A stretch of 64,000 nt of DNA from an uncultured Planctomycetia bacterium. GTDB taxonomy: Bacteria; Omnitrophota; Gorgyraeia; 2-01-FULL-45-10. The DNA is taken from NCBI GenBank assembly GCA_964352425.1, contig CAYGRZ010000001.1, forward strand, positions 64,672 through 128,671, written 5' to 3'. The notes under the pieces are model-generated. The model did no database searches and had not been told where the DNA came from. It saw nothing but the letters and a program-made list of their open reading frames with translations. Position numbers and translations under genes: made by a program. Below, one piece after another: positions 1 through 64,000 of this stretch (position 1 is the stretch's first letter; the number at the start of each line of letters is the position of its first letter).

Positions 1-278
1 ACCGGCTGGCCAAAGAGATAGAGAAGGCGACCGGTTATGAAACGCGCTCGACCGTTTTTGGCCATATCCAGAGGGGCGGATCGCCGACCGCATACGACAG
101 GTACCTCGGCACACGTTTCGGGATAACGGCGATGGAGCTGGTGCTGGCCGGGAAGTACGGTTACATGGCAAGCCTGAAAGGCACCGACGTCGTCGGAGTG
201 CCGCTGCAGGATGCCGTCGGCACGTTGAAGACGGTCGACAGCACGATGTATGAGCTTGCCAGGACCTTCTTCGGATAA
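1..278 (+). CDS. pfkA: 6-phosphofructokinase, C-terminal fragment (frame 3, truncated by window edge)
   Basis: Translation ...GHIQRGGSPTAYDRYLGTRFG...MYELARTFFG* carries the classic PFK C-terminal motif; stop TAA at 276-278. Confidence 0.8.
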   Translation, partial: RLAKEIEKATGYETRSTVFGHIQRGGSPTAYDRYLGTRFGITAMELVLAGKYGYMASLKGTDVVGVPLQDAVGTLKTVDSTMYELARTFFG

Positions 279-289
279 AACGAGGTGGT

Positions 290-859
290 ATGAAAAAGAC
301 TATCGATGAGATCATTAAAGAGAGCCTGCAAGTAACGGAGAGCCTGTCGCAGAACTCTTCAGCGGCGATCGAGAAGGCGGCCGTCGCTATAATCGATTCG
401 CTGAAGGCCGGCGGCAAGGTCATCGTCTTCGGCAACGGCGGAAGCGCCGCCGACAGCCAGCATTTAGCTGCTGAGCTTGTCGGGCGCTTCAAGAAGGAGC
501 GCCGGCCGCTCGCGGCGCTGGCGCTGACGACGAACACGTCGACGCTGACGGCGGTGGCGAACGACTACAGCTTTGAGGCGGTATTTTCGCGGCAGATCGA
601 AGCGCTTGCCAAAAAAGGTGACATAGCGATCGGGATATCGACGAGCGGTAACTCGAGGAACGTGATCGAGGGCGTACGGATGGCGAAGGCCTATGCGCTG
701 ACCACGATCGCGCTCACCGGCTGTAGCGGCGGGATATTGAAAGAGCTGTGCGATATCTCGATCATAGCCGATTCCAATGATACCGCCAGGATCCAGGAAG
801 CGCACATAACCGTTATCCATATCATCTGCGAGCTGATCGAGAGATGGATGCTAAGATAA
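290..859 (+). CDS. gmhA: D-sedoheptulose-7-phosphate isomerase (SIS domain)
   Basis: GNGGSAADSQHLAAEL SIS motif; GAGG RBS upstream of the ATG at 290. Confidence 0.85.
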   Translation: MKKTIDEIIKESLQVTESLSQNSSAAIEKAAVAIIDSLKAGGKVIVFGNGGSAADSQHLAAELVGRFKKERRPLAALALTTNTSTLTAVANDYSFEAVFSRQIEALAKKGDIAIGISTSGNSRNVIEGVRMAKAYALTTIALTGCSGGILKELCDISIIADSNDTARIQEAHITVIHIICELIERWMLR

Positions 860-1314
860 AAAGCCGCCGGGCGCTGGCAAAGATCATCGCGGGCCTGCGC
901 GCGCGCTCGAAAAGGATAGTCTTCACGAACGGGTGCTTCGACATCCTGCATGTCGGCCACATCGTGTACCTGAAGAAAGCCCGCGCGCTGGGAGACACGC
1001 TCGTCGTGGGCTTAAACAGCGACGCTTCGGTCCGCAGGATCAAAGGCAGGCAGAGACCGATAAACGCTCAGGCCGACAGGGCACAGATACTCGCGTCGCT
1101 CTATTTTGTCGATTACGTGACCGTCTTCGGCGAGCCGACCCCGGATACGCTGATACGGGCGCTGAAGCCCGACATCCTCGCCAAGGGCGCGGACTGGAAG
1201 GCGCCGGATATCGCCGGCGGCGACTTTGTACGGTCGTACGGCGGCCGCGTCGCGCGGATACCGCTGGTCAAAGGTTATTCGACGACGGCCACCATCAGGA
1301 AGCTGGGCTCATAG
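844..1314 (+). CDS. D-beta-D-heptose-1-phosphate adenylyltransferase (RfaE domain II-type cytidylyltransferase)
   Basis: FTNGCFDILHVGHIVYLKKAR nucleotidyltransferase motif; overlaps gmhA by 16 nt. Confidence 0.8.
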   Translation: MDAKIKSRRALAKIIAGLRARSKRIVFTNGCFDILHVGHIVYLKKARALGDTLVVGLNSDASVRRIKGRQRPINAQADRAQILASLYFVDYVTVFGEPTPDTLIRALKPDILAKGADWKAPDIAGGDFVRSYGGRVARIPLVKGYSTTATIRKLGS

Positions 1315-1755
1315 ATGAAGCCGGGGCGGGATATCTACCGCATCATCGACGCGAACTTCAACCGGTCACGGGAAGGGTTGAGGGTCTGCGAGGACATCGC
1401 GCGTTTTATCATGAATCGGTCCTCGGTCTCGCGGGAACTGAAATCTCTGCGGCACGGGGTATCCGCGATCATCCGGTTGTCGCCGGCGACGGCAAAGATC
1501 CTCCTTGAGTCGCGCAGCGCCGCCAAGGATGTCGGACGGTCGATCAGGCTCAAGACCGAAGTCGAGCGCTCCGGCTATGCCGACATATTCGTGGCGAGCA
1601 TTCAGCGCGTGAAAGAAAGCTTGCGGGTATTGGAGGAGTTCTTTAAGTTGATAGACATAGAACTTGCGGTCAAATTATCTGACTTGCGCTTCAGGACATA
1701 TGACATCGAAAAAAAAGCTGTTAAGTCGCTCGCTTCTCTGCGTCATCGTCGATAA
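1315..1755 (+). CDS. ThiE-associated protein (ThiD2-like family, assignment uncertain)
   Basis: ORF starts directly after the rfaE stop and overlaps thiE; DIYRIIDANFNRSREGLRVCEDIARF resembles the domain found N-terminal to or adjacent to ThiE. Confidence 0.5.
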   Translation: MKPGRDIYRIIDANFNRSREGLRVCEDIARFIMNRSSVSRELKSLRHGVSAIIRLSPATAKILLESRSAAKDVGRSIRLKTEVERSGYADIFVASIQRVKESLRVLEEFFKLIDIELAVKLSDLRFRTYDIEKKAVKSLASLRHRR

Positions 1756-2332
1756 AAGCTTTTGCGACGATGCCCGGGCGTGTTCTGTGGCAAGGAAGGC
1801 TGCCGCGGCTGGCGCGGACATGATACAGCTGAGAGGCAAGCGCGCCGAGACTGCAGCTCTAATAAGAACAGCGAAGCTCATTAAAAGGATCACAGGCCGT
1901 TACCGGATACCGCTCGTCATCAATGACCGGATCGATGTTGCGCTCGCCTCAGGTGCTGACGGGCTGCACATAGGATGCGGCGATATCAGCGCTGAAGCCG
2001 CGCGTAAACTGCTCGGCAGGGATGCGATCATCGGCATTTCTGCTGCAACCATCGGGCAGGCCAGGAGGGCGGTGCGGCAGGGCGCATCGTATATCGGCGC
2101 AGGACCGGTCTTCGCGACGCCGCTCAAGAAGGCCAAGCCAGCGGCCGGTATACGGCTTCTCAACAGGCTGCGAGGGTTCAGCGTGCCGGTCGTCGCGATC
2201 GGCGGTATTAGTGCTAAGAATATATACAAGCTTACTGAGCAGGGCTTTAATAAAGTAGCGGTTATCCGGGCTGTGATGAATTCGCGTGATCCGTTAGGCG
2301 CGGCCAGAAGATTGAAAGAGGCTTTGACATAA
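1700..2332 (+). CDS. thiE: thiamine-phosphate synthase
   Basis: Internal ATG of ORF 1664..2332 (MTSKKKLL...); VINDRIDVALASGADGLHIG and GGIS motifs typical of ThiE. Confidence 0.85.
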   Translation: MTSKKKLLSRSLLCVIVDKSFCDDARACSVARKAAAAGADMIQLRGKRAETAALIRTAKLIKRITGRYRIPLVINDRIDVALASGADGLHIGCGDISAEAARKLLGRDAIIGISAATIGQARRAVRQGASYIGAGPVFATPLKKAKPAAGIRLLNRLRGFSVPVVAIGGISAKNIYKLTEQGFNKVAVIRAVMNSRDPLGAARRLKEALT

Positions 2333-3619
2333 ATGACACAGCTGGAGATGGCACGAGCCGGCAGGATATCCGCCGAGATGCGCCGCGTAGCGAAAGACGA
2401 AGCCTTAAGCGTCGAGTTCATCCGTCGCGGCATTGCGGCAGGGCGCATCGTCATCCCGAAGAACTGTCTTCGCCGCGTCGCGAAACCATGCGGCATAGGC
2501 TCAGGTCTCAAGACGAAGATCAACGCGAATATCGGGACGTCGAAAGGCCAGTCGAATATAGCGCGAGAGCTCAGGAAGATGGATGCCGCGGTCGGGCTGG
2601 GCTCCGATACGATAATGGACCTCTCGACCGGTAGAGACATAGCCGGGACCAGGCGCAGGATACTTCGAGCGGCAACGGTGCCGGTCGGCACGGTCCCTAT
2701 TTACGAGATCGTGATAAACGGCCTTAAGAAATACGGCCGTATAAAGGATATCACTGTCGCTGAGATGCTCGCCGTATTGGAGGTACAGGCCAAAGACGGC
2801 GTCGACTTCTTCACGATCCACGCAGGCGTCGTTCGTAGTGCGCTCGCTTCTTTGCGCGCCAACCCAAGGCTGCTCGATATCGTAAGCAGGGGCGGCGCAT
2901 TCCTCGCGCAGTGGATGATAGAGAACGCTCAGGAGAACCCGTTTTACACGCGTTTTGACGCCGTCATCGATATCGCGAGAAAATATGACGTCACGCTGAG
3001 CCTGGGCGACGGCCTGAGGCCGGGCGCCATCGCCGATGCAACCGACTGCCCGCAGGTCCTGGAACTGCTCACGCTGGGCCAGCTGCAGAAGAAGGCGACC
3101 AGGAGGGGCGTACAGGTCATGATAGAAGGCCCCGGCCACGTTCCACTCAATCAGATCGAGGCGAATGTTGTGATGGAGAAGGCGCTCTGTAGCGGCGCCC
3201 CGTTCTATGTGCTCGGACCGCTCGTCACAGATATCGCGCCCGGCTACGACCATATCACCGCGGCCATAGGCGGCGCGCTCGCGGGCGCGAAAGGCGCCGA
3301 CTACCTGTGTTATGTGACGCCGGCTGAACACCTGCGGCTGCCGACGCTTGACGATGTAAAAGAGGGCGTGATCGCGACCAAGATAGCCGCTCACGCGGCG
3401 GACGTCGCGAAGGGGCTGAAAGGCGCCATCGACCGTGATATCGCCATATCGAAAGCGCGCCGCGCGCGGGACTGGAAGCGACAGTTCGCGCTCGCGATAG
3501 ACAAGGTTAAGCCGACAAAGTACAGACGCTCGTCGCGGCCGGGCAGCAAAGACGTATGTACCATGTGCGGCGAATACTGCTCCATCAAAGTCGCCGATAC
3601 GTGTTTTGGGAGGAAATAA
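2333..3619 (+). CDS. thiC: phosphomethylpyrimidine synthase (radical-SAM ThiC)
   Basis: 428 aa; ThiC-type sequence with C-terminal CTMCGEYCSIK Fe-S motif; ATG directly after the thiE stop. Confidence 0.9.
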   Translation: MTQLEMARAGRISAEMRRVAKDEALSVEFIRRGIAAGRIVIPKNCLRRVAKPCGIGSGLKTKINANIGTSKGQSNIARELRKMDAAVGLGSDTIMDLSTGRDIAGTRRRILRAATVPVGTVPIYEIVINGLKKYGRIKDITVAEMLAVLEVQAKDGVDFFTIHAGVVRSALASLRANPRLLDIVSRGGAFLAQWMIENAQENPFYTRFDAVIDIARKYDVTLSLGDGLRPGAIADATDCPQVLELLTLGQLQKKATRRGVQVMIEGPGHVPLNQIEANVVMEKALCSGAPFYVLGPLVTDIAPGYDHITAAIGGALAGAKGADYLCYVTPAEHLRLPTLDDVKEGVIATKIAAHAADVAKGLKGAIDRDIAISKARRARDWKRQFALAIDKVKPTKYRRSSRPGSKDVCTMCGEYCSIKVADTCFGRK

Positions 3620-3642
3620 ATTTTTCGGCTACCCGGGGCGGT

Positions 3643-3660
3643 GAACTTTTGGGCACTCGC
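3643..3660. repeat. repeat module A (aacttttgggcactcgc), copy 1; copy 2 at 11298..11316, same orientation
   Basis: Identical 17-mer downstream of the thiC stop and downstream of the dgt stop. Confidence 0.6.
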
Positions 3661-3688
3661 CTCCGGCTGAGGATCGCGAAAATCTTCC

Positions 3689-3822
3689 GGGTCCTGCCGC
3701 TCGGTCGCCTTTCGGCGCTCGCGCGGGGTTCACAAGCGATGAGCTGACAGGCGGGTGTCTGTACTGCCCCATCCCGCGCTTCGCACCTCAAGGCTGGACC
3801 GAGCGTCACCCGTAAGATTTTC
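3689..3822. repeat. ~135 bp repeat module B, copy 1 (inverted relative to copy 2 at 11462..11650)
   Basis: Reverse complement of 3689-3822 aligns at ~80-85% identity with 11462-11595, sharing a core ...gcgggatggggcagtacagacacccgcctgtcagc...gtgaaccccgcgcgagcgc... Confidence 0.7.
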
Positions 3823-3856
3823 GCCTGCATATGATGATATCGGCAGTGCACAAAAG

Positions 3857-3886
3857 TTCCGCCACTCGAGGAAGCCGAATAATTTC
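3857..3886. repeat. repeat module C (ttccgccactcgaggaagccgaataatttc), copy 1; copy 2 at 11371..11400, same orientation
   Basis: ~30 bp near-identical segment in both loci. Confidence 0.55.
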
Positions 3887-3951
3887 TAAGAGTGGCTGAA
3901 GAATTGCTCCAGATACCGTCTCGGCTGTGAGGATGCTATAGGAGAAGTGAT

Positions 3952-4188
3952 ATGCCAGGGTATAGAGCTGATCCAGAAGAGATAAAAAAGGTGTTTTTAA
4001 TAGTTATTGGCATTTTCTTTTTTATAATAGGCGTTTTTTTTATTTTGCAACTTACCGGAGTTGCAAATATGGAGATATTTCGTAGTTCCGGTTTGGACTG
4101 GCTAAGAATTCTCTTATTTGTAATCGTAGTTATTCTGATTCTTTCTTTAGTATTTGGTATTTTGAAGAAGTTGTACGGTGATGAATAG
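3952..4188 (+). CDS. small two-TM membrane protein (hypothetical) in an AT-rich island
   Basis: 78 aa with two strongly hydrophobic helices; GGAG RBS 8 nt upstream of the ATG; local GC well below the window average. Confidence 0.4.
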   Translation: MPGYRADPEEIKKVFLIVIGIFFFIIGVFFILQLTGVANMEIFRSSGLDWLRILLFVIVVILILSLVFGILKKLYGDE

Positions 4189-4556
4189 CAAGGGGAGTGG
4201 CCATCCCGCGATAGAAGGGAAGTTTCTAGTATTTGAGATGGTCGCAGGCGGCGGGACTTTTGCGCGAAGCCTGAAGCGGCGAATTTAAGACCTATGCCGA
4301 TGTTATGTGAGCACAATGAAAATGTTAGGTCTTTTGTGAAGAAGAAAAAGGGTTATATATAAGGATTTTTCCATATTAAAAGAACCGAGGATGCCCGAGG
4401 CCGCTTCCATGCGGCCGAGTTCCGCAGGTTCCCCTTTTTCGACTGAGCAAAAGACCGACCTCGAGCGAAGCGAGAGGGAACATTTTCGCTGCCACCTTTT
4501 AGGAGGCTTGTGCGAACATAGCGAGGCATAGGTCTGGAAACAAAAAAAGGATAGCG

Positions 4557-5456
4557 ATGAGCATTCTGGTAATAGGATCGGTGGCGCTTGATTCGGTGCA
4601 GACGCCATTCGGGAAAAAGACGGAAGTGCTCGGAGGGTCGGCGACGTTCTTCTCTCTCGCGGCATCATTCTTCAACAAGGTCGATATCGTGGCGACCGTC
4701 GGCGAGGACTTCCCGAAGCGGTACGTGACGATGTTCAGGAACAAGGGGATAGGTACCGTTGGGCTTACCGTATCGAAAGGCGAGACCTTCAGATGGAAGG
4801 GCCGCTACGACTACGATCTGAATACCGCGCACACGATATCGACGCACCTCAACGTATTCAGGGACTTCGACCCGCAGGTCCCCAGGCACCTGCGCTCGCC
4901 CGATTTCCTGTTCCTGGCAAACATTGACCCGGACCTTCAATACCGGGTTCTGCAGCAGGTCAAGCGCCCCCGGCTTGTCGCGTGCGATTCGATGAATTAC
5001 TGGATAGCCACGAAGCGCAAATCGCTCGAGCGGCTGCTCGACAAGATCGACATCCTGCTCCTGAACGACGCCGAGGCGCGGCAGCTGAGCGGTGAATCCA
5101 ACCTGATCAGGGCCGCGCGGCTCGTCATATCGTTCGGGCCGAAGGCGGTCATCATCAAGCGGGGAGAGCACGGCGTCCTTTACTTCTCCAAGAAAGCCCA
5201 TTTCGTTGCGCCGGCATACCTTCTCGATACGATATGCGATCCCACTGGCGCAGGCGATACGTTCGCGGGCGGCATGATGGGTTATTTAAGCAGGTCGAAG
5301 GTTGTAGATGACGCACGCATCAGGAAGAGCATCATTTACGGGAGCATCATGGCTTCGTTCACTGTCGAGGATTTCAGCGTAAACAGGCTCCTCGAGATAT
5401 CGAAGAAGGACATACGGGGCCGGTTCGATCATTTCAGGAGCATAACGAAATATTAA
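4557..5456 (+). CDS. PfkB-family carbohydrate/nucleoside kinase (ribokinase-like)
   Basis: DPTGAGDTFAGG PfkB signature and an N-terminal GG motif. Confidence 0.85.
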   Translation: MSILVIGSVALDSVQTPFGKKTEVLGGSATFFSLAASFFNKVDIVATVGEDFPKRYVTMFRNKGIGTVGLTVSKGETFRWKGRYDYDLNTAHTISTHLNVFRDFDPQVPRHLRSPDFLFLANIDPDLQYRVLQQVKRPRLVACDSMNYWIATKRKSLERLLDKIDILLLNDAEARQLSGESNLIRAARLVISFGPKAVIIKRGEHGVLYFSKKAHFVAPAYLLDTICDPTGAGDTFAGGMMGYLSRSKVVDDARIRKSIIYGSIMASFTVEDFSVNRLLEISKKDIRGRFDHFRSITKY

Positions 5457-5484
5457 AGCGGTCTGCTGTGCGGGCGAGCGTAGT

Positions 5485-5531
5485 TTCCGCCTTCGCCTTT
5501 TCTTGTTAGGCTGCGAGAGGCTTCGGCGGAC
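5485..5531. repeat. 47 bp GC-rich repeat (ttccgccttcgcc-N19-gaggcttcggcggac), copy 1; copy 2 at 6480..6525
   Basis: Both 13-mer and 15-mer arms are identical with an 18-19 nt spacer; the copies flank tRNA-Gly and the LysM/M23 gene. Confidence 0.6.
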
Positions 5532-5592
5532 TTCGCCATGAATAGAGTGATGTGGGGTTTAGGCTTGCACACTATGCTATTGAAATATTTAA

Positions 5593-5666
5593 GCGAGCGT
5601 AGTTCAATGGTAGAATACTAGCTTCCCAAGCTAGATACGGGGGTTCGATTCCCCTCGCTCGCTCCA
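5593..5666 (+). tRNA. tRNA-Gly (anticodon CCC)
   Basis: Cloverleaf folds by hand: acceptor GCGAGCG/CGCTCGC, D-stem GTTC/GAAT, anticodon stem CTAGC/GCTAG with loop TTCCCAA, T-arm GGGGG-TTCGATT-CCCCT, 3' CCA encoded. Near-identical in pattern to E. coli glyU. Confidence 0.9.
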
Positions 5667-5681
5667 GTTTTACCGAAAGAG

Positions 5682-6428
5682 ATGAAGATGAAGGTAATTA
5701 TTATTATAGTGTCGGCCCTTGCGCTCGCCGGATGCGCGACGACACACCAGCGCACATACACCTGCGCTACGCCGGTGTATTCCCATGAATACGACTCGGT
5801 GAACCTCGCTCCGACTGTCGGGGGCCTCCAGCCGATGGCGCCTGCGCAAGTTCGTCATACCGTACGGCCCGGCGAGACGCTCTGGGGCATCTCGAAGGCA
5901 TATGATGTCGATCTCGACGACCTCGTGAAGGCTAACTCGATAAAGGATACAGGCTCGATCGAAAAAGGTCAGATCCTGGCCATACCCGGCAGGGCGCGGT
6001 CCGGGCCTGTAGCAAGGGCCGCCACGACCACCTATGCGCGGTCACGATCCGCGGTCTCTTTTGTCTGGCCGGTAAAGGGCGCTGTTCTGTCCCGTTTCGG
6101 ATCGACCGCCGACAAGGTCGTGAATAAAGGCATCGATATCAAAGCGAATGAAGGCTCAGGCGTTGCCGCCTCCCGGGAGGGGAAGGTCGTGTTTTGCGAT
6201 GAATATCTGAAAGGGTTCGGCAAGACCGTCATCATAGACCATATGGACGGCTACCAGACGGTCTACTCCTATAATTCTGATATTACCGTCAGGGTCGGCG
6301 ACACGGTCCGGCAGCGGGATGTGATCGCAAAGGTCGGTTCAAGCGGCCGCGCCCGGGTGTCGATGCTCCATTTCGAGATACGCAGGAACGGGGAGCCGCA
6401 GAACCCGGAGTTTTATCTGACGAAATAG
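5682..6428 (+). CDS. LysM-domain M23 metallopeptidase lipoprotein (NlpD-like)
   Basis: Signal peptide with lipobox LAGC; LysM (VRPGETLWGISKAYDVDLDDL); M23 motifs (KGIDIKA...IIDHMDGYQTVYSYN...HFEIRRNG). Confidence 0.85.
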   Translation: MKMKVIIIIVSALALAGCATTHQRTYTCATPVYSHEYDSVNLAPTVGGLQPMAPAQVRHTVRPGETLWGISKAYDVDLDDLVKANSIKDTGSIEKGQILAIPGRARSGPVARAATTTYARSRSAVSFVWPVKGAVLSRFGSTADKVVNKGIDIKANEGSGVAASREGKVVFCDEYLKGFGKTVIIDHMDGYQTVYSYNSDITVRVGDTVRQRDVIAKVGSSGRARVSMLHFEIRRNGEPQNPEFYLTK

Positions 6429-6567
6429 TAACGGTTGTACATCCTCCTTCGCCTGTGCATGTGATTGAGGGAGATTGGCTTCCGCCTTCGCCGTCACGCC
6501 TGGACCGGATGAGGCTTCGGCGGACAGGTCGGCGGATGATTTCACCGGAATAAATTATGAGGAAATC

Positions 6568-8199
6568 ATGTTTAGCGAACCGGTAGTGGGACAGGATTTT
6601 TTCGGCCGTGAAGAAGTGCTCGAGATACTGAATAAGAGGGTGCTCGCCCTGAAGGACGGCTACAGGCAGAACGTCGCGCTGACCGGCCAGAGCCTCGCCG
6701 GCAAATCATCGATCATCCTTCATTTCCTGCACACGATACAGGAAGAGGGCTTTATACCCATCTATGTGGAAGTGGTCAGGGAGCCGTTCCGGTCATTCGC
6801 GAACAAATTTATCGCGACGATGCTCTTCCACGCCATGCTGAAGAAGGGCGAACAGCCTGCCTCGGACCTGGCCTCCCTGCTGGAGACCGGCCAGGATGTG
6901 CTCCCGAAGACCTCATCCGCGATAAAGCAGGTGAGCGCCTATATCGAGCGCGGGGAATGCGAAACCGCGTATCAGTCGCTCCTCGAACTCACCTCGGTCC
7001 TGAAGGCCGAGCTCGGAACCCCGTGCATTGTCATACTGGACGAATTCGACAATCTCGAAGGCCTCGGCATAAAGAACCCGTTCCTGAGTTTCGGCAAGGT
7101 CATCATGGTCCAGAAGGACACGATGTATATAGTCTCGAGCTCCCGGAACCTTGCGATAAAGAAGATCATCTCCGAAAAGCTCTCGCTCCTTTTCGGGAAC
7201 TTCGAGGTCGTCAAGGTCGAAAATTACGGTATTAAGGTATCCTGCGATTTTCTCCATACAAGGCTCGGCGGGTTCGAAATCGATGAGTTTGCGAAGAAGT
7301 TCCTGATAGCCTTCACCGACGGCAACCCCTTCTACCTGAGCAGGATGGCGGGCCTGTTGAAAGAGACGGCTATCGGGCGCATGACGAGCCTGATAGACGC
7401 CGATATGGTTTCCGACGCGATACTCGAGCTCGTCTATAACTCGAACGGCACGATCCACCAGTATTTGATGAACTACATCCTCGAGCTGCTCGACACCAGG
7501 ACGAGGGACTACCATATAGCGATACTCGTGGCTATAGCCGGCGGCTGTAACAAGCATGCCGATATTGCCAGGCTCATCAGGACGACCCAGCGCGATGTGA
7601 TAGCCTCTCTCTCGCGCCTCTGCGAGCAGGGGCTGGTTTCCAAGAACGGCGTATTCTACGCGATTGACGATGTGATGCTCGAGTTCTGGCTCAAATACGT
7701 CTACCAGAGGAAGAAGGATCTCCTCGTCGACGGCGCGTTCGACAAGACGGCGCTCTTCAGGGAAGAGATCAAGGCCTATATGGCCTCGTTCGCGCAGGAA
7801 TACGGGATGAGCATCACCGCGCGTGTCGCCAGGCTTTTCAACCTGTTCTCGAACGAGCTCGTGCAGCTCGAATCGAAGAGCGCGAGGCTGCCGCACTTCA
7901 CCAAGGTCGAGGCGAAATCTTTTGCGGACGCTACGCACTACGTCGCGGCATCTTTCAGGGGGAATTTCTGGATAACGCAGGTCTTCGAGCGGGATGTGAA
8001 TGAAAATGACATCGTCTCATTCATACGGAACGTCAAGGGCCTGAACTGCACAATATCCAACAAGCTTTTAATATCGCTGAAGGGTATGGATGAGAACACA
8101 AAACTCCTTGCCAAGGAGCTGAAAATATCGATCTGGGACAGCCGCACCCTGAACAATCTGCTGAACCTCTACCGGATGAAAAGGATCATCATGCCGTGA
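6568..8199 (+). CDS. AAA+ ATPase (archaeal-ATPase/DUF234-type)
   Basis: Walker A GQSLAGKSS and Walker B IVILDEFDNL; the internal ATG at 6568 has a GAGG RBS, so the 31-aa N-terminal extension of ORF 6475 is rejected. Confidence 0.8.
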   Translation: MFSEPVVGQDFFGREEVLEILNKRVLALKDGYRQNVALTGQSLAGKSSIILHFLHTIQEEGFIPIYVEVVREPFRSFANKFIATMLFHAMLKKGEQPASDLASLLETGQDVLPKTSSAIKQVSAYIERGECETAYQSLLELTSVLKAELGTPCIVILDEFDNLEGLGIKNPFLSFGKVIMVQKDTMYIVSSSRNLAIKKIISEKLSLLFGNFEVVKVENYGIKVSCDFLHTRLGGFEIDEFAKKFLIAFTDGNPFYLSRMAGLLKETAIGRMTSLIDADMVSDAILELVYNSNGTIHQYLMNYILELLDTRTRDYHIAILVAIAGGCNKHADIARLIRTTQRDVIASLSRLCEQGLVSKNGVFYAIDDVMLEFWLKYVYQRKKDLLVDGAFDKTALFREEIKAYMASFAQEYGMSITARVARLFNLFSNELVQLESKSARLPHFTKVEAKSFADATHYVAASFRGNFWITQVFERDVNENDIVSFIRNVKGLNCTISNKLLISLKGMDENTKLLAKELKISIWDSRTLNNLLNLYRMKRIIMP

Positions 8200-8678
8200 A
8201 GATACTCGTCATTTCCGATACGCATATCCCGAGAGTGGCCCAGGACCTTCCTCAAAGCATCTATGATCAGATCGCGAAGGTCGATATGATCCTTCACGCC
8301 GGAGATTTTGTCGACGAAGACGTCCTGGTAAAATTGAAGAAGCTTAAAACGACGCATGCCGTCTATGGCAACATGGATTCGATCGTGCTTCGCCGCACGC
8401 TGAAGGCCAAGGAGGTCATTATGGCGGGCAAATTCAGGATAGGGTTGATACACGGTTACGGGGCGCCGCGCGATCTCTTAGATACGGTACGCTCGGAGTT
8501 CGGCACCGTTGACGCTATAGTCTTCGGCCATTCACATACGGCCGTGAGCACCATCAAGGACGGGATACTGTTCTTTAATCCGGGCAGCCCGACCGACACG
8601 ATATTCGCCGCCACAAATTCTTACGGCATCCTGGACGTGACCGACAAAAAGATAGAAGGCAGCATCGTCACATTATGA
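8196..8678 (+). CDS. YfcE/MJ0936-family metallophosphoesterase
   Basis: ISDTHIP...HAGDF...GHSH calcineurin-like motifs; 4-nt overlap with the upstream ATPase. Confidence 0.85.
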   Translation: MKILVISDTHIPRVAQDLPQSIYDQIAKVDMILHAGDFVDEDVLVKLKKLKTTHAVYGNMDSIVLRRTLKAKEVIMAGKFRIGLIHGYGAPRDLLDTVRSEFGTVDAIVFGHSHTAVSTIKDGILFFNPGSPTDTIFAATNSYGILDVTDKKIEGSIVTL

Positions 8679-9499
8679 GAAAAAGAGAGATCCCCGTATT
8701 TACAATCGAGGGCCAGACACTGCCGGAGGTATGGGAAAAAGCGGTCATAGCGACATGGAACGGCGGGGCCGATATCAAGACCGAATATGACAAGCCCGAT
8801 GACCCGGCGAGCAAGGATTCGACGATGATCATGGTCATCAACGATCCGATGAAAGAGCCCCGGATCCACCGCGCGTTCCCCGGAGGGCTTGAGGACCTCG
8901 AGGTCTACAGGCAGGAGGTCGTCTCGGGGATCCATGACCACTGGATTGCCCCGGAAGAGGGTAAGTGGACATACACCTACCACCAGCGGCTGGCGAACTT
9001 TCCGATCGAAGGCGAACATGTCGACCAGCTGGACTACATAATAAGGAAGCTCTCTGCCACACCGTATACGAGAAGGGCGCAGGGGATAACATGGAATCCG
9101 AAATGCGATCCGGTCACCGACGACCCGCCGTGCCTGCAAAGGATATGGTGCCGGCTCGTACAGCAGGATGACGGCTCTTACTCGCTCGACATGAACACCC
9201 ACTGGCGGTCACGTGACGCCTACAAGGCGAGCTTCATGAACATATTCGCGCTGACCGACCTCCAGAGGGCGATGGCCGGCGAAATATCGAAGAGATTGGG
9301 CCGGGTAGTTTCCGTCGGCAGGTACGTCGATATAAGCGACAGCTTCCATATCTACGGCAGCTACTTCGACGATTTCAAGAATTTCCTGAAGATGGCTACC
9401 GAGAGGACGTTCGATGAGAAGACGTGGCCGACCGAGTTTGCCGAGCCGTTCTTTGAGGACGCGAGGATAAAGCTCGAAAAAGAAAAGCAGGGAGTATAA
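8675..9499 (+). CDS. thymidylate synthase (ThyA)-family enzyme, divergent
   Basis: TS-fold motifs map onto ThyA: TRRAQGITWNP (RRxIxSAWNP), PPCLQRIWC (PCH Cys retained), NTHWRSRDAYKASFMNIFAL (QRSxDxxLGxPFNIA), DSFHIY. 4-nt overlap with the phosphoesterase. Confidence 0.75.
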   Translation: MRKREIPVFTIEGQTLPEVWEKAVIATWNGGADIKTEYDKPDDPASKDSTMIMVINDPMKEPRIHRAFPGGLEDLEVYRQEVVSGIHDHWIAPEEGKWTYTYHQRLANFPIEGEHVDQLDYIIRKLSATPYTRRAQGITWNPKCDPVTDDPPCLQRIWCRLVQQDDGSYSLDMNTHWRSRDAYKASFMNIFALTDLQRAMAGEISKRLGRVVSVGRYVDISDSFHIYGSYFDDFKNFLKMATERTFDEKTWPTEFAEPFFEDARIKLEKEKQGV

Positions 9500-9648
9500 T
9501 GAGTAAAGAACAAAGTACAGAGAACAGAGTCAAAAGTACAGCTAATTATCGTTTAGAATCTGTTCATTTGGCCTTGTCTGTTCTTTGTTCTTTTTGATAT
9601 GTTTGTACTTTGTATTTTGTGATTTGTACTTTAAACGAGGAGTTTAGT
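9500..9648. promoter_or_regulatory. AT-rich intergenic region with an imperfect inverted repeat and TTTGTACTTT direct repeats
   Basis: aaagaacaaagtacagagaacagag ... ctgttctttgttcttt inverted; TTTGTACTTTGTATTTTGTGATTTGTACTTT just upstream of the HIT-gene RBS. Confidence 0.45.
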
Positions 9649-10119
9649 ATGGATAAGCTATGGGCCCCGTGGAGGAGCAAATACATATATCTGCGCAAGA
9701 TTAAGGCCTGTATATTCTGCGGCGCCAAGTATGCCCGCGACCACAAGGCACGGTATATACTTGAGCGCTCAGGCCATTCGTTTTCGATGCTGAACCTGTA
9801 TCCTTACAACAACGGCCATGTGATGGTCGCGCCGTACCGGCACGTATCGAGCCTTGAACTCCTGTCTGAAGAAGAGCTCGCCGACCTGATACGGCTGGTG
9901 AACGCTGCGAAAAGAGAGATCGACAGGAAGATGAAGCCCCACGGGTACAACATCGGATGGAACCTGGGCAAGGTCGCCGGCGCGGGGTTTTCCGGCCATG
10001 TCCATGTGCATATAGTGCCGCGCTGGACCGGCGATACCAACTTCATACCGGTCATCGGCAACACGAAGGTTGTCTCGGAATCGCTCGACGCGATGTACGC
10101 TCTCCTCAAAAAGAGATAA
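9649..10119 (+). CDS. HIT-family protein (HxHxHxx; Ap4A-phosphorylase/GalT-like branch)
   Basis: HVHVHIVPRW histidine triad and an N-terminal CIFC motif; the ATG at 9649 is preceded by a GAGGAG RBS. Confidence 0.8.
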   Translation: MDKLWAPWRSKYIYLRKIKACIFCGAKYARDHKARYILERSGHSFSMLNLYPYNNGHVMVAPYRHVSSLELLSEEELADLIRLVNAAKREIDRKMKPHGYNIGWNLGKVAGAGFSGHVHVHIVPRWTGDTNFIPVIGNTKVVSESLDAMYALLKKR

Positions 10120-10123
10120 GGCC

Positions 10124-11275
10124 ATGCTGAAGAGAAGGGACCTCGAAAAGAAGGAAAGCCTCCTCGCCCCGTATGCGCAGAAGAGCCGCATGACGAAGGG
10201 AAGGGTCTACAAGGAACCTGAGCACGGCTACAGGTCATGTTACCAGCGTGACCGTGACCGGATCATCTATTCGACCGCGTTCCGCAGGCTTGAATACAAG
10301 ACGCAGGTCTTCGTGAACCACGAGGGCGATTATTACCGGACGCGGCTCACGCACACGCTCGAGGTCAGCCAGATAGCCCGCGCGATAGCGCGCGCGCTGA
10401 AACTGAACGAGGACCTTGTCGACGCGATAAGCCTCGCCCACGACCTCGGCCACACCCCATTCGGCCATTCGGGCGAAGATGCCTTGAACGAGATGATGAA
10501 ATCCCACGGCGGGTTCGAACATAACGCCCAGGGCCTGAGGGTCGTCGACATCCTTGAGCAGCGCTACCCGGATTTCCCCGGCCTCAATCTCACGCATGAG
10601 GTAAGGGAAGGCATCATACGGCACTCCACCGCATACGACCGTCCGCACCCTGTCGTGCCGTTCACTACGAAAGGTTCGCCGCTCCTGGAGATTCAGGTCG
10701 TCGATATCGCCGACGAGATCGCGTACGATAATCACGATCTTGACGACGGCATCACGAGCGGCCTTATCAAGGAATCTGACCTGCGGCATATTAAGTTGTG
10801 GGCCGACAAGAAGAGAGCGATCGAGAAGAAGTACCGCTCGATCAAGGACGAGATACGGAAGTATCAGATCATCCGCTCGCTGATAAACGAGCAGGTCACC
10901 GATGTCATCTTCCGGACCGAGGCGAACATCCGCAGGCGCCGGGTCCGGTCGGCGGCTGATGTGGCGAAGATACCCGAAAGGATCGTCACGTTCTCGGACA
11001 CTATGCGGCTCTTGCGCCTGCCGATGCGCGAATTTCTCATCAAGGGCCTCTACCAGCATTACCGGGTCGTCAGGATGGCCAACAAGGCTTACCGCTTCAT
11101 AGAGAGCCTGTTCAATATTTATCTCGATAAGCCGGAGCAGCTTCCGCCGGGGACCCAGTCGAGGCTGAAGATTGAGTCAAAGCACCGCGTGATATGCGAT
11201 TACATCGCCGGCATGACCGACCGCTATGCGCTGGACGAGTACAAGAAGTTCTTTGAGCCGTACGAGAGGGTGTAA
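10124..11275 (+). CDS. dgt: dGTP triphosphohydrolase (Dgt-family HD phosphohydrolase)
   Basis: YRTRLTHTLEVSQIARAIA...HDLGHTPFGH HD motif, Dgt-like N-terminus; starts 5 nt after the HIT stop. Confidence 0.85.
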   Translation: MLKRRDLEKKESLLAPYAQKSRMTKGRVYKEPEHGYRSCYQRDRDRIIYSTAFRRLEYKTQVFVNHEGDYYRTRLTHTLEVSQIARAIARALKLNEDLVDAISLAHDLGHTPFGHSGEDALNEMMKSHGGFEHNAQGLRVVDILEQRYPDFPGLNLTHEVREGIIRHSTAYDRPHPVVPFTTKGSPLLEIQVVDIADEIAYDNHDLDDGITSGLIKESDLRHIKLWADKKRAIEKKYRSIKDEIRKYQIIRSLINEQVTDVIFRTEANIRRRRVRSAADVAKIPERIVTFSDTMRLLRLPMREFLIKGLYQHYRVVRMANKAYRFIESLFNIYLDKPEQLPPGTQSRLKIESKHRVICDYIAGMTDRYALDEYKKFFEPYERV

Positions 11276-11405
11276 TTTTTCCGCTTTTATCAGGGCGTTA
11301 ACTTTTGGGCACTCGCTTTTATTAGTTGAGCAAGCCCTTGCGGCCTGGGGGGATGGGGGCACGCTAAAAGCTCCGCCGCTCGAGGAAGCAGAAATATTTG
11401 TGGTA

Positions 11406-11434
11406 GGGCAGGTGAGCGAAAAGCGAACCTGCCC
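11406..11434. repeat. hairpin-repeat family member (stem GGGCAGG/CCTGCCC, loop tgagcgaaaagcgaa)
   Basis: Same conserved loop family as the copies at 11615, 18267 and 36439. Confidence 0.5.
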
Positions 11435-11461
11435 GATGAGGGGCTTAGGGCGAGCAAATTT

Positions 11462-11650
11462 TTACGGGTGACGCGAGGGGGCCTTGAGAAGCGCACAAGC
11501 GAGCGCGGGATGGGGCAGTACAGACACCCGCCTGTCAGCATGTCACTTGTGAACCCCGCGCGAGCGCGGAGCATCGCAAAGGACACCGAGCGGCACCTCG
11601 ACAAGCTCGGTGCTCGCCCTGAGCGAAGTCGAAGGGCGGCAGGACCCGTA
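11462..11650. repeat. ~135 bp repeat module B, copy 2 (carries a ~45 bp hairpin insertion at 11596-11640)
   Basis: Aligns to the reverse complement of 3689-3822; the flanks ggcaggacccg..aaaattt match across the insertion. Confidence 0.7.
11615..11638. repeat. hairpin-repeat family member (stem CGCCC/GGGCG, loop tgagcgaagtcgaa)
   Basis: Conserved 14-nt loop with a covarying stem. Confidence 0.55.
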
Positions 11651-11713
11651 AAAATTTCCTGCGACCCTGGCCTGTTACTAACAAGAGCCAGGGCAGACAA
11701 GCGGAAGGCAGCC

Positions 11714-11860
11714 ATGAAGTTTCTGATCATTACGGTATTGGCGTTAATGCTGTCCGGGTGCTCCAGCATCCGGATCAAGGAAGGCGGGCTCGCCGTCGGT
11801 AAAGATACGACTGCGACTGTGGACGACGTGGGAGTGGCGAGGGTGACCAACCAGTTCTGA
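11714..11860 (+). CDS. small lipoprotein (48 aa, hypothetical)
   Basis: MKFLIITVLALMLSGCSS lipobox signal peptide; internal start of ORF 11468..11860, whose upstream part lies on the repeat. Confidence 0.45.
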   Translation: MKFLIITVLALMLSGCSSIRIKEGGLAVGKDTTATVDDVGVARVTNQF

Positions 11861-11950
11861 CCCCTGCCGGGCGTATATAGCCTTCACGAAAAAGGCGTCC
11901 AAATAGGCGTTGACACGGCTTAAGCGTTCGCCGTATAATCGTTTACCGGC

Positions 11951-13480
11951 ATGGAAGAGACAAAGAACCATACTTATCAGAGGGAACTGTTCGACAGGCT
12001 GAAGAAGAGCCCCAGCCTCAAGAAGGCCCAGGAGTGCTTCGGCTGTGTCATCAAGCCGGCCGCGTGGTGGATCGTCGAAAAGCCCAGCCCGAAATTCGCG
12101 GACGTGCAGAAGCTCATCTGCGGCAACTGCCCCTCGGTAAAGAGATCATCCCCCAGGCAACTGCGCCAATGCGTGAAAGAAGTCCTCGGGATGCTTGCCG
12201 GGGCCGCCGAAGAGAAGCGGCTGATCAAGTTCGACTGCCCTGAAGGCATGCACGGGTTTATATGCCCGGTCATTCAGGCAGATAAGATATTCGGCTACCT
12301 GGGCGCCTGCTACGCCAAGAAAGAGATCTCGCCGCAGGTGCTTGAGATTTTCTCAGCGTTCATCGCCACGATCGTCAAAGAGGTGCAGAAGGAGCTGGAG
12401 CTCTCAAAGCTGTATGAGACGCTTCGGCCGCGCGCGATAGCCCTCTCGACCGTTCACACCGTCCACCGCCTGATCAGCTCGACGCTGGACTTAAACGAGC
12501 TGCTGCCGCGCATCGCGAGGCTTTCGCTCCAGGTCATGAGGGCCAACCGCTGTTCGATAAAGCTCGTCGACTCGAAGCGCAAGGTCCTGCTGCCGAAAGT
12601 CACCGTCGACCTCAGGGAAAAGAACATCAGGCTGAAGAAGGTGAAGGTTGGCAGGTGGGCGCCGGGCAAGGCCGTCAAGTTCGGCAGGCCGATACGCGGC
12701 CGCGACTACCTGGCCACACCGCTCATCGACGAGGACGTGATCGGCGTCATAACATTGTATGACAAGATCGACAAGAAGCCGTTCAGCATATTCGACCAGG
12801 AGATCATGTCGACTATGACCGAGCAGGCGGTCATAGCGATAAAGAACGCCCAGCTGTACAAGGAGCAGGAGAAGCTGACGATGGGCACGATCAAGGCGCT
12901 GGCCAAGGTGCTCGATACGCGCGCGCCCGGGACGTACATACCGCGCGCCTCATTTATAAAGATCACCCTTGCGATCGGGCAGGAGCTGCACATGGACAGC
13001 GACAGCCTGAAGAGCCTCCAGTACGCTTCGATCCTGCACGATGCCGGCGAAATATTCGTGCCCGAGGCCGTTCTCGCCAAGCCGGCGAAACTGACCGGCG
13101 CGGAGTACGATATGGTCAAGGAGCACCCGGCCGCGGGAGTCGAGATAATCAAACACATGAAGGCGCTCAAATCCGCAACGCCTATCATCCTGTACCACCA
13201 TGAAAATTACGACGGCACCGGATATCCGAAAGGCCTGAAGAAGGACCAGATACCGCTCGGCGCCAGGATTATGGCCGCGGTCAGCGCATTCGAAGCGATG
13301 ATAACGATGAAACCTTACAGGGTGACGAAGACGCTCGATGAGGCGATCGATGAGATAAAGGCCAACGCCGGCACCCAGTTCGACCCGAAAGTGGTCGAGG
13401 TGTTCCTGAAAGTGACAAAGAAGAAGGATATAAGGGCATTGCTCGAGAAAGAATTGTATGGACCTAAACCGGCTGCTTAA
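11951..13480 (+). CDS. GAF-domain HD-GYP phosphodiesterase (c-di-GMP) with a Cys-rich N-terminus
   Basis: HD...HHENYDGTGYPKGL HD-GYP signature with a GAF region upstream. Confidence 0.85.
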   Translation: MEETKNHTYQRELFDRLKKSPSLKKAQECFGCVIKPAAWWIVEKPSPKFADVQKLICGNCPSVKRSSPRQLRQCVKEVLGMLAGAAEEKRLIKFDCPEGMHGFICPVIQADKIFGYLGACYAKKEISPQVLEIFSAFIATIVKEVQKELELSKLYETLRPRAIALSTVHTVHRLISSTLDLNELLPRIARLSLQVMRANRCSIKLVDSKRKVLLPKVTVDLREKNIRLKKVKVGRWAPGKAVKFGRPIRGRDYLATPLIDEDVIGVITLYDKIDKKPFSIFDQEIMSTMTEQAVIAIKNAQLYKEQEKLTMGTIKALAKVLDTRAPGTYIPRASFIKITLAIGQELHMDSDSLKSLQYASILHDAGEIFVPEAVLAKPAKLTGAEYDMVKEHPAAGVEIIKHMKALKSATPIILYHHENYDGTGYPKGLKKDQIPLGARIMAAVSAFEAMITMKPYRVTKTLDEAIDEIKANAGTQFDPKVVEVFLKVTKKKDIRALLEKELYGPKPAA

Positions 13481-13727
13481 ATCCGAGAGGCATTTCAAGA
13501 TACTGGCGTTCTTCCACGAGAACCAGGCGTCGATAGATACGCCGCGCGGCGTTGCCACATGGATCGGAGACGAACGCTCGAAGGTGCAGCGTGCTCTCGA
13601 AGACCTCGTCAAACTCGATATCCTCGTCGCCCACCGATCTACATCAACTACCGGCTACAGCTACACCCGCGACGCCAAACTTATCTCGAAGATAGGCAAG
13701 CTCCTGAAGCAGCACAGGCCCGCATAA
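13458..13727 (+). CDS. small winged-helix-like protein (hypothetical)
   Basis: 89 aa ORF overlapping the HD-GYP 3' end by 23 nt; GC3-rich codon usage consistent with neighbours. Confidence 0.45.
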   Translation: MDLNRLLKSERHFKILAFFHENQASIDTPRGVATWIGDERSKVQRALEDLVKLDILVAHRSTSTTGYSYTRDAKLISKIGKLLKQHRPA

Positions 13728-13752
13728 CCGCCGAAGACCGCCTCCTGACACT

Positions 13753-16700
13753 ATGCAAGAATATCTGAAATTCTACAAGCAGCTGAATACACTGCAACAA
13801 CAGGCTGTCGATACGATCGACGGCCCGCTGCTCGTCCTGGCCGGCCCCGGCACCGGCAAGACGCAGCTCTTGTCCGTCAGGGCAGGGTCGATACTGCGGA
13901 CGGCAAAAGCCAAGCCGGACAATATCCTGATACTCACCTATACCAATTCTGCCGCGAAGGCGATGAAGGAGCGGCTTGCCGCGGTGACGGGCGCGCAGGG
14001 CTACGATGTCGAGGTCGGCACCTTCCACAGCTTTGCCAATTCGATCATCCAGGATTCGGTCGAGGCCGCCAATTACGCAGGAGACAGGATCCTGATGGAC
14101 GACGTCGAGGCGGCTAAGGCGGTACAATACATACTCGATACGACCGATGGCCTTGACGAGATCAGGCCGTTCAGGGCTCCGTACACCTATCTTAAGGACA
14201 TCCTGAAGAAGATGAGCGAGCTGAAGAAAGACGATATCACGCCGGCCGATCTCCAGCGATACCTGAAATCAAGCGGCAGCCACTACCGCTCGATGGAGGC
14301 AAAGCATAGAGAGCGCCTGAAGGCGTTCTCGGTCGTCTACAGAAGATATGAGGAATTGAAGAATGGCCTGACGAAGGGGATATTCGATGAGCGCGGCCGC
14401 TATGACTTCGACGATATGATACTCTTTGCGGTCCAGGCGATGCGCAAGGAAGAATCGCTCTGCAAGGAATACCGGCAGCAATACCGGTATATCATGGTCG
14501 ACGAGTACCAGGATACCAACGGCGCGCAGCTGGACCTTCTCTTCACGCTGCTCGACTATAAGGACCCGAACATATGCTGCGTCGGCGACGACGACCAGTC
14601 GATATACCGTTTCCAGGGCGCCAACGTCGCCAATTTCAGGAGGCTCCAGCGGCAGTTTCCCGGCATACGGAAGCTGTCCCTTACCGACAACTACCGATCC
14701 TCCGACGAGCTGATACAGGCATCGAAACAGATAATCGGCCTCATCCCTGCCGGCGAGCGCGTCGAAGACAAGCCGCAGAGATGCATCAACGATTACGCCG
14801 CCAAAGAGATACTTTACAAAGAACTCTCGACCCCCGAAGAGGAGCTCATCTACATCGTCGACAAGGTGAGGCAGCTGAAAGACAGGATCGAGAAGGACCG
14901 CTCCTTAAGCGAGGAAGAGCGTACACACCCCTATAATAACATAGCCGTCCTCGTGAGGAAGCGCGACCAGATACTGAAGGTGATAGATTCTTTCCTGCAG
15001 GCGGGGATACCGTACGCTACCGACGGCAAGGAGGATATAAGCGGCGAGAGGCGCGTCACGCAGCTCCTGGACGCCCTCCAGCTCGCCCATATCGACCCGA
15101 GGGACTACGAAGCGAAAGACACGGCGCTCTACAAGGTCCTTTCGGCCGATTATTTCGGCATACCGCAGCCGGACATACTCGCATTCCTGCAGTATGTCAG
15201 CGAAAAGAGGAAGGCCGAGAAGACGGATGTCACGGTCCTCGGCGAGTTCCTTTCCTACTTTTCGTCCGAAAGGCACGACATCGTGTTCCGCAGACCCGAT
15301 TGCTTACGCCGGGCTGCCGGGGCGATAAAAAAACTGATCGACGAAGCCAACGATATGCCGGTCCACACCGTCCTGATCGACTTCATCAAGGATGCGGGAA
15401 TCTATACGTACATACTCGCCGAATACGCCGATAACGGCATACTGAGGATACGGCACCTCCGGGCGGTAGGTTCATTCGTCAACATGGTCAAGGCGAGCGA
15501 CCTCGCGAATCCGGCGATAAGGCTCGACGGTTTTCTCGCCGAGATGGAGACGCGCGCAAGCCACGGCCTTCCGATCAAGGGCGACCTCGTCACGCTCACG
15601 CAGGCGGGCGTGCGCGTCTACACTGCCCACGGGTCAAAGGGGCTCGAGTTCCATTCCGTTATACTGCCGTTCTGCCTGCAGAACAAGAGCTGGCCGGCCA
15701 AACCCATACCCGACAAGCTGCCTCTTCCGTTCGATCTCTTCAAGACAAGGCAGGCGCTCAGGGATAAGGACACCCTGAAAAGGCTTGCCTTCCAGGACGA
15801 GACACGGCTCTTTTACGTCGCGATGACAAGGGCAAAATCCACTCTTATATTTACCGCAAGCCCCACCGAAGACAATGTCCCGGCCCAGTATCTGGAGAAG
15901 CTTGGCTTTTCCGTAAGGCAGATAGCGGGAGAGCCCGGCAACGAGGAGGCCCTGATCGGAAAGTCGCTCGAGGCTACCGACGCAGCGGACCCGTTCATCG
16001 GCACCGATGAGATCCTGAAAGACATGGTCTCGCACATCACGCTCAACCCGACCAGGCTCAACAATTACATCACCTGCAGGCGCGCCTTTCTGTACAACGA
16101 CGTGCTGAAGCTGCCGGGCGCCAGGAAGAAGAGCCTCGTATTCGGAAACTGCGTGCACAAAGCCCTTGAAGGGACATACCGCTCGTACAAGGAGAGCGGG
16201 AAGTTCCCCGCATTCAGTTTCTTCGAATCGGAATTCGGGAAAGAGTTGAAGTACCAGGGCGCGGACACGATGATGGCGCGGGACTGCCTGAACAAGCTGA
16301 AGACGCTGAAGGACTGGTTCGCGCGCGCCGCGAAGGCGGCCGTGATGCCGGTGGACCTTGAGAAGAAGCTGATGGTCACGATCGGCGATAACATTATATT
16401 CACGGGAAAATACGATAAGGTGGAGTGGGAGGATCAGGCGAAGGGGCTTGTCAGGATACTCGATTACAAGACCGGCAAGCCCGACGAGCACCTGAGGGCG
16501 ATCGATCTGTGCGCAGACCTCGCCAGCCCGGAGTGCGACGGGTACCTGCGGCAGCTCGTGGCATATAAGCTGCTCTTTGAAAAAAACAAAAAAGAGTCCC
16601 GGGGCCGGAAGGTGAGCCACGGCGTCCTCGTCTTCATCGAGCCCGTTTCGGGCACTATCGGCCGCAAGGGCCACAGGAAGGGCGACTATGTCGCCAAGCG

Positions 16701-16851
16701 CGTGGAGATATCGGACGGCATGGTCGATCAGCTTGAGCGCGTCATACAGGAGGCGTGGTCCGACATAAAGAGCCTCAAGTTCGAAAAACTGAAGGAACGT
16801 GACAAAAAGAGGTGCGGAAAATGCGATTTCGAAAATATCTGCTGGGGATAA
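13753..16851 (+). CDS. UvrD/PcrA-family helicase fused to a C-terminal PD-(D/E)XK (Cas4/AddB-like) nuclease with an Fe-S Cys cluster
   Basis: N-terminal LLVLAGPGTGKTQLL Walker A with UvrD helicase motifs; C-terminal DYKTGKP...RCGKCDFENICWG. Confidence 0.85.
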   Translation: MQEYLKFYKQLNTLQQQAVDTIDGPLLVLAGPGTGKTQLLSVRAGSILRTAKAKPDNILILTYTNSAAKAMKERLAAVTGAQGYDVEVGTFHSFANSIIQDSVEAANYAGDRILMDDVEAAKAVQYILDTTDGLDEIRPFRAPYTYLKDILKKMSELKKDDITPADLQRYLKSSGSHYRSMEAKHRERLKAFSVVYRRYEELKNGLTKGIFDERGRYDFDDMILFAVQAMRKEESLCKEYRQQYRYIMVDEYQDTNGAQLDLLFTLLDYKDPNICCVGDDDQSIYRFQGANVANFRRLQRQFPGIRKLSLTDNYRSSDELIQASKQIIGLIPAGERVEDKPQRCINDYAAKEILYKELSTPEEELIYIVDKVRQLKDRIEKDRSLSEEERTHPYNNIAVLVRKRDQILKVIDSFLQAGIPYATDGKEDISGERRVTQLLDALQLAHIDPRDYEAKDTALYKVLSADYFGIPQPDILAFLQYVSEKRKAEKTDVTVLGEFLSYFSSERHDIVFRRPDCLRRAAGAIKKLIDEANDMPVHTVLIDFIKDAGIYTYILAEYADNGILRIRHLRAVGSFVNMVKASDLANPAIRLDGFLAEMETRASHGLPIKGDLVTLTQAGVRVYTAHGSKGLEFHSVILPFCLQNKSWPAKPIPDKLPLPFDLFKTRQALRDKDTLKRLAFQDETRLFYVAMTRAKSTLIFTASPTEDNVPAQYLEKLGFSVRQIAGEPGNEEALIGKSLEATDAADPFIGTDEILKDMVSHITLNPTRLNNYITCRRAFLYNDVLKLPGARKKSLVFGNCVHKALEGTYRSYKESGKFPAFSFFESEFGKELKYQGADTMMARDCLNKLKTLKDWFARAAKAAVMPVDLEKKLMVTIGDNIIFTGKYDKVEWEDQAKGLVRILDYKTGKPDEHLRAIDLCADLASPECDGYLRQLVAYKLLFEKNKKESRGRKVSHGVLVFIEPVSGTIGRKGHRKGDYVAKRVEISDGMVDQLERVIQEAWSDIKSLKFEKLKERDKKRCGKCDFENICWG

Positions 16852-17513
16852 CACTGCTCGTGGCGGCTAGCGTGGCCGTATTCTTTTTTTACGGCCACGC
16901 GGCGGTCTACGTTTTTGCGAAGGCCAACAACATGGAGATCGCCTACAAGCAACTGAGGGTCTTGCGCATGAACGAATTCCTGTTCGATGGCCTCACAGTA
17001 AGACAGAAGAAGAGCGGGATGGGCCTTTTTGCCACGTCCGCGCGGGTCGGCTTTTCGTGGAAGGGCGCCGATGTGAGGCGGATCGCCACGGCATTCGACC
17101 TGAAGATGGTCAATTTCCTGACAGGGGCCTCCGCGAAACCCCTGTCATACAGCAATATTGACGGCCTCGTTGCGGCCCCGTTCAATAGCGCGTGGACCTA
17201 CGAGAGCATTTCCGGGAAGATATACCAGGAGCCCGATGGCGTGCGGATCGAGGACTTGATGGCCAGGAGCAATGAACTGAAGATGCGGCTGGCCGGAACA
17301 TTGAAGGATGCCAGCAGGATATCATCGGATATCACTATCTATTTCGCGGATTCACTGACCGGCACAATACCGCCCGAATATTTGGGCATGGTCCTGAAGA
17401 ACGAAGAGCCCGGATGGAAGAGCCTCTCGGTGAGGCTCGAAGGAGATTTCGCCAAACCGTCTATTCAGGTATCCGGCAAGCTCTTCAGGTTGAATATCGG
17501 GGCCAAAGATTAG
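16821..17513 (+). CDS. membrane-anchored hypothetical protein
   Basis: MRFRKYLLGITLLVAASVAVFFF signal anchor; AAGAGGTG RBS 7 nt upstream. Confidence 0.6.
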   Translation: MRFRKYLLGITLLVAASVAVFFFYGHAAVYVFAKANNMEIAYKQLRVLRMNEFLFDGLTVRQKKSGMGLFATSARVGFSWKGADVRRIATAFDLKMVNFLTGASAKPLSYSNIDGLVAAPFNSAWTYESISGKIYQEPDGVRIEDLMARSNELKMRLAGTLKDASRISSDITIYFADSLTGTIPPEYLGMVLKNEEPGWKSLSVRLEGDFAKPSIQVSGKLFRLNIGAKD

Positions 17514-17575
17514 CAAGCTCTTAAATTGCATTTTGTGGCCTTCTGTGTTATACTACACAAAAATCAGATGCCTGT

Positions 17576-18217
17576 ATGGAAGAAGAAAAATATCAGAAAG
17601 ACCTGTTCGAGTTCGAAGAACCGAAGCGGTCATTTTCAAAGCTGACCAGCATACTGCCGAAGGCCGACCTCGAAGGACGGATGGTAATGACGTTCACGAT
17701 GGAGAAGATGGTCTTTATCTCCATCGGTATCGTGATGGCGATGGTCGTCGTCTTTGCCCTGGGCGTGGAAAACGGCAAGGCGCGCGCGAAGTCAGGCGCT
17801 CCCGCCGTGCGGAAGGCAGCCGCACCGAAGGCGCCGGTCCTGCAGGCCAAAGCCGTCGGACCCGTCACGGTGCCGGCGGCCGTTCGGAGCCGGGCGGCAA
17901 TTATCGGTCAGAAGAGCATCCTCAACACATCGCCGGTCGGCGCTGCTACACCGGCCGCGGCCACGCAAAAAACCGCCGCTGCGGCAGATGTCCCCACGCC
18001 GTATTCTGTGCTCGCCGCCAGCTTCCTCAAGAGGGATACGGCACAGGCGACACTGACGATGCTGCGCAAAGAGGGCTTGAGCGCGTTCATTATATATTCC
18101 GAGCCTTACTACAGGGTGTACGTCGGGCTGTACGCCGACAGGGCAAACGAGCAGGCCCGTAAGGACCTGGCGAGAGTAAAGCGAACCTTCAGAGACGCGC
18201 TTATTAAACTTCGATAA
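17576..18217 (+). CDS. SPOR-domain protein with one TM helix
   Basis: C-terminal YSVLAASFLKRDTAQATLTMLRKEGLSAFII...YYRVYVGLY matches the SPOR fold; Ala/Pro-rich linker. Confidence 0.8.
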   Translation: MEEEKYQKDLFEFEEPKRSFSKLTSILPKADLEGRMVMTFTMEKMVFISIGIVMAMVVVFALGVENGKARAKSGAPAVRKAAAPKAPVLQAKAVGPVTVPAAVRSRAAIIGQKSILNTSPVGAATPAAATQKTAAAADVPTPYSVLAASFLKRDTAQATLTMLRKEGLSAFIIYSEPYYRVYVGLYADRANEQARKDLARVKRTFRDALIKLR

Positions 18218-18253
18218 CGGTTATAACGGAAGACAGTAGAAGTCCTTCGGCGG

Positions 18254-18288
18254 GCTCAGGACATATATCCTGAGCGAAGTCGAAGGAT
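18254..18288. repeat. overlapping alternative hairpins: GCTCAGGA-catata-TCCTGAGC (18254-18275) and ATCC-tgagcgaagtcgaa-GGAT (18267-18288)
   Basis: Sits immediately 5' of the RBS (agaaggagg) of the 18302 gene; the conserved loop-family member shares CCTGAGC with a mutually exclusive upstream stem. Confidence 0.5.
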
Positions 18289-18301
18289 AGAAGGAGGAAC
18301 C

Positions 18302-18628
18302 ATGTCGCAACATCCGAGCCTGCGGTCATCAGAGAAGGATAAAAAGCACAGATCCGTGCTGAAGAGGTACGAAAGGGTCAAGCTCCTGAAAGAGAAGGAC
18401 AAGTGGGAAGAGAAGAAGGATTCGGTCTACGGCCTTCCGAAGGTCAAGATCATCCGCTTCAAGATCAAAAAAGAGAAGGCCGCCGCAGCGGCAGTCGAAG
18501 GCGCCGAAGGCGCGGCAGTACCGGGCGCAGCACCGGCAGTACCGGGCGCAGCGCCTGTCAAGGCGGCAGCTCCGGGCAAAGAAGCAGCAAAGCCGGCCGC
18601 TCCGGAGTCGAAGAAGCCTGCGAAATAA
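18302..18628 (+). CDS. small basic Lys/Ala/Pro-rich protein (hypothetical, possibly nucleic-acid binding)
   Basis: 108 aa with a strong AGGAGG RBS; K/E-rich N-terminal half and an Ala/Pro/Lys low-complexity tail. Confidence 0.6.
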   Translation: MSQHPSLRSSEKDKKHRSVLKRYERVKLLKEKDKWEEKKDSVYGLPKVKIIRFKIKKEKAAAAAVEGAEGAAVPGAAPAVPGAAPVKAAAPGKEAAKPAAPESKKPAK

Positions 18629-18635
18629 GAGACGC

Positions 18636-19727
18636 ATGAAGACGATACGAGTTGCCTTACGGTCGAGGTCGTACGATATATGTATCGGGAGCGGCCTGCT
18701 GAAGACCTGCGGGGCCGCTCTGAAAAAATTACGCATCGGCACCGATGCCGTCGTGATAACGAACAGGCGGCTCTGGGGCCTCTACGGGAAACGGCTGCAG
18801 GCAACGCTGCGGCGTAACGGATTCTCCGTCCGCTTCGAGATAGTCCCCGACTCAGAAAAAGCAAAATCGGTCCGTATAGCCGCGAAACTGTTGACGGCCC
18901 TGGCGGAGTACGACGTGCGCAGGCGCGTCTTCATCATCGCGCTCGGCGGCGGCGTTGTCGGCGATCTCGCCGGATTCGTCGCTGCCACGTACAAGAGAGG
19001 CATACCGTACGTCCAGATACCGACGACGCTGCTCGCGCAGGTCGATTCGGCGATCGGCGGCAAAGTCGCGATCGACCTCGCGGTCGCAAAGAACCTCGCA
19101 GGAGCATTCTACCAGCCGCGTATAGTCATCTCGGATATTTCTCTGGTCAAAACTCTCCCGCCGCGTCAGGTAAGGAGCGGCATTGCCGAGATCATCAAAT
19201 ACGGCGTTATAAAGGATCCGAAACTGTTCCGGTTCCTCGAAACCGGCTACAGGGAGGTGTTGAAGCTCGACACAGGCACGCTCGAATACGTGATCGCGGC
19301 CTCCAGCAGGATAAAGGCTGCGGTGGTGGCGAAAGATGAATTTGACAGGACCGGCGCGAGGGCCATCCTGAACTACGGCCATACGATAGGCCACGCGATA
19401 GAAGCCGCTTCCGGATACTCGGACCGGTTCAGCCATGGCGAGGCGGTGGCGATAGGCATGGCCGCGGCCTCGCGGATATCGGCCTCACTCGGGATATTTA
19501 AAGAGGCGGACGCCGACCGTATCGAGGCGCTTTTGAAGAAAACAGGCCTTCCGGTAAAGGCGGAAGGCCTGAAGCCTGCGGCCGTGTACGGCTCACACCT
19601 GCACGATAAAAAATTTATCCGCGGCACGAACCGGTTCGTCCTGCCCGTTAAGATCGGTTCCGTCAGGGTCGTCGAAGGCGTACCCGAGCGTATCGTCAAA
19701 TCGGTTATCAGGGATCTTGTCCGGTGA
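18636..19727 (+). CDS. aroB: 3-dehydroquinate synthase
   Basis: GGGVVGDLAGFVAATYKRGIPYVQIPTTLLAQVDSAIGGK. Confidence 0.9.
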   Translation: MKTIRVALRSRSYDICIGSGLLKTCGAALKKLRIGTDAVVITNRRLWGLYGKRLQATLRRNGFSVRFEIVPDSEKAKSVRIAAKLLTALAEYDVRRRVFIIALGGGVVGDLAGFVAATYKRGIPYVQIPTTLLAQVDSAIGGKVAIDLAVAKNLAGAFYQPRIVISDISLVKTLPPRQVRSGIAEIIKYGVIKDPKLFRFLETGYREVLKLDTGTLEYVIAASSRIKAAVVAKDEFDRTGARAILNYGHTIGHAIEAASGYSDRFSHGEAVAIGMAAASRISASLGIFKEADADRIEALLKKTGLPVKAEGLKPAAVYGSHLHDKKFIRGTNRFVLPVKIGSVRVVEGVPERIVKSVIRDLVR

Positions 19728-19760
19728 TCGCCGAAATACACATATCCACAAGGGGGTCGT

Positions 19761-20222
19761 ATGGCACATGAGTTGCGCGCTTTTAAGAAGGAAGACGCCG
19801 AAGGCGTGAAGGAACTGATATTGACTATCCTTACCAGGGAATACCCGTTCGACAAGTCGGCATATTCCGACAGCGACCTCGAGAGGATCGGCGAGACGTA
19901 TGGCGCCGGGAAGGACGCCTTCTTCGTCGTCGAGGACGACGGCGAGATAGTCGGCACGATCGGCGTGAAGGGGGAGTCGGACGAGGACGCGCTGCTGCGC
20001 AGGCTCTTCGTCAACCCGAAGCACCGCAAGCACGGTTACGGCAGCGCGCTGCTGGAGAAGGCGGTCGATTTCTGCATCAAGAACGGCTACAAGCGAATAT
20101 TCTTCCGGTGCACCGACAGGATGTCGGACGCGATGAAGCTCTGCATCAAGAAAGGGTTCAGGAAGGCCGAAAGCCTTGCGGTGAGCGGTTTCAATATCCA
20201 CAAGCTGGAGATCGACCTTTAA
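19761..20222 (+). CDS. GNAT-family N-acetyltransferase
   Basis: RRLFVNPKHRKHGYGSALLEKAV acetyl-CoA binding motif. Confidence 0.8.
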   Translation: MAHELRAFKKEDAEGVKELILTILTREYPFDKSAYSDSDLERIGETYGAGKDAFFVVEDDGEIVGTIGVKGESDEDALLRRLFVNPKHRKHGYGSALLEKAVDFCIKNGYKRIFFRCTDRMSDAMKLCIKKGFRKAESLAVSGFNIHKLEIDL

Positions 20223-20644
20223 TGAAGGTCCACGAGACCGAGATCCGCGTCAGGTACCAGGAGACGGACAATATGGGCGTCGTGTACTACGCGAATTACC
20301 TCGTCTGGTTCGAGGTGGCGCGGACCGAATACATGCGCGCCTCAGGCATCTGCTACCGTACGATGGAAGAGAAGGGGATGTACATGATGGTCGCCGAGGC
20401 CCGCTGCCGGTATAAGGCACCCGCCCGATACGACGATATGGTCAAGATCCAGGCCTGGATATCGAAGATAAAAAATTCAAGCATGCAGTTCGAGTACAAA
20501 CTATGTATCGGGGACAAGCTTATTGCTACGGGCGAGTCGGTCCATGTATTTACGGGCCGTTCCGGAAGGCCCATGAGGATCCCCGAAGATATCAGAAGGC
20601 TTTGCAGGGAGGACGGTACCCCCCGCACGATCATTTCAGGTTGA
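20222..20644 (+). CDS. YbgC/4HBT-family acyl-CoA thioesterase
   Basis: MKVHETEIRVRYQETDNMGVVYYANYLVWFEVAR hot-dog fold; TAATG overlap with the GNAT stop. Confidence 0.85.
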   Translation: MKVHETEIRVRYQETDNMGVVYYANYLVWFEVARTEYMRASGICYRTMEEKGMYMMVAEARCRYKAPARYDDMVKIQAWISKIKNSSMQFEYKLCIGDKLIATGESVHVFTGRSGRPMRIPEDIRRLCREDGTPRTIISG

Positions 20645-21185
20645 GCGTTATCTCAACATCATTATAGACGAGCACGACGCTTTTCCTGTCTATCCTGACC
20701 ACCTTCGCGCCGCTGGCATATTCTCCGACTTCGACCATCGCATTATTGACTATCGCGCGCGGGCCTTCCTCGAGATACATGATCCCGTTCAATACCAGCT
20801 TCGGGGCTGTCGAGGCGAGCTCGGCGGCTTGCCGGGCGGTGGCTTGCGCCTCAACGCCGGCGGACTGGTCCAGTTCGGCCTTCGGCAGCGCCCTGTAGCG
20901 AACTTCCTGCGCGGGCGGCGTGGGCGCCTGGGCCCCCGCGTCCCGGCCGGGGCGTGTCGCGACGAGCGGCCCAAGCGATAATGAGACGAGCGCTATCGCG
21001 GCGATCAGCAGGGCCGTTGAAACCAGGATAATGGATTTCGGCAGCGGCTTCGCTTTCGCTGGCGCAGGCGCCTTGTGAGGCGCCTGTCCGGCCTCAACAG
21101 CCTTCGTCTGGCAGGGCGCGGCCTTCGATGCACCAATGCCGATGGCACCCTGAGCTTTCTTCAGCGCTTCCTGTATGATACTCAT
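20631..21185 (-). CDS. ExeB/GspB-like secretion-system protein (TM anchor plus C-terminal domain)
   Basis: Internal Met of ORF 20631..21287; TM helix IILVSTALLIAAIALVSL; translationally coupled (ATGA) to the ExeA-like ATPase. Confidence 0.6.
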   Translation of the reverse strand: MSIIQEALKKAQGAIGIGASKAAPCQTKAVEAGQAPHKAPAPAKAKPLPKSIILVSTALLIAAIALVSLSLGPLVATRPGRDAGAQAPTPPAQEVRYRALPKAELDQSAGVEAQATARQAAELASTAPKLVLNGIMYLEEGPRAIVNNAMVEVGEYASGAKVVRIDRKSVVLVYNDVEITLNLK

Positions 21186-21997
21186 CTTCCTATATTTCCT
21201 TCCATCTCCTGGATGCTCTTTTCGATTATCGGCAATGTTATCGTGCGCGTCTCCATCACGTAGGCGGTGAGCATCGATTTGTCGCACACCATGTTTATGA
21301 TCCGCGGTATGCCTCCCGTAAACCGGTAGACGCAGTCGATCGCTTCAGGAGTGAATGATATCTGGCCCGTCGCGCCGGCGACGGTGAGCCGGTGGTTGAT
21401 ATAGTCTCCGACCTCGTCTTTCTCGAGAGGCGTTATATGAAACCTCACCGCGATGCGCTGGCGCAGCTGCTTCAGGCTCGGCGAACTCAGCTTGTTCTTC
21501 AGTTCCGGCTGGCCCACGAGGATTATCTGGAACAGCTTCTCCTTATCCGTCTCGAGGTTGGAGAGCATGCGAATCTCTTCGAGGATCGAGGCTTTGAGGT
21601 TCTGCGCCTCGTCTATTATGAGGATGACATTGTTGCCCCTGGTCAACTCTTCGATAAGGAAGTTATTCAGCTGTTTGATCAGCGCGACCTTGGTCTTCTT
21701 CGTGACGACCATCCCGTAATCTTCGAGTATCGCCTGCAGGAGCTGCATTTCGGGAAGCGTGGAATTGAAGATGAAGGCGCTCTTTGTGTTCCGGTCGAGC
21801 TTGCTTAAGAGCGCCCTGCAGAGCGTCGTCTTGCCGGCGCCGATCTCGCCGGTTATCTCGATAAAACCCTTGCGCTCCTTTATGCCGTACAGCAGGTGGG
21901 AGAAGGCCTCCCGGTGCACGCGGCTTAAGTAAAGGAAGTTCGGGTCGCTCGTTATGTTGAATGGCTTTTCTTTGAGGCCGAAAAATTCTCTATACAT
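21182..21997 (-). CDS. ExeA/GspA/MshM-like AAA ATPase
   Basis: FGLKEKPFNITSDPNFLYLSRVHREA...GEIGAGKTTLCRAL...IIDEAQNL. Confidence 0.85.
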   Translation of the reverse strand: MYREFFGLKEKPFNITSDPNFLYLSRVHREAFSHLLYGIKERKGFIEITGEIGAGKTTLCRALLSKLDRNTKSAFIFNSTLPEMQLLQAILEDYGMVVTKKTKVALIKQLNNFLIEELTRGNNVILIIDEAQNLKASILEEIRMLSNLETDKEKLFQIILVGQPELKNKLSSPSLKQLRQRIAVRFHITPLEKDEVGDYINHRLTVAGATGQISFTPEAIDCVYRFTGGIPRIINMVCDKSMLTAYVMETRTITLPIIEKSIQEMEGNIGR

Positions 21998-22119
21998 TGG
22001 CGTGTTTAATTATACACCTGCCTTCAGCGCATTGTAAATATATTATTTCGGAGAATTGACTTGCATTTATAACGGGCCTTATGTATAATACTCACGAAAA
22101 ATCGGAGGAGCGCTATTGT

Positions 22120-22491
22120 ATGTGGAACGGCATCAACAGAAGAAGATTCCCGAGAGCAAATTACAAATGCCTCATATCGATAAAGAAGAGGCTCACGTCG
22201 AAGACCATATCGACGCATACCGAGAATATCGGCGCAGGCGGCATCTGCGTACTACTGAAGGAAGACCTCGGCCTGTTCCAGGGTGTTGATATCGAACTCT
22301 ATCTTGATGAAGCGAAGCCGCCGATAAAGAGCGGCGGTACGATCGTCTGGGTCGTGAAGAAGTCCGAGCCGAAGCAGAAGGGCGTCTACATGTACGACAC
22401 CGGCGTGGAGTTCATCGATATTCGCCCGGAAGACCGCGAGAAGATCACCGGGATCGTGGAAAACATACTGAAGGCGCGCAGACAAAAATAG
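22120..22491 (+). CDS. PilZ-domain protein (c-di-GMP receptor)
   Basis: RRRFPR (RxxxR) and TENIGAGGI (DxSxGG) PilZ motifs; GGAGGAG RBS before the ATG at 22120. Confidence 0.75.
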   Translation: MWNGINRRRFPRANYKCLISIKKRLTSKTISTHTENIGAGGICVLLKEDLGLFQGVDIELYLDEAKPPIKSGGTIVWVVKKSEPKQKGVYMYDTGVEFIDIRPEDREKITGIVENILKARRQK

Positions 22492-22511
22492 CATGTAAAT
22501 GCTATAAATAC

Positions 22512-22540
22512 TTGACAAGCGGGTGTTGGTGTGTTATACT
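22512..22540 (+). promoter_or_regulatory. sigma70-like promoter (TTGACA-17-TATACT)
   Basis: Near-consensus -35 and -10 with a 17-nt spacer, ~30 nt upstream of the 22572 RBS. Confidence 0.45.
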
Positions 22541-22571
22541 TAAGCAAATTCAGAATGGGGGGAGGTGACAG

Positions 22572-22904
22572 ATGATGAAGATGGTTAAGGGTATTATTAT
22601 ACTTGTTGCTATATTGATGGTTCTGAATATAGCGACAGCTAGTTACGCTCAGGATATGGGTAAGAAGCTCTACAGAGGTCTTGCTAACGTGGTGACCGGA
22701 TGGGTCGAGCTTCCGAAGAATATCTATGACACTAGCGTAGAGGACAACGTGCTCTCTGGTCTGACTGTCGGCTTAGCGAAAGGCGTTGGGATGACGATCG
22801 TGCGCACTGGCGCAGGAGTGTATGAAACAGCTACATTCCCGTTCCCCATACCGGAAGGCTATTGCCCGGTGTTAGAGCCGGAGTTTGTGTTCAGGGGAAA
22901 ATAA
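22572..22904 (+). CDS. small secreted protein (hypothetical, signal peptide)
   Basis: MMKMVKGIIILVAILMVLNIATASYA signal peptide; GGGGGAGGTGA RBS. Confidence 0.65.
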   Translation: MMKMVKGIIILVAILMVLNIATASYAQDMGKKLYRGLANVVTGWVELPKNIYDTSVEDNVLSGLTVGLAKGVGMTIVRTGAGVYETATFPFPIPEGYCPVLEPEFVFRGK

Positions 22905-22930
22905 TCCACAAGATTATATTTTCCGGAAAT

Positions 22931-22969
22931 AAGGGGATAGAAAGAACACTTTTTATCCCCTTATTTTTT
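22931..22969 (+). terminator. rho-independent terminator
   Basis: AAGGGGATA-13-TATCCCCTT stem followed by ATTTTTTAT. Confidence 0.55.
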
Positions 22970-23004
22970 ATACCGCCTGTATAACCCGCGCCAAGAGGAC
23001 TTAC

Positions 23005-23349
23005 GTGACCGAAAGAAGAAGGTTTTTAAGGTTTGAGACTGCCCTAAGCGCCATCTGCGATATCCTTCACGAGAAAAGCAAGGCCGCTTCCAGGGTAAAA
23101 AATATATCGAAGGAAGGCGCTCTGCTCGTCATCGACAAGAAGCTGAGAGAAGGCGACGAAATAAACCTCGCCGTTGATGTGCCCGGAGATAATGTCCCGA
23201 TATTCGCGACGTGCCAGGTTGCGTGGCAGAAGAACGCCGAGACAAATTATGAGACCGGCGTGAAGTTCACCAAGATCGCTAATTCCGATAAAGGCAGGCT
23301 TTTAGAATATATATATTTACAGTGGTTGAGGTTCCTGGACAGAGAGTAA
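23005..23349 (+). CDS. PilZ-domain protein
   Basis: RRRFLRF and NISKEGA PilZ motifs. Confidence 0.75.
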   Translation: MTERRRFLRFETALSAICDILHEKSKAASRVKNISKEGALLVIDKKLREGDEINLAVDVPGDNVPIFATCQVAWQKNAETNYETGVKFTKIANSDKGRLLEYIYLQWLRFLDRE

Positions 23350-23369
23350 CAAACACAAAACGGTGAGGT

Positions 23370-23732
23370 ATGGCGGAAGAAAAAAAAGAAGAACGGAAAG
23401 CAGAAACTCCAGCGCAGCCAACGGCCGCCGAAGCGCCCAAGGCAGAAGCGCCCAAGCAGGAAGCGCCTGCTGCAGCACCCGAGCCGCAGGCTCCGATGGC
23501 TGAGGCAGCTGGGCAGGCAGCGCCCGCAAACCCGGCGCCGGTCGCAAAGGAAGAGAAGAAGGAAACGGCGCCTGCGAAGAAAGAGAAGCCGGCGAACTGC
23601 GCGGGCTGCAAGAAGTCGATAAAGAAGAAGCGCTGGTATTACAGGGACGGCAACTACTATTGCACCAAGCGGTGCTGGACATCGGCGAAGAAGAAGGCGG
23701 AGATACCGCAAGAGACCGCGCCGGCAAGCTGA
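23370..23732 (+). CDS. Ala/Pro/Glu/Lys-rich protein with a C-terminal zinc-ribbon-like Cys motif
   Basis: Low-complexity N-terminus; CAGCKK...YYCTKRCW. Confidence 0.55.
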   Translation: MAEEKKEERKAETPAQPTAAEAPKAEAPKQEAPAAAPEPQAPMAEAAGQAAPANPAPVAKEEKKETAPAKKEKPANCAGCKKSIKKKRWYYRDGNYYCTKRCWTSAKKKAEIPQETAPAS

Positions 23733-23738
23733 TAGATT

Positions 23739-24299
23739 ATGTCGAAGGTGCAGATCCCACCCAACGAAGCCCTTTATCCGGTTCCCGTTGTCCTCGTAAG
23801 CTGCCTGGACAAAGCCAATAAGAGAGCCAACGTCATAACGATAGCGTGGTGCGGCATCGTGGCGTCGCAGCCGCCGCAGATATCGGTTTCGATCCGGCCA
23901 TCGCGCCATTCCCACGCCCTGATAACAGCCGAGAGATCGTTCGTCATAAACATCCCCACAAGCCGGATCATGGAAAAGGCCGACCTCTGCGGCATCCTTT
24001 CCGGGAAAGAGACCGATAAGTTCAAGGCCTGCTCGTTCACCGCCATCCCGGCATCAAAGGTATCCGCCCCGATGATACAAGAGTGCCCTGTCAATATCGA
24101 ATGCAAGCTTAAGGAAGTGCTGAAGCTCGGCTCCCATGACGTCTTCATCGGCGAGGTCGTGGCCGTCCACGCCGATCAGTCCGTCGTCAATAACAAGGGC
24201 CGCATCGACTACGGCAAGACTGAGCCATTCGTCTTCAACCAGGGCGAATACTGGGACCTCGGCAAAAAGATCGGCTCCTATGGCTGCTCCTCAAAATAG
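23739..24299 (+). CDS. flavin reductase-like (FMN-binding split-barrel) protein
   Basis: VVLVSC...NVITIAWCGIV...FVINIPT pattern typical of flavin reductase domains. Confidence 0.8.
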   Translation: MSKVQIPPNEALYPVPVVLVSCLDKANKRANVITIAWCGIVASQPPQISVSIRPSRHSHALITAERSFVINIPTSRIMEKADLCGILSGKETDKFKACSFTAIPASKVSAPMIQECPVNIECKLKEVLKLGSHDVFIGEVVAVHADQSVVNNKGRIDYGKTEPFVFNQGEYWDLGKKIGSYGCSSK

Positions 24300-24777
24300 A
24301 GACGCCCGAAAGAGACCCTCCTATATATTCCTGGTCAGCGCCTGCCTCGCAGGCATACACTGTACTTATAAAGGAAAGAATAAGCTGGACAGGCGCGTCA
24401 GGAGACTCGCGGACCTTGGCCTCGCCCTGCCCGTGTGCCCGGAAGTGATGGGCGGCTCATCGGCTCCCCGCCAGACGTGCGAGATAGTCGGCGGAGACGG
24501 CGCCGACGTGCTCGACAAAAAGGCGAGAGTGGTAACGCCCTCGGGGCAGGACATTTCGCGCATAGTGCTCAAAGGCGCCCGCGAGGCGTTGCGGATGGCA
24601 CAGAGATGCGGGATAAAGAAGGCCATACTGAAGTCAAAAAGCCCGTCATGCGGATGCGGCCATATATATGACGGGACATTCACCCGCCGCCTGAAGAAGG
24701 GTGACGGCGTAATGGCAGCGCTGCTGCGCCGCAACCATATCAGGGTATATACCGAAAAGGACAAAGCGCATGCCTAG
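24280..24777 (+). CDS. DUF523-family protein (TudS-like Fe-S protein)
   Basis: YIFLVSACLAGIHCTYKG...PVCPEV...SPSCG Cys motifs of DUF523; start overlaps the upstream gene by 20 nt. Confidence 0.7.
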   Translation: MAAPQNRDARKRPSYIFLVSACLAGIHCTYKGKNKLDRRVRRLADLGLALPVCPEVMGGSSAPRQTCEIVGGDGADVLDKKARVVTPSGQDISRIVLKGAREALRMAQRCGIKKAILKSKSPSCGCGHIYDGTFTRRLKKGDGVMAALLRRNHIRVYTEKDKAHA

Positions 24778-25846
24778 CAAAGTATACTACATACAATCGG
24801 ATGCCTCAGACTCGGTGACATCAGTATCTGAGAAACTGGCGAAGCTGATCGATACAAGCGGCGTCCTCGGCTGTATACAGAAGGACGATTTTACGGCCAT
24901 CAAGATGCACTTCGGCGATGAGGGCAACACAGGGCATATCAGGCATGAATGGGCACGCGAGGCCGCACGGCACGTCAGCAGGAAGACGGCCAACGCCTTC
25001 CTGGCCGACTCGAATGTAATATACAAGATCGGTAAGCGCGCTCATTCGGTAGAGCATCTGAAGATCGCCAACGAGCACGGGTTTAACCTGAACAATATCG
25101 GCCTGCCCATCCTGATAGCGGACGGGCTGCGCGGCAGGAACTTTGTCGAGGTGCCGGTTGACGGAAAGCATTTCAGCAAAGTTAAGATAGCTTCTGACTT
25201 TGCCGACTGTGACAGCATCATCGCGATGTCGCACATGACCGGCCATATAGTGACCGGCATGGGCTGCGCTATCAAGAACATCGGCATGGGCTGCGCGGCC
25301 AGGCGCGGTAAATACGAACAGCACTGCGGGGCTGCTCCGGACGTGGTTCCTGAGCATTGTGTGGGTTGCGGAGCGTGCGTCAACGTCTGTCCTGCAGGCT
25401 GCCTGACGCTCAAGGGAAAGGTGATCTCCTTCGCAAAAGAGAAATGCCTGGGCTGCGGCGAGTGCGCAGTCGTATGCAAAACGAAGGCCATAGAGATACG
25501 GTGGAGCGAGACGCTTGAAAACCTGCAGGAAAAGATGGTAGAATATGCCTGCGGGCTGGTCAAGGCAGTACGCGGGAATCTCGGGTACATAAATTTCCTG
25601 ATCAAGGTGACGAAGGACTGCGACTGCCTGGCAAAGGACGATCCGAGGATCGTCCGGGACCTCGGGATCCTCGCATCCCGCGATCCGGTCGCTATCGATA
25701 CGGCATCCGTGGACCTCATAGTGAAAGCGGCCGGCAGCGACGTCTTCAAGGCAGGGTATCCGGAGACGGACTGGTCAGTGCAGTTACAATACGCCGCCGC
25801 GTTCGGGCTCGGCAGCAGGGACTACGAATTAGAGGTAGTGAAATAA
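24770..25846 (+). CDS. DUF362-domain protein with an inserted 2x[4Fe-4S] ferredoxin module
   Basis: CVGCGACVNVCP and CLGCGECAVVC ferredoxin motifs inside a DUF362-like scaffold. Confidence 0.8.
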   Translation: MPSKVYYIQSDASDSVTSVSEKLAKLIDTSGVLGCIQKDDFTAIKMHFGDEGNTGHIRHEWAREAARHVSRKTANAFLADSNVIYKIGKRAHSVEHLKIANEHGFNLNNIGLPILIADGLRGRNFVEVPVDGKHFSKVKIASDFADCDSIIAMSHMTGHIVTGMGCAIKNIGMGCAARRGKYEQHCGAAPDVVPEHCVGCGACVNVCPAGCLTLKGKVISFAKEKCLGCGECAVVCKTKAIEIRWSETLENLQEKMVEYACGLVKAVRGNLGYINFLIKVTKDCDCLAKDDPRIVRDLGILASRDPVAIDTASVDLIVKAAGSDVFKAGYPETDWSVQLQYAAAFGLGSRDYELEVVK

Positions 25847-26196
25847 TGAATAAGGGCGACTGCATCTTCTGCAGGATCGTACGTAAAGAGATACCCGCCA
25901 CGATAGTCTTCGAAGATAAGACAACCCTGGCGTTCGAGGACGCCAAGCCGCAGGCGCCCGTACATATTCTCATCGTCCCGAAAAACCACATCGAGAAGAC
26001 CGCAGACCTCTCAAGCGCGGACATGCACATGATCGGTGAGCTCATCCTCACTGCGAAAGATATAGCGAAACAGCGGAATATCCAGGAATCGGGATACAGG
26101 ATCGTCCTGAATTGCAACCGGGACGCCGGCCAGGAGGTGTTCCATATACACCTGCACCTGCTCGGAGGCAGAAAATTCTCCTGGCCGCCGGGATAA
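25846..26196 (+). CDS. histidine-triad nucleotide-binding protein (HINT)
   Basis: CIFCRIV...HIHLHLLGG HIT motif; 116 aa. Confidence 0.85.
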   Translation: MNKGDCIFCRIVRKEIPATIVFEDKTTLAFEDAKPQAPVHILIVPKNHIEKTADLSSADMHMIGELILTAKDIAKQRNIQESGYRIVLNCNRDAGQEVFHIHLHLLGGRKFSWPPG

Positions 26197-26212
26197 TATA
26201 AGGAGTACCACA

Positions 26213-26587
26213 ATGGCTCAGCAAGAGAGAAGAAGGGCTCCCCGCATAGATGACGAGGAGTTGTCGCTGGAGCTGCACGCGGGTAATTTTGACGCGATGG
26301 CCCATACGCTGAACATCAGCGCGTCCGGCCTGTACTGCAAGGTCGACAGGGAGATGCCGCTGATGTCGAGGGTCAAGCTGATGTTGATGATCCCGGATCA
26401 GTCCGGCGCCGCCAAAGAGGTCAGGAATGTCGAAGTGGAGGGCGTGGTGGTCAGGGCCCATCCGGTGATCATCGACGGCCAGATCAAGCACTACGATGTC
26501 GCCATATTCTTCGACAGCCTCCCGCCGAAGGCCCGCGAGCTGATAGCGGGCTATATCGCCCGCAAAAAGGGCGGCGCCGGCAGGTAG
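26213..26587 (+). CDS. PilZ-domain protein
   Basis: RRRAPRI and LNISASGL PilZ motifs. Confidence 0.7.
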   Translation: MAQQERRRAPRIDDEELSLELHAGNFDAMAHTLNISASGLYCKVDREMPLMSRVKLMLMIPDQSGAAKEVRNVEVEGVVVRAHPVIIDGQIKHYDVAIFFDSLPPKARELIAGYIARKKGGAGR

Positions 26588-26600
26588 CGCGAATTTTAAG

Positions 26601-27128
26601 ATGGGCAAGATCGGGAAGCCGCACAAAGTCAAGCTGATCGTCGGATTGCTGTCGAACGATATCCCGGCGATCGAAAAGGCCACTATCCTACTGAAGAGGG
26701 AGTTCGGCAGGACGGACTTCGAAAGCGGGTGCCTTAACTTCACCCACACCGACTATTACGAAGGCGAGATGGGGACTTCCTTGAAGCGCAAATTCCTCAG
26801 CTTTGCAAAGCCGTTTAGTCTGGACCATATATGCGCGGCCAAGCTCAGGACCGACAGGCTGGAAAAGACCTTCATGCGCCGAGGCGGGCGCACGGTCAAC
26901 ATCGACCCCGGATACGTCGACTGTTCGAAGCTCGTGCTCTTCTCGACAAAAGATTATACTCACAGGATATACCTGGAGAAGGGGATTTTCGCGGAAGTCA
27001 CACTGTTCTATAAAGGCGGGACGTTCAAGGCCTGGCCGTGGACATATCCGGATTACAAGAGCGCCCCGTACATCGATATATTCAATTCGATCAGGGAGAT
27101 CTATACAACAGGGACCTCTCAGTGCTGA
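26601..27128 (+). CDS. conserved hypothetical protein (DUF4416-like)
   Basis: 175 aa ORF with an RBS; no recognisable catalytic motif. Confidence 0.65.
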   Translation: MGKIGKPHKVKLIVGLLSNDIPAIEKATILLKREFGRTDFESGCLNFTHTDYYEGEMGTSLKRKFLSFAKPFSLDHICAAKLRTDRLEKTFMRRGGRTVNIDPGYVDCSKLVLFSTKDYTHRIYLEKGIFAEVTLFYKGGTFKAWPWTYPDYKSAPYIDIFNSIREIYTTGTSQC

Positions 27129-27700
27129 TAAAGAAGAAGAGCCTCATCGTAGCGCTTGTATCGAGTTTCGTAATATGCCTCGTCCTGATCATGACGCTCG
27201 TCGGATACGCCATATACCTCGAATTGAAAGACGAGGAGTCGAGGAAGGTGTATCAGGCCATGCTCCAGAAAGTGAATGCGCAGTATTACGCTAAACATAT
27301 CGAAGTGGCGCGGCTGGGCGCTACGGTTGAGTCCGCCGGCGCGCTTAAAGGCCAACCGGTCGTCGAGGGCATTGTCAGGAACAGCGGGTATAAAGACATA
27401 TCGGACATCCTGCTGAAAGTGAAGTTCCTCGACCGCGACGGCGCCATAGTGTATGAGGCGGTATTCCACCCGCAGGAGCCGTCGCTTGGCTCTTCAAGCC
27501 TTTCGAAGGTCTCGATCCCTTATTTTTCAGAGCACTCAAAAACCGTCATCAGGCCTGAAGGGTCTCTTCCATTTAAACGGATACTCACTAACTGCCCCGC
27601 GGAGATCGTCGGTGAACTCAAAAACGGGAAGGCCGCTAAGGGTGTGGCCGGCAGATGGTCCGGCACGTTCGATTACGAGATCCTCGCCATAAACTTCTAG
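27122..27700 (+). CDS. membrane-anchored hypothetical protein (GTG start inferred)
   Basis: N-terminal TM LIVALVSSFVICLVLIMTLVGYAIY; in-frame GTG overlaps the upstream stop. Confidence 0.5.
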   Translation: MLIKKKSLIVALVSSFVICLVLIMTLVGYAIYLELKDEESRKVYQAMLQKVNAQYYAKHIEVARLGATVESAGALKGQPVVEGIVRNSGYKDISDILLKVKFLDRDGAIVYEAVFHPQEPSLGSSSLSKVSIPYFSEHSKTVIRPEGSLPFKRILTNCPAEIVGELKNGKAAKGVAGRWSGTFDYEILAINF

Positions 27701-27708
27701 ACCCCAAT

Positions 27709-29418
27709 ATGAGAAATATTTATATCGCGGTCGCTGCGTTCCTCCTCATCAGCCTCGTCCTCTTCATCTTATCATTCGTCTTCCTGGACATCGCGAAACA
27801 TACAACCTACCATTACATCGTCAATGCCGGCGGGCGCGACATCGGCACCATCCGCGTCGATACATTCATCACGGAAGACAAACTGATCTATAAATCTGCG
27901 GCCAACATGCCGTGCGCGCCGCAATTCACGGAATACAGGACGCGGCTCGACCTGGACAGGAAATATAATCTCGAAAGCTTCACCAAGGAGAGGACGGCCG
28001 GCCGGGCCACGGATCTTATCTACATTGAAATTTTCAGGAACATGGCCTCGTTCGTATCGAGATTTCAGTCAAAGTTCGCCTGCGTCGAGGGCATGCCGGT
28101 GAAGAGGGGCACATTCGTATTTGAGGAAGACGCGCCGGTCACCTATATCCCGCTCATAGAAAATTATAATTTTATCAGAGGCCGGTCCCAGGGATTTAGT
28201 GCGCTTATCCCGGCTGCGGCGTTGGGTATGCCCCCGATGAAACGGTTTGTCATCCTGACATCACTGCGGGATGAATACGTCAAGATCGGGCCGAGGAAGA
28301 TCAAGACCGAAAACCTCGTGGTGAAGATACGCGATTACCCGCAGGCGAACATATGGGTGTCAAAGGCCGACAGGGCCATCATCAGGATCGAGATACCGTC
28401 GCAGAACCTCACAATAACGAGGGCCTTCGGTCTCAAGGCGCTGCAGGCAAGGCAATACCGGCCGAAGGCCGATGGCTACGCTACGCGGGAGGTCACCGTC
28501 AAATCCAGGTCCGCGGAACTGGGCGGCAGCCTGGCCATCCCATCCGGCGAGGGCGCATTCCCCGCCGTCCTGCTCGTGTGGGGCCAGGGCGCGCAGGACA
28601 GATATCATCAGGGCCTCTTCGCATCGGTCGCGGACTATCTGGCGAAGAACGGTTTCTGCGTCTTAAGCCTCGACAAGCGCGGCGTAGGCTCCAGCGGCGG
28701 CGACATCGCATCGACGACTGCCGCTGATATCGTCGATGACATAGATGCTGCGGTCTCATTTCTGGCAAGCCGGCCGCAGGTCGATGCCAGGATGATCGCG
28801 CTGATAGGGCACGGCAGGGGGGCCTCTTATGCGATGAAAGCTGTTACAAGAAACGAGGCCGTTCGCGGGTTAATCCTGATGTCGCCGTCTATCGGCGCTG
28901 CTTACGATACGCGCTCACGCCTGGAAACGCTCAAGGCAGCTGCTTCCAGGACGAGATGGAGCGATGAATACCTGAGCCTTGTCGCCAGGACTCTTGAGGA
29001 GACCGAAAGCAGGGTCCTGGCAACGAAGGGAAACTGGGCTTATATCCTGGGCAAGAAATGTTTCATGGGGAGCCTGAGGGAAGAGATGGGCGATAAGCCC
29101 ATAGAAACGATAAGCAGGGTGAAGGTGCCGGTCCTTATCCTGCAGGGCGGCAATGATGATGAGGCCCTGGGAGAATCCGGTTCATATCTGGACAAGGCGC
29201 TGTCAGATGCCGGCAACCAGGCGCGAACCCTGACCTATTATGCTTATCTTGGACCGTTCCTGGGGGAGGCTGTCAATGACGGCATCCACCGGATACATTA
29301 CGAGACAGACAAGCAGGTGCTGGAAAATATAAAAAGTTGGCTCAACAAGCTGCCGGCCCAAGCCGCACGCGCGCCTGAAGAGGTACCGACGGAGCAGTCG
29401 GCACCCGCAGGCTCGTAA
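27709..29418 (+). CDS. membrane-anchored alpha/beta-hydrolase-fold protein (S9/dienelactone-hydrolase-like); nucleophile position reads GHGRGA
   Basis: TM anchor, then an alpha/beta hydrolase C-terminal region (VLLVWGQGAQ...LIGHGRGASYAM...LILQGGND). Confidence 0.8.
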   Translation: MRNIYIAVAAFLLISLVLFILSFVFLDIAKHTTYHYIVNAGGRDIGTIRVDTFITEDKLIYKSAANMPCAPQFTEYRTRLDLDRKYNLESFTKERTAGRATDLIYIEIFRNMASFVSRFQSKFACVEGMPVKRGTFVFEEDAPVTYIPLIENYNFIRGRSQGFSALIPAAALGMPPMKRFVILTSLRDEYVKIGPRKIKTENLVVKIRDYPQANIWVSKADRAIIRIEIPSQNLTITRAFGLKALQARQYRPKADGYATREVTVKSRSAELGGSLAIPSGEGAFPAVLLVWGQGAQDRYHQGLFASVADYLAKNGFCVLSLDKRGVGSSGGDIASTTAADIVDDIDAAVSFLASRPQVDARMIALIGHGRGASYAMKAVTRNEAVRGLILMSPSIGAAYDTRSRLETLKAAASRTRWSDEYLSLVARTLEETESRVLATKGNWAYILGKKCFMGSLREEMGDKPIETISRVKVPVLILQGGNDDEALGESGSYLDKALSDAGNQARTLTYYAYLGPFLGEAVNDGIHRIHYETDKQVLENIKSWLNKLPAQAARAPEEVPTEQSAPAGS

Positions 29419-29426
29419 TATTAGGT

Positions 29427-29455
29427 TTGACTTTATTTTTTTCGTATGATATACT
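29427..29455 (+). promoter_or_regulatory. sigma70-like promoter (TTGACT-17-TATACT)
   Basis: Consensus-like hexamers with a 17-nt spacer, ~95 nt upstream of the PilZ gene at 29553. Confidence 0.45.
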
Positions 29456-29552
29456 CCGACAATATTACGCCGGGAACAGGAAATTGCGGCAATCCTGCCG
29501 TAAAGCCGGACTGATCGAAACGAAGAATGCGCTACAGGAGCGACCCAGACCT

Positions 29553-29957
29553 ATGGTAAAAAAGGTACAGGATATTTTCGTAGAGAGAAGGCGCTACGTT
29601 CGCCTGCAGACGCCGATACCGATCGCCTATACCGTCCCGCAGACCGGCAGCGTGCATACCACCAGCACCAAGAATATTTCCGCGGACGGCCTGAGGCTGG
29701 AGACCCATGATAGGGCGCTCAAAGAGGGCGACCTGATAGAGTTGAAGATGACGATTGCAGGCGCGCCGAATCCCGTTCATGCCAAAGGCAAGGTTATCTG
29801 GAAGAAGAAGATGTCGCTCGAAGACGCCGCGCCCTTCGACTGCGGCATAGAGTTCGCCGAGATCGAAGAGGACAACAAAAATACGTTCCTGAAGTTCCTG
29901 TGCGACCTCATATATGATATCAAAAAGGAGCCAAAACATGCCCGTAAGAAAGAATGA
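29553..29957 (+). CDS. PilZ-domain protein
   Basis: RRRYVRLQ and KNISADGL PilZ motifs; internal ATG of ORF 29427 (the upstream part overlaps the promoter). Confidence 0.75.
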   Translation: MVKKVQDIFVERRRYVRLQTPIPIAYTVPQTGSVHTTSTKNISADGLRLETHDRALKEGDLIELKMTIAGAPNPVHAKGKVIWKKKMSLEDAAPFDCGIEFAEIEEDNKNTFLKFLCDLIYDIKKEPKHARKKE

Positions 29958-30291
29958 TCCGTCCCTCAGCATGATCGTCGGGTCCGTCACGCTTGCGCTC
30001 TTGTGTATATGCGGATGTTCGATCGTCAATACGATACCCCGGCCGGATCAGGTGATGAAGACGCCTCTCGGCACGGAATCGATCAAGATAGGGATGACGA
30101 AGCAGGAGGTCGAGTCAAAATGGGGCAAGCCCGATTCTGTGCAGACGGTCGAGAATAAGAAGCGGTGGGCAGGAGCGCGCGAGATGTGGGTGTACCGGGC
30201 CAGTTACGGATCGATACCGGTCGATGCCGGCTACCTCTCGGAGACCAAGAAGCTGTACTTCGACGGCGTTAACCTCACCGAGATCGAATAG
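29938..30291 (+). CDS. BamE/SmpA-OmlA-like lipoprotein
   Basis: LALLCICGCS lipobox; GMTKQEVESKWGKPDSV BamE-like motif. Confidence 0.6.
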   Translation: MPVRKNDPSLSMIVGSVTLALLCICGCSIVNTIPRPDQVMKTPLGTESIKIGMTKQEVESKWGKPDSVQTVENKKRWAGAREMWVYRASYGSIPVDAGYLSETKKLYFDGVNLTEIE

Positions 30292-30318
30292 CCTGCGCGC
30301 CGGGGGAAGGTTCGATAC

Positions 30319-30669
30319 ATGCTGCGATTGATGTGTAAATCAAAGATCCACAGGGCAACATTGACGAAGGTCGATCTCCACTACGAAGGATCGATTGGCA
30401 TCGATACACTGCTGCTGAAAAAAGCCGACATCCTTCCGGGCGAGATCGTCGCAGTGGTCAATATCAATAACGGCTCCCGGTTCGAGACCTATGCGTTTGA
30501 AGAGAAGGCCGGTTCAGGCACGATCGGCCTCTACGGCGCCGCGGCGCATCTCGGCAATGTGGGCGACCTGGTCATCATCCTGTCATACGGCATGTTCGAG
30601 GACAAGGACGCCCGGCGCGTCAAGACCAAACGCGTCTACGTCGACGCCAAGAACAGGATCGCTCCATAG
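30319..30669 (+). CDS. panD: aspartate 1-decarboxylase
   Basis: MLRLMCKSKIHRATLTKVDLHYEGSIGID... colinear with E. coli PanD, including the Gly-Ser self-processing site. Confidence 0.9.
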   Translation: MLRLMCKSKIHRATLTKVDLHYEGSIGIDTLLLKKADILPGEIVAVVNINNGSRFETYAFEEKAGSGTIGLYGAAAHLGNVGDLVIILSYGMFEDKDARRVKTKRVYVDAKNRIAP

Positions 30670-30671
30670 TC

Positions 30672-31157
30672 ATGGCTGATCTCACAATCAGGAAATTCCC
30701 CGATTTAGTCCTTCGCACCAAGGCCTCCAAGGTCACAGCGGTCACACAAGCGGTAAGGCAGATGCTGAGCGAGATGGCGCAGACCATGTATATAAGCCAG
30801 GGCGTCGGCCTGGCCGCTGTCCAGGTCGGCATCAACAAGCAGCTTGCGGTCATCGACGTGGGCGAAGGGCTTATCAAGATGATCAACCCCGTCATCGTGA
30901 AGCGGGAAGGCTCCGAGGCGTTCGAGGAAGGGTGCCTGAGCTGTCCGGGGGCCTCCGTCAAGATCAAGAGGGCAAAGCAGGTCGTGGTGAGCTTCCTGAA
31001 CGAGAAGGGCGATATGATGGAGCTCCGGGCGCATGGTTTGCTGGCGCGCGCCGTCCAGCACGAGCTCGACCACTTATCCGGCAAGCTCATCATCGATTAT
31101 ATGGGCCCCTTAAAGAAGATGCTCGCGGGAAAAAAGATCAGGAGGAACAGATCATGA
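30672..31157 (+). CDS. def: peptide deformylase
   Basis: GVGLAAVQVG, EGCLSCPG and QHELDHL motifs. Confidence 0.9.
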   Translation: MADLTIRKFPDLVLRTKASKVTAVTQAVRQMLSEMAQTMYISQGVGLAAVQVGINKQLAVIDVGEGLIKMINPVIVKREGSEAFEEGCLSCPGASVKIKRAKQVVVSFLNEKGDMMELRAHGLLARAVQHELDHLSGKLIIDYMGPLKKMLAGKKIRRNRS

Positions 31158-31600
31158 CGTTGTACGAGAAGATGGAGAGTGATATGAAGAGCGCCCTCAA
31201 GGGCGGGGAGGCGGGCAAGCTTTCGGTGCTGAGGATGCTCGTCGCGGCGATCAGGCAGTTTGAGATCGACAAGAATGTCAAGGCGCCGGCAGAGGCCGAT
31301 GTCCTGCAGATACTCTCGCGCCAGATCAAGCAGCACAGGGAATCGATCGAGCAATTCAACGGCGGCAACAGGCCGGACCTGGCGATGAAAGAAGCGGCGG
31401 AGCTGAAGATACTCGAGGCGTACATGCCCGCACAGCTCGGCGAAGGCGAGCTGCTGGAGATCGTACAGGCTGCTGTCGCTGAGGCGGGCGCGGCAACGAA
31501 AGCTGACATGGGTAAGGTCATGAAACTCGTTATGGAGAAGGCACAGGGCAGGGCGGACGGGAAGACGATAAACCAGCTCGTGATGAAATTCCTGAAATGA
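31154..31600 (+). CDS. GatB/YqeY-domain protein
   Basis: MTLYEKMESDMKSALKGGEAGKLSVLRML... YqeY family; ATGA overlap with def. Confidence 0.8.
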   Translation: MTLYEKMESDMKSALKGGEAGKLSVLRMLVAAIRQFEIDKNVKAPAEADVLQILSRQIKQHRESIEQFNGGNRPDLAMKEAAELKILEAYMPAQLGEGELLEIVQAAVAEAGAATKADMGKVMKLVMEKAQGRADGKTINQLVMKFLK

Positions 31601-31633
31601 TCATGATGCCGGCCAGGTAGGGCCGTATTTTCC

Positions 31634-31698
31634 TTGATACTTCGGTAGATCTATTGTATAGTAAACCCCGTTAGAAAGGACGGGGCTTTCTAACGGGG
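31634..31698 (+). promoter_or_regulatory. sigma70-like promoter (TTGATA-17-TATAGT) followed by a perfect 13-bp inverted repeat around +1
   Basis: ccccgttagaaag-gacgggg-ctttctaacgggg (31666-31698) directly downstream of the -10. Confidence 0.45.
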
Positions 31699-31724
31699 TA
31701 AATCAATTGCGAAAGGAGGAAAAG

Positions 31725-32066
31725 ATGAAGAAAAGGTATATAGTTTTTTTGTGCGTTGCGATCGCCGCGTGCGTAGTGTGTGCCGCAACGGCCGGCGCTG
31801 CAGAGGAGACGGCGAAGAGTTTCTGGCAGAAGCTCTTTAACTACCCTGCCAATGTGACGAAAGAGTCTGTCAATGTCATCGCGGACACAGGAAAGAAGGG
31901 GACCGAGACCGTCGTCAATGAGGTAAAGACTATCGGGAAGGTCACCTCCGGAGACACCGACAAGGCAAAGGACCTGGTCACCGAGCCGGTAAAAGGAACG
32001 GTTGAGACCGCCAGGACGGCAGTCGAGGGAACCGCGAACGTCCCCGTTACCGCAGCAAAAGAATAA
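31725..32066 (+). CDS. small secreted protein (hypothetical)
   Basis: MKKRYIVFLCVAIAACVVCAATAGAA signal peptide; AAAGGAGGA RBS. Confidence 0.6.
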   Translation: MKKRYIVFLCVAIAACVVCAATAGAAEETAKSFWQKLFNYPANVTKESVNVIADTGKKGTETVVNEVKTIGKVTSGDTDKAKDLVTEPVKGTVETARTAVEGTANVPVTAAKE

Positions 32067-32180
32067 GACGCCCGTTGCGAGTAAGCCACGTCAAGCGTAT
32101 AGATGAATAAACGGGAGAAGCCATATCATCCGAAAATAGATATGGCTTTTTCTGTAGAGACTAATTATACTATTGATATC

Positions 32181-32705
32181 ATGCGATCGCGCGTTTCACT
32201 TATCCTGACGGTGATCGTCACCGCCGTCATCACTATAGCATTGTACCGGCCGGTATCCGTTGTGGCGTTCAGGGTCGCGGAGCCGTACTACGGTTTTCCG
32301 ATCAAGGCCGCCGCTACCGGCGGCAAGCTCGTCATACGTAATGACGTTCTCGGCGACGGCGATTTCGGCACCAAGCGCGGCGGCGGGCGGTCGCATGCCG
32401 GCATCGACATCCTGGCTGCCGTAGGAACGCCTGTCTTCGCTTCGAAGAGCGGCATCGCGTTCTGCGGAAACGTGCCGACGGGATACGGGCGGTATGTGAT
32501 GATCTATCATCCCGACGGCACGCAGACGATGTACGGCCATCTCTCCAACTGGGCCGTCGGGTCGACACAGCAGGTCCGCAAAGGCGAGATGATCGGATAT
32601 GTGGGCAAGACCGGTAATGCCAAAAGCTTGCTTATGCAGGCGCATCTGCACTTCGAGATCAGGAAGGGCGGTGAGCCGGTCGCGCCGCAGCCATTGATGC
32701 GGTAA
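32181..32705 (+). CDS. M23-family metallopeptidase (start uncertain: 32103, 32142 or 32181)
   Basis: HAGIDI...YHPDGTQTMYGHL...HLHFEIR M23 motifs; TM anchor MRSRVSLILTVIV; a candidate promoter TTGCGA-17-TATAGA at 32075-32103 argues against the 32103 start. Confidence 0.7.
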   Translation: MRSRVSLILTVIVTAVITIALYRPVSVVAFRVAEPYYGFPIKAAATGGKLVIRNDVLGDGDFGTKRGGGRSHAGIDILAAVGTPVFASKSGIAFCGNVPTGYGRYVMIYHPDGTQTMYGHLSNWAVGSTQQVRKGEMIGYVGKTGNAKSLLMQAHLHFEIRKGGEPVAPQPLMR

Positions 32706-32728
32706 TTCTACAAAGGGAGACAAGTCCT

Positions 32729-32866
32729 ATGAAAAAATATGCTCTTGCGGTGCTGCTGCTCGCCGTCTGTGCCGTACTGCTCGGCTGCGGCGAAACGGTA
32801 TCGGGGGTCGGTAAAGACGCCAGCAGGATGGGGCGCGGCGTCAATACGTTCTTCTTCAGGCAATAA
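32729..32866 (+). CDS. entericidin (EcnA/EcnB)-like small lipoprotein, 45 aa (not in the supplied ORF track)
   Basis: MKKYALAVLLLAVCAVLLGCGETVSGVGKDASRMGRGVNTFFFRQ; AAGGGAGA RBS; matches the entericidin pattern of lipobox plus G-VG-D...G. Confidence 0.6.
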   Translation: MKKYALAVLLLAVCAVLLGCGETVSGVGKDASRMGRGVNTFFFRQ

Positions 32867-32880
32867 TCGAGCAGGCCCTT

Positions 32881-33594
32881 ATGCCAATTCGTATACGTGA
32901 GATCGACAACATCGGGATACTTGACGTTGACGGGCGGCTCGATATCAATTCGTCCGACATCATCGAGACCGTCGGATGGATGACCAGCACCGGCAAGGTC
33001 AACATGATCATGAACTTCGAGAATGTCGACCTCGTCGATTCCAGCGGCCTTTCGGTGCTGGCGATAGCGTATAAGAACGTTGTGAACCATAAAGGCAGGC
33101 TGAAGTTCGCCGGTGTCCCTCCGTACGTCATGGAGCTTTTCAAGATTGCAAAACTTGATGCCGTCTTCGAAGTCTACCCCGACGAGGAGTCGGCTTTCAG
33201 CAGCTTCCACGAAGAAGAGATAGACCATATCCCGCTGCGGCGCAGGTTCCCGCGTCTCGACATCCATCTCAGCGTCAAATTCGTCCTCTCAAGCGACCGG
33301 AAACACCCGAAGGCTTATAAGGGGCAGGTCATTAATATCAGCGCGGCCGGTCTCTACGTATACACCCCTCACACCTTTCCGGTCAACAGCTCCTTACACA
33401 TGGTCTTCAGCCTCCCGAACAGGCAGGCCGTACTGACGGCCGACGGCAAGGTATCGTGGCTCTCCGACAAGGAGATCCAGTCGCATTATTCTCCCGGCAT
33501 GGGCATCGCGTTCAGCCGCCTCACGCCCGCAAAAGAGCGGGTGATCGTTGACTTTATCGATAAGAACATAAGCCACAGGACAGAGCCGGTATGA
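32881..33594 (+). CDS. STAS-domain (anti-sigma-antagonist-like) / PilZ-domain fusion protein
   Basis: N-terminal STAS-like region (DVDGRLDINS...VDSSGLSVL) and C-terminal PilZ motifs (RRRFPRL, INISAAGL). Confidence 0.75.
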   Translation: MPIRIREIDNIGILDVDGRLDINSSDIIETVGWMTSTGKVNMIMNFENVDLVDSSGLSVLAIAYKNVVNHKGRLKFAGVPPYVMELFKIAKLDAVFEVYPDEESAFSSFHEEEIDHIPLRRRFPRLDIHLSVKFVLSSDRKHPKAYKGQVINISAAGLYVYTPHTFPVNSSLHMVFSLPNRQAVLTADGKVSWLSDKEIQSHYSPGMGIAFSRLTPAKERVIVDFIDKNISHRTEPV

Positions 33595-34607
33595 CACAGG
33601 TTGGGTGCGGTTTTAAAGGATGCGCGGAACAGGCGGTAGCGCTCTCGGAATTCTGTTGGGACCACGTACGCGATAAGGATGCGTATAGCGGGACCCTCGT
33701 GAAGGCCTCCGCCGGCGGCCGGGACTTTAGCTTCTGTAACTTTAAGAAGATCATCCTGAAGAAGGCCCGGTTCGAAAAGGCCTGCATGGCAAAGGCGGAC
33801 CTGTCGCAGGCGGACCTGTCCGGGACTCATTTTTTTGACTGCACGCTCTCCGGCGCCGACCTCATTGGCGCAAACCTCTCGGACTGCGACCTCTCGCACT
33901 GCGACCTGAAGAACGTCGACCTGACAAAGGCGCACCTGGTCAAGGCGAGACTGTGGAACACCGAGCTCGCCGACGCCAACCTCACGGAATGCGACCTGTC
34001 CGGCGCGGACCTGTGGAACGCGGGCCTTTTTAATGTCAAGCTATGGCACACCGTCCTGACAGGCGCACGATCGATCACGAAGATGAGTTTTTCCAGCGGC
34101 GCCAGGATGTATGATAATCCGAAGATAAACGAATCCGGGGCGCTATCTGCCGAGGAATCCTACAGGGACCTGAAGCAATATTTCATGAACAGCGGTATGT
34201 ACAACGATGCGAGCTGGGCGTCATTCAAGGAAAAATCGATGGAGCGGGTCATCCTGAAAAAGAAGGGCGACTGGATCTATATACCGAGCCTGATCATGAA
34301 CATCCTGTGCGGTTACGGCGAGAAGCCATACAGGATCGTCCTGTCCGCTATCGGCACGATAGCCTTATTCGCTATCCTCTATCATTCTTTCAACGCCGTC
34401 CAGGGCCCGTGCAATCCTTCATACCTGATGAGATGGTACGACTACCTCTACTACAGCGCGATAACGTTCACGACCGTCGGATACGGCGATTTCGTGCCGA
34501 AGCCGATCGGCGCTTTCCGCCTGCTTGCCGCAGCCGAGGCGTTCTGCGGCGTGTTCGTTACCGGCCTCTTCATCTTCACGCTCGCAAGGAAATATTCTGC
34601 GAGATAA
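33591..34607 (+). CDS. pentapeptide-repeat protein fused to a 2-TM K+-channel pore (TVGYGD)
   Basis: Tandem A(D/N)LSG(A/T)DL pentapeptide repeats; C-terminal M1-pore helix-TTVGYGD-M2 architecture; ATGA overlap with the STAS-PilZ gene. Confidence 0.75.
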   Translation: MTQVGCGFKGCAEQAVALSEFCWDHVRDKDAYSGTLVKASAGGRDFSFCNFKKIILKKARFEKACMAKADLSQADLSGTHFFDCTLSGADLIGANLSDCDLSHCDLKNVDLTKAHLVKARLWNTELADANLTECDLSGADLWNAGLFNVKLWHTVLTGARSITKMSFSSGARMYDNPKINESGALSAEESYRDLKQYFMNSGMYNDASWASFKEKSMERVILKKKGDWIYIPSLIMNILCGYGEKPYRIVLSAIGTIALFAILYHSFNAVQGPCNPSYLMRWYDYLYYSAITFTTVGYGDFVPKPIGAFRLLAAAEAFCGVFVTGLFIFTLARKYSAR

Positions 34608-34621
34608 ATAAAATACAAATA

Positions 34622-35593
34622 ATGGACCGCAAAAAGCTGGAAGCCGTAAAAAGGGCAAACGCCCTCCTTGGAAACTGCCTCAAAAGCTGCTCGATATGCC
34701 CGCGTACGTGCGGTGTCGACCGCACGGCAGGTAAGTCTGGCTACTGCCGCGCGGCCTTTAACTCCGTCGTGTACAGTTATTCGCCCCACCACGGCGAAGA
34801 GCCGCCGATATCAGGAACCAGGGGCTCGGGCACGATATTCTTCTCCCACTGCAATATGAAATGCGCCTATTGCCAGAATTACGACTTCAGCCAGCTCAAT
34901 AAGGGTGAGGAAGTGACAACCGACAAGCTCGCGGCGATGATGCTCTCGCTGCAGAAGAGAGGATGTCATAATATCAATCTCGTCACGCCGACGCATTACG
35001 TTCCGCAGATACTTGCCTCTCTCGAGATGGCGCTTGAGGGCGGGCTCGAAATACCCATTGTCTATAATACCAGCGGCTATGACCTGGTCGAGACTATCAG
35101 GGCCCTCGATGGGGTCGTCGATATTTACCTGCCCGACATGAGATACTCGGACGATACAATGGCAGGCAAGTACTCCGATGCGGTGCGGTATGTCGAGCAT
35201 AACCGGGCCTGTGTGCGCGAGATGCAGGCCCAGGTGGGGGATCTGGTAATGGACGGTACAGGCATAGCCAAGAGGGGGATCATCATCAGGCTCCTGGCGC
35301 TGCCGGGCGGTATTTCGGGCACGGAGCGGTCGCTGCGCTATATTCGTGAGCATGTCAGCCCTGGCGCTTATTTAAGCATCATGAGCCAGTACTATCCGAC
35401 GTTCAAGGCGCACCAGTACACGGAGATATCCCGCAGCATCTCCGTCGGAGAGTATAAGAATGTAGTTGACGCGGCGCATCTTTTGAGCTTAAATAAAGGT
35501 TGGATACAGGAAGCCCCCGAAGAATTTGAACCGAGATTTTTCGGCACTAACATCAAACCCACAATAGACCGCGATGGCAAAGAAGATCAGTAA
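34622..35593 (+). CDS. radical-SAM protein (PflX/activase-like)
   Basis: CNMKCAYCQN (CX3CX2C); the internal ATG at 34622 is used because the upstream extension of ORF 34307 is Arg-rich shadow. Confidence 0.8.
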   Translation: MDRKKLEAVKRANALLGNCLKSCSICPRTCGVDRTAGKSGYCRAAFNSVVYSYSPHHGEEPPISGTRGSGTIFFSHCNMKCAYCQNYDFSQLNKGEEVTTDKLAAMMLSLQKRGCHNINLVTPTHYVPQILASLEMALEGGLEIPIVYNTSGYDLVETIRALDGVVDIYLPDMRYSDDTMAGKYSDAVRYVEHNRACVREMQAQVGDLVMDGTGIAKRGIIIRLLALPGGISGTERSLRYIREHVSPGAYLSIMSQYYPTFKAHQYTEISRSISVGEYKNVVDAAHLLSLNKGWIQEAPEEFEPRFFGTNIKPTIDRDGKEDQ

Positions 35594-36287
35594 AAAAAGC
35601 TCATACGAAAAACATATAGAGGCCATATCGAAGGTCTCGCAATCGATCACGTCCAACCTCTACCTCGAAGATATCCTGAAGCTCATCGTCACCGTTACCG
35701 CGGAGATTATGGATTCAAAGATATGCTCTCTCATGCTTATAGAGCCAAAGACCGGCAGGCTCGTCCTCAAGGCAACCCAGTCGATGAGCGAAGAGTACAA
35801 TAAGAAGCCGACGCTCAAGATAGGCCAGGGCATAGCCGGTAAGGTAGCTCTCGAAAATAAGCCGCTCGCCGTCTTTGACATATCGGAAGAGCCGGAGTAT
35901 GTATCCAAGGATATCGCGACCAAGGTGGGCCTGCAGTCGCTTCTATCTGTGCCGCTCTCGGTCAAGGGTACGGTGATCGGCGTCCTGAATAATTATACCT
36001 CGCACCCGCATCGTTTTACCCAGTATGAGGTCGATATCATGACGACGGTGGCCAGCCAGGCCGCCATCGTCATCGAGAACGCCGAGCTTATGTTAAAAAC
36101 CAAGGTCATCCAGGATGAGCTTGAATCGCGGAAAGTCGTCGAGAGGGCCAAGGGCATCATGATGCGGCAGCAGGGCATGACCGAAGAAGAGGCCTTCCGG
36201 AAGATCCAGAAGCAGAGCATGGATATGAGAAAGACTATGCGCGAGATAGCAGAGGCGATAATACTTATCGAGAACATGAAGAAGTAG
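35574..36287 (+). CDS. GAF-ANTAR RNA-binding antitermination regulator
   Basis: GAF region, then an ANTAR helix bundle (RKVVERAKGIMMRQQGMTEEEAFRKIQKQSMDMRKTMREIAEAI). Confidence 0.8.
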   Translation: MAKKISKKSSYEKHIEAISKVSQSITSNLYLEDILKLIVTVTAEIMDSKICSLMLIEPKTGRLVLKATQSMSEEYNKKPTLKIGQGIAGKVALENKPLAVFDISEEPEYVSKDIATKVGLQSLLSVPLSVKGTVIGVLNNYTSHPHRFTQYEVDIMTTVASQAAIVIENAELMLKTKVIQDELESRKVVERAKGIMMRQQGMTEEEAFRKIQKQSMDMRKTMREIAEAIILIENMKK

Positions 36288-36320
36288 CCGGTTAGAATAA
36301 AAATAGCCGGCACAAGCCCA

Positions 36321-36349
36321 TTGACAATACTGCGTTTGATGCTATGCTG
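36321..36349 (+). promoter_or_regulatory. candidate sigma70 promoter (TTGACA-16-TATGCT) for the nadE leader
   Basis: Consensus -35; the -10 is weaker; ~180 nt leader to nadE. Confidence 0.35.
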
Positions 36350-36426
36350 TATATGATAAGCTCAAAGACAATGATGTCTTCCCGCTATGATAGCCGGAAG
36401 GCGTTTGTGTGTTTATCCTTCGACAG

Positions 36427-36468
36427 GCTCAGGATAAACACCCTGAGCGAAGTCGAAGGGTGTTTTAT
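36427..36468. repeat. alternative hairpins in the nadE leader: GCTCAGG-ataaacac-CCTGAGC (36427-36448) versus CACCC-tgagcgaagtcgaa-GGGTG (36439-36462) plus TTTTAT
   Basis: Member of the conserved-loop hairpin family; the second hairpin is followed by a U-tract (terminator-like). Confidence 0.5.
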
Positions 36469-36531
36469 GGGGACGCAGGCGTCCAGATCCCATGATGGGT
36501 ATGGACGCTTTCTGTTTAATAGGGTGAATCC

Positions 36532-38205
36532 ATGAAGCTCAGGTTGGCAATAGCACAGATCAATTGCACGGTAGGCGACCTTGAAGGCAACTGCAGGAAG
36601 GTTGCAGGATGCCTCGAGAGGGCCGGCGAGTTCGGTGTCGATTTGATCGCATTCCCGGAACTGGCGGTAACAGGCTACCCACCGGAGGACCTTCTGCTGA
36701 AACCGAAGTTCATCGCGGATAACATCGACGCGCTGAGGGAGACGGCCAAGTCTGTCGGTGACATGATAGCGGTCATAGGGTTCGTGAACCGCGTAGGCAA
36801 GGATATATTCAACGCCGCAGCGATCATTCACAAAGGCGAGGTAAAGGCGGTCTACCACAAGATGCTATTGCCGAACTACGGCGTCTTTGACGAGAACCGG
36901 TATTTCAAGCCAGGTTCAGCGCCAGGCGTGTTTAAGGCGGGCGGCATGGCATTCGGCGTCAATATATGCGAGGACATATGGCATAAGGCCGGACCGATAA
37001 AGGCTCAGGCTGCTGCCGGCGCAAGTCTTATCCTGAACATCAACTCTTCGCCATATCACGCCGGCAAAATGAAAGAGAGGGAAGACCTGATCAAGCGCGA
37101 GGCTAAATCAAACAATGTCTTTATAGCGTACGCGAACCTCGTAGGTGGCCAGGATGAGCTCGTATTCGACGGCCATAGCATCATCGTTGATCCGGCAGGA
37201 AAGATCATATGCCGCGGCCCGGGCTTCAAGGAAGACCTCCTCATGGTTGACCTCGATCTCCCGGCCCTCAAGACAAAACGTATAAAGAAAGCTGTCGAGA
37301 TCGCAAAGAAGTTTGAACCGAGACAGAAGAGGCCGCCTCTTACAAAGAATGAGGTAAAACCGCTCGATCCCGTCGCGGAGGTATATGAGGCACTCCTCCT
37401 CGGGCTTAAAGATTATGTAACAAAGAACGGGTTCTCAAAAGTCATTATCGGGATATCCGGCGGCATAGATTCTTCGCTCGTCGCCGTGCTTGCGGCCGAC
37501 GCGCTCGGCAAAGAAAATGTCACCGGCGTATTCCTGCCGACGCGGTATTCGTCGGAAGAGTCGGGACGCGACGCAAGCGCTCTTGCGTCCAACCTTGGGA
37601 TCAAGTATATAGAGATGTCTGTCGACCAGATCTACAAGTTGTACCTGATGGCGTTCGAGACCCAGTTCGTCGGGCTCGGCAGGGATATCACCGAGGAGAA
37701 TATACAGGCGCGCATACGCGGCAACATGCTGATGGCATTTTCCAACAAGTTTGGGTGGCTCGTCCTGACAACAGGCAATAAGTCCGAGATGAGCACCGGC
37801 TACGCGACGCTGTATGGCGACATGGCAGGGGGGCTGGCGGTCATAAAGGACGTGCCAAAGACGCTCGTCTACAAGCTTGCGAAATACAGAAATACGCTCG
37901 GGAAGGTGATCCCGGATGCCGTCTTTACAAAAGAACCCACGGCAGAGCTCAGGCCCGACCAGAAAGACAGGGATACGCTTCCCGCCTATGATGTGCTCGA
38001 CCCGATCATTAAAGCGTACGTCGAGGAGGATAAAAGCCCCGGCGAGATCGCTTCGGCCGGCTTTGACAGGGAGATTGTTGCGCGGGTCATTCGGATGGTG
38101 GATTCGAGCGAGTATAAGCGCAGGCAATCGCCGCCGGGCATCAAGATCACGCCCAAGGCGTTCGGCAAGGACAGGAGGATGCCGATAACGAACAGGTATA
38201 AATAG
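36532..38205 (+). CDS. nadE: glutamine-dependent NAD+ synthetase (nitrilase domain + NAD synthetase domain)
   Basis: N-terminal CN-hydrolase region and C-terminal SGGIDSSLVAVLA PP-loop. Confidence 0.9.
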   Translation: MKLRLAIAQINCTVGDLEGNCRKVAGCLERAGEFGVDLIAFPELAVTGYPPEDLLLKPKFIADNIDALRETAKSVGDMIAVIGFVNRVGKDIFNAAAIIHKGEVKAVYHKMLLPNYGVFDENRYFKPGSAPGVFKAGGMAFGVNICEDIWHKAGPIKAQAAAGASLILNINSSPYHAGKMKEREDLIKREAKSNNVFIAYANLVGGQDELVFDGHSIIVDPAGKIICRGPGFKEDLLMVDLDLPALKTKRIKKAVEIAKKFEPRQKRPPLTKNEVKPLDPVAEVYEALLLGLKDYVTKNGFSKVIIGISGGIDSSLVAVLAADALGKENVTGVFLPTRYSSEESGRDASALASNLGIKYIEMSVDQIYKLYLMAFETQFVGLGRDITEENIQARIRGNMLMAFSNKFGWLVLTTGNKSEMSTGYATLYGDMAGGLAVIKDVPKTLVYKLAKYRNTLGKVIPDAVFTKEPTAELRPDQKDRDTLPAYDVLDPIIKAYVEEDKSPGEIASAGFDREIVARVIRMVDSSEYKRRQSPPGIKITPKAFGKDRRMPITNRYK

Positions 38206-38250
38206 TAGTACCGTATCTCAACGCTGAGATAGGATCCCAAAGAGCAAAGA

Positions 38251-38289
38251 TGCCCTTTTGGCGCATAGAAACGCGCAAAAGGGCTTTTT
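38251..38289 (+). terminator. rho-independent terminator of nadE
   Basis: GCCCTTTTGGCGC-ataga-aacGCGCAAAAGGGC followed by TTTTTAT. Confidence 0.6.
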
Positions 38290-38447
38290 ATTTGAGCACA
38301 TGACTTATGGAGCCGAAGGCGACATAAGTCATGTGTGCGAAAAAAATCCGCCGACTAGTCCTCCGAAGCCAAGCCTGACCAAAGACATTCACAGGCGAAG
38401 GAGGAAGCCAATCTTGACAAGAACCATGCAACGGCGAAGGCGGATGA
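38283..38447 (+). repeat. leader repeat R1, copy a (palindrome CACATGACTTATG-N13-CATAAGTCATGTG plus a conserved 3' block), upstream of the sigma-factor gene
   Basis: ~80% identical to 43503-43657, with compensatory changes in the palindrome arms. Confidence 0.7.
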
Positions 38448-38995
38448 AGAAGGTGGTGGTCACGATGTACAAGCGATTCGATGAGATGATGAAGAAGCTG
38501 TCACCGACACTGCGGGGCATAGCGCACCGCATGAACGGCCATTTCACGTTCTTCACGGATGATGACCTCTACCAGGAAGCGCTCGCGCATCTGTGGGCCA
38601 GTTTCGGGAGAGGCGCCCTGAGGGACAAGACGGATAGCTACATTCTCCAAGGGTGCTATTTCTACCTGAAGAACTACCTGCGCACCTCTCTCGACAAGGC
38701 AAAACTCGTGAGCCTGAGCGAGCTCATCGACGGTCAGGACGTTTCTATCGAGGAGTCGCTCGCATCGAAGGATACGAATGCGCGCGACGATTTAGATGCA
38801 GGACTTCTTGCGGAAAACATCGTATTCAAGAGTCTGGACGCGCGGGAGAGGCTGGTCCTGCGGTACTCGACGGAAGGCCTTACGATCAGAGAGATAGGTA
38901 AGCGCCTCGGCGTTTCCCACGTCATGGTGGTCAAGATAAGGTCGAAGATACGGAAAAAGTGCGATGCATTAAGACGGGGTGGGCATCATGGTTAG
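38444..38995 (+). CDS. RNA polymerase sigma factor (small sigma-70 family, ECF/SigH-like); start 38444 or 38465
   Basis: Region-2-like DDDLYQEALAHLWASFGR and region-4 HTH LTIREIGKRLGVSHVMVVKIRSKIRKK; the 5' part of ORF 38258 lies on the nadE terminator and is rejected. Confidence 0.65.
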   Translation: MKKVVVTMYKRFDEMMKKLSPTLRGIAHRMNGHFTFFTDDDLYQEALAHLWASFGRGALRDKTDSYILQGCYFYLKNYLRTSLDKAKLVSLSELIDGQDVSIEESLASKDTNARDDLDAGLLAENIVFKSLDARERLVLRYSTEGLTIREIGKRLGVSHVMVVKIRSKIRKKCDALRRGGHHG

Positions 38996-41576
38996 TACTG
39001 GTCTTAAGGGGCTCGACAAGGTCATCACTGGGCTGCAGATGGGCGACAATGTCGTCTGGCAGATGGACGCCATTGAAGATTATCACGAATTCGTGAAGCC
39101 CTTCGTAAAAAAAGCTGTCGATGAAAAGCGAAGGCTCGTCTATATCCGGTTCGCGAACCACCCGCCCATCCTCGAGAACAACAAGAACATCACCGTCTAC
39201 TCACTTGACGCCACAGCCGGCTTTGAGACATTCTCATCGCAGCTGAACGGCATCATCAGGAAGGAGGGGGAGGGAGTCTTTTACGTCTTCGACTGCCTGT
39301 CAGACCTTCTCTCTGCCTGGTCAAACGACCTGATGATAGGCAATTTCTTCAAGATCACCTGCCCGTATCTTTTCGAGCTCAATACGATCGCCTATTTCGC
39401 CCTCCTGCGCAACAGCCATTCATTCAAGACCATCGCCCGCATCAGGGACACGACCCAGCTTCTCATAGACGTCTATCATTACGGCGGGAACTATTACATC
39501 CACCCCCTCAAGGTGTGGAACAGATATTCACCGACCATGTTCCTGCCGCACGTGAAGAAGGACGACAAATTTCTTGCCATCGCCAACAGCGTAGATACCG
39601 CGAGGCTCTTCTCCCACATATTCAAGAAGGGGGCCAAGTCGATCAAGCGCAAGCTGGATTACTGGGACCGACTCTTTATGACCGCCGAGGACCTGGCAGC
39701 AGGTAAGGGCTGCCCGAATGAAAAGATACAGCAGATGGTCGACGTGCTGTCAAGGATAGTCATCGCACGGGATGAAAAGATGCTGAAGCTGGCCAAAGAG
39801 TACATCACGCTTGAGGATTTCCTTAATATCAAATCGAGGATGGTCGGAACGGGCTTTATCGGCGGCAAATCCGTAGGCATGCTGATCGCCAGGAGCATAC
39901 TCCTGAGAGATAAGGCGCTGGAGGCAGAGAAGTTCTTTGAGCCGCACGATTCATTTTATGTCGGCTCGGACGTCTTCTATACCTATATCGTCGAGAACGG
40001 CTGGTGGAAGGCGCGCATGGAGCAGCGGACAAAAGAAGGGTACTTTGAGGTAGCGCTCACCCTCAAAGACAAGCTCCTGACAGGCGTATTCCCCGAGGAG
40101 ATCAAAGAGCAGCTCCAGCAGATGATCGAGTATTTCGGCCAGTCGCCGATCATTGTGCGCTCATCGAGCCTCCTGGAGGACAGCTACGGGAACGCATTTG
40201 CAGGTAAATACGAGAGCATCTTCCTGGCGAATCAGGGGACTCCCGATGAGCGCTACGCGAAGTTCGTTGACGCTGTCAGGCGGATCTATGCCTCTACGAT
40301 GAACGAGGACGCGCTCGCGTACCGCCTGCAGCGCGGCCTCGACCAGATGGACGAGCAGATGGCGCTTCTGGTCCAACGCGTATCAGGCGCATACCACACG
40401 GACTATTTCTTCCCGGACGTCGCCGGCGTAGGCATATCCTACAACGCCTTCGTATGGAAGAGTACGATGGACCCGAAAGCCGGGATGCTGCGCCTTGTCC
40501 TGGGCCTCGGCACGAGGGCTGTTAACCGCGTTGAGGGCGATTATCCGCGCATAGTTGCCCTGGACGACCCGCTCCTCAAAGCGCATGCCGGCATTAAGGA
40601 TACCGCACGCTACTCCCAGCACGATGTGGATATGATCAACATCAAAGAGAATTCCTTCCAGACTATGTCGCTTAGGGAGCTTCTCATGAAAAAGGTCGAT
40701 ATAAATCTGGAGCTTATGGCCATAAAGGACCATCAGGCCACAGAGAAGCTGCGCGAGATGGGCATGGACGAGGAATCATGGATCATCACCTTCGATGAGC
40801 TCGTCTCAAAGACCGCATTCGCAAAGACGATGCAAAACATCCTGCACGCCCTGGAAACGGCGTACGGATACCCGATCGACATAGAGTTCACGGTAAATTT
40901 CAGGAAGGACGGGTCGTACCAGATAAACCTCCTGCAGTGCAGGCCGATGCAGACCAAGGGACTGGGGCACAAGGTAACCATCCCGCGGGGCATACCGAGC
41001 GAGAATATCCTGTTCAGCTCTTCGGGAAATTTCCTTGGCGGGAATATATCGCAGTCGATCGACAGGATCATCTATGTCGATCCGAAAGCCTATTGCGCCC
41101 TCGCGTCCCAGTCGGAAAAATACGATATCGCGCGTCTGGTCGGCGTCCTTAACGGGCAGGCAGGGCCCAGGGAAAAGATGTCGGTCATGCTTCTGGGGCC
41201 AGGCAGATGGGGTACGACCACGCCATCGCTCGGCGTTCCGGTCTCGTTCGCGGAGATAAACAACATCTCGATCCTGGGAGAGATGGCCTTCACCAGCGAG
41301 AATGTCTCGCCGGAGATATCGTACGGCACTCACTTCTTCCAGGACCTTGTGGAAACGGGGATCTTCTACATAGCGCTCTTCCCGGACAACCGCGGGGCGC
41401 AGGTAAACAAGAAGTTCTTCGCCTCGATGCCTAAGGGCCTGAAGAAACACGTTCCTCAATACAGCAAATACGATGACGTCGTCAAGGTCATCGACGTTCG
41501 CGAGCGCGGCCTCAAGATAGTTGCCGATATAATCTCCCAGAAAGTCGTATGCTACTTCCGTCAGGAAAAGAAATAG
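38979..41576 (+). CDS. degenerate KaiC/RecA-like N-terminal domain fused to a PEP-synthase/PPDK_N-type ATP-grasp (pyruvate-phosphate-dikinase nucleotide-binding) domain
   Basis: GLKGLDKVITGLQMGDNVV resembles a KaiC/RadA start but no GxxGxGKT follows; IIVRSSSLLEDSYGNAFAGKYESIF matches the PPDK_N signature. Confidence 0.75.
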   Translation: MGIMVSTGLKGLDKVITGLQMGDNVVWQMDAIEDYHEFVKPFVKKAVDEKRRLVYIRFANHPPILENNKNITVYSLDATAGFETFSSQLNGIIRKEGEGVFYVFDCLSDLLSAWSNDLMIGNFFKITCPYLFELNTIAYFALLRNSHSFKTIARIRDTTQLLIDVYHYGGNYYIHPLKVWNRYSPTMFLPHVKKDDKFLAIANSVDTARLFSHIFKKGAKSIKRKLDYWDRLFMTAEDLAAGKGCPNEKIQQMVDVLSRIVIARDEKMLKLAKEYITLEDFLNIKSRMVGTGFIGGKSVGMLIARSILLRDKALEAEKFFEPHDSFYVGSDVFYTYIVENGWWKARMEQRTKEGYFEVALTLKDKLLTGVFPEEIKEQLQQMIEYFGQSPIIVRSSSLLEDSYGNAFAGKYESIFLANQGTPDERYAKFVDAVRRIYASTMNEDALAYRLQRGLDQMDEQMALLVQRVSGAYHTDYFFPDVAGVGISYNAFVWKSTMDPKAGMLRLVLGLGTRAVNRVEGDYPRIVALDDPLLKAHAGIKDTARYSQHDVDMINIKENSFQTMSLRELLMKKVDINLELMAIKDHQATEKLREMGMDEESWIITFDELVSKTAFAKTMQNILHALETAYGYPIDIEFTVNFRKDGSYQINLLQCRPMQTKGLGHKVTIPRGIPSENILFSSSGNFLGGNISQSIDRIIYVDPKAYCALASQSEKYDIARLVGVLNGQAGPREKMSVMLLGPGRWGTTTPSLGVPVSFAEINNISILGEMAFTSENVSPEISYGTHFFQDLVETGIFYIALFPDNRGAQVNKKFFASMPKGLKKHVPQYSKYDDVVKVIDVRERGLKIVADIISQKVVCYFRQEKK

Positions 41577-41577
41577 C

Positions 41578-41700
41578 GGTTACCAAAACGAGCCCGGATT
41601 TACTTGTAGATATGTAAGTAGCTTGCTTTAAACACATTGAAGTGTGCAGCACAAAGGCGTTCTCAAGAGAGAGCGCTTTTCTATTTAGACGCAGGCGTCT
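41578..41700 (+). repeat. nitrogen-leader repeat, copy c (upstream of amt)
   Basis: Shares ggttaccaa..tttacttgta..tgtaag..cacattgNagtg..gagcgcttttYtattt with 43364-43520. Confidence 0.6.
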
Positions 41701-41758
41701 TTTGGCCCATGGAGGGGAAGAAAGGCGTCTTTTTATTGTTTAATACGGAGGAACAGCT

Positions 41759-42994
41759 ATGATAAATACTGGAGATACTGCCTGGATCCTGATGTCGACG
41801 GCACTCGTCATGATGATGACTGCGCCGGGCCTGGCATTCTTCTATGGAGGGCTGGTGAGAAGGAAGAATGTGCTTGCTACCATGATGCAATCGTTCTTCG
41901 TACTGTGCCTCTTAAGCATACAGTGGATACTGTGGGGGTACAGCCTGGCGTTCGGGCCTGACATAGGGCACTTTATCGGAAGCCTGGCATGGTTCGGCCT
42001 CAAAGGGGTGGGCATGGCGCCGAACCCGGATTATGCGGCGACCATACCGCACCTTCTCTTCATGGTATATCAGATGATGTTCGCGGTCATTACGCCTGCC
42101 CTGATCACCGGTGCATTCGCCGAGAGGATGAAGTTCTCGACCTATGCGGTCTTCACGCTCGTCTGGGCAACCCTCGTCTATGACCCGATATGCCACTGGG
42201 TATGGGGTGCCGGAGGCTGGTTATGGAATATGGGAGCTCTGGACTTCGCCGGCGGAACGGTTGTGCACATATCCTCAGGGATAGCCGCACTCGTCTGCGC
42301 GCTCGTACTGGGTAAGAGGCGCGGTTACGGCCGCGAGCCGATGAGCCCACACAACCTGCCGCTGACCATTCTTGGCGCGGCGCTCCTATGGTTCGGCTGG
42401 TTCGGGTTCAATGCGGGAAGCGCCCTCGGAGCCAATGAGCTTGCAGTATGGGCCTTCATCGCGACGAACACCGCTGCGGCAGCGGCAGGCCTTACATGGA
42501 TGTTCATAGAATGGAAAGCCATAGGCAAGCCAACGATACTGGGCGGCGCTACGGGCGCGGTCGCAGGACTTGTTGCCATAACACCGGCTGCAGGTTTCGT
42601 CTCGCCGCTGTCCGCGATATGCATCGGCATATTGGTAAGCGCAGTATGCTATACGGCGGTAGCCGTCATCAAGCTCAAGTTCGGCTATGATGACTCGCTC
42701 GATGCCTTCGGCGTGCACGGCGTCGGCGGCACGGTCGGAGCGCTTGCGACAGGGCTTTTCGCGCAAAAGATCATAAACGTGGCAGGCAATAACGGGCTCT
42801 TCTTCGGCAACGCCAAGATGTTGCTGACACAGGCCATAGGCGTAGGTGCAACAATGATCTATTCCGTCACGGTCACCTTTATACTGCTGAAGGTCCTCGA
42901 TGCGACAATGGGGCTGAGGGTCCCCGATGAGGAAGAGGTCGTCGGTCTGGATATAACACAACACGAAGAGAGCGCATATACGCTACTCGATTAA
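41759..42994 (+). CDS. amt: ammonium transporter
   Basis: 411 aa, ~11 TM helices; Amt/MEP signature blocks (YGGLVRRKN, AGGTVVHISSG, FGFNAGSAL). Confidence 0.9.
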   Translation: MINTGDTAWILMSTALVMMMTAPGLAFFYGGLVRRKNVLATMMQSFFVLCLLSIQWILWGYSLAFGPDIGHFIGSLAWFGLKGVGMAPNPDYAATIPHLLFMVYQMMFAVITPALITGAFAERMKFSTYAVFTLVWATLVYDPICHWVWGAGGWLWNMGALDFAGGTVVHISSGIAALVCALVLGKRRGYGREPMSPHNLPLTILGAALLWFGWFGFNAGSALGANELAVWAFIATNTAAAAAGLTWMFIEWKAIGKPTILGGATGAVAGLVAITPAAGFVSPLSAICIGILVSAVCYTAVAVIKLKFGYDDSLDAFGVHGVGGTVGALATGLFAQKIINVAGNNGLFFGNAKMLLTQAIGVGATMIYSVTVTFILLKVLDATMGLRVPDEEEVVGLDITQHEESAYTLLD

Positions 42995-43006
42995 GGGGGG
43001 TATGTC

Positions 43007-43348
43007 ATGAAACTGATAGTCGCAATACTGCAACCGGAGAAGCTTGAAGATGTCCTTCAGGAGTTGGACAGAGAAGAGATCTACTTAAAGACAGTCTCCA
43101 GCGTGCTTGGGTGCGGCCGCCAAAAAGGCCGTACCGAGGTATATAGAGGAAGGAAAGAGACCGGCAACCTCTTGAAGAAGGTCCGCCTCGAGATAGGGGT
43201 CAATGAACAATTCGTGGAGGCGACGATCCGGGCGATCGTGAGAGGCGCAAAGACAGGCACTATAGGGGACGGCAAGATATTCGTCCTGGACCTGGCAGAA
43301 TGTGTCAGGATACGGACCGGTGAAAGGGGCGGGGATGCTATAGGGTAA
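43007..43348 (+). CDS. glnB: PII nitrogen regulatory protein (GlnB/GlnK family; short T-loop without Tyr51)
   Basis: [16 protein letters not shown]...GCGRQKG...[24 protein letters not shown], colinear with E. coli GlnB. Confidence 0.85.
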
Positions 43349-43363
43349 CTTTTGTTAAAAAAT

Positions 43364-43520
43364 GGTTACCAAGCGAGGCTCCTTTTTACTTGTATAGTTG
43401 TAAGACCGGTTTTTAGGCACATTGTAGTGCATAAGTAGGCAAAGACGTTTATTTGAACATAGGCGTTCAGTTTGGTCAATGAGTATGACCAAAATGAGCG
43501 CTTTTTTATTTGAGCACATA
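43364..43520 (+). repeat. nitrogen-leader repeat, copy d (upstream of glnA; contains GCAC-attgta-GTGC and a TTGGTCA/TGACCAA hairpin)
   Basis: Aligns with 41578-41700; merges 3' into repeat R1 copy b. Confidence 0.6.
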
Positions 43521-43657
43521 ATTTATGGAGCGATAGCGACATAAATTATAAGTGCGAAAATAATCCGCCGACTAGTCCTCCGAAGCTTCGCAGAGTCTAT
43601 GAGTAGAAGCGAAGGCGGAAGCCAATCTTGACCAGAAACATACAACGGCGAAGGCGG
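43503..43657 (+). repeat. leader repeat R1, copy b (palindrome CACATAATTTATG-N11-CATAAATTATAAGTG) upstream of glnA
   Basis: Direct repeat of 38283-38447. Confidence 0.7.
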
Positions 43658-43687
43658 ATATCAACCATAGCCATAAAGGAGGGCACC

Positions 43688-45880
43688 ATGTCTGTCAGGC
43701 AAGATGCATTGTTCAGGATCAATGGCAACAAGGTCGACGCGATCGAGGAGATAAAGAAGGTTTCCTCGTATTACGGAGAGAATACTTTCAACCTATCGAC
43801 GATGAAGAAGCATATCTCCGAGGCGACATTCAACGCTTTCAAGCGCTGGATGTCGGAAGGCGCGATCATCTCGCTCGAAGAGGCCAATGAAATAGCCAAT
43901 GCCATGAAGGAGTGGGCGATGGCCAAGGGTGCGACTTATTACACGCACTGGTTCCAGCCCATGACCGGCCTCACCGCAGAAAAGCACGACAGCTTCATCT
44001 CTATCGTGGAGCACGGCAAGGTCATCGAAAAGTTTTCCGGCTCCAAGCTTATCCAGGGCGAGCCGGACGCATCGAGCTTCCCTTCAGGCGGGATACGCGC
44101 CACGTTCGAAGCGCGCGGCTATACCGCATGGGACCCCTCGAGCCCGGCGTTCATCATCGAATCGAAGCTCGGCAAGACGCTCTGCATCCCTACGATATTC
44201 ATATCATATAACGGAGAGGCCCTGGACAAGAAGCTCCCATTGCTGCGATCAGACAATGCCCTGAACAAAGCGGCGATAAACCTGCTGAATCTCTTTGGTC
44301 ACAAGGACGTGAAGAAGGTCTTCTCGACATGCGGGCCGGAGCAGGAGTATTTCCTGATCGATAAAAACTACTACAATCTGCGGCAGGACCTAATCATGAC
44401 GGGCCGCACGCTTGTCGGCGCGCCATCCCCGAAAGGACAACAGCTCGAAGACCAATATTTCGGCACGATCAAGGAACGCGTGATAAATTACATGTTCGAG
44501 GTCGCTGAAGAGGCATACAGGCTCGGCATTCCCTTAATGACCAGACACAACGAGGTTGCGCCGCACCAGTACGAATTCGCTCCGATATTCGAGGAGTCGA
44601 ATATTGCAGCCGACCATAACCAGTTACTCATGGAGATCATGAAGAAGGTCGCCTTGAGACACGGGCGCGTCTGCCTGCTGCACGAGAAGCCGTTCGCAGG
44701 GATTAACGGCAGCGGTAAGCACCTGAACTGGTCCCTTGCCGATGACAAGGGCAACAACCTGCTTAATCCCGGCGAGACGCCGGAGGATAACCTGCAGTTC
44801 CTCACGGTGCTTGTGGCGGTATTGCGGGCTGTGTACGTGCACGCAGATCTTCTGCGTGCCAGCGTCGCGCTGGCCGGCAACGAGCACCGGCTTGGCGCAA
44901 ATGAAGCTCCACCTGCCATCATCAGCGTCTTCCTTGGCGACCAGCTCACGTCAATCCTTGACATGATAGAGAAGGGCGTAAAGACGAAGGTCTCGAAGCA
45001 CGACATTGTCGATCTCGGCATTGCGACGTTACCGCAATTCAATAAGGATGCGACCGACCGCAACCGCACGTCGCCGTTCGCGTTCACCGGCGCAAAGTTC
45101 GAGTTCCGTGCAGTCGGCTCATCGCAGAACATATCGACGCCGATAGCGGTGGTGAACACGATCATCGCGGAGTCGCTCGACTACGTAGCCGACAGGATAA
45201 AGAAGGCAGCCGCAGGCAAGGATTTTAATACCGCGGTCCTGAAGACGATAGCCGAGCTCATTAAAGAGACGAAGGCGATCCGGTTCGAGGGCAATAACTA
45301 TGCAGAAGAGTGGCTGAAAGAAGCGAAGAAGAGGAAGCTGCCCAATGTGGCATCTACGGCAGAGGCGCTCGAAGCGTTGATCGAAAAGAAGAATATCGAG
45401 CTTTTCGAAAAATACAAAGTATTCTCAAAGGAAGAGATCGTGGCGCGATACCATATCTGGATCCACATGTATAATACGATCCTCGAGATCGAGGCTAATA
45501 CGCTCAACGAAATGGTCAATGCGAGCGTCGTGCCGTTCGGCCTGGAATATGAAAAGCTCCTGGCCGAGAACCTCGCCGACCTTGTGGGGCTCAAGAAGAA
45601 TGCGAAACTGAAGGTCGAGCCCGCGGCACTCGAAGACCTGAAGAGGCACCTGGGCGATGTCGTCTCAATGATCTACTATGTCAGGCGCAATACTGCTGCT
45701 ATGGTCAAGCTTTTGGAGAAGACCAAGAGAGCCCATCATGAAGAACGCGCTGCCATATATTTCATTGAGCTGAAGCCGATCATGGAGCACATCCGCAAGC
45801 ACGTCGATGCGCTCGAATGCGTCGTATCGGACGAGCACTGGGATCTGCCGAAGTACAGGGAGATGCTCTTCATTAAGTAA
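43688..45880 (+). CDS. glnA: glutamine synthetase, type III (GlnN-like)
   Basis: ~730 aa with GS-III architecture; AAGGAGGG RBS before the ATG at 43688; the upstream part of ORF 43628 lies on the repeat. Confidence 0.85.
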   Translation: MSVRQDALFRINGNKVDAIEEIKKVSSYYGENTFNLSTMKKHISEATFNAFKRWMSEGAIISLEEANEIANAMKEWAMAKGATYYTHWFQPMTGLTAEKHDSFISIVEHGKVIEKFSGSKLIQGEPDASSFPSGGIRATFEARGYTAWDPSSPAFIIESKLGKTLCIPTIFISYNGEALDKKLPLLRSDNALNKAAINLLNLFGHKDVKKVFSTCGPEQEYFLIDKNYYNLRQDLIMTGRTLVGAPSPKGQQLEDQYFGTIKERVINYMFEVAEEAYRLGIPLMTRHNEVAPHQYEFAPIFEESNIAADHNQLLMEIMKKVALRHGRVCLLHEKPFAGINGSGKHLNWSLADDKGNNLLNPGETPEDNLQFLTVLVAVLRAVYVHADLLRASVALAGNEHRLGANEAPPAIISVFLGDQLTSILDMIEKGVKTKVSKHDIVDLGIATLPQFNKDATDRNRTSPFAFTGAKFEFRAVGSSQNISTPIAVVNTIIAESLDYVADRIKKAAAGKDFNTAVLKTIAELIKETKAIRFEGNNYAEEWLKEAKKRKLPNVASTAEALEALIEKKNIELFEKYKVFSKEEIVARYHIWIHMYNTILEIEANTLNEMVNASVVPFGLEYEKLLAENLADLVGLKKNAKLKVEPAALEDLKRHLGDVVSMIYYVRRNTAAMVKLLEKTKRAHHEERAAIYFIELKPIMEHIRKHVDALECVVSDEHWDLPKYREMLFIK

Positions 45881-45896
45881 TGATAATGGCGTGCAT

Positions 45897-46163
45897 ATGA
45901 TGACGATCCTGATGGAACATGATGAGAACAAGATCCGGGAGATGCTCAATCAGCTCCTGACTGAAGAGCATTCGGAAGCAAAACGCGGCATCCTGTACAG
46001 GACGATCGTCAACGCGATCGAACGACCGCTCTTCGAGCATGTGCTGGAGCGAACAGATGGCAACCAGCTCAAGGCGGCCAGGATACTGGGGATCAACCGG
46101 AATACCATGCGTGCCAAGATAAGGAAGCTCGGCATAGACGTGCATAGATGGAAGGTGCATTAA
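45897..46163 (+). CDS. stand-alone Fis-type HTH DNA-binding protein (NtrC C-terminal-domain-like)
   Basis: GNQLKAARILGINRNTMRAKIRKLGI Fis/NtrC HTH; 88 aa. Confidence 0.6.
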   Translation: MMTILMEHDENKIREMLNQLLTEEHSEAKRGILYRTIVNAIERPLFEHVLERTDGNQLKAARILGINRNTMRAKIRKLGIDVHRWKVH

Positions 46164-46164
46164 G

Positions 46165-49100
46165 ATGAAGGACCAGCGAAGACCGGACAGGCAGGGCTTA
46201 TACGACCCGTCGTTCGAGCACGATGCGTGCGGGGTCGGATTCGTCTGCAATATCGCCGGTGCCGCATCGAATGAGATTGTCCGGCAGGGGATCGATGTCC
46301 TGAAGCGCCTGTCCCATCGCGGCGCCACGGGCGCCGACCCGAAGACGGGTGACGGCGCCGGCATCCTCATCCAGATGCCTCACGAGTTTCTCGCGCATGC
46401 CTGCTCCGCCATAGGCATACAGCTCCCGCCAAAGGGCGGCTACGGCACGGGGCTCATATTCCTGCCCGCGCAGGACGACGAGCGCACATTCTACAAACAG
46501 ACCATCGAGAAGGCGGCCGCCGAAGAGGGGCAGAAGGTCCTGGGATGGCGTACCGTGCCTGTAGACGATTCAGACATCGGCACCACTGCCAAAGAGACGA
46601 AACCTGCCATCGAGCAGATCTTCATAGCCAGGAGCGCCGACATCGCCGACACATTAGCGTTCGAGCGCGCGCTCTATATCATCCGTAAGAAGGCGGAGAA
46701 TGCCGTTTGCGAATCGGCGATCGCTCATAAATCGTTCTTCTACATCACCAATCTTTCGGCGAGGACGATCTCCTATAAAGGCCTCCTGATGCCGGGCCAG
46801 GTCGACGGCTTCTTCCTTGACCTCAAGGACCCGCTTGTGAAGAGCGCCATTTGCCTTGTGCATTCGCGCTACAGCACGAACACGTTTCCTACATGGGACC
46901 TCGCGCAGCCTTTCCGTTTCATAGCTCACAACGGCGAGATCAATACCCTGCGCGGCAACATCAACTGGATGAAGGCGCGCGAGAGCCTTCTGGAAAGCGA
47001 GCTCTTTGGTAAGAACCTGAAGAATATCAAGCCGGTCATCGTTCCGGGCGGCAGCGATTCGGCGACCATAGATAATGTCTTTGAGCTGTTGGCATTGTCC
47101 GGCAGAAGCCTGTCGCACGTAATGATGATGCTGATCCCGAGCGCGTGGGAACGCAATCTCTCTATAGACGCCAAGCAGCGCGACTTCTACAAATATCACG
47201 CCTGCGTCATGGAACCGTGGGACGGCCCGGCAGCCATTGTATTTACCGATGGCACGAGGGTAGGCGCGGTCCTCGACCGGAACGGTTTGAGACCGGCGCG
47301 CTATATTATTACGAAGAACGGCGTCGCGGTGATGGCGTCAGAGGCAGGCGTGATAGACATACCTCCGCAGGATATAGCACACTCGGGCAGGCTTGAACCA
47401 GGCAGGATATTCTTTATCAACACGGATGACAGTCGCATCATACATGACGACGAGCTGAAATCAATAATGGCGAAGAAACAGCCCTATGGCCAGTGGCTGA
47501 AAGAAGCCTTAGTCGAGCTCGAGGACGTTGCCGCGCACAAAGGCACAGGCCGCAGCAAAGCCGGTGACGATGTCTTCACGCTCATGCAGGCATTCGGCTA
47601 TACCAGAGACGACATGAAATACATCCTTAAACCCATGGCTCAGGACGGTAAAGAGCCTATCGGGTCGATGGGGAATGACACGCCGCATGCGCTTCTTTCG
47701 ATGAGGCCTCAGCTTTTGTACGCCTATTTCAAACAACTCTTCGCGCAGGTCACCAATCCGCCAATCGACCCCATACGGGAAGAATGTGTCATGAGCCTCG
47801 ACAGCTACATCGGGCCGCAGAAGAATCTACTCTCAGAGAGCCCGAAGCACTGCCATAAGCTGCATGTCAAAACGCCTGTCCTGACAAATGAAGAGCTGGA
47901 AAAGATACGCCATATTAAGGAGAACAGTTTCAGGACGAAGACGATATCGACTCTCTTTGCGCCGGACAATGAAAAGAACCTCTCCACCGCGCTCGACCGC
48001 GTGTGTGCCGAGGCGGAGGCGGCGATCGCTCATGGGTACAGCTTCATAATCCTGAGCGACAGGAACGTCGGCAGCGACGCCGCGGCTTTACCCGCCCTTG
48101 CCGTGATAGGCGCTGTCCATCACCACCTCGTGCGCAAGGCGCTCAGGACGCATATCGGGATCATCATAGAAAGCGGCGAGCCAAGGGAGGTACATCATTT
48201 CGCACTCCTCTTCGCATACGGCGCTGACTGCGTGAACCCGTATCTGGCGTATGACGCAGTATCATATCTTATTGAAACGAAAGAGCTTGATCTGGACAGG
48301 AAGAAAGCGCTCAATAATTACCGCCATGCCGTAGAGCACGGTATCCTGAAGATCATTTCGAAGATGGGCATCTCGACGCTCCAAAGCTACCGGGGCGCCC
48401 AGATATTTGAAGCGCTCGGTCTGCATGATGAAGTCATAGAGAAATGCTTTGAAGGGACCGTATCGAGGATAGGCGGCGCGCGGCTCGAGACGATCGCGAA
48501 AGAGACGATAGCCCGACACCGCGTGGCATATCCGGACGTGCCCTATAGGGCACCGATACTTGAAACCGGCGGCCTCTACCAGTACAAGATGGATGGCGAG
48601 TTCCACATGTGGAATCCGGACACGATCGCGAGCCTCCAGGACGCGACGCGGGAGAATGATTACAATAAATACAGGCAGTTCGCCAAACTTGTCAACGACC
48701 AGTCAAACTACCCGACGACGCTGCGCGGTCTTTTACAGTTCAAACAGGGCACGCCCGTTCCCATAGAAGAGGTCGAGCCCGTAGAATCAATATTCAAGCG
48801 GTTCGCGACAGGCGCCATGAGTTTCGGTTCCATTTCGAAGGGCGCACATGAGACGCTGGCGATCGCCATGAACAGGATAGGCGGCCGCTCGAATACAGGC
48901 GAAGGAGGGGAGGACCCTGCAAGGTTCTCGCCTCTGGCAAACGGAGATTCTACACGGAGTGCCATCAAGCAGGTCGCCTCAGGCAGGTTCGGCGTCACGA
49001 CGAATTACCTGGTCAATGCCGACGAACTGCAGATCAAGATAGCGCAGGGCGCGAAACCCGGTGAAGGCGGGCAGCTGCCCGGCCATAAAGTGAGCGCGAT

Positions 49101-50700
49101 AATAGCGCGTACACGCTATACTACGCCGGGCGTGACTTTAATATCGCCTCCACCACACCATGACATCTATTCGATCGAAGACCTGGCGCAGCTCATCTTT
49201 GACCTGAAGAACGTCAATCCCAGGGCGCGCATAAGCGTGAAGCTCGTATCGGAGGCCGGTGTCGGCACCGTCGCTGCCGGCGTCGCAAAAAGCCGCGCCG
49301 ACATGATACTGATCTCGGGCGGCGACGGCGGGACCGGGGCATCGCCCTTAAGCTCGATCAAACATGCAGGCCTCCCGTGGGAACTCGGCCTTTCCGAGAC
49401 ACACCAGACGCTGGTCCTCAATGACTTGAGAAGCCGCGTGCGGCTGCAGACGGACGGACAGATGAGGACGGGCAGGGACGTTGCCATCGCCGCACTCCTA
49501 GGCGCCGAGGAATACGGGTTCTGTACTGCCGCGCTCATCGTCCTCGGCTGCGTCATGCTGCGCCACTGCAACCTGAACAACTGCTCCGTCGGCGTCGCGA
49601 CACAGGACGATATCCTGCAGAAGCGGTTCCGCGGCAGGCCCGAATATATAATCAATTACCTGACCTTCGTTGCCCAGGAACTGCGCGAGATCATGGCCTC
49701 TCTTGGTTTCAGGACGGTCGACGAGATGATCGGCAGGACGGACCTCCTGGAAGTGAATACCGGGATACTGCCGTGGAAGGCGCAGGCAATTGATTTTTCA
49801 AAGATATTGCATAAACCCGATGTCAGGCCAGGCGTCGCTACGCATTGCACTATCAAACAGGACCATGTTATAGAGCAGATACTCGACCGAAAACTTATTG
49901 AAATGGCAAAAGCCGCCATCGACGAAGGCTGTCCTGTCAGGGTAGAGCTCGATATAACCAACCGCGACAGGGCCACAGGCGCTCACCTAAGCGGCGAGAT
50001 CTGCGCTCGCCACGGCGAGGAGGGCCTCCCTGAGGATTCCGTTCATTGCTTGTTCAAAGGCATTGCAGGCCAGAGCTTCGGGGCGTGGTTGACGAGGGGT
50101 GTGACATTCGAGCTTGAGGGGATGGCCAATGACTACGTCGGCAAGGGCATATCCGGCGGCAGGATCATCATATATCCGGACAAGAAATGCGGTTATAAAC
50201 CGGAGGAGAACGTTATCATAGGCAATACCGCCTTCTATGGCGCTATCAACGGCGAGGCATATATACGGGGAGTTGCCGGCGAGCGGTTCTGCATACGCAA
50301 CTCCGGCCTCAACGCCGTTGTCGAGGGCGTCGGCGACCACGGCTGCGAATACATGACCGGCGGAAGGATCGTGGTGCTTGGCCGCACGGGCAGGAACTTC
50401 GGGGCGGGCATGTCCGGCGGCATCGCGTACGTCTACGATGCAGACGGCACATTCAAGGATAAGTGCAATATGGAGATGGTGGAACTCGAACGGGCTTCCG
50501 TCGATGACGAGATCACGGTCAGGGAACTGGTGACCAACCACTATAAGGCAACGGGAAGCACCGTAGCGAAGAAGGTGCTTGGTGATTTCACGAACAGTAT
50601 GAAGCACATGGTCAAGGTGATGCCTATTGAATACAAGCGCGTGCTGGGCTCAAAAGAGATAGAGGCCTCGATGGACCTCTCAGAGGTGTACGATGGGTGA
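46165..50700 (+). CDS. gltB: glutamate synthase large subunit
   Basis: 1511 aa; N-terminal amidotransferase CGVGFV; FMN and Fe-S domains. Confidence 0.9.
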   Translation: MKDQRRPDRQGLYDPSFEHDACGVGFVCNIAGAASNEIVRQGIDVLKRLSHRGATGADPKTGDGAGILIQMPHEFLAHACSAIGIQLPPKGGYGTGLIFLPAQDDERTFYKQTIEKAAAEEGQKVLGWRTVPVDDSDIGTTAKETKPAIEQIFIARSADIADTLAFERALYIIRKKAENAVCESAIAHKSFFYITNLSARTISYKGLLMPGQVDGFFLDLKDPLVKSAICLVHSRYSTNTFPTWDLAQPFRFIAHNGEINTLRGNINWMKARESLLESELFGKNLKNIKPVIVPGGSDSATIDNVFELLALSGRSLSHVMMMLIPSAWERNLSIDAKQRDFYKYHACVMEPWDGPAAIVFTDGTRVGAVLDRNGLRPARYIITKNGVAVMASEAGVIDIPPQDIAHSGRLEPGRIFFINTDDSRIIHDDELKSIMAKKQPYGQWLKEALVELEDVAAHKGTGRSKAGDDVFTLMQAFGYTRDDMKYILKPMAQDGKEPIGSMGNDTPHALLSMRPQLLYAYFKQLFAQVTNPPIDPIREECVMSLDSYIGPQKNLLSESPKHCHKLHVKTPVLTNEELEKIRHIKENSFRTKTISTLFAPDNEKNLSTALDRVCAEAEAAIAHGYSFIILSDRNVGSDAAALPALAVIGAVHHHLVRKALRTHIGIIIESGEPREVHHFALLFAYGADCVNPYLAYDAVSYLIETKELDLDRKKALNNYRHAVEHGILKIISKMGISTLQSYRGAQIFEALGLHDEVIEKCFEGTVSRIGGARLETIAKETIARHRVAYPDVPYRAPILETGGLYQYKMDGEFHMWNPDTIASLQDATRENDYNKYRQFAKLVNDQSNYPTTLRGLLQFKQGTPVPIEEVEPVESIFKRFATGAMSFGSISKGAHETLAIAMNRIGGRSNTGEGGEDPARFSPLANGDSTRSAIKQVASGRFGVTTNYLVNADELQIKIAQGAKPGEGGQLPGHKVSAIIARTRYTTPGVTLISPPPHHDIYSIEDLAQLIFDLKNVNPRARISVKLVSEAGVGTVAAGVAKSRADMILISGGDGGTGASPLSSIKHAGLPWELGLSETHQTLVLNDLRSRVRLQTDGQMRTGRDVAIAALLGAEEYGFCTAALIVLGCVMLRHCNLNNCSVGVATQDDILQKRFRGRPEYIINYLTFVAQELREIMASLGFRTVDEMIGRTDLLEVNTGILPWKAQAIDFSKILHKPDVRPGVATHCTIKQDHVIEQILDRKLIEMAKAAIDEGCPVRVELDITNRDRATGAHLSGEICARHGEEGLPEDSVHCLFKGIAGQSFGAWLTRGVTFELEGMANDYVGKGISGGRIIIYPDKKCGYKPEENVIIGNTAFYGAINGEAYIRGVAGERFCIRNSGLNAVVEGVGDHGCEYMTGGRIVVLGRTGRNFGAGMSGGIAYVYDADGTFKDKCNMEMVELERASVDDEITVRELVTNHYKATGSTVAKKVLGDFTNSMKHMVKVMPIEYKRVLGSKEIEASMDLSEVYDG

Positions 50701-52138
50701 CGCGAAGGGTTTCCTGAAATTCGGAAGGGCATATCCGGGATACAGGCCGGCATGGGAGCGCCTGTCAGATTACGATGAGGTAGCCTTGCCGCGGCCGGAG
50801 ACCTTCTCCAAAGAGCAGGCCTCGCGGTGCATGGACTGCGGCACGCCGTTCTGCCACTGGGCATGCCCGATCGGCAATTACATACCCGAGTGGAACGACC
50901 ACATGTTCCGCGGACGATGGGATAAGGCGCTCGAGTTGCTCCATGCGACCAATAACTTCCCTGAGATCACCGGGAGATTATGCCCGGCGCTGTGCGAATA
51001 CGCCTGCGTTCTCGGTATCAATGATGAGGGTGTCACGATCCGGGAGAACGAGCTTGCCATTATCGAGCACGCCTTCAAGGCCGGCATGATCAAAGCACAC
51101 AGGCCGAAGAAACGGACCGGTAAAAAAGTTGCGGTTGTTGGCTCAGGGCCAGCAGGCCTTGCGGCGGCCGACCAGCTTAATAGGGCCGGCCATACCGTTA
51201 CGGTCTTCGAAAGAGACGATAAGCCTGGTGGCATACTACGCTACGGGATACCGGACTTCAAGCTGGATAAGTCGCTCCTCGACAGGCGTATTACCCTGTT
51301 GAAGAAAGAGGGCATTGAATTCATAACCGGCACATGCGTCGGCAAAGATATTATGCCGGCAAAGCTGGTAAAAGAGTATGACGCGGTCTGCTTTGCGGCA
51401 GGAAGCCGCGTCCCGCGAGACCTTACAATACCGGGCAGGGAGCTTTGCGGCATACATTTTGCAATGGATTACCTCATACAATCCAACAAAGTCGTTGCCG
51501 GCTGCAAGATCCCCGCAGATAAGCGTATCAATGCCAAAGGCAAGCACGTCGTTGTGATCGGTGGCGGCGATACCGGCGCCGACTGCGTCGGCACTGCGCA
51601 CCGGCAAGGCGCGTTATCCGTAGTCCAGATAGAGGTTTTGCCTAAGCCGCCTGAGTGCCGCACGAACGATTACTCGTGGCCTAAATATCCGCTCCTCCTA
51701 AAAACAACGACGAGCCATGAAGAGGGCGGTGAGCGCCACTGGTCGATATTAACGAAGGCGTTCACGGGCGAAGACGGCCGCGTGAACAGGATATCATGCG
51801 CCAGGATCGATTTTTCTCAAAAGGACGCTAAAAGCTGTCCGACCATGATAGAAGTGCCGAACAGCCAATTCACGATCAAGACCGACCTCGTCATCCTGGC
51901 CATCGGGTTCGTCCATCCTGAACATGACGGTCCCGTTAAAGACCTGGGGCTCGTCCTCGACAAGCGAGGAAATGTTCAAACGGGGGACGATTATCAAACC
52001 TCAGTAAAAGGGGTCTTTTCGGCCGGCGATATGAGGAGGGGTCAGTCGCTCGTAGTGTGGGCCATATCGGAAGGCAGGCGCGCCGCGCACGCGATTGATA
52101 AATATCTGATGGGCACCACCAACCTGCCTGCGATCTGA
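50693..52138 (+). CDS. gltD: glutamate synthase small subunit (NADPH)
   Basis: Cys clusters CMDCGTPFCHWACP and VAVVGSGPAGLAAA FAD/NAD-binding motif; ATG overlaps the gltB stop. Confidence 0.9.
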   Translation: MGDAKGFLKFGRAYPGYRPAWERLSDYDEVALPRPETFSKEQASRCMDCGTPFCHWACPIGNYIPEWNDHMFRGRWDKALELLHATNNFPEITGRLCPALCEYACVLGINDEGVTIRENELAIIEHAFKAGMIKAHRPKKRTGKKVAVVGSGPAGLAAADQLNRAGHTVTVFERDDKPGGILRYGIPDFKLDKSLLDRRITLLKKEGIEFITGTCVGKDIMPAKLVKEYDAVCFAAGSRVPRDLTIPGRELCGIHFAMDYLIQSNKVVAGCKIPADKRINAKGKHVVVIGGGDTGADCVGTAHRQGALSVVQIEVLPKPPECRTNDYSWPKYPLLLKTTTSHEEGGERHWSILTKAFTGEDGRVNRISCARIDFSQKDAKSCPTMIEVPNSQFTIKTDLVILAIGFVHPEHDGPVKDLGLVLDKRGNVQTGDDYQTSVKGVFSAGDMRRGQSLVVWAISEGRRAAHAIDKYLMGTTNLPAI

Positions 52139-52194
52139 TAAGGCATTGACAGCCGCACCCTGTGCTGATAAACTACCCGATAATAGGCTTAAAT

Positions 52195-52275
52195 ATGGAT
52201 ATGTTGTTCATAGGGATCATAGTCATTCTTTCTGCAGTCTCATTCCTCCTCATCGTGCTATGCGACAGCCTGTAA
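52195..52275 (+). CDS. 26-aa hydrophobic peptide (MDMLFIGIIVILSAVSFLLIVLCDSL), possible leader or KdpF-like micropeptide
   Basis: Single TM-like ORF between a candidate promoter (TTGACA at 52146) and kdpF; no clear RBS. Confidence 0.3.
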   Translation: MDMLFIGIIVILSAVSFLLIVLCDSL

Positions 52276-52288
52276 GGAGCGGAGATCT

Positions 52289-52381
52289 ATGGTAATTATT
52301 TATTGGATCGCCGGTTCTATTGCGCTTCTGTTATTTGCCTATCTCTTACTAGCGCTCCTCAAGCCGGAGATCTTTTCGTGA
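52289..52381 (+). CDS. kdpF: K+-transporting ATPase subunit F, 30 aa (not in the ORF track)
   Basis: MVIIYWIAGSIALLLFAYLLLALLKPEIFS resembles E. coli KdpF (...LLGYLVYALINAEAF); AAGGAGCGGAG RBS; its stop overlaps the kdpA GTG. Confidence 0.6.
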   Translation: MVIIYWIAGSIALLLFAYLLLALLKPEIFS

Positions 52382-54123
52382 TCTGGCATAATCTCATCCA
52401 AAGCTCCGTTTTTATCGGCGTGCTGCTTCTGGCGGTCAAGCCGCTTGGTCTCTATATGGCGCGAATATATGAGGGGAAGAGCACCGGCCTTACTGTATGG
52501 TTCGCGCCCCTAGAAAGCTCCATCTACCGCCTTTCGGGGGTTGATCCCGAAAAAGGCATGTCGTGGAAGCAATACGCTGTGGCACTGATGTTATTCAACA
52601 TCATCGGCATAGCAGCCGTCTACGCCATCCAACGTCTCCAGCCACATCTCCCTTTAAACCCTATGTCCATGCCGCCGGTGGCCCCTGATCTGGCATTTAA
52701 TACGGCGGTGAGTTTCGCGACAAATACGAACTGGCAGAGTTACGGCGGCGAAACTACATTGAGTTATTTTACGCAAATGGTTGCCCTGACAGTCCAGAAC
52801 TTCGTTTCCGCCGCGACCGGCATGGCTGTCCTTGTGGCGTTGACAAGAGGTTTTATACAAAAACAGGCCCAGACGATAGGAAATTTCTGGGTAGATCTGG
52901 TCAGGTCAACGCTATACATCCTTTTACCGCTATCACTGGCCTTATCCATCGCGCTGGTCTCGCAGGGCACAGTACAGACTTTCAGGCCATATGAGAAAGT
53001 TACGCTTATCCAGCCTGTAACAGACAGCGATGGGAAAATTGTCCGGGAACAGGTCATTGCCCTTGGTCCGGCTGCGTCGCAAATCGCTGTCAAGCAACTC
53101 GGAACGAATGGCGGCGGATTTTTCAATGTGAACTCTTCGCATCCATTCGAGAATCCGACACCCTTGTCTAATTTCCTTGAAGTCATCGCGATACTCCTGA
53201 TCCCGGCCGCATTGTGCTACACATTCGGATGCATGGTCAGGGACAGGCGTCAGGGGTGGGCACTTCTTACGGCAATGCTTATCATCTTTATTCCGTGTAT
53301 GTGGGCTTGCATGCACTTTGAACAAGCAGGCAATCCATTATTGAACAACCTATCTATCGATCAAAGAGCGACCCCCTTACAGGCCGGCGGCAACATGGAA
53401 GGAAAGGAAACCCGTTTCAGCATTGCAAGCTCCGCCATCTGGGCCACCGCCACAACAGCGGCTTCCAATGGCTCGGTGAACTCGATGCATGATTCGTACA
53501 CGCCCCTGGGGGGCATGGTCCCGATGTGGCTTATGCAGGTGGGGGAAGTGGTCTTTGGCGGAGCGGGATCGGGCCTTTACGGAATGATCGCCTTTGCGAT
53601 CCTCGCTGTTTTTATAGCCGGCCTCATGATAGGAAGGACCCCCGAGTATCTGGGAAAAAAGATCGAATCCTACGAAATGAAGATGGTGTCACTTGTGATC
53701 CTGATCCCGCCGATCATAGTTCTTCTTGGCACGGCTATATCGATCCTTGTGCCGCAGGGAAGATCGGCGATATCCAACCCCGGTCCCCATGGCTTAAGCG
53801 AGGTCCTGTATGCATTTTCGTCCGCAGGCAACAACAACGGCAGTGCCTTCGCGGGTCTTTCAACTAACAATCTTTTTTATAACATAGCTCTGGGATCGGC
53901 GATGTTTCTAGCGCGGTACTGGCTTATAATCCCGATGCTTGCTGTTGCCGGCTCGCTTTCCGGGAAGAAGAATGTCCCGGCCAGCCAGGGAACCCTGCCT
54001 ACGCATACGCCGCTTTTTATTGTGATCCTGGCCATGGTCGTATTGGTTGTCGGGGCCCTTACATTCTTTCCGGCCCTCGCATTAGGCCCAATTGCTGAGC
54101 ACGTAATGTCAGGCGGTCATTAA
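52378..54123 (+). CDS. kdpA: K+-transporting ATPase subunit A (GTG start inferred)
   Basis: KdpA-type 10-TM protein with selectivity-filter-like NGGGF; the start is placed at the GTG overlapping the kdpF stop. Confidence 0.85.
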   Translation: MIWHNLIQSSVFIGVLLLAVKPLGLYMARIYEGKSTGLTVWFAPLESSIYRLSGVDPEKGMSWKQYAVALMLFNIIGIAAVYAIQRLQPHLPLNPMSMPPVAPDLAFNTAVSFATNTNWQSYGGETTLSYFTQMVALTVQNFVSAATGMAVLVALTRGFIQKQAQTIGNFWVDLVRSTLYILLPLSLALSIALVSQGTVQTFRPYEKVTLIQPVTDSDGKIVREQVIALGPAASQIAVKQLGTNGGGFFNVNSSHPFENPTPLSNFLEVIAILLIPAALCYTFGCMVRDRRQGWALLTAMLIIFIPCMWACMHFEQAGNPLLNNLSIDQRATPLQAGGNMEGKETRFSIASSAIWATATTAASNGSVNSMHDSYTPLGGMVPMWLMQVGEVVFGGAGSGLYGMIAFAILAVFIAGLMIGRTPEYLGKKIESYEMKMVSLVILIPPIIVLLGTAISILVPQGRSAISNPGPHGLSEVLYAFSSAGNNNGSAFAGLSTNNLFYNIALGSAMFLARYWLIIPMLAVAGSLSGKKNVPASQGTLPTHTPLFIVILAMVVLVVGALTFFPALALGPIAEHVMSGGH

Positions 54124-56205
54124 ATGGCTAGAAGAAAATCATATAAGACCGTATCTTTATTCGAACCATCTATAGTGGTGCCCGCGATGGTCGAGTCTGT
54201 CAGAAAACTCGATCCCCGCCACCAGATCAAAAATCCAGTCATGTTCGTCGTGTTGGCCGGGAGCATCCTGACCAGCGGCCTCTATATCCATGCACTGATG
54301 GATCAGGCAGAGGTGCCAGCAGGCTTCATCCTGGCCATTTCTTTATGGTTGTGGTTTACGCTGATATTCGCGAATTTTGCCGAAGCGATGGCCGAAGGCC
54401 GCGGGAAGGCGCAGGCCGCGAGCCTGAGACGCGCCAGGAAAGACACGTTTGCCAAAAAGCTGCCAACGCCGAAGTACGGCGCTGATTTCGAAACAGTATC
54501 GGCTGCCACGCTTCGGAAAGGCGATATAGTCCTGGCGGAAGCCGGCGACGTTATCCCTATGGACGGTGAAGCCGTTGAAGGGATAGCGTCTGTGGACGAA
54601 AGCGCCGTTACCGGAGAAAGCGCGCCGGTCATACGCGAAAGCGGAGGGGATCGCAGCGCCGTTACCGGCGGCACGCGAGTCCTTTCCGACTGGCTTATCA
54701 TCCGTATCAGCTCAAATCAGGGAGAAACCTTCCTCGACCGCATGATCGCTATGGTAGAAGGCGCTAAACGGCAGAAGACCCCGAATGAAATTGCGCTCAG
54801 CATTTTACTCTCCGCCCTTACGATAATCTTTCTCCTGGCCACTGTAACGCTTCTTCCTCTTTCAATATACAGCGTCAGTACATCGGGCAGCGGCACTGTC
54901 GTTAGCGTAACGGTGCTTGTCGCGCTACTTGTATGCCTTATTCCGACCACGATAGGGGGGCTCCTTCCTGCCATCGGCATCGCCGGCATGGACAGGCTGA
55001 TCCAGGCGAATGTTATCGCAACATCAGGGCGCGCGGTTGAAGCTGCAGGCGATGTCGATGTGCTCCTGCTGGATAAGACGGGGACGGTAACGCTCGGTAA
55101 CAGGCAGGCCGTGGCATTCATACCCGCGCAGGGAGTCTCTGCAGAATCGCTTGCGGATGCCGCACAGCTGGCTTCTCTTTCGGATGAAACGCCGGAAGGG
55201 AGAAGCATAGTAGTGCTCGCGAAACAGAAATACGGGATCAGAGAACGGCATATACACGAACTGTCAGCAAAATTCATCCCGTTTTCAGCGCAGACACGCA
55301 TGAGCGGTGTTGAGCTCGGCGGAGGCAGGGAGATCAGGAAAGGCGCCGTTGATGCCATCGAAAAGTATGTAAAAGATCACGGTTGTGTGTTTCCTGAAGA
55401 GGTAAAAGGAAGCGTGGAAACGATCGCGAAAAGCGGCGGGACACCTCTCGTAGTTGCGGAAAATAAGCGTGTGCTCGGCGTTATCCACCTTAAAGATATC
55501 GTTAAGGGCGGAATTAAAGAGCGTTTCGCTGAGCTCCGGCGCATGGGCATCAGGACCGTAATGATAACAGGAGATAATCCTTTGACCGCCGCGGCTATCG
55601 CGGCCGAAGCCGGCATGGATAATTTCCTGGCCCAGGCAACACCGGAGAAGAAGCTCAAACTCATCCATGAAATGCAGGAAGGCGGAAGGCTTGTCGCGAT
55701 GACAGGGGACGGCACCAATGACGCGCCCGCGCTCGCCAAGGCGGACGTCGCCGTAGCGATGAATACGGGAACTCAGGCGGCTAAAGAGGCGGGCAACATG
55801 GTCGATCTCGACTCAAATCCTACCAAGCTCATCGAGATCGTCGGCATCGGAAAGCAGCTCCTGATCACGAGGGGCTCCCTGACGACCTTCAGCATCGCTA
55901 ATGATATATCGAAATATTTCGCTATCATACCGGCAGCTTTCGCCGGCACGTATCCGGCGCTCGCATCGCTCAATATAATGCATCTGGCGACGCCCCGCAG
56001 CGCTGTCTTATCGGCCGTAATATTCAACGCGGTCGTCATTATATTACTGATACCTCTCGCGATAAAAGGCGTTCCCTATAGAGCTTCGCCGGCAAGTCGG
56101 CTTTTACGCGACAATTTATTGATCTACGGGGCAGGGGGCTTCATCGCCCCTTTCCTGGGCATAAAACTCATTGATATGCTTCTTGCGGGGCTTCACCTTG
56201 TCTGA
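54124..56205 (+). CDS. kdpB: K+-transporting P-type ATPase subunit B
   Basis: DKTGTVT phosphorylation motif and [12 protein letters not shown]. Confidence 0.9.
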
Positions 56206-56222
56206 TAAAAAAGGATCATGAT

Positions 56223-56801
56223 ATGATCGGCCAGCAATTGAGGATTGCGATTTTAATATTCATCTTTCTTACGGTAATTACCGGGGTGCTGTACCCGATT
56301 CTTATTACCGGCATATCGCAGGCATTTATCCATCATCAGGCAAACGGAAGCTTGATCTACCGAAACGGTAAAGCGGTCGGTTCTTCACTTATAGGACAGC
56401 AATTCAACGATCCTGAATACCTGTGGGGAAGGCCTTCCGCCACGTCGCCGGCGCCCTATAACTCGGCATCATCAGCCGCATCAAATATAGGACCGTCAAA
56501 CCCCGCCTTTAAGGAGATCATAGAAACGCGTATCCGAATACTGAAATCGGCCGACCCCAGGAATACCAATCCGATCCCTGTGGATCTCATTACCTCATCG
56601 GCAAGCGGCCTCGATCCGCACATCAGCCCGGCAGCTGCCTATTACCAGATCCCCAGGATCGCCAGGACGAGGGGGATACCTGAAGACGCCGTGATGAAGA
56701 TCATACAAGTCAATTCGAGCAGGCGGCTGTTCGGCTGCATCGGCGAGAACGTTGTCAATGTAGTAAAGGTTAATTTAGATTTGGGCTCTTACAAAAAATA
56801 G
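56223..56801 (+). CDS. kdpC: K+-transporting ATPase subunit C
   Basis: 192 aa with one TM; typical KdpC N-terminus and SGLDPHISP motif. Confidence 0.85.
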   Translation: MIGQQLRIAILIFIFLTVITGVLYPILITGISQAFIHHQANGSLIYRNGKAVGSSLIGQQFNDPEYLWGRPSATSPAPYNSASSAASNIGPSNPAFKEIIETRIRILKSADPRNTNPIPVDLITSSASGLDPHISPAAAYYQIPRIARTRGIPEDAVMKIIQVNSSRRLFGCIGENVVNVVKVNLDLGSYKK

Positions 56802-56809
56802 AGTATATT

Positions 56810-59008
56810 ATGGATATGACGGAAGAAAAGTCCGACATAGAACAGATCCTGGCGCGCGTCAAGGCCGAGGAACCCGTCCGCGGAAAACTGAAGATATTTT
56901 TCGGTGCCATGGCCGGGGTGGGGAAGACCTACTCCATGCTCGAAGCCGCACGGGTGCGCAAGAAGGAAGGTGTCGACGTGGTTGCCGGTTATGTGGAAAC
57001 GCATAAGCGTGCCGAAACCGATGCCCTTCTTGAAGGGCTGGAGATCCTGCCCGTACAGACGGTCGCCTACAAGAATATCGAGATACGTGAATTTGATATC
57101 GATGCCGCCCTCAAGCGGCACCCTTCACTCATTTTGGTTGATGAGCTGGCGCATTCGAACGCTCCCGGTTCGCGCCATGTGAAACGCTGGCAGGACGTCG
57201 AGGAGCTGCTTGACGCGGGGATCGACGTATATACGACCATGAATGTCCAGCACCTTGAAAGCGCGAATGACGTTGTTGCCCAAATCACCGGCGTGACCGT
57301 ACGGGAAACGATCCCCGATACGTTTGTGGAGAAGGCGGATGATCTGGAGCTTGTCGACCTGCCGCCCGAGGACCTTCTGAACCGCCTCAAGGAAGGCAAG
57401 GTATACCTCGGTGAACAGGCCGAGCGGGCGATCCAGAATTTCTTCCAGATAGGCAACCTTATCGCTTTACGCCAATTGGCCCTGCAGTATACCTCCAAGA
57501 TCGTAGACGCTAAGATGCGTTCCTATAAACAGGCCTATTCCATATCAAAGGTCTGGGGCGTCAAAGACCGCTTCCTGGTGTCCATCAGTCCAAGCCCCCG
57601 CGCCGTGCGATTGATCCGCGCCGGAAAGCGTATAGCTTCAAGCCTTGGCGTCGAATGGATCGTCGCCTTTGTCGAATCACCGGCTCAGGTCTACAGCAGG
57701 AAAGACAGGGCCACTACTGCCGAGATGATGCGGCTGGCCGAAAAATTGGGCGCCGAGACAGTGACGCTCAGCGGGCACAATGTCGCCGATACATTGATAG
57801 CATTCGCCCGTTCGCGTAATATAACAAAGATCGTAGCGGGAAAATCTGAAAGACGCCGCTGGCAGGAGATAATATTCGGGTCGGTGATCAATGAGCTTGC
57901 CAGGAAGTGCGGCGAAATAGACCTCTATCTTATCAGCGGGGAAACGCAGGGACAGCCTGTAAAATTTGATCTGCGGCGCCCGAAGCCTTTTTCGTGGAAA
58001 GGCCTCATCTGGGCCTTTGCGATCGTCGCTCTGTGCACCATCATGGGAAGGATGTTATCCCGGTACCTGAACATCGAAAATGTAGTAATGATATACTTGC
58101 TGGGCGTTGTGTGGATCGCGTACAGGCATGGCCTCAGGGCGTCGGCCATTGCGGCTTTTTTCAGCGTGCTGTCCTTCGATTATTTCTTTGTGCCGCCATT
58201 CTTCAGATTTGTTGTAGATGATGTCGAGAAGGATCTCATAACTTTTGCTGTCATGCTTATTGTCGGCGTTACGATAAGCGTCTTAACAGGCCGTCTAAGC
58301 CAGCAGACCGCTGCCATGCGGCTGCGGGAAAACAGGACGCAGGCCCTTTACAATCTGAGCCGTGACCTGGCAAGGACATCTAACCCCGATGAATTGTTTG
58401 AAATAGGAGGGCTCCATATACAGAAGATCTTTAGATGCCCTGTTGCTGTTTTTTCTTATGATAAGAAGAGAGGGATTGAGGCGCGTTTCGATAATTCAAA
58501 AGGTATCGCCGCCACGGAAAATGAGCAGGCTGTCGCCCACTGGGCATACCAGCACGAAAAGATAGCGGGCAGGGATACGGACACCCTCCCCGGGTCAAGA
58601 GGCTTATACCTGCCGCTTGCCGGCGCTGAAAAAGTGGTGGGGGTCATCGCCCTTTTCCCGAGAGAAGAGAAGCAATTTACAGACCCGGAGCAATTGCATA
58701 TGCTTGAGATGTATGTGAGCCAGACTGCGCTTGCAGTTGAGGGAGCGCAACTCGCTGCTGCGGCTGTCAAGGCAGAGTCCGATATCGAACATGAACGCCT
58801 GCGCAACATGCTTTTAAGCACATTCTCTTTTGATCTCCCTGCACCGTTAAAGGCTATCTCGAAAGCCGCATCGGATCTGTTACTGCAGGCAAATATCAAT
58901 GACCAGTCAAAACGGAATGATCTGATACAGAAGATCAAGGCCGAGGCTGAGCGTCTGAATAAACTGTCCCAAGAGATGACGGATATCATCAGCTCGGATA
59001 AGCAATAG
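56810..59008 (+). CDS. kdpD: KdpD-like sensor protein lacking the kinase catalytic domain (KdpD N-terminal domain + USP + 4 TM + GAF + DHp-like helix with His replaced by Phe)
   Basis: GAMAGVGKTYSML KdpD N-domain P-loop; 4 TM helices; ERLRNMLLSTFSFDLPAPL aligns to the E. coli KdpD H-box ERLRNALLAALSHDLRTPL with H to F; the ORF ends ~160 aa short of a full HK. Confidence 0.85.
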   Translation: MDMTEEKSDIEQILARVKAEEPVRGKLKIFFGAMAGVGKTYSMLEAARVRKKEGVDVVAGYVETHKRAETDALLEGLEILPVQTVAYKNIEIREFDIDAALKRHPSLILVDELAHSNAPGSRHVKRWQDVEELLDAGIDVYTTMNVQHLESANDVVAQITGVTVRETIPDTFVEKADDLELVDLPPEDLLNRLKEGKVYLGEQAERAIQNFFQIGNLIALRQLALQYTSKIVDAKMRSYKQAYSISKVWGVKDRFLVSISPSPRAVRLIRAGKRIASSLGVEWIVAFVESPAQVYSRKDRATTAEMMRLAEKLGAETVTLSGHNVADTLIAFARSRNITKIVAGKSERRRWQEIIFGSVINELARKCGEIDLYLISGETQGQPVKFDLRRPKPFSWKGLIWAFAIVALCTIMGRMLSRYLNIENVVMIYLLGVVWIAYRHGLRASAIAAFFSVLSFDYFFVPPFFRFVVDDVEKDLITFAVMLIVGVTISVLTGRLSQQTAAMRLRENRTQALYNLSRDLARTSNPDELFEIGGLHIQKIFRCPVAVFSYDKKRGIEARFDNSKGIAATENEQAVAHWAYQHEKIAGRDTDTLPGSRGLYLPLAGAEKVVGVIALFPREEKQFTDPEQLHMLEMYVSQTALAVEGAQLAAAAVKAESDIEHERLRNMLLSTFSFDLPAPLKAISKAASDLLLQANINDQSKRNDLIQKIKAEAERLNKLSQEMTDIISSDKQ

Positions 59009-59114
59009 CTGTAGCGATTGTGCGTAATTATTGTTGAGCGGTACAATGTTGTGTGTTAGTATATCTTTGATAGTTAATATAACTAGAAAGACATGGCGGG
59101 TTGGAGCCATCGGG

Positions 59115-59147
59115 GCCCACCTAGCAATAATGGTGGGCTTCTTTTTT
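59115..59147 (+). terminator. rho-independent terminator after kdpD
   Basis: GCCCACC-tagcaataat-GGTGGGC followed by TTCTTTTTT. Confidence 0.6.
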
Positions 59148-59185
59148 AATAGCTGTATGAATTATAGGGCAAGGAATGTATCGGC

Positions 59186-60631
59186 ATGAACCCTAAGATT
59201 ATTTTACTGGCAGCGGTTTTCGTTCCGATTACAGGCTCATTCTTTCTTCCTGTTATCGGCAGGCTGTCTGAGCGCATCAGGAACTTTTGCGCACTCGGCC
59301 TTGTGCTCACATCCCTGATCGCCTCGTGCACGCTTATACCATCGGTCCTGTCCGGCAATACCACAACGTTCACCCTGAACCTGCCCTTAGGATTCAATCT
59401 CATCCTTACCGCTGACTGCCTTGCAGTCTTCATGGCCATAACATCGTCGCTTATCGGTGCTATCATAGTCCTATACTCTTTTGATTACATCAGCCACTAC
59501 GACAACCGCAACGAGTACTACTTCATGGTCGCGCTCTTCCTCGGCTCGATGATGGGCATCGTCTTTTCGGGCAATCTCATATTCCTGTATATATTCTGGG
59601 AGATCACCGCGCTGGCGAGCTGGCGGCTCATCGGGTTCTTCAGGGAAAAGCGTTATGTCATGAAGGCGGACAAGGCCTTCCTCGTCACCGTTTCCGGCGC
59701 CCTGGCAATGCTGATCGGATTCATCATCATATTCTCCCAGACAGGGTCGTTCGACCTTGCCGTCATCCGACAGGGCCTGCAGGGAAGGGCTCTTCCCAAT
59801 ATCGCTGTGCTCCTGATACTCTTCGGCATACTCTCGAAGTCAGCGACGCTTCCGTTCCACACGTGGCTGCCGGATGCCGGCGTCGCTCCGTCACCGGTGA
59901 CCGCGCTCCTGCATGCCGCCATCCTCGTAAAGATAGGCGTCTACGTATTCGCGCGGCTCTTCATAGCGACATTCACCGTAAGCGCGATATGGCACACCGT
60001 GATCCCTGTCATAGCAGCCGTAAGCGCTCTCGTATCTGCCGGCGCCGCGCTTGTAGAAACGGATATGAAGCGCATAATCGCGTATTCGACCGTGAGCCAG
60101 ATCGCCTTCATATTTTTGGGGTTTGCCGTGGGCAACGAAGTCGGCATCGCCGGCGCTCTCCTGTATATACTGATGCACGGCCTGGCAAAGGGGGGACTCT
60201 TCCTGTGCGCAGGCATAGTCGAGCAGAACACGCACACCAAAGACATAACGAAGATGGGAGGCCTCATCACGACGATGCCGGTGACGGCCATATCATTCCT
60301 TGCCTGTGCATTCTCTGTCATGGGCATACCGCCGTTCGGCGGCTTCTTCTCAAAATACCTGGTCTTTTCCGGCGCTGTTACAGCCGATCATATGTGGATA
60401 ACGATCACGTTCCTTTTTGGCGCGGTCCTGACCATACTCTACCTCTTTCGGATATTTAACCACATATTCCTGTATGCGAACGATTCACAGACGCTCGATG
60501 CAAAGGAGGGGTCGCGCGTGATGGTCGCCTCGGTCGCCATCCTCGCGGTGCTGTCACTTGCGTGCGGTATCTATATACAATATCCGGCGGGTTTCGTCCA
60601 GACGACTGTCAAATATATGCTGGGTCTATAA
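59186..60631 (+). CDS. NuoN/MnhD/HyfB-family proton-conducting antiporter-like membrane subunit
   Basis: 481 aa, ~14 TM, complex-I antiporter-subunit signature (HTWLPDA, AYSTVSQ). Confidence 0.8.
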   Translation: MNPKIILLAAVFVPITGSFFLPVIGRLSERIRNFCALGLVLTSLIASCTLIPSVLSGNTTTFTLNLPLGFNLILTADCLAVFMAITSSLIGAIIVLYSFDYISHYDNRNEYYFMVALFLGSMMGIVFSGNLIFLYIFWEITALASWRLIGFFREKRYVMKADKAFLVTVSGALAMLIGFIIIFSQTGSFDLAVIRQGLQGRALPNIAVLLILFGILSKSATLPFHTWLPDAGVAPSPVTALLHAAILVKIGVYVFARLFIATFTVSAIWHTVIPVIAAVSALVSAGAALVETDMKRIIAYSTVSQIAFIFLGFAVGNEVGIAGALLYILMHGLAKGGLFLCAGIVEQNTHTKDITKMGGLITTMPVTAISFLACAFSVMGIPPFGGFFSKYLVFSGAVTADHMWITITFLFGAVLTILYLFRIFNHIFLYANDSQTLDAKEGSRVMVASVAILAVLSLACGIYIQYPAGFVQTTVKYMLGL

Positions 60632-60634
60632 AAT

Positions 60635-62452
60635 ATGAATATACTATTATTGCCCATCCTGTTACCGCTGGCCGCGGGCATCATAGCGCTCGTCATCCCG
60701 AGAAAGCTCAAAGAAGCATGGGTGCTCACGGTAACAGTGGTGAACATGGCGCTTGCCATATTCCTGTATGCAAAGAGGCTTGCCTTTACACTGCCGTGGG
60801 CTGGATCCGGCATTGAATTATCGCTGCGGCTCTACCACTTTAGCGCATTCATCATGCTTGCCACAGCCTTCTTTGGACTGCTCGTCGCACTCTATGCTAC
60901 GGCATCGCTTCGCGATAAAGGTTATGCGAAACAGTTCTTCGCATACCTTTTGCTCACCATCGGTCTTGCAAACGGCGCCGTCCTTGCCGACAACCTTGTC
61001 GCAATGCTCTTCTTCCTTGAGGGGCTTCTCGTAACGACGTTCGGCATGATCGCGATAGGCAGAAAAGAGGCGTTCAAGGCCGCCACGAAGGCATTTATTA
61101 TCATCGGTGTGGGCGACCTGTGCATGATGGTCGGCATAGCCCTGTGCGGCCACATAGGCGGCACGCTTACCATATCAAAACTCAGCATCGCGACCAGCGG
61201 CCTTGGCGGCCTGGCATTCATATTGATGATGATCGGCGCCCTCGGAAAGTCCGGATCCATGCCGCTCCATACATGGATACCGGATGCCGCGACTGAGGCG
61301 CCGCTGCCTTTCATGGCTATGCTGCCCGGCGCAATGGAGAAACTTGTGGGCATTTATCTATTGACCAGGATATCGCTCGACATCTTCAGGCTTTCGCCGC
61401 ATTCCTGGGCCAGCATGACGCTCATGATCATAGGCGCCGTCACGATCGTGGGCGCTGTCATGATGGCGCTCATCCAGAAGGACTATAAGAGGCTCCTGTC
61501 CTATCACGCCATAAGCCAGCTCGGTTACATGATACTGGGAATTGGGACTCTCGTGCCGGCAGGTATCGTTGGCGGGCTATTCCACATGATCAACAATGCC
61601 CTCTATAAGAGCTGCCTGTTCCTCACCGGCGGCTCCGTAGAGAAACAGGCCGGCACAACGAATCTCGAGGAGCTCGGCGGGCTAGGGAAGATGATGCCGG
61701 TCACATTCGGCTGCTTCATCATCACGGCGCTGGCGATATCCGGCGTGCCGCCGTTCAACGGATTCTTCTCGAAAGAGCTTGTCTATGACGGCGCGCTGGA
61801 AAGAGGCCGTATCTTCTATATTGCCGCTGTCCTCGGATCATTCCTGACAGCTGCGTCGTTCTTGAAACTCGGCCACGCCGCTTTTTTGGGAAGACCGAAC
61901 AGGGAAGGGGTAAGGGAAGCGCCGCTCGCGATGCTCGTGCCGATGATCATTATAGCGGCCTTATGCATCGTATTCGGCGTCTGGAATGCGCTTCCGCTTA
62001 AACTTTTCATCCAGCCGATACTGGGTGAGAGGCTTGCAGGCCATGATTACTCCGGAATGCACGTGAACATTATGCTCACCACCATCACTATCATTGTTCT
62101 TCTCGGCGCGCTCGCAAATCACCTCTACGGCGCAAAGAAGACCGGCAGCGGGCTTAAGGCAGCCGACCATATACATTACGCGCCATTTCTGCATCCGCTA
62201 TACGATAAGGCGGAGAAGGGGAAACTCGACCCCTACAATATTGGGATGGGCTTTACGAGCATGTTCGCGGCAGCCGCCTCATGGTGTGACGGCGCGATAA
62301 ACTGGGTCTACGACGACCTGGCCCCGGGCGCAACCGGCGCCATAAGCGCCGCGATACGGAAGTTGCATGACGGAAGTTACCGGACGTACATACTATGGTC
62401 GGTGGCCGCTCTCGCTATCGTAGTCATCGTGATGCTGAACGGATTAAGGTGA
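60635..62452 (+). CDS. NuoL/NuoM/MnhA-family proton-conducting antiporter-like membrane subunit
   Basis: 605 aa polytopic; HTWIPDA and SYHAISQLGYM motifs. Confidence 0.8.
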   Translation: MNILLLPILLPLAAGIIALVIPRKLKEAWVLTVTVVNMALAIFLYAKRLAFTLPWAGSGIELSLRLYHFSAFIMLATAFFGLLVALYATASLRDKGYAKQFFAYLLLTIGLANGAVLADNLVAMLFFLEGLLVTTFGMIAIGRKEAFKAATKAFIIIGVGDLCMMVGIALCGHIGGTLTISKLSIATSGLGGLAFILMMIGALGKSGSMPLHTWIPDAATEAPLPFMAMLPGAMEKLVGIYLLTRISLDIFRLSPHSWASMTLMIIGAVTIVGAVMMALIQKDYKRLLSYHAISQLGYMILGIGTLVPAGIVGGLFHMINNALYKSCLFLTGGSVEKQAGTTNLEELGGLGKMMPVTFGCFIITALAISGVPPFNGFFSKELVYDGALERGRIFYIAAVLGSFLTAASFLKLGHAAFLGRPNREGVREAPLAMLVPMIIIAALCIVFGVWNALPLKLFIQPILGERLAGHDYSGMHVNIMLTTITIIVLLGALANHLYGAKKTGSGLKAADHIHYAPFLHPLYDKAEKGKLDPYNIGMGFTSMFAAAASWCDGAINWVYDDLAPGATGAISAAIRKLHDGSYRTYILWSVAALAIVVIVMLNGLR

Positions 62453-62457
62453 CATAA

Positions 62458-63888
62458 ATGCCATCACTGCTCATACTGATACCGCTTTTCGGGATAGTGA
62501 TACTGAACCTTCCGTTCGGAAATGTAATGAGAAGGCTGGCGTTCTGGTTCGCATTCTCGATCTTCACCACCCAGATAATCCTGGCCATGACCCACCAGCC
62601 GATATTCTGGGGCAATGAGCTCGAGCAGATGGACGCGTTCTTCCACGTCAATTTCTCGATCGATCATCTGAGCTTTATAATGCTTCTCTGTATCGGCATC
62701 GTGTCGATCGCGAGCCTCTTAGTCACGCGAAACACCGTCCACGACCTTAAGGAGCGTTTCAAATTCATAAACCTGCTGATCATCACATCAATAGGGATGT
62801 GCGGCATCGTCATGGTGACCGACATATTCACGCTCTATGTATTCCTGGAGATCACCGCGATAGCGTCATTCATCCTGATAGCGTTCGAGAAAGACGTATA
62901 TGCCCTCGAAGGGGCCTTCAAATATATGATACTCTCGGCGGTGGCGACCGTCATGATGCTCGCATCGATCGCGCTCCTGCTGCTTGCCTCCGGAAGCACG
63001 TCGTTCGCGGATATTTCCACCGCATTACAGTCGGCCGACAATAACCTGATGCTCGTGGCTGTAGCCCTCTTCATCTGCGGCCTCTTCATAAAGGGAGGGC
63101 TGGTACCTTTCCACGGATGGGTGCCCGACGCGTATACCGCCGCCTCACCGGCAGTATCGGTGCTGCTGGCAGGCATCGTGACCAAGGTCGCGGGCATATA
63201 TACACTCATGCGGGTCGTGACCTCCATATTCGGTTTCGGCGCGAACATCAAGGCGCTCCTCATGGTGTTCGGGACCATATCGATAATCGTCGGCGCGTTC
63301 GCGGCGATAGGGCAGAAGGACTTCAAGCGCATGCTCGCATACTCGAGCATCAGCCAGGTCGGATATATCGTGCTGGGCTTCGGTTGCGGCACCGCGCTCG
63401 GAATAGCGGGCGCGGTCTTCCACCTCTTCAACCATTCGATATTCAAGTCGCTCCTCTTCGTGAACTCGGCCGCGATCGAAACGCGCCTCGGCACGACCGA
63501 CATGGATAAGATGGGAGGCCTCTCCGCCAGGATGCCGTTCACGGGTGCGACATCGGTAATAGGGATGCTCTCGGCCGCCGGCATACCGCCTCTTTCGGGA
63601 TTCTGGTCAAAGCTTATCATTATAATCGCGCTGTGGCAGGCACAGCACACGGCGTACGCCGCGATCGCGGTCGGCGCGAGCATACTGACGCTGGCATATC
63701 TCCTGGTCATGCAGCGGAAGGTCTTCTTCGGCAAACTCGGCCCCGGCCTCGAGGACACGGTCGAAGCCCGGCCCGGGATAACGGCCGCCGCTGTCATGCT
63801 TGCGGCTATCCTGGTCGGCACGGGCGTATTTTTCCCGGCGGCCTACAGAATTTTTATAGTCCCCATCCAGGAGATGCTCATAAAATGA
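62458..63888 (+). CDS. NuoM/NuoN/MnhD-family antiporter-like membrane subunit
   Basis: 476 aa; HGWVPDAY and AYSSISQVGY motifs. Confidence 0.8.
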   Translation: MPSLLILIPLFGIVILNLPFGNVMRRLAFWFAFSIFTTQIILAMTHQPIFWGNELEQMDAFFHVNFSIDHLSFIMLLCIGIVSIASLLVTRNTVHDLKERFKFINLLIITSIGMCGIVMVTDIFTLYVFLEITAIASFILIAFEKDVYALEGAFKYMILSAVATVMMLASIALLLLASGSTSFADISTALQSADNNLMLVAVALFICGLFIKGGLVPFHGWVPDAYTAASPAVSVLLAGIVTKVAGIYTLMRVVTSIFGFGANIKALLMVFGTISIIVGAFAAIGQKDFKRMLAYSSISQVGYIVLGFGCGTALGIAGAVFHLFNHSIFKSLLFVNSAAIETRLGTTDMDKMGGLSARMPFTGATSVIGMLSAAGIPPLSGFWSKLIIIIALWQAQHTAYAAIAVGASILTLAYLLVMQRKVFFGKLGPGLEDTVEARPGITAAAVMLAAILVGTGVFFPAAYRIFIVPIQEMLIK

Positions 63889-64000
63889 CAGCGGGACATA
63901 TAACGATAGATACGGTCCTCCTCGTGGCGATGATGATTGCCGCGCTATGGACGGTCATGGGCAGAAGCCTCCTCAAGGCGGCCATAGGCCTTGCCGTCAC
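63885..64000 (+). CDS. hydrophobic membrane protein, 5' fragment (possibly an Mrp/Mbh small subunit)
   Basis: ATGA overlap with the upstream gene; MTAGHITIDTVLLVAMMIAALWTVMGRSLLKAAIGLAV. Confidence 0.35.
   Translation, partial: MTAGHITIDTVLLVAMMIAALWTVMGRSLLKAAIGLAV

Follow-up and report, generated by a model that had tools for sequence, protein, structure and literature searches.

What is the repeat of ~160 bp that lies upstream of both a small sigma-factor gene and the glutamine synthetase gene glnA in this Omnitrophota nitrogen cluster? A sequence-only reading of the window (the whole 64-kb stretch of DNA analysed here) had put the identity of the two copies at ~80% and proposed them as a candidate shared nitrogen-responsive control element. 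Alignment of the copies (A1) bore out the repeat, with a mean column identity of 82% and with true ends slightly wider than first drawn, running from within a T-tract to a terminal GGCGGAT (Table 1). The conserved 25-mer AATCCGCCGACTAGTCCTCCGAAGC is present at exactly two places in the window, as is the block GGAAGCCAATCTTGACMAGAAMCAT, and neither appears in any of 100 shuffles. Both copies sit in like orientation in the 5′ UTRs of nitrogen-cluster genes, ending 20 nt before the likely sigma start (copy A; ATG 38465) and 28 nt before the glnA start (copy B; ATG 43688). A covariance model (R1) of the hairpin that opens each copy, hairpin X, found only these two in the window, both inside the nitrogen cluster, with scores of 88.2 bits for copy A and 79.9 bits for copy B.

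Table 1 Features of the window, with the evidence for each. A1, alignment of the two copies; A6 and A8, comparisons of the glnA leader and of the nadE-sigma spacer with orthologous loci; R1, hairpin X covariance model.
Feature	Position	Strand	Description	Evidence
GAF-ANTAR regulator gene	35574..36287	+		Pfam ANTAR 5.8e-22, GAF_2 3.5e-20
ANTAR-like dual hexaloop and terminator, nadE-sigma spacer	38214..38289	+		Sequence reading, fold; P2 and terminator kept in L040, L001, L002 (A8)
Repeat copy A	38284..38445	+	Hairpin X and branched second domain; between nadE-sigma terminator and sigma-factor gene	A1, R1, absence from orthologous nadE-sigma spacers (A8)
Hairpin X, copy A	38284..38356	+		Fold, R1, family covariation
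Domain 2, copy A	38346..38445	+	P1 = AUCCGCC/GGCGGAU (38346–38352 with 38439–38445)	MFE fold
Small sigma-factor gene, sigma-70 family (region 4)	38465..38995	+	3′ of copy A	Pfam Sigma70_r4
ANTAR-type leader before amtB-glnB	41579..41745	+		Pattern matches, fold
ANTAR-type leader of glnA	43365..43508	+		Conserved and collinear in seven Omnitrophota loci (A6), pattern matches, fold
Repeat copy B	43502..43659	+	Architecture of copy A; between ANTAR-controlled glnA terminator and glnA ribosome-binding site	A1, R1, A6
Hairpin X, copy B	43502..43573	+		Fold, R1
Type III glutamine synthetase gene (glnA)	43688..45880	+	3′ of copy B	Pfam GSIII_N, Gln-synt_C-ter, Gln-synt_C

Hairpin X of copy A comprises an outer A/U stem, a GA/GA internal loop, GCAC/GUGC, a 9–10-bp stem, a second GA/GA loop and a GCC-GAA-GGC tip. 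The palindrome arms are CACATGACTTATG (38297–38309) and CATAAGTCATGTG (38323–38335) in copy A, and CACATAATTTATG (43515–43527) and CATAAATTAT-AA-GTG (43540–43554), with a 2-nt bulge, in copy B. Two base pairs are changed on both sides between the copies (G-C to A-T and C-G to T-A), matching the compensatory changes that had been described, and the hairpin folds far better than shuffled sequences (z = −7.8 for copy A and −7.7 for copy B). The 100-nt domain 2 is also conserved between the copies; its distal helix differs by compensated changes (GCCUG/CAGGC versus GCUUC/GAAGC). In copy A its P1 encloses CCUCC-GAA-GC...GC-GAA-GGAGG and GCC...GGC to give a predicted three-way junction. The folding of the domain exceeds that of shuffled sequences modestly in both copies (z = −2.4 for copy A and −1.7 for copy B). 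BLAST against ~2 Mb of related loci found no homologue of domain 2 beyond a 15-nt stem match in one locus, L106 (AUCCGCC-GAAGC..GC-GAAGGCGGAU), where the stem precedes a TonB-dependent receptor gene; judged by this relative, the three-way junction looks like an internal duplication of a simple hairpin 2.

Several simple roles were discarded. Hairpin X is not an intrinsic terminator because U precedes it and A follows it on either strand, and a terminator scan found no intrinsic terminator inside either copy. The element was dropped as a promoter source, a sigma-70 promoter scan having revealed no promoter shared by the copies. TTG codons at 38414 and 43628 are each in frame with the downstream gene, but N-terminal extension from them was rejected: the orthologous proteins begin at the annotated ATG, and good ribosome-binding sites precede the ATGs.

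The view that the sigma gene and glnA share a nitrogen-responsive cis-regulator, whether a glutamine-sensing riboswitch-like RNA or an operator for a local regulator, is in keeping with the placement of both copies near nitrogen-cluster start codons, the compensatory changes in the hairpin and one domain 2 helix, and the modest folding excess of domain 2. In Rfam searches, however, neither the glnA RNA (RF01739) nor the Downstream-peptide RNA (RF01704) matched at the gathering score anywhere in the window, and no riboswitch family, these two included, matched at E ≤ 10 in the 400-nt stretches around the copies; both thresholds returned only chance-level miRNA and snoRNA matches.

Moreover, a complete alternative for nitrogen control is present. 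The ANTAR target motif consists of two hairpins with six-base loops, carrying A at position 1 and G at position 4, of which the second overlaps a terminator (PMC8934654). The glnA leader has a conserved promoter-like box, GTTACC-N15-TTACTTG (43365–43392), followed by P1 (GCAC-AUUGUA-GUGC, 43417–43430) and P2 (GAAC-AUAGGC-GUUC, 43455–43468), the latter overlapping a terminator, GCGUUCA...UGAGCGC (43463–43501), with its U-tract. A box of the same type (41579–41606) opens the amtB-glnB leader, in which P1 (ACAC-AUUGAA-GUGU, 41632–41645) and a P2-like hairpin (GCAC-AAAGGC-GUUC, 41649–41662) are accompanied by two terminators downstream (41653–41679 and 41690–41735). The stretches 43417–43508 and 41632–41679 thus show the dual-hexaloop arrangement, which is less clean at 38214–38289 in the nadE-sigma spacer. 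There, P1 (UAUCUC-AACGCU-GAGAUA, 38214–38231) and P2 (GAGC-AAAGAU-GCCC, 38242–38255) are followed by the terminator GCCCUUUUG..CAAAAGGGC (38252–38284) and a U-tract on which copy A begins; because P1 is less conserved, we infer only that this is an ANTAR-like leader. Some Omnitrophota relatives apparently have a single hexaloop hairpin.

The GAF-ANTAR gene is conserved in 18 Omnitrophota glnA neighbourhoods, and its product is likely to be the antiterminator acting on the three leaders. The two A1/G4 hexaloop hairpins, the terminator overlap and the nearby ANTAR gene recall the EutV, NasR and AmiR systems (PMC8934654), from which the window system differs in its GAF sensor and its targets, amtB-glnB, type III glnA and a sigma factor. 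Hexaloop hairpins are absent from the repeat, and its position is 3′ of the terminator. Nitrogen control is best placed on the three separate ANTAR-type leaders and the GAF-ANTAR protein, an arrangement conserved across Omnitrophota, and not on the repeats, which start where such leaders end. The two copies occupy equivalent positions relative to an ANTAR-type terminator, each on its U-tract; this shared position and orientation may be due to selection and not to a preference for T-tracts.

Orthologous loci indicate how the repeats came to be there. Apart from ~150 nt that are extra in the window, the glnA leader lines up collinearly with those of six orthologues (A6), the type III glutamine synthetase orthologues in Omnitrophota metagenome-assembled genomes (MAGs) being 70–89% identical. 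Orthologues of the sigma gene also follow nadE in four loci (L001, L002, L040 and L044), with spacers of ~6–105 nt versus 260 nt in the window (A8). BLAST of the 160-nt element against 80 glnA loci gave one partial match, confined to the hairpin, in L017, and the whole element had no match in the 48 other Omnitrophota glnA loci. As the orthologous loci keep the flanks and lack the ~150-nt block, both window copies are insertions; no target-site duplication was visible in the A6 and A8 comparisons. The element is thus missing from leaders that retain their ANTAR elements, which speaks against a conserved association with nitrogen-metabolism genes.

Relatives of hairpin X proved to be numerous. 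R1 succeeded where nhmmer with a three-sequence hairpin alignment returned nothing, with matches beyond the window in four Omnitrophota MAG loci (L004, L008, L012 and L017). Among the metagenome matches listed, a pattern scan for hairpin X hit more than 120 contigs, and R1 matched at least 155 times in at least 80 loci. In 145 distinct related copies, 96.6% of pairs are standard, a figure to be read with the caveat that an alignment fitted by R1 leans towards its own structure, and every one of the 21 pairs has double changes (504 cells in all), while slid controls pair at 18–35%. The palindrome is under selection for pairing, so this part of the sequence-only reading stands. G-U accounts for only ~22 of 2832 cells, a scarcity that suggests a constraint at the DNA level, symmetric between the strands. 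So far, the family appears to be specific to Candidatus Omnitrophota.

The hairpins are 50–70 nt long and mostly occur as inverted doublets (X–central stem–X) that occupy the gap from a stop codon to the following ribosome-binding site. The doublets are often flanked by TAA on both sides; the outer stem of X itself includes TTAAA. Their neighbours are genes of all kinds, with no nitrogen specificity: the 65 genes abutting type-1 ends (the ends that face the next host gene, see below) represent 111 Pfam families, among them PdxJ, a release factor, EF-type GTPases, PFK, GAPDH and GrpE, and ribosomal-protein, translation-factor, glycolysis and cofactor genes recur, as in L090, an rplE-rpsH-rplF operon with X elements between its genes. 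Group II intron domain V and IS200/IS605 ends were also considered, but no intron or Y1 gene was seen.

Relative to the flanking genes, one orientation is common to 30 of 33 doublets and 36 of 45 solos (copies with a single X). Of the type-1 ends, 63% have a start codon no more than 45 nt away, and ~50 of 106 copies have CTCC or CAT at −9. Such regularity raises the possibility that these are relics of a mobile element exapted as general RNA modules, namely 5′-UTR or intercistronic stabilisers, RNase processing sites or translation couplers, so that the orientation bias and the near-fixed offset from the Shine-Dalgarno sequence or start codon would betray an RNA function that benefits the host. 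The presence of elements without terminator features inside ribosomal-protein operons agrees with this, as does the CCUCC of domain 2 in the window, a possible pairing partner for the ribosome-binding sites that follow. An internal ORF dependent on host read-through transcription would account for the orientation bias just as well, however, and the near-absence of G-U pairs would be uncommon in a helix under selection as RNA. Furthermore, the window copies would not share the putative function because they are in the minority orientation. We consider this explanation unlikely for the family, although the conservation of domain 2 between the copies, together with its CCUCC, lends some plausibility to an exapted RNA-level role for that domain.

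Some doublets carry such an ORF within the central stem. In four loci (L088, L154, L155 and L090) it encodes a UPF0213/Slx1-like protein of 90–100 aa matching Pfam GIY-YIG (PF01541) above cut-off. The central stems bracketing the ORFs (CCCTTGACAT, CCCAGCACTA and CCCCCACCAC) are the central hairpins of ORF-less doublets elsewhere, and the ORF found inside elements is always GIY-YIG, in three different central-stem subfamilies. A profile search with the protein found 2588 homologues, all named ones being from Omnitrophica/Omnitrophota, and among the best 120 of these the C-terminus of 90 is a translation of the GGGTTTAATTCGC stem/X junction. The proteins (88–135 aa) match the catalytic domain only, with invariant catalytic residues Y, Y-G, R, H, E and N (alignment A7). 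Seven of eight loci reached from the protein are X-flanked and lie within operons, at yceD|rpmF, trmD|rplS, rplJ|rplL, dapF|dapA, pilM|pilN-like and two sugar-operon sites; three of them are at different sites of one genome, GCA_016935525.1. A family HMM run against six-frame ORFs found no GIY-YIG gene of the X family in the 64-kb window. This physical linkage of the X family to a GIY-YIG nuclease gene is what a mobile element would show.

Because Rfam yields no match, orthologous loci lack the element, hairpin X lies beside 111 unrelated Pfam families in both orientations, and the family is tied to GIY-YIG, a reading of the repeat as a nitrogen-responsive operator or riboswitch is not supported. 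We regard it as highly improbable; with its removal, the annotation of the locus loses a false riboswitch candidate. Instead, the window repeats are most probably paralogous, ORF-less, single-end copies of a dispersed Omnitrophota element, with the ANTAR leaders reading the nitrogen signal.

The full element, read in the direction of the host operon, begins with a stop-codon-rich end, TAAGTGAGG, followed by hairpin X (type 2) and the 5′ strand of a G+C-rich central stem; a GIY-YIG (UPF0213/Slx1-like) ORF of 90–100 aa without its own Shine-Dalgarno sequence comes next; and the central stem is then closed by its 3′ strand, after which come hairpin X in inverted form (type 1) and GCTCATTAAAGGAGG, the last supplying or abutting the ribosome-binding site of the next host gene. 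The nuclease presumably moves the element, perhaps by cleaving hairpins or cruciforms that X forms in DNA. Doublets and solos would be deletion derivatives: loss of the ORF from within the element would give the common doublets (X–central hairpin–X), and loss of one end the solos (X plus hairpin 2, ending GGGAT). The window copies would be solos of one lineage-specific subtype in which hairpin 2 has expanded to a three-way junction. Each landed on the T-tract of the intrinsic terminator closing an ANTAR-type leader, and would therefore be co-transcribed into the sigma or glnA 5′ UTR only when the GAF-ANTAR protein prevents termination. They probably have little or no regulatory role of their own.

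A broader claim is possible but tentative: that X plus GIY-YIG constitutes an undescribed class of prokaryotic mobile element, in which hairpin-ended cassettes, along with derivatives that resemble MITEs, are moved into the gaps between genes of essential operons by a minimal structure-specific nuclease of the Slx1/UPF0213 type. By bringing its own stop codons on one side and a ribosome-binding site on the other, the element would leave the host operon working, and the window pair, fixed in the ANTAR-controlled glnA and sigma 5′ UTRs, may modulate translation. We found no published description of such an element family in the open-access literature on Omnitrophota, MITE, GIY-YIG or UPF0213/YhbQ/COG2827. 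If the nuclease does move the cassettes, this would be a new bacterial transposition mechanism; it would also show what some of the uncharacterised UPF0213 proteins do and provide a compact structure-specific nuclease to study. In any case, an abundant repeat family is exposed within ribosomal and biosynthetic operons of a poorly known, mostly uncultured phylum. The repeats will confuse comparative searches for regulatory RNAs, as the window copies did, and complicate the assembly of Omnitrophota MAGs.

MITE-like elements such as Correia/NEMIS, bcr1 and RPE are short, non-coding, multi-copy and intergenic, have long inverted ends that fold into hairpins, appear to be internal-deletion derivatives of an ORF-carrying element and vary in presence among related genomes. 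X elements resemble them in being short, non-coding, multi-copy, intergenic and variably present, with hairpin-forming inverted ends in the doublets, and in having ORF-carrying versions with like ends and central stems. The partner ORF, however, encodes a GIY-YIG nuclease of ~95 aa, whose role in transposition is putative, rather than a DDE, HUH or serine transposase; to our knowledge, no prokaryotic insertion-sequence family uses a GIY-YIG enzyme. Each X end is itself a palindrome and orientation relative to host transcription is strongly biased. The window copies have one X end only and finish at GGCGGAT.

Imperfect extragenic palindromes, commonly arranged as inverted doublets with a spacer and falling into sequence subfamilies, are also the hallmark of REPs and REPINs (PMC3337134, PMC3116915), and the strand-symmetric covariation of X fits recognition of a DNA hairpin. 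X might accordingly be a family of this type moved in trans by a single-copy RAYT or IS200/IS605-type Y1 transposase, with the GIY-YIG ORF as a passenger. No Y1 transposase or RAYT was noticed among the annotated neighbour genes of X copies, though, and the X units are longer than typical REPs and so far confined to Omnitrophota. The constancy of GIY-YIG as the inner gene across three central-stem subfamilies, and the reading of the protein C-termini into the X junction, are hard to square with a passenger, making this origin quite improbable.

The seg genes of T4-like phages offer a parallel for the GIY-YIG gene: both lie between conserved genes, co-oriented, apparently reliant on host read-through and with a start codon buried in RNA structure (PMC2988022, PMC2330249). 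The seg enzymes exceed 200 aa, include a DNA-binding domain and have one specific site each (PMC2988022, PMC2330249), without hairpin ends or ORF-less derivatives. X-borne proteins, by contrast, are a bare catalytic domain without a C-terminal DNA-binding domain, and in place of one cognate site GCA_016935525.1 has at least three insertion sites, with abundant non-coding derivatives of the element besides.

By sequence, the closest solved relatives of the X-borne protein belong to the UPF0213/YhbQ/Slx1 clade (PDB 1zg2, 1ywl and 7wme; E = 2e-13), whose members are of similar size and share the conserved catalytic residues. Other Omnitrophota genes of the UPF0213 clade (L024, L124 and L209) lack X flanks, unlike the X-borne ORFs. 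The bacterial UPF0213 proteins are, as far as we know, uncharacterised, and we know of none described as part of a repeat-flanked element. Slx1 is a structure-specific nuclease, and by analogy an activity of this kind would suit the hairpin or cruciform ends of X.

The repeat described in the sequence-only reading is real. Copy A, upstream of the small sigma-factor gene, and copy B, upstream of glnA, are identical in 82% of columns (alignment A1), with boundaries slightly wider than noted, and the conserved blocks each occur exactly twice in the 64-kb window and in none of 100 shuffles. The palindrome arms are also as that reading gave them, with compensatory, two-sided changes at 2 of 13 pairs. 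This 5′ palindromic hairpin, hereafter X, is much more stable in each copy than shuffled sequence (z about −7.8). One helix of the second, branched part (domain 2) is likewise compensated between the copies. Domain 2 forms a three-way junction in the window, while a related copy preceding a TonB-dependent receptor gene (locus L106) has a simple form, AUCCGCC-GAAGC...GC-GAAGGCGGAU; the junction looks like an internal duplication of this second hairpin. From a TTG onwards, each repeat's 3′ part forms an open frame that continues into the gene that follows (LTR[TN][MI]QRRRR[MI]...), so a mechanical ORF list extends both genes upstream; this is probably coincidence, as orthologues begin at a later ATG.

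The same reading proposed a nitrogen-responsive element and an Rfam scan. At gathering scores, the whole window yielded nothing besides one tRNA, and at E ≤ 10 only chance-level miRNA and snoRNA matches appeared around either copy, with no riboswitch family at either. BLAST of the whole element against 80 fetched loci gave one partial match, of the hairpin only, in locus L017; the full 160-nt unit is therefore no conserved leader of glnA.

A conserved glnA leader of another kind does exist. A protein-guided scan with one genome per species returned 48 Candidatus Omnitrophota MAG loci with GlnA 70–89% identical, which places the window in that phylum, and a GAF-ANTAR gene is conserved in 18 Omnitrophota glnA neighbourhoods. 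Across 44 loci, comparison of the 330 nt that precede glnA revealed four parts: a box GTTACCA...TTTACTTGTA, hairpins GCAC-NNNGNN-GUGC and GAAC-ANAGNC-GUUC, and an intrinsic terminator, overlapping the second hairpin with its 5′ strand. The loops of the window's leader fit the published ANTAR dual-hexaloop signature of A1/G4 loops with the second hexaloop embedded in a terminator (PMC8934654). In a seven-locus alignment (A6) the leaders are collinear through the terminator U-tract, past which the window alone has ~150 extra nt ahead of the ribosome-binding site. In the spacer between nadE and the sigma gene, the second hairpin and terminator are kept in L040, L001 and L002 (alignment A8), and its length is about 6–105 nt in these loci and L044 versus 260 nt in the window. 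Since the orthologous leaders and spacers lack the extra nucleotides, copies A and B are insertions beginning on the U-tract of an ANTAR-type terminator.

Positions of features in the window, with gene order assigned from Pfam matches
Feature	Position	Details
tRNA gene	5593-5663	sole Rfam match in window, 71 bits
radical SAM protein gene		start of gene order
GAF-ANTAR regulator gene	35574-36287	after radical SAM protein gene
nadE	36532-38205	glutamine-dependent NAD synthetase; then copy A
nadE-sigma spacer leader	38214-38289	hexaloop hairpins AACGCU and AAAGAU, then terminator
copy A	38284-38445	before sigma-factor gene
open frame from TTG, copy A	38414-38464	in frame with sigma gene
sigma-factor gene	38465-38995	small, sigma-70 family; after copy A
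PPDK_N protein gene	38979-41576	865 aa; after sigma gene
amtB leader	41579-41745	same box and hexaloop hairpins as glnA leader, then two terminators
GTTACC box, amtB	41579-41606	ahead of ANTAR leader
amtB		after PPDK_N protein gene
P-II gene		after amtB; then copy B
glnA leader	43365-43508	loops AUUGUA and AUAGGC, A at position 1, G at position 4
GTTACC box, glnA	43365-43392	ahead of ANTAR leader
copy B	43502-43659	before glnA
open frame from TTG, copy B	43628-43687	in frame with glnA
glnA	43688-45880	type III glutamine synthetase; then large glutamate synthase

Several further features of the nitrogen cluster were observed. The box ahead of the amtB and glnA ANTAR leaders (GTTACC-N14-15-TTACTTGTA) is promoter-like, strongly conserved and recurrent across Omnitrophota, also lying upstream of glnA in L003, L004, L025, L036, L038, L046 and ~15 further loci. 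It does not resemble sigma-70 promoters, and past the terminator many of these loci have a TGnTAAAAT promoter as well; speculatively, the box might be read by the cluster's small sigma factor. A small sigma-70-family gene follows nadE in 12 Omnitrophota nitrogen-cluster loci, including L001, L002, L040 and L044; in the window, the gene for the PPDK_N (ATP-grasp/phosphotransfer) protein begins within it, and the two may be a sigma/regulator pair in nitrogen control. One Omnitrophota subgroup (L005, L008, L010, L013, L016, L042) seemingly keeps only the second hexaloop hairpin in its glnA leader, GAAC-AGAGGC-GUUC, which overlaps the terminator, and these leaders may be natural examples of the single-hexaloop ANTAR targets discussed in PMC8934654. 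Cluster order is fluid within the phylum, as glnA directly follows nadE in L007, L011 and L020, without sigma, amtB or glnB between. In L012 (9740-10000), a short ORF between a single X unit and glnA resembles a P-II C-terminal remnant (...YDVQEAMRIRTGEKG...) and may be a decayed glnB.

From the L017 match, further copies of X were found in L004, L008 and L012. Six X sequences (alignment A2) gave a consensus fold with 11 covarying pairs and a covariance model, R1, under which the window copies score 88 and 80 bits; it also finds seven copies in Omnitrophota MAG loci. A degenerate two-arm pattern matched at least 120 public metagenome contigs, and R1 had 155 matches in the first 80 metagenome loci listed. 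Pairing statistics came from 145 distinct rows, aligned by fitting to R1, so that the percentages lean upwards: standard pairs fill 96.6% of cells, against 78% when shuffled and 18–35% with partners slid; two-sided changes occur at all 21 pairs (504 cells), and G-U in ~22 of 2832 cells. Even so, the gap between these values and the controls is very wide. Wobble pairs this scarce are expected of a palindrome under DNA-level constraint on both strands and would be unusual in a helix selected only as RNA. The selection on pairing proposed earlier is thus borne out by strand-symmetric covariation, but as that of a mobile or selfish repeat.

X ends are of two types, type 1 (...TT(T/A)AA-TGAGCRC...) and type 2 (...TAAG-TGAGG...). 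The commonest layout is an inverted doublet of a type-2 X, a G+C-rich central hairpin and an inverted type-1 X, with recurring central-hairpin subfamilies such as CCCTTGACAT, CCCAGCACTA, CCCCCACCAC and CCCGCACCTT. In 30 of 33 doublets the type-2 end lies at the upstream gene's stop codon, and the following gene, which runs in the same direction, starts at the type-1 end. Of the type-2 ends, 59% overlap an in-frame stop (TGA or TAA) of the preceding ORF. A start codon lies within 45 nt of 63% of type-1 ends, with CTCC (the complement of a Shine-Dalgarno sequence) or CAT at a nearly fixed offset. Solo units consist of one type-1 X and a second hairpin closing with ..GGGAT. Most (36/45) have the polarity of the doublets and eight are inverted, several directly after a terminator T-tract; the window's two copies, L012 and L106 share the inverted orientation. 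In L141 (11186-11640), three head-to-tail ~160-bp units (X, second hairpin, 45-nt spacer) adjoin the start of an oppositely oriented polyketide-cyclase/SRPBCC gene, indicating that the solo unit can amplify in tandem.

The 65 ORFs adjoining type-1 ends matched 111 different Pfam families, none more than twice, among them PdxJ, release factor, EF-type GTPases, amino-acid kinase, phosphofructokinase, HisA/F, GAPDH, YebC, GrpE and lipid A acyltransferase. Locus L090 is a ribosomal spc operon in which X elements separate rplE, rpsH and rplF; positions 100-2600 (the same contig as L150, reversed) hold six X copies in 2.6 kb and a GIY-YIG ORF after rplE. Neither these ORFs nor the L090 operon showed a nitrogen bias, and nothing indicates that copies A and B are nitrogen sensors.

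The 95-amino acid ORF adjoining an X in L090 encodes a GIY-YIG domain protein. L088, L154 and L155 share one layout: a type-2 X, the 5′ strand of the central stem, an ATG without Shine-Dalgarno sequence, a GIY-YIG ORF (91–101 amino acids, Pfam scores above cut-off), the 3′ strand of the stem, an inverted type-1 X and the next gene's ribosome-binding site. The ORF often continues through the stem into X. The bracketing stems have the same sequences as central hairpins of ORF-less doublets in other contigs, the relationship expected of an ORF-carrying element and its deletion derivatives. Circularity was avoided by a protein-first search with a profile of four ORFs (A7), which retrieved 2588 proteins at E ≤ 1e-8; among the best 120, every source-named one is from Candidatus Omnitrophica or Omnitrophota. 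In seven of eight contigs fetched for these proteins, the GIY-YIG gene lies co-directionally inside an operon with an R1-detected X on one or both sides (yceD|rpmF, trmD|rplS, rplJ|rplL, dapF|dapA, two sugar-nucleotide operons and one type IV pilus operon). One genome accounts for three of the seven, each with a protein sequence of its own. R1 found no flanking X at the eighth locus (L209) or at two more distant GIY-YIG genes (L024, L124). Independently, 90 of the best 120 proteins have G[FL]N[SA] close to the C-terminus, a motif that arises by translating the GGGTTTAATTCGC stem/X junction. A7 shows no variation at the catalytic Tyr, Tyr-Gly, Arg, His, Glu and Asn positions. Among proteins of solved structure, the uncharacterised UPF0213 members BH0048 and EF2693 are nearest, followed at a greater distance by the structure-specific nuclease Slx1.

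Copies A and B are ORF-less, single-end members of this X/GIY-YIG family in its minority orientation, and the 64-kb window holds no GIY-YIG gene of the X-linked family. Their subtype was seen only in these two copies, which, with their 82% identity, suggests a fairly recent duplication within the window lineage. They were inserted at the T-tracts of two ANTAR-type terminators, and when antitermination occurs the 5′ UTRs of sigma and glnA include them. A secondary RNA-level effect could follow, given the compensated domain-2 helix and a domain-2 CCUCC that could pair with downstream ribosome-binding sites. We suggest that the family moves when GIY-YIG enzymes cut hairpin or cruciform DNA and the element is then copied, because the bare domain is akin to structure-specific nucleases, the ends are long palindromes with strand-symmetric covariation, and there are several sites per genome. 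With stop codons on one side and AAGGAGG on the other, the cassette could occupy an intercistronic gap and leave the operon unbroken, and a GIY-YIG start buried in structure would keep nuclease expression low, as for free-standing homing endonuclease genes of phages (PMC2988022).

Read as nitrogen regulation, the repeat finding is mistaken and unremarkable; its moderate interest lies in pointing to an undescribed element family. We found no description of X/GIY-YIG elements in the open-access literature, and rate the family as undescribed so far, though related in kind to known elements. Its ORF is placed like free-standing GIY-YIG homing endonuclease genes, but the protein differs in having neither a DNA-binding domain nor a single cognate site. 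No RAYT, the defining REPIN partner, was seen among annotated neighbours of X copies. The enzyme is not a known transposase, and no target duplication of the MITE kind could be defined. In their short, palindromic, doublet-forming and multi-copy units, X elements nevertheless resemble both MITEs and REPINs (PMC3116915, PMC3337134).

Follow-up and report, generated by a model that had tools for sequence, protein, structure and literature searches.

A KdpD-like potassium sensor without histidine-kinase parts, and with a putative serine-kinase domain, encoded at the end of a kdpFABC operon

The window, by which is meant the whole 64-kb stretch of DNA that was analysed, carries a kdp operon on its forward strand, and all coordinates given here are window positions on that strand. 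The kdpF gene (52289-52381, 30 aa) matched Potass_KdpF at 6e-6 and scored 27.4 with TIGR02115, for which the cutoff is 26.85. Its stop codon is overlapped by the GTG start of kdpA (52378-54123; Pfam KdpA 4.6e-248, TIGR00680), which was taken from the L002 gene call and the sequence. The kdpB gene (54124-56205) scored 1062 bits with TIGR01497, and its product shares 70% identity with E. coli KdpB, with the TGES motif intact in the alignment (S166 corresponds to E. coli S162, and the preceding Glu is E165). With kdpC (56223-56801; Pfam KdpC 4.5e-70), the kdpFABC set is complete, as a preliminary description of this DNA had stated. A kdpD-like gene lies downstream of kdpC (56810-59008).

The best consensus match to a sigma-70-like promoter in the region (TTGACA-17-TAAACT with TG before the -10 element, 52146-52174, 10 of 12 consensus positions) falls within the 56 nt that separate the gltD stop from a micro-ORF preceding kdpF. 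This promoter was looked for in the loci of relatives and not found there. At the other end of the operon, an intrinsic terminator (59112-59147) consists of a hairpin followed by UUCUUUUUU. The 10-bp stem (59112-59141) and subsequent U-run, with a folding energy of -23.9 kcal/mol (z = -2.2), support the rho-independent terminator earlier placed at 59115-59147. It lies inside the gap of 177 nt that separates kdpD from a complete antiporter gene, and the downstream genes encode Proton_antipo_M subunits by Pfam, in agreement with the antiporter assignment made earlier.

The kdpD-like gene encodes a protein of 732 aa, delimited by its ORF, Pfam, NCBIfam and an alignment with E. coli KdpD, with which it shares its domain order and 41% identity across residues 1-730. 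The KdpD N-terminal domain, a putative atypical serine kinase (56879-57499, aa 24-230; Pfam, E. coli alignment), gave a Foldseek TM-score of 0.82 against 2r8r and contains a Walker A motif (G32-x5-G38K39T40), Y41, a Walker B motif (D111/E112) and R192. It is followed by a Usp domain (57572-57910, aa 255-367; Pfam; TM-score 0.90 against 7ji4), a four-helix transmembrane domain of the DUF4118 type (58007-58321, aa 400-504; Pfam and AF2, with helices at 396-416, 422-440, 442-460 and 472-520) and a GAF_3 domain (58385-58741, aa 526-644; Pfam; TM-score 0.86 against 4y2f, the E. coli KdpD GAF domain). The remaining C-terminal part is a DHp-like helical hairpin without the phospho-acceptor His (58772-59002, aa 655-731), recognised by alignment, conservation profile, AF2 and weak profile matches.

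E. coli KdpD H673 is replaced in the alignment by F674 (codon 58829-58831, context LLSTFSFDLPAPL), and the H+4 phosphatase position, which is T or N in this setting (E. coli T677), is A678. The last residue of the protein aligns to E. coli residue 730, and Pfam gave no HisKA or HATPase_c match in the 732 aa. The NCBIfam KdpD equivalog model NF007793 aligned over residues 5-724 (model positions 5-722 of 895) with a score of 673 bits, below its cutoff of 1123. The Pfam results and the alignment thus bear out what had been reported of the protein, namely a His-to-Phe replacement and an absent CA domain next to a retained N-terminal domain, USP region, four TM helices and GAF domain. The statement that it ends within a DHp-like helix does not hold, as both DHp-like helices are kept in the AF2 model (626-675/677-691 and 699-731) and the end falls at the DHp/CA boundary. 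A PDB profile search with the hairpin gave weak matches to histidine-kinase DHp domains, including KdpD 6lgq (E 0.006-0.2); since these are weak, DHp homology is drawn mainly from the collinear alignment with full-length KdpD. The window protein is a KdpD-like K+ sensor stripped of its histidine-kinase parts, with the putative serine-kinase domain kept.

The same architecture was common to all of at least 120 homologues, mostly from Omnitrophota MAGs. The best 120 are all 681-733 aa long, and 720-733 aa with the exception of one partial sequence. In a neighbour-joining tree without support values, the short KdpDs are monophyletic, and their clade lies within the full-length KdpDs. The short KdpD has secondarily lost its histidine-kinase function, with the CA domain, the phospho-acceptor His and the H+4 phosphatase residue all gone. 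Residues G32, G38, K39, T40, D111, E112 and R192 are invariant in 119 of 119 family members, and Y41 takes the place of E. coli W39 in 117 of them. The hairpin matches the Usp and GAF domains in conservation, with a mean entropy of 0.95 bits. Few positions vary more than that of the His (S in 56 sequences, Y in 22, L in 21, M in 12, F in 4, T in 3 and H in one, P0053), and H+4 is E, A or G instead of T/N. This free position is flanked by T671 and L690 together with the near-invariant F672, S673, L676, P679, L680 and I683, and the conservation profile places the remnant under purifying selection. Public records name the short KdpDs 'sensor histidine kinase KdpD', a label that is wrong, and they are covered by neither NCBIfam model (NF007793, NF038185).

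Taken by itself, the lack of the last third of a canonical KdpD could point to a pseudogene, or to a normal kdpD that an assembly error or an artefactual frameshift has cut short. This reading is effectively refuted already by the selection on the remnant and by the shared C-terminal end of all of the at least 120 homologues, which come from independent assemblies and are 60-79% identical. Only 177 nt with a terminator precede the complete antiporter gene, and all frames of the 64 kb were free of KdpE-like and CA-like sequence; with the CA domain, DHp and KdpE of E. coli as queries, tblastn of the window gave only E >= 2. The earlier view that no frameshift hides a kinase domain, and that kdpE is not nearby, is upheld by these searches. 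A pseudogene-like break in the kdpD of one relative (L011) was traced to masked N runs.

Silberberg et al. 2024 (Nat Commun 15:3223, PMC11018627) described the corresponding N-terminal domain of E. coli KdpD as an atypical serine kinase with an inhibitory action on KdpB. E. coli KdpD lacking residues 663-894 and the fragment KdpD(1-230) still phosphorylate KdpB Ser162, mutation of Walker A, Walker B or W39/R190 abolishes this phosphorylation, and the Deinococcus geothermalis KdpD also phosphorylates KdpB (PMC11018627). In the same work, a 'Truncated DHpCA domain' class of KdpD was found in 61 of 5495 species (mainly Archaea, Campylobacterota and some Pseudomonadota), 54 of them without KdpE, and was interpreted as a KdpB regulator that acts only as a serine kinase (PMC11018627).

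The window gene belongs to this truncated-DHpCA class, a type on record since 2024. Like members of the class, it encodes a Walker A/B N-terminal domain with Usp, TM and GAF modules and no functional DHp or CA domain, and like them, usually without KdpE, it ends the kdp operon with no local KdpE. The aromatic/Arg adenine pair is present as Y41/R192, the histidine-kinase requirements are absent, the gene lies downstream of kdpC, and KdpB has E165/S166. Omnitrophota are absent from the data set behind the class (PMC11018627). Several other truncated forms stop after the GAF domain (about 655-675 aa), whereas the window clade keeps the full conserved His-less hairpin, and, as a further difference from the truncated DHpCA class, this clade has at least three modes of transcriptional control. 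Compared with full-length E. coli KdpD, a tandem serine/histidine kinase, the serine-kinase residues are all present save for the W39-to-Y41 change; H673, T677 and the CA domain are missing, and no kdpE follows the gene. Judged as a canonical KdpD, the protein has the N-terminal domain, Usp, four TM helices and GAF, and lacks the His, the H+4 residue, the CA domain, the model score and an adjacent kdpE. The 'KdpD-like non-kinase potassium sensor' of NF038185 (Anabaena, Deinococcus, Bacteroidota) is likewise a non-kinase homologue encoded after kdpC, but these proteins are soluble, about 370 aa long (373) and without TM or GAF, unlike the 732-aa window protein with its membrane sensor modules, which scored 383 bits against a cutoff of 550.

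Beyond the architecture, losses, conservation pattern and local context of the gene, which were observed directly, the most likely function of the window KdpD, and in our judgement a probable one, is post-translational inhibition of KdpFABC through the serine kinase of the N-terminal domain. When K+ is sufficient, sensing by the TM/GAF modules, and possibly also a Usp ligand, would activate the N-terminal domain, which would then phosphorylate the TGES serine of KdpB (S166), and the KdpFABC pump would be shut down post-translationally. The His-less hairpin would serve only as a helical bundle for dimerisation and signal relay. Transcription of the operon would lie outside the control of this protein and would probably start from the sigma-70 promoter, which is close to consensus, and be either constitutive or regulated by something that the window does not show. 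We infer the serine-kinase activity by extrapolation from the E. coli and D. geothermalis proteins, and likewise the K+ dependence, the hairpin role and the promoter use; the Tyr at the position of E. coli W39 is a point against serine-kinase activity. The preliminary description had argued that His-Asp phosphotransfer could not come from this protein, and this agrees with the missing His, CA domain and H+4 T/N and with the missing kdpE nearby.

Relatives' loci show how kdp transcription can be arranged around the same short KdpD. A c-di-AMP riboswitch (RF00379) lies directly upstream of the kdp operon in L005, L006 and L091 (75.6, 59.9 and 75.6 bits), three of the 11 family loci, with the aptamer upstream of kdpF; the kdp operon of Bacillus thuringiensis is likewise under a c-di-AMP riboswitch (PMC6488665). 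One of the 11 loci, L089, has a separate kinase and KdpE. Its short KdpD (P0005) is 73% identical to the window protein, and directly upstream of its kdpFABC is a 495-aa DUF4118-GAF-HisKA-HATPase_c kinase with a canonical H-box (SISHDLRTPL) and 35% identity to residues 398-883 of E. coli KdpD; next to this TM-GAF-DHpCA kinase is a regulator resembling KdpE (206 bits). KdpE was found within 10 kb in none of the first eight family loci, compared with adjacency in nearly all loci with full-length KdpD. Since the same short KdpD occurs with three transcriptional set-ups, its role is argued to be independent of transcription, and such variety within one clade (riboswitch, kinase/KdpE pair or neither) shows that Kdp control at the transcriptional level evolves independently of that at the post-translational level.

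The arrangement in L089 gives a precedent for the earlier suggestion of a split kinase encoded elsewhere, although nothing of the sort is visible in the window. Under such a split two-component system, a TM-GAF-DHpCA kinase and KdpE elsewhere in the genome would run kdp transcription, and the short KdpD would be the serine-kinase half. A class 'Truncated DHpCA + TM, GAF, DHpCA' is on record in 33 of 5495 species (PMC11018627). For the window we consider this rather unlikely: no kinase/KdpE pair was found in the 52 kb upstream or the 5 kb downstream, 10 of 11 loci have no such pair within 10 kb, including L088 (75% identity, the closest relative with context), and where pairs exist they normally adjoin kdp. 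A split system complements the serine-kinase explanation and does not contradict it. A Pfam search of about 49 of the 53 larger window ORFs found no response regulator, kinase or diadenylate cyclase; the view covers 64 kb, and a kinase/KdpE pair or a diadenylate cyclase could sit elsewhere in the genome.

Control by c-di-AMP had also been offered earlier, and the three riboswitch loci, which indicate that the lineage uses c-di-AMP for Kdp control, supply precedents for it. The nucleotide would switch the serine kinase by binding to Usp, or a riboswitch would control transcription, or both. For transcription, searches of the window at the gathering threshold and at E<=10 both gave no riboswitch, and there is no room for one in the leader because the gap is only 56 nt. 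For Usp, the S. aureus motif SXS-X20-FTAXY (PMC4686210) is matched by a hybrid, S260-x-S262-X20-W283-I-V-A-F287, in which the SxS part and the 20-residue spacing are correct; most family members have Tyr at the S. aureus Y271 position, and c-di-AMP activates the D. geothermalis KdpD (PMC11018627). The second half of the motif, however, is of the E. coli type (RxxxR-X8-W-x-V-A-Y/F, with R270xxxR274 also present; W-[IT]-V-A-Y in the family), not FTAxY, and the window protein has Phe at the Tyr position. With the retained TM/GAF modules for K+ sensing making a nucleotide input unnecessary, and no diadenylate cyclase among the window ORFs scanned, c-di-AMP control appears doubtful here.

In L011 and L089 the short kdpD is followed directly by the gene for a PAS-HisKA-HATPase_c kinase. 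This kinase was rejected as a general split partner, as it is without TM/GAF, scores 34 bits against KdpD CA and occurs in one lineage. This neighbour, and the conservation of a catalytically dead hairpin, would also fit a role of the hairpin as an interaction surface that heterodimerises with or titrates another histidine kinase or response regulator, signalling by contact instead of, or besides, serine phosphorylation. We regard this as quite improbable, given that the PAS kinase adjoins kdpD in a single family lineage and that homodimerisation and signal relay explain the conservation of the hairpin equally well.

With the serine-kinase explanation, a candidate phylum, Omnitrophota (at least 120 sequence clusters), is added to the KdpD variants without two-component signalling that keep the serine-kinase domain and a membrane K+ sensor. 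The short KdpD corresponds, as a natural protein, to the E. coli construct from which DHp/CA was deleted, and it would suit the study of TM/GAF control of the serine kinase free of histidine-kinase interference.

The most novel side observation concerns the micro-ORF beside kdpF, found in several phyla. It is a conserved hydrophobic reading frame of 26 aa, MDMLFIGIIVILSAVSFLLIVLCDSL (52195-52275), directly upstream of kdpF, and 10 of the 11 family loci have a homologue of it next to kdpF. It has no match in Pfam or NCBIfam, and nothing relevant was found in the literature on a second small ORF next to kdpF or on Kdp in Omnitrophota. As a tentative proposal, the micro-ORF may encode an undescribed small Kdp subunit or regulator, and the His-less hairpin may act as a pseudo-kinase relay from the TM/GAF sensor to the serine kinase or as a recruiter of partners. 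The micro-ORF was seen next to kdpF in loci of Omnitrophota, Acidobacteriota, Elusimicrobia, Myxococcota, Planctomycetota and Proteobacteria.

The ORF at 56810-59008 (+) proved genuine; in its 732-aa product Pfam identified a KdpD domain (aa 24-230, 1e-95), a Usp domain (aa 255-367), the four-helix TM domain DUF4118 (aa 400-504) and GAF_3 (aa 526-644), with no match to HisKA or HATPase_c. Residues 5-724 correspond to positions 5-722 of the 895 in the NCBIfam KdpD equivalog model, against which the protein scored 673 bits, far under the 1123-bit cutoff. In the alignment with E. coli KdpD (reference sequence from NC_000913; 41% identity), E. coli H673 corresponded to F674 in the context LLSTFSFDLPAPL, Ala was found at H+4, where E. 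coli has the phosphatase residue T677, and the C-terminal residue fell at E. coli position 730, the DHp/CA boundary. This alignment and the lack of HATPase_c agree with the preliminary description, which reported that Phe replaced the H-box His and that the CA domain was absent. It was correct overall, except that it placed the end within a DHp-like helix. In the AlphaFold2 model (helices 626-675/677-691, a turn, and a helix at 699-731; pLDDT 73-90 across that region), both predicted DHp-like helices are retained. A profile built from the last 93 residues gave weak matches to histidine-kinase DHp domains (LvrB 0.006, KdpD 6lgq 0.056, also ZraS and EnvZ).

Among the best 120 database matches to the short KdpD, identity was 60-79%, length was 720-733 aa (save one partial of 681 aa), and the C-terminal end was common to all; sources, where named, were mostly Candidatus Omnitrophota MAGs. 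No tblastn match (E ≥ 2) to the E. coli CA domain, DHp region or KdpE was obtained when all frames of the 64 kb were searched, phmmer over all window ORFs of at least 80 aa likewise found no CA- or KdpE-like sequence, and Response_reg, HisKA, HATPase_c and DisA_N were absent from ~49 of the 53 larger window ORFs in a Pfam scan. The common end and the lack of a CA match rule out an artefact; no frame of the window hides a kinase domain, a possibility that the preliminary description had named as one that would refute it, and its claim that kdpE is missing holds within the 64-kb window.

At the 50%-identity level the family of these homologues reduces to one representative, the protein P0076, and its closest kin outside the family are full-length KdpDs, ~900 aa long and 45-50% identical. 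In a rough NJ tree the family formed one clade nested among full-length KdpDs, and most other truncated KdpDs lay closest to a full-length KdpD; on this sequence evidence the kinase module was apparently lost several times, independently. Other truncations, of ~655-690 aa, stop directly after GAF with no DHp remnant (protein P0123 and, in loci L050, L052 and L056, 4006-5985, 9944-12019 and 6999-8987, respectively), and occur in Sedimentisphaerales, Phycisphaerae and other lineages. Several His-less, CA-less proteins (P0007, P0016, P0017, P0036 and others) are publicly named 'sensor histidine kinase KdpD'; because such proteins score below cutoff with the NCBIfam KdpD model as well as with KdpD_non_kinase, there is an annotation gap.

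In the window, kdpF (52289-52381, +), kdpA, kdpB and kdpC were all found upstream of the short kdpD, so kdpFABC is complete, as had been stated. Downstream, a -23.9 kcal/mol hairpin and the U-run after it (59112-59147) fit the rho-independent terminator proposed earlier, and the next gene, starting at 59186, is indeed a complete antiporter subunit gene (Proton_antipo_M by Pfam) and not kdpE.

Eleven distinct family loci were compared (the window, L003, L005, L006, L008, L009, L010, L088, L089/L011, L090 and L091). The short kdpD directly follows kdpC in all except L089, where a BBP2 porin-like gene (8687-9964) lies between them. No KdpE-like gene was found within 10 kb in any of the eight family loci of the first screen; nearly all loci of other phyla that encode a full-length KdpD have KdpE directly downstream. 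In L089 (short KdpD 73% identical to that of the window), the region upstream of kdpF (1415-3601) encodes a KdpE-like regulator and also a stand-alone kinase of DUF4118-GAF-HisKA-HATPase_c architecture that has a canonical H-box. A split kinase/KdpE pair elsewhere in the window's own genome is improbable in our estimation. In L005 (5071-5225, 75.6 bits), L006 (4893-5081, 59.9 bits) and L091 (4975-5143, 75.6 bits), a c-di-AMP riboswitch (RF00379) immediately precedes the kdp operon. Neither feature was seen in the window, L003, L008, L009, L010, L088 or L090, and the window's kdp leader gave no riboswitch even at E ≤ 10. Between the gltD stop and the first kdp-leader ORF of the window there are just 56 nt; this gap contains a near-consensus sigma-70 promoter (TTGACA-17-TAAACT, TG upstream), which is only a hint because it was not found conserved in family relatives.

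E. coli KdpD phosphorylates KdpB S162 at high K+, inhibiting KdpFABC, through its N-terminal Walker A/B domain (Silberberg et al. 2024, PMC11018627). H673 and DHp/CA are not needed, since activity persists both in KdpD minus residues 663-894 and in the 1-230 fragment. In that paper's survey of 5495 species, 61 fell in the 'Truncated DHpCA domain' class (54 without KdpE) and 33 in the 'Truncated DHpCA + TM, GAF, DHpCA' class, and truncated KdpDs were interpreted as regulators via the serine kinase only. The phenomenon is thus explained in principle by published work; as Omnitrophota were not found in that data set, the window's short KdpD belongs to a class already described, in a lineage new to it.

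Across 119 family members, Walker A G32, G38, K39 and T40, Walker B D111 and E112, and R192 were invariant, positions essential for serine-kinase activity (PMC11018627); the E. coli adenine-stacking W39 is Tyr in 117. The DHp-like hairpin was conserved about as well as the Usp, TM and GAF domains (mean entropy 0.95 bits for helix 1; 0.96, 1.14 and 1.11, respectively), with T671 and L690 invariant and F672, S673, L676, P679, L680 and I683 nearly so. The former His column was among the most variable (S56, Y22, L21, M12, F4, T3; H only in protein P0053), and H+4 was E, A or G. Conservation of the hairpin together with variability of the His column therefore indicates, at the level of sequence, that the hairpin is probably maintained for its structure, not as a site of phosphorylation. 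KdpB of the window is 70% identical to that of E. coli, with its TGES motif intact (E165/S166 = E. coli E161/S162).

The best-supported reading is that the short KdpD is a K+-sensing regulator acting through the serine kinase only. Its TM/GAF modules would sense K+, the His-less hairpin would serve in dimerisation and signal relay, and under K+-replete conditions the N-domain would phosphorylate KdpB S166 and turn the pump off; kdp transcription would be controlled by something else. The observation in the preliminary description is thus confirmed, and its interpretation, that regulation bypasses His-Asp phosphotransfer from this protein, is supported in part. c-di-AMP, which it suggested as one possible means of control, might act via the Usp domain, whose motif is a hybrid: SxS has the correct, S. 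aureus-type spacing and the Tyr position is Tyr in most family members, but RxxxR-X8-W.. is of E. coli type and the window protein has Phe.

A hydrophobic micro-ORF of 26 aa directly adjoins kdpF in the window (52195-52275, +) and is conserved in 10 of the 11 family loci (consensus MDILF..II..L...SF.FI.LC.K[LV]; L003 5372-5452, L005 5271-5351, L006 5130-5210, L008 5372-5452, L009 5215-5295, L010 5374-5457, L088 5386-5466, L089 4025-4105, L091 5287-5367). Recognisable homologues beside kdpF occur in Acidobacteriota, Elusimicrobia, Myxococcota, Planctomycetota, Burkholderiales, Gammaproteobacteria and Chromobacterium loci (L018 5566-5670, L033 6965-7045, L041 5518-5613, L045 12809-12889, L052 5360-5440, L053 5293-5385, L058 9730-9816, L078 5026-5118), and across phyla they have 26-34 aa and the pattern MD[IV][LV][FY]...LC.[KR][LV]. 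The product matched no Pfam or NCBIfam family and a literature search found no paper describing a micro-ORF beside kdpF; it may be an unrecognised Kdp-associated small protein.

EIIA-Ntr binds E. coli KdpD. In the Elusimicrobia locus L015, an EIIA-Ntr-like domain (PTS_EIIA_2 by Pfam) appears fused to a KdpD-like protein (9998-12460) in place of DHp/CA. The KdpD-like protein of a second Elusimicrobia locus, L033 (8672-11248), also lacks DHp/CA, and the same replacement is presumed because it resembles the L015 protein in size and gene surroundings, Pfam having been run on the L015 protein only. Both loci have a separate kinase and KdpE upstream.

Directly upstream of kdp in the window is a nitrogen-assimilation cluster (35574-52138: GAF-ANTAR regulator, NAD synthase, PPDK_N protein, Amt, PII, GS type III, and GOGAT large and small subunits), and the GOGAT/NAD-synthase/PPDK neighbourhood is also present in L088. 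At 33591-34607, an ORF encodes pentapeptide repeats together with an Ion_trans_2 (two-TM K+ channel-like) domain, near a STAS-PilZ fusion (32881-33594) and PilZ proteins (22081-22491 and 29427-29957). Mrp/Nuo-like antiporter subunit clusters recur a few kb downstream of family kdp operons (window 59186-63888, L089 17678-22193, L090 13682-20379, L091 20526-22181). The presence of NiFe-hydrogenase and Complex1_49kDa genes in that of L090 suggests an Mbh/Mbx-type complex, and in L089 an nhaA-I (Na+) riboswitch lies at 15522-15581.
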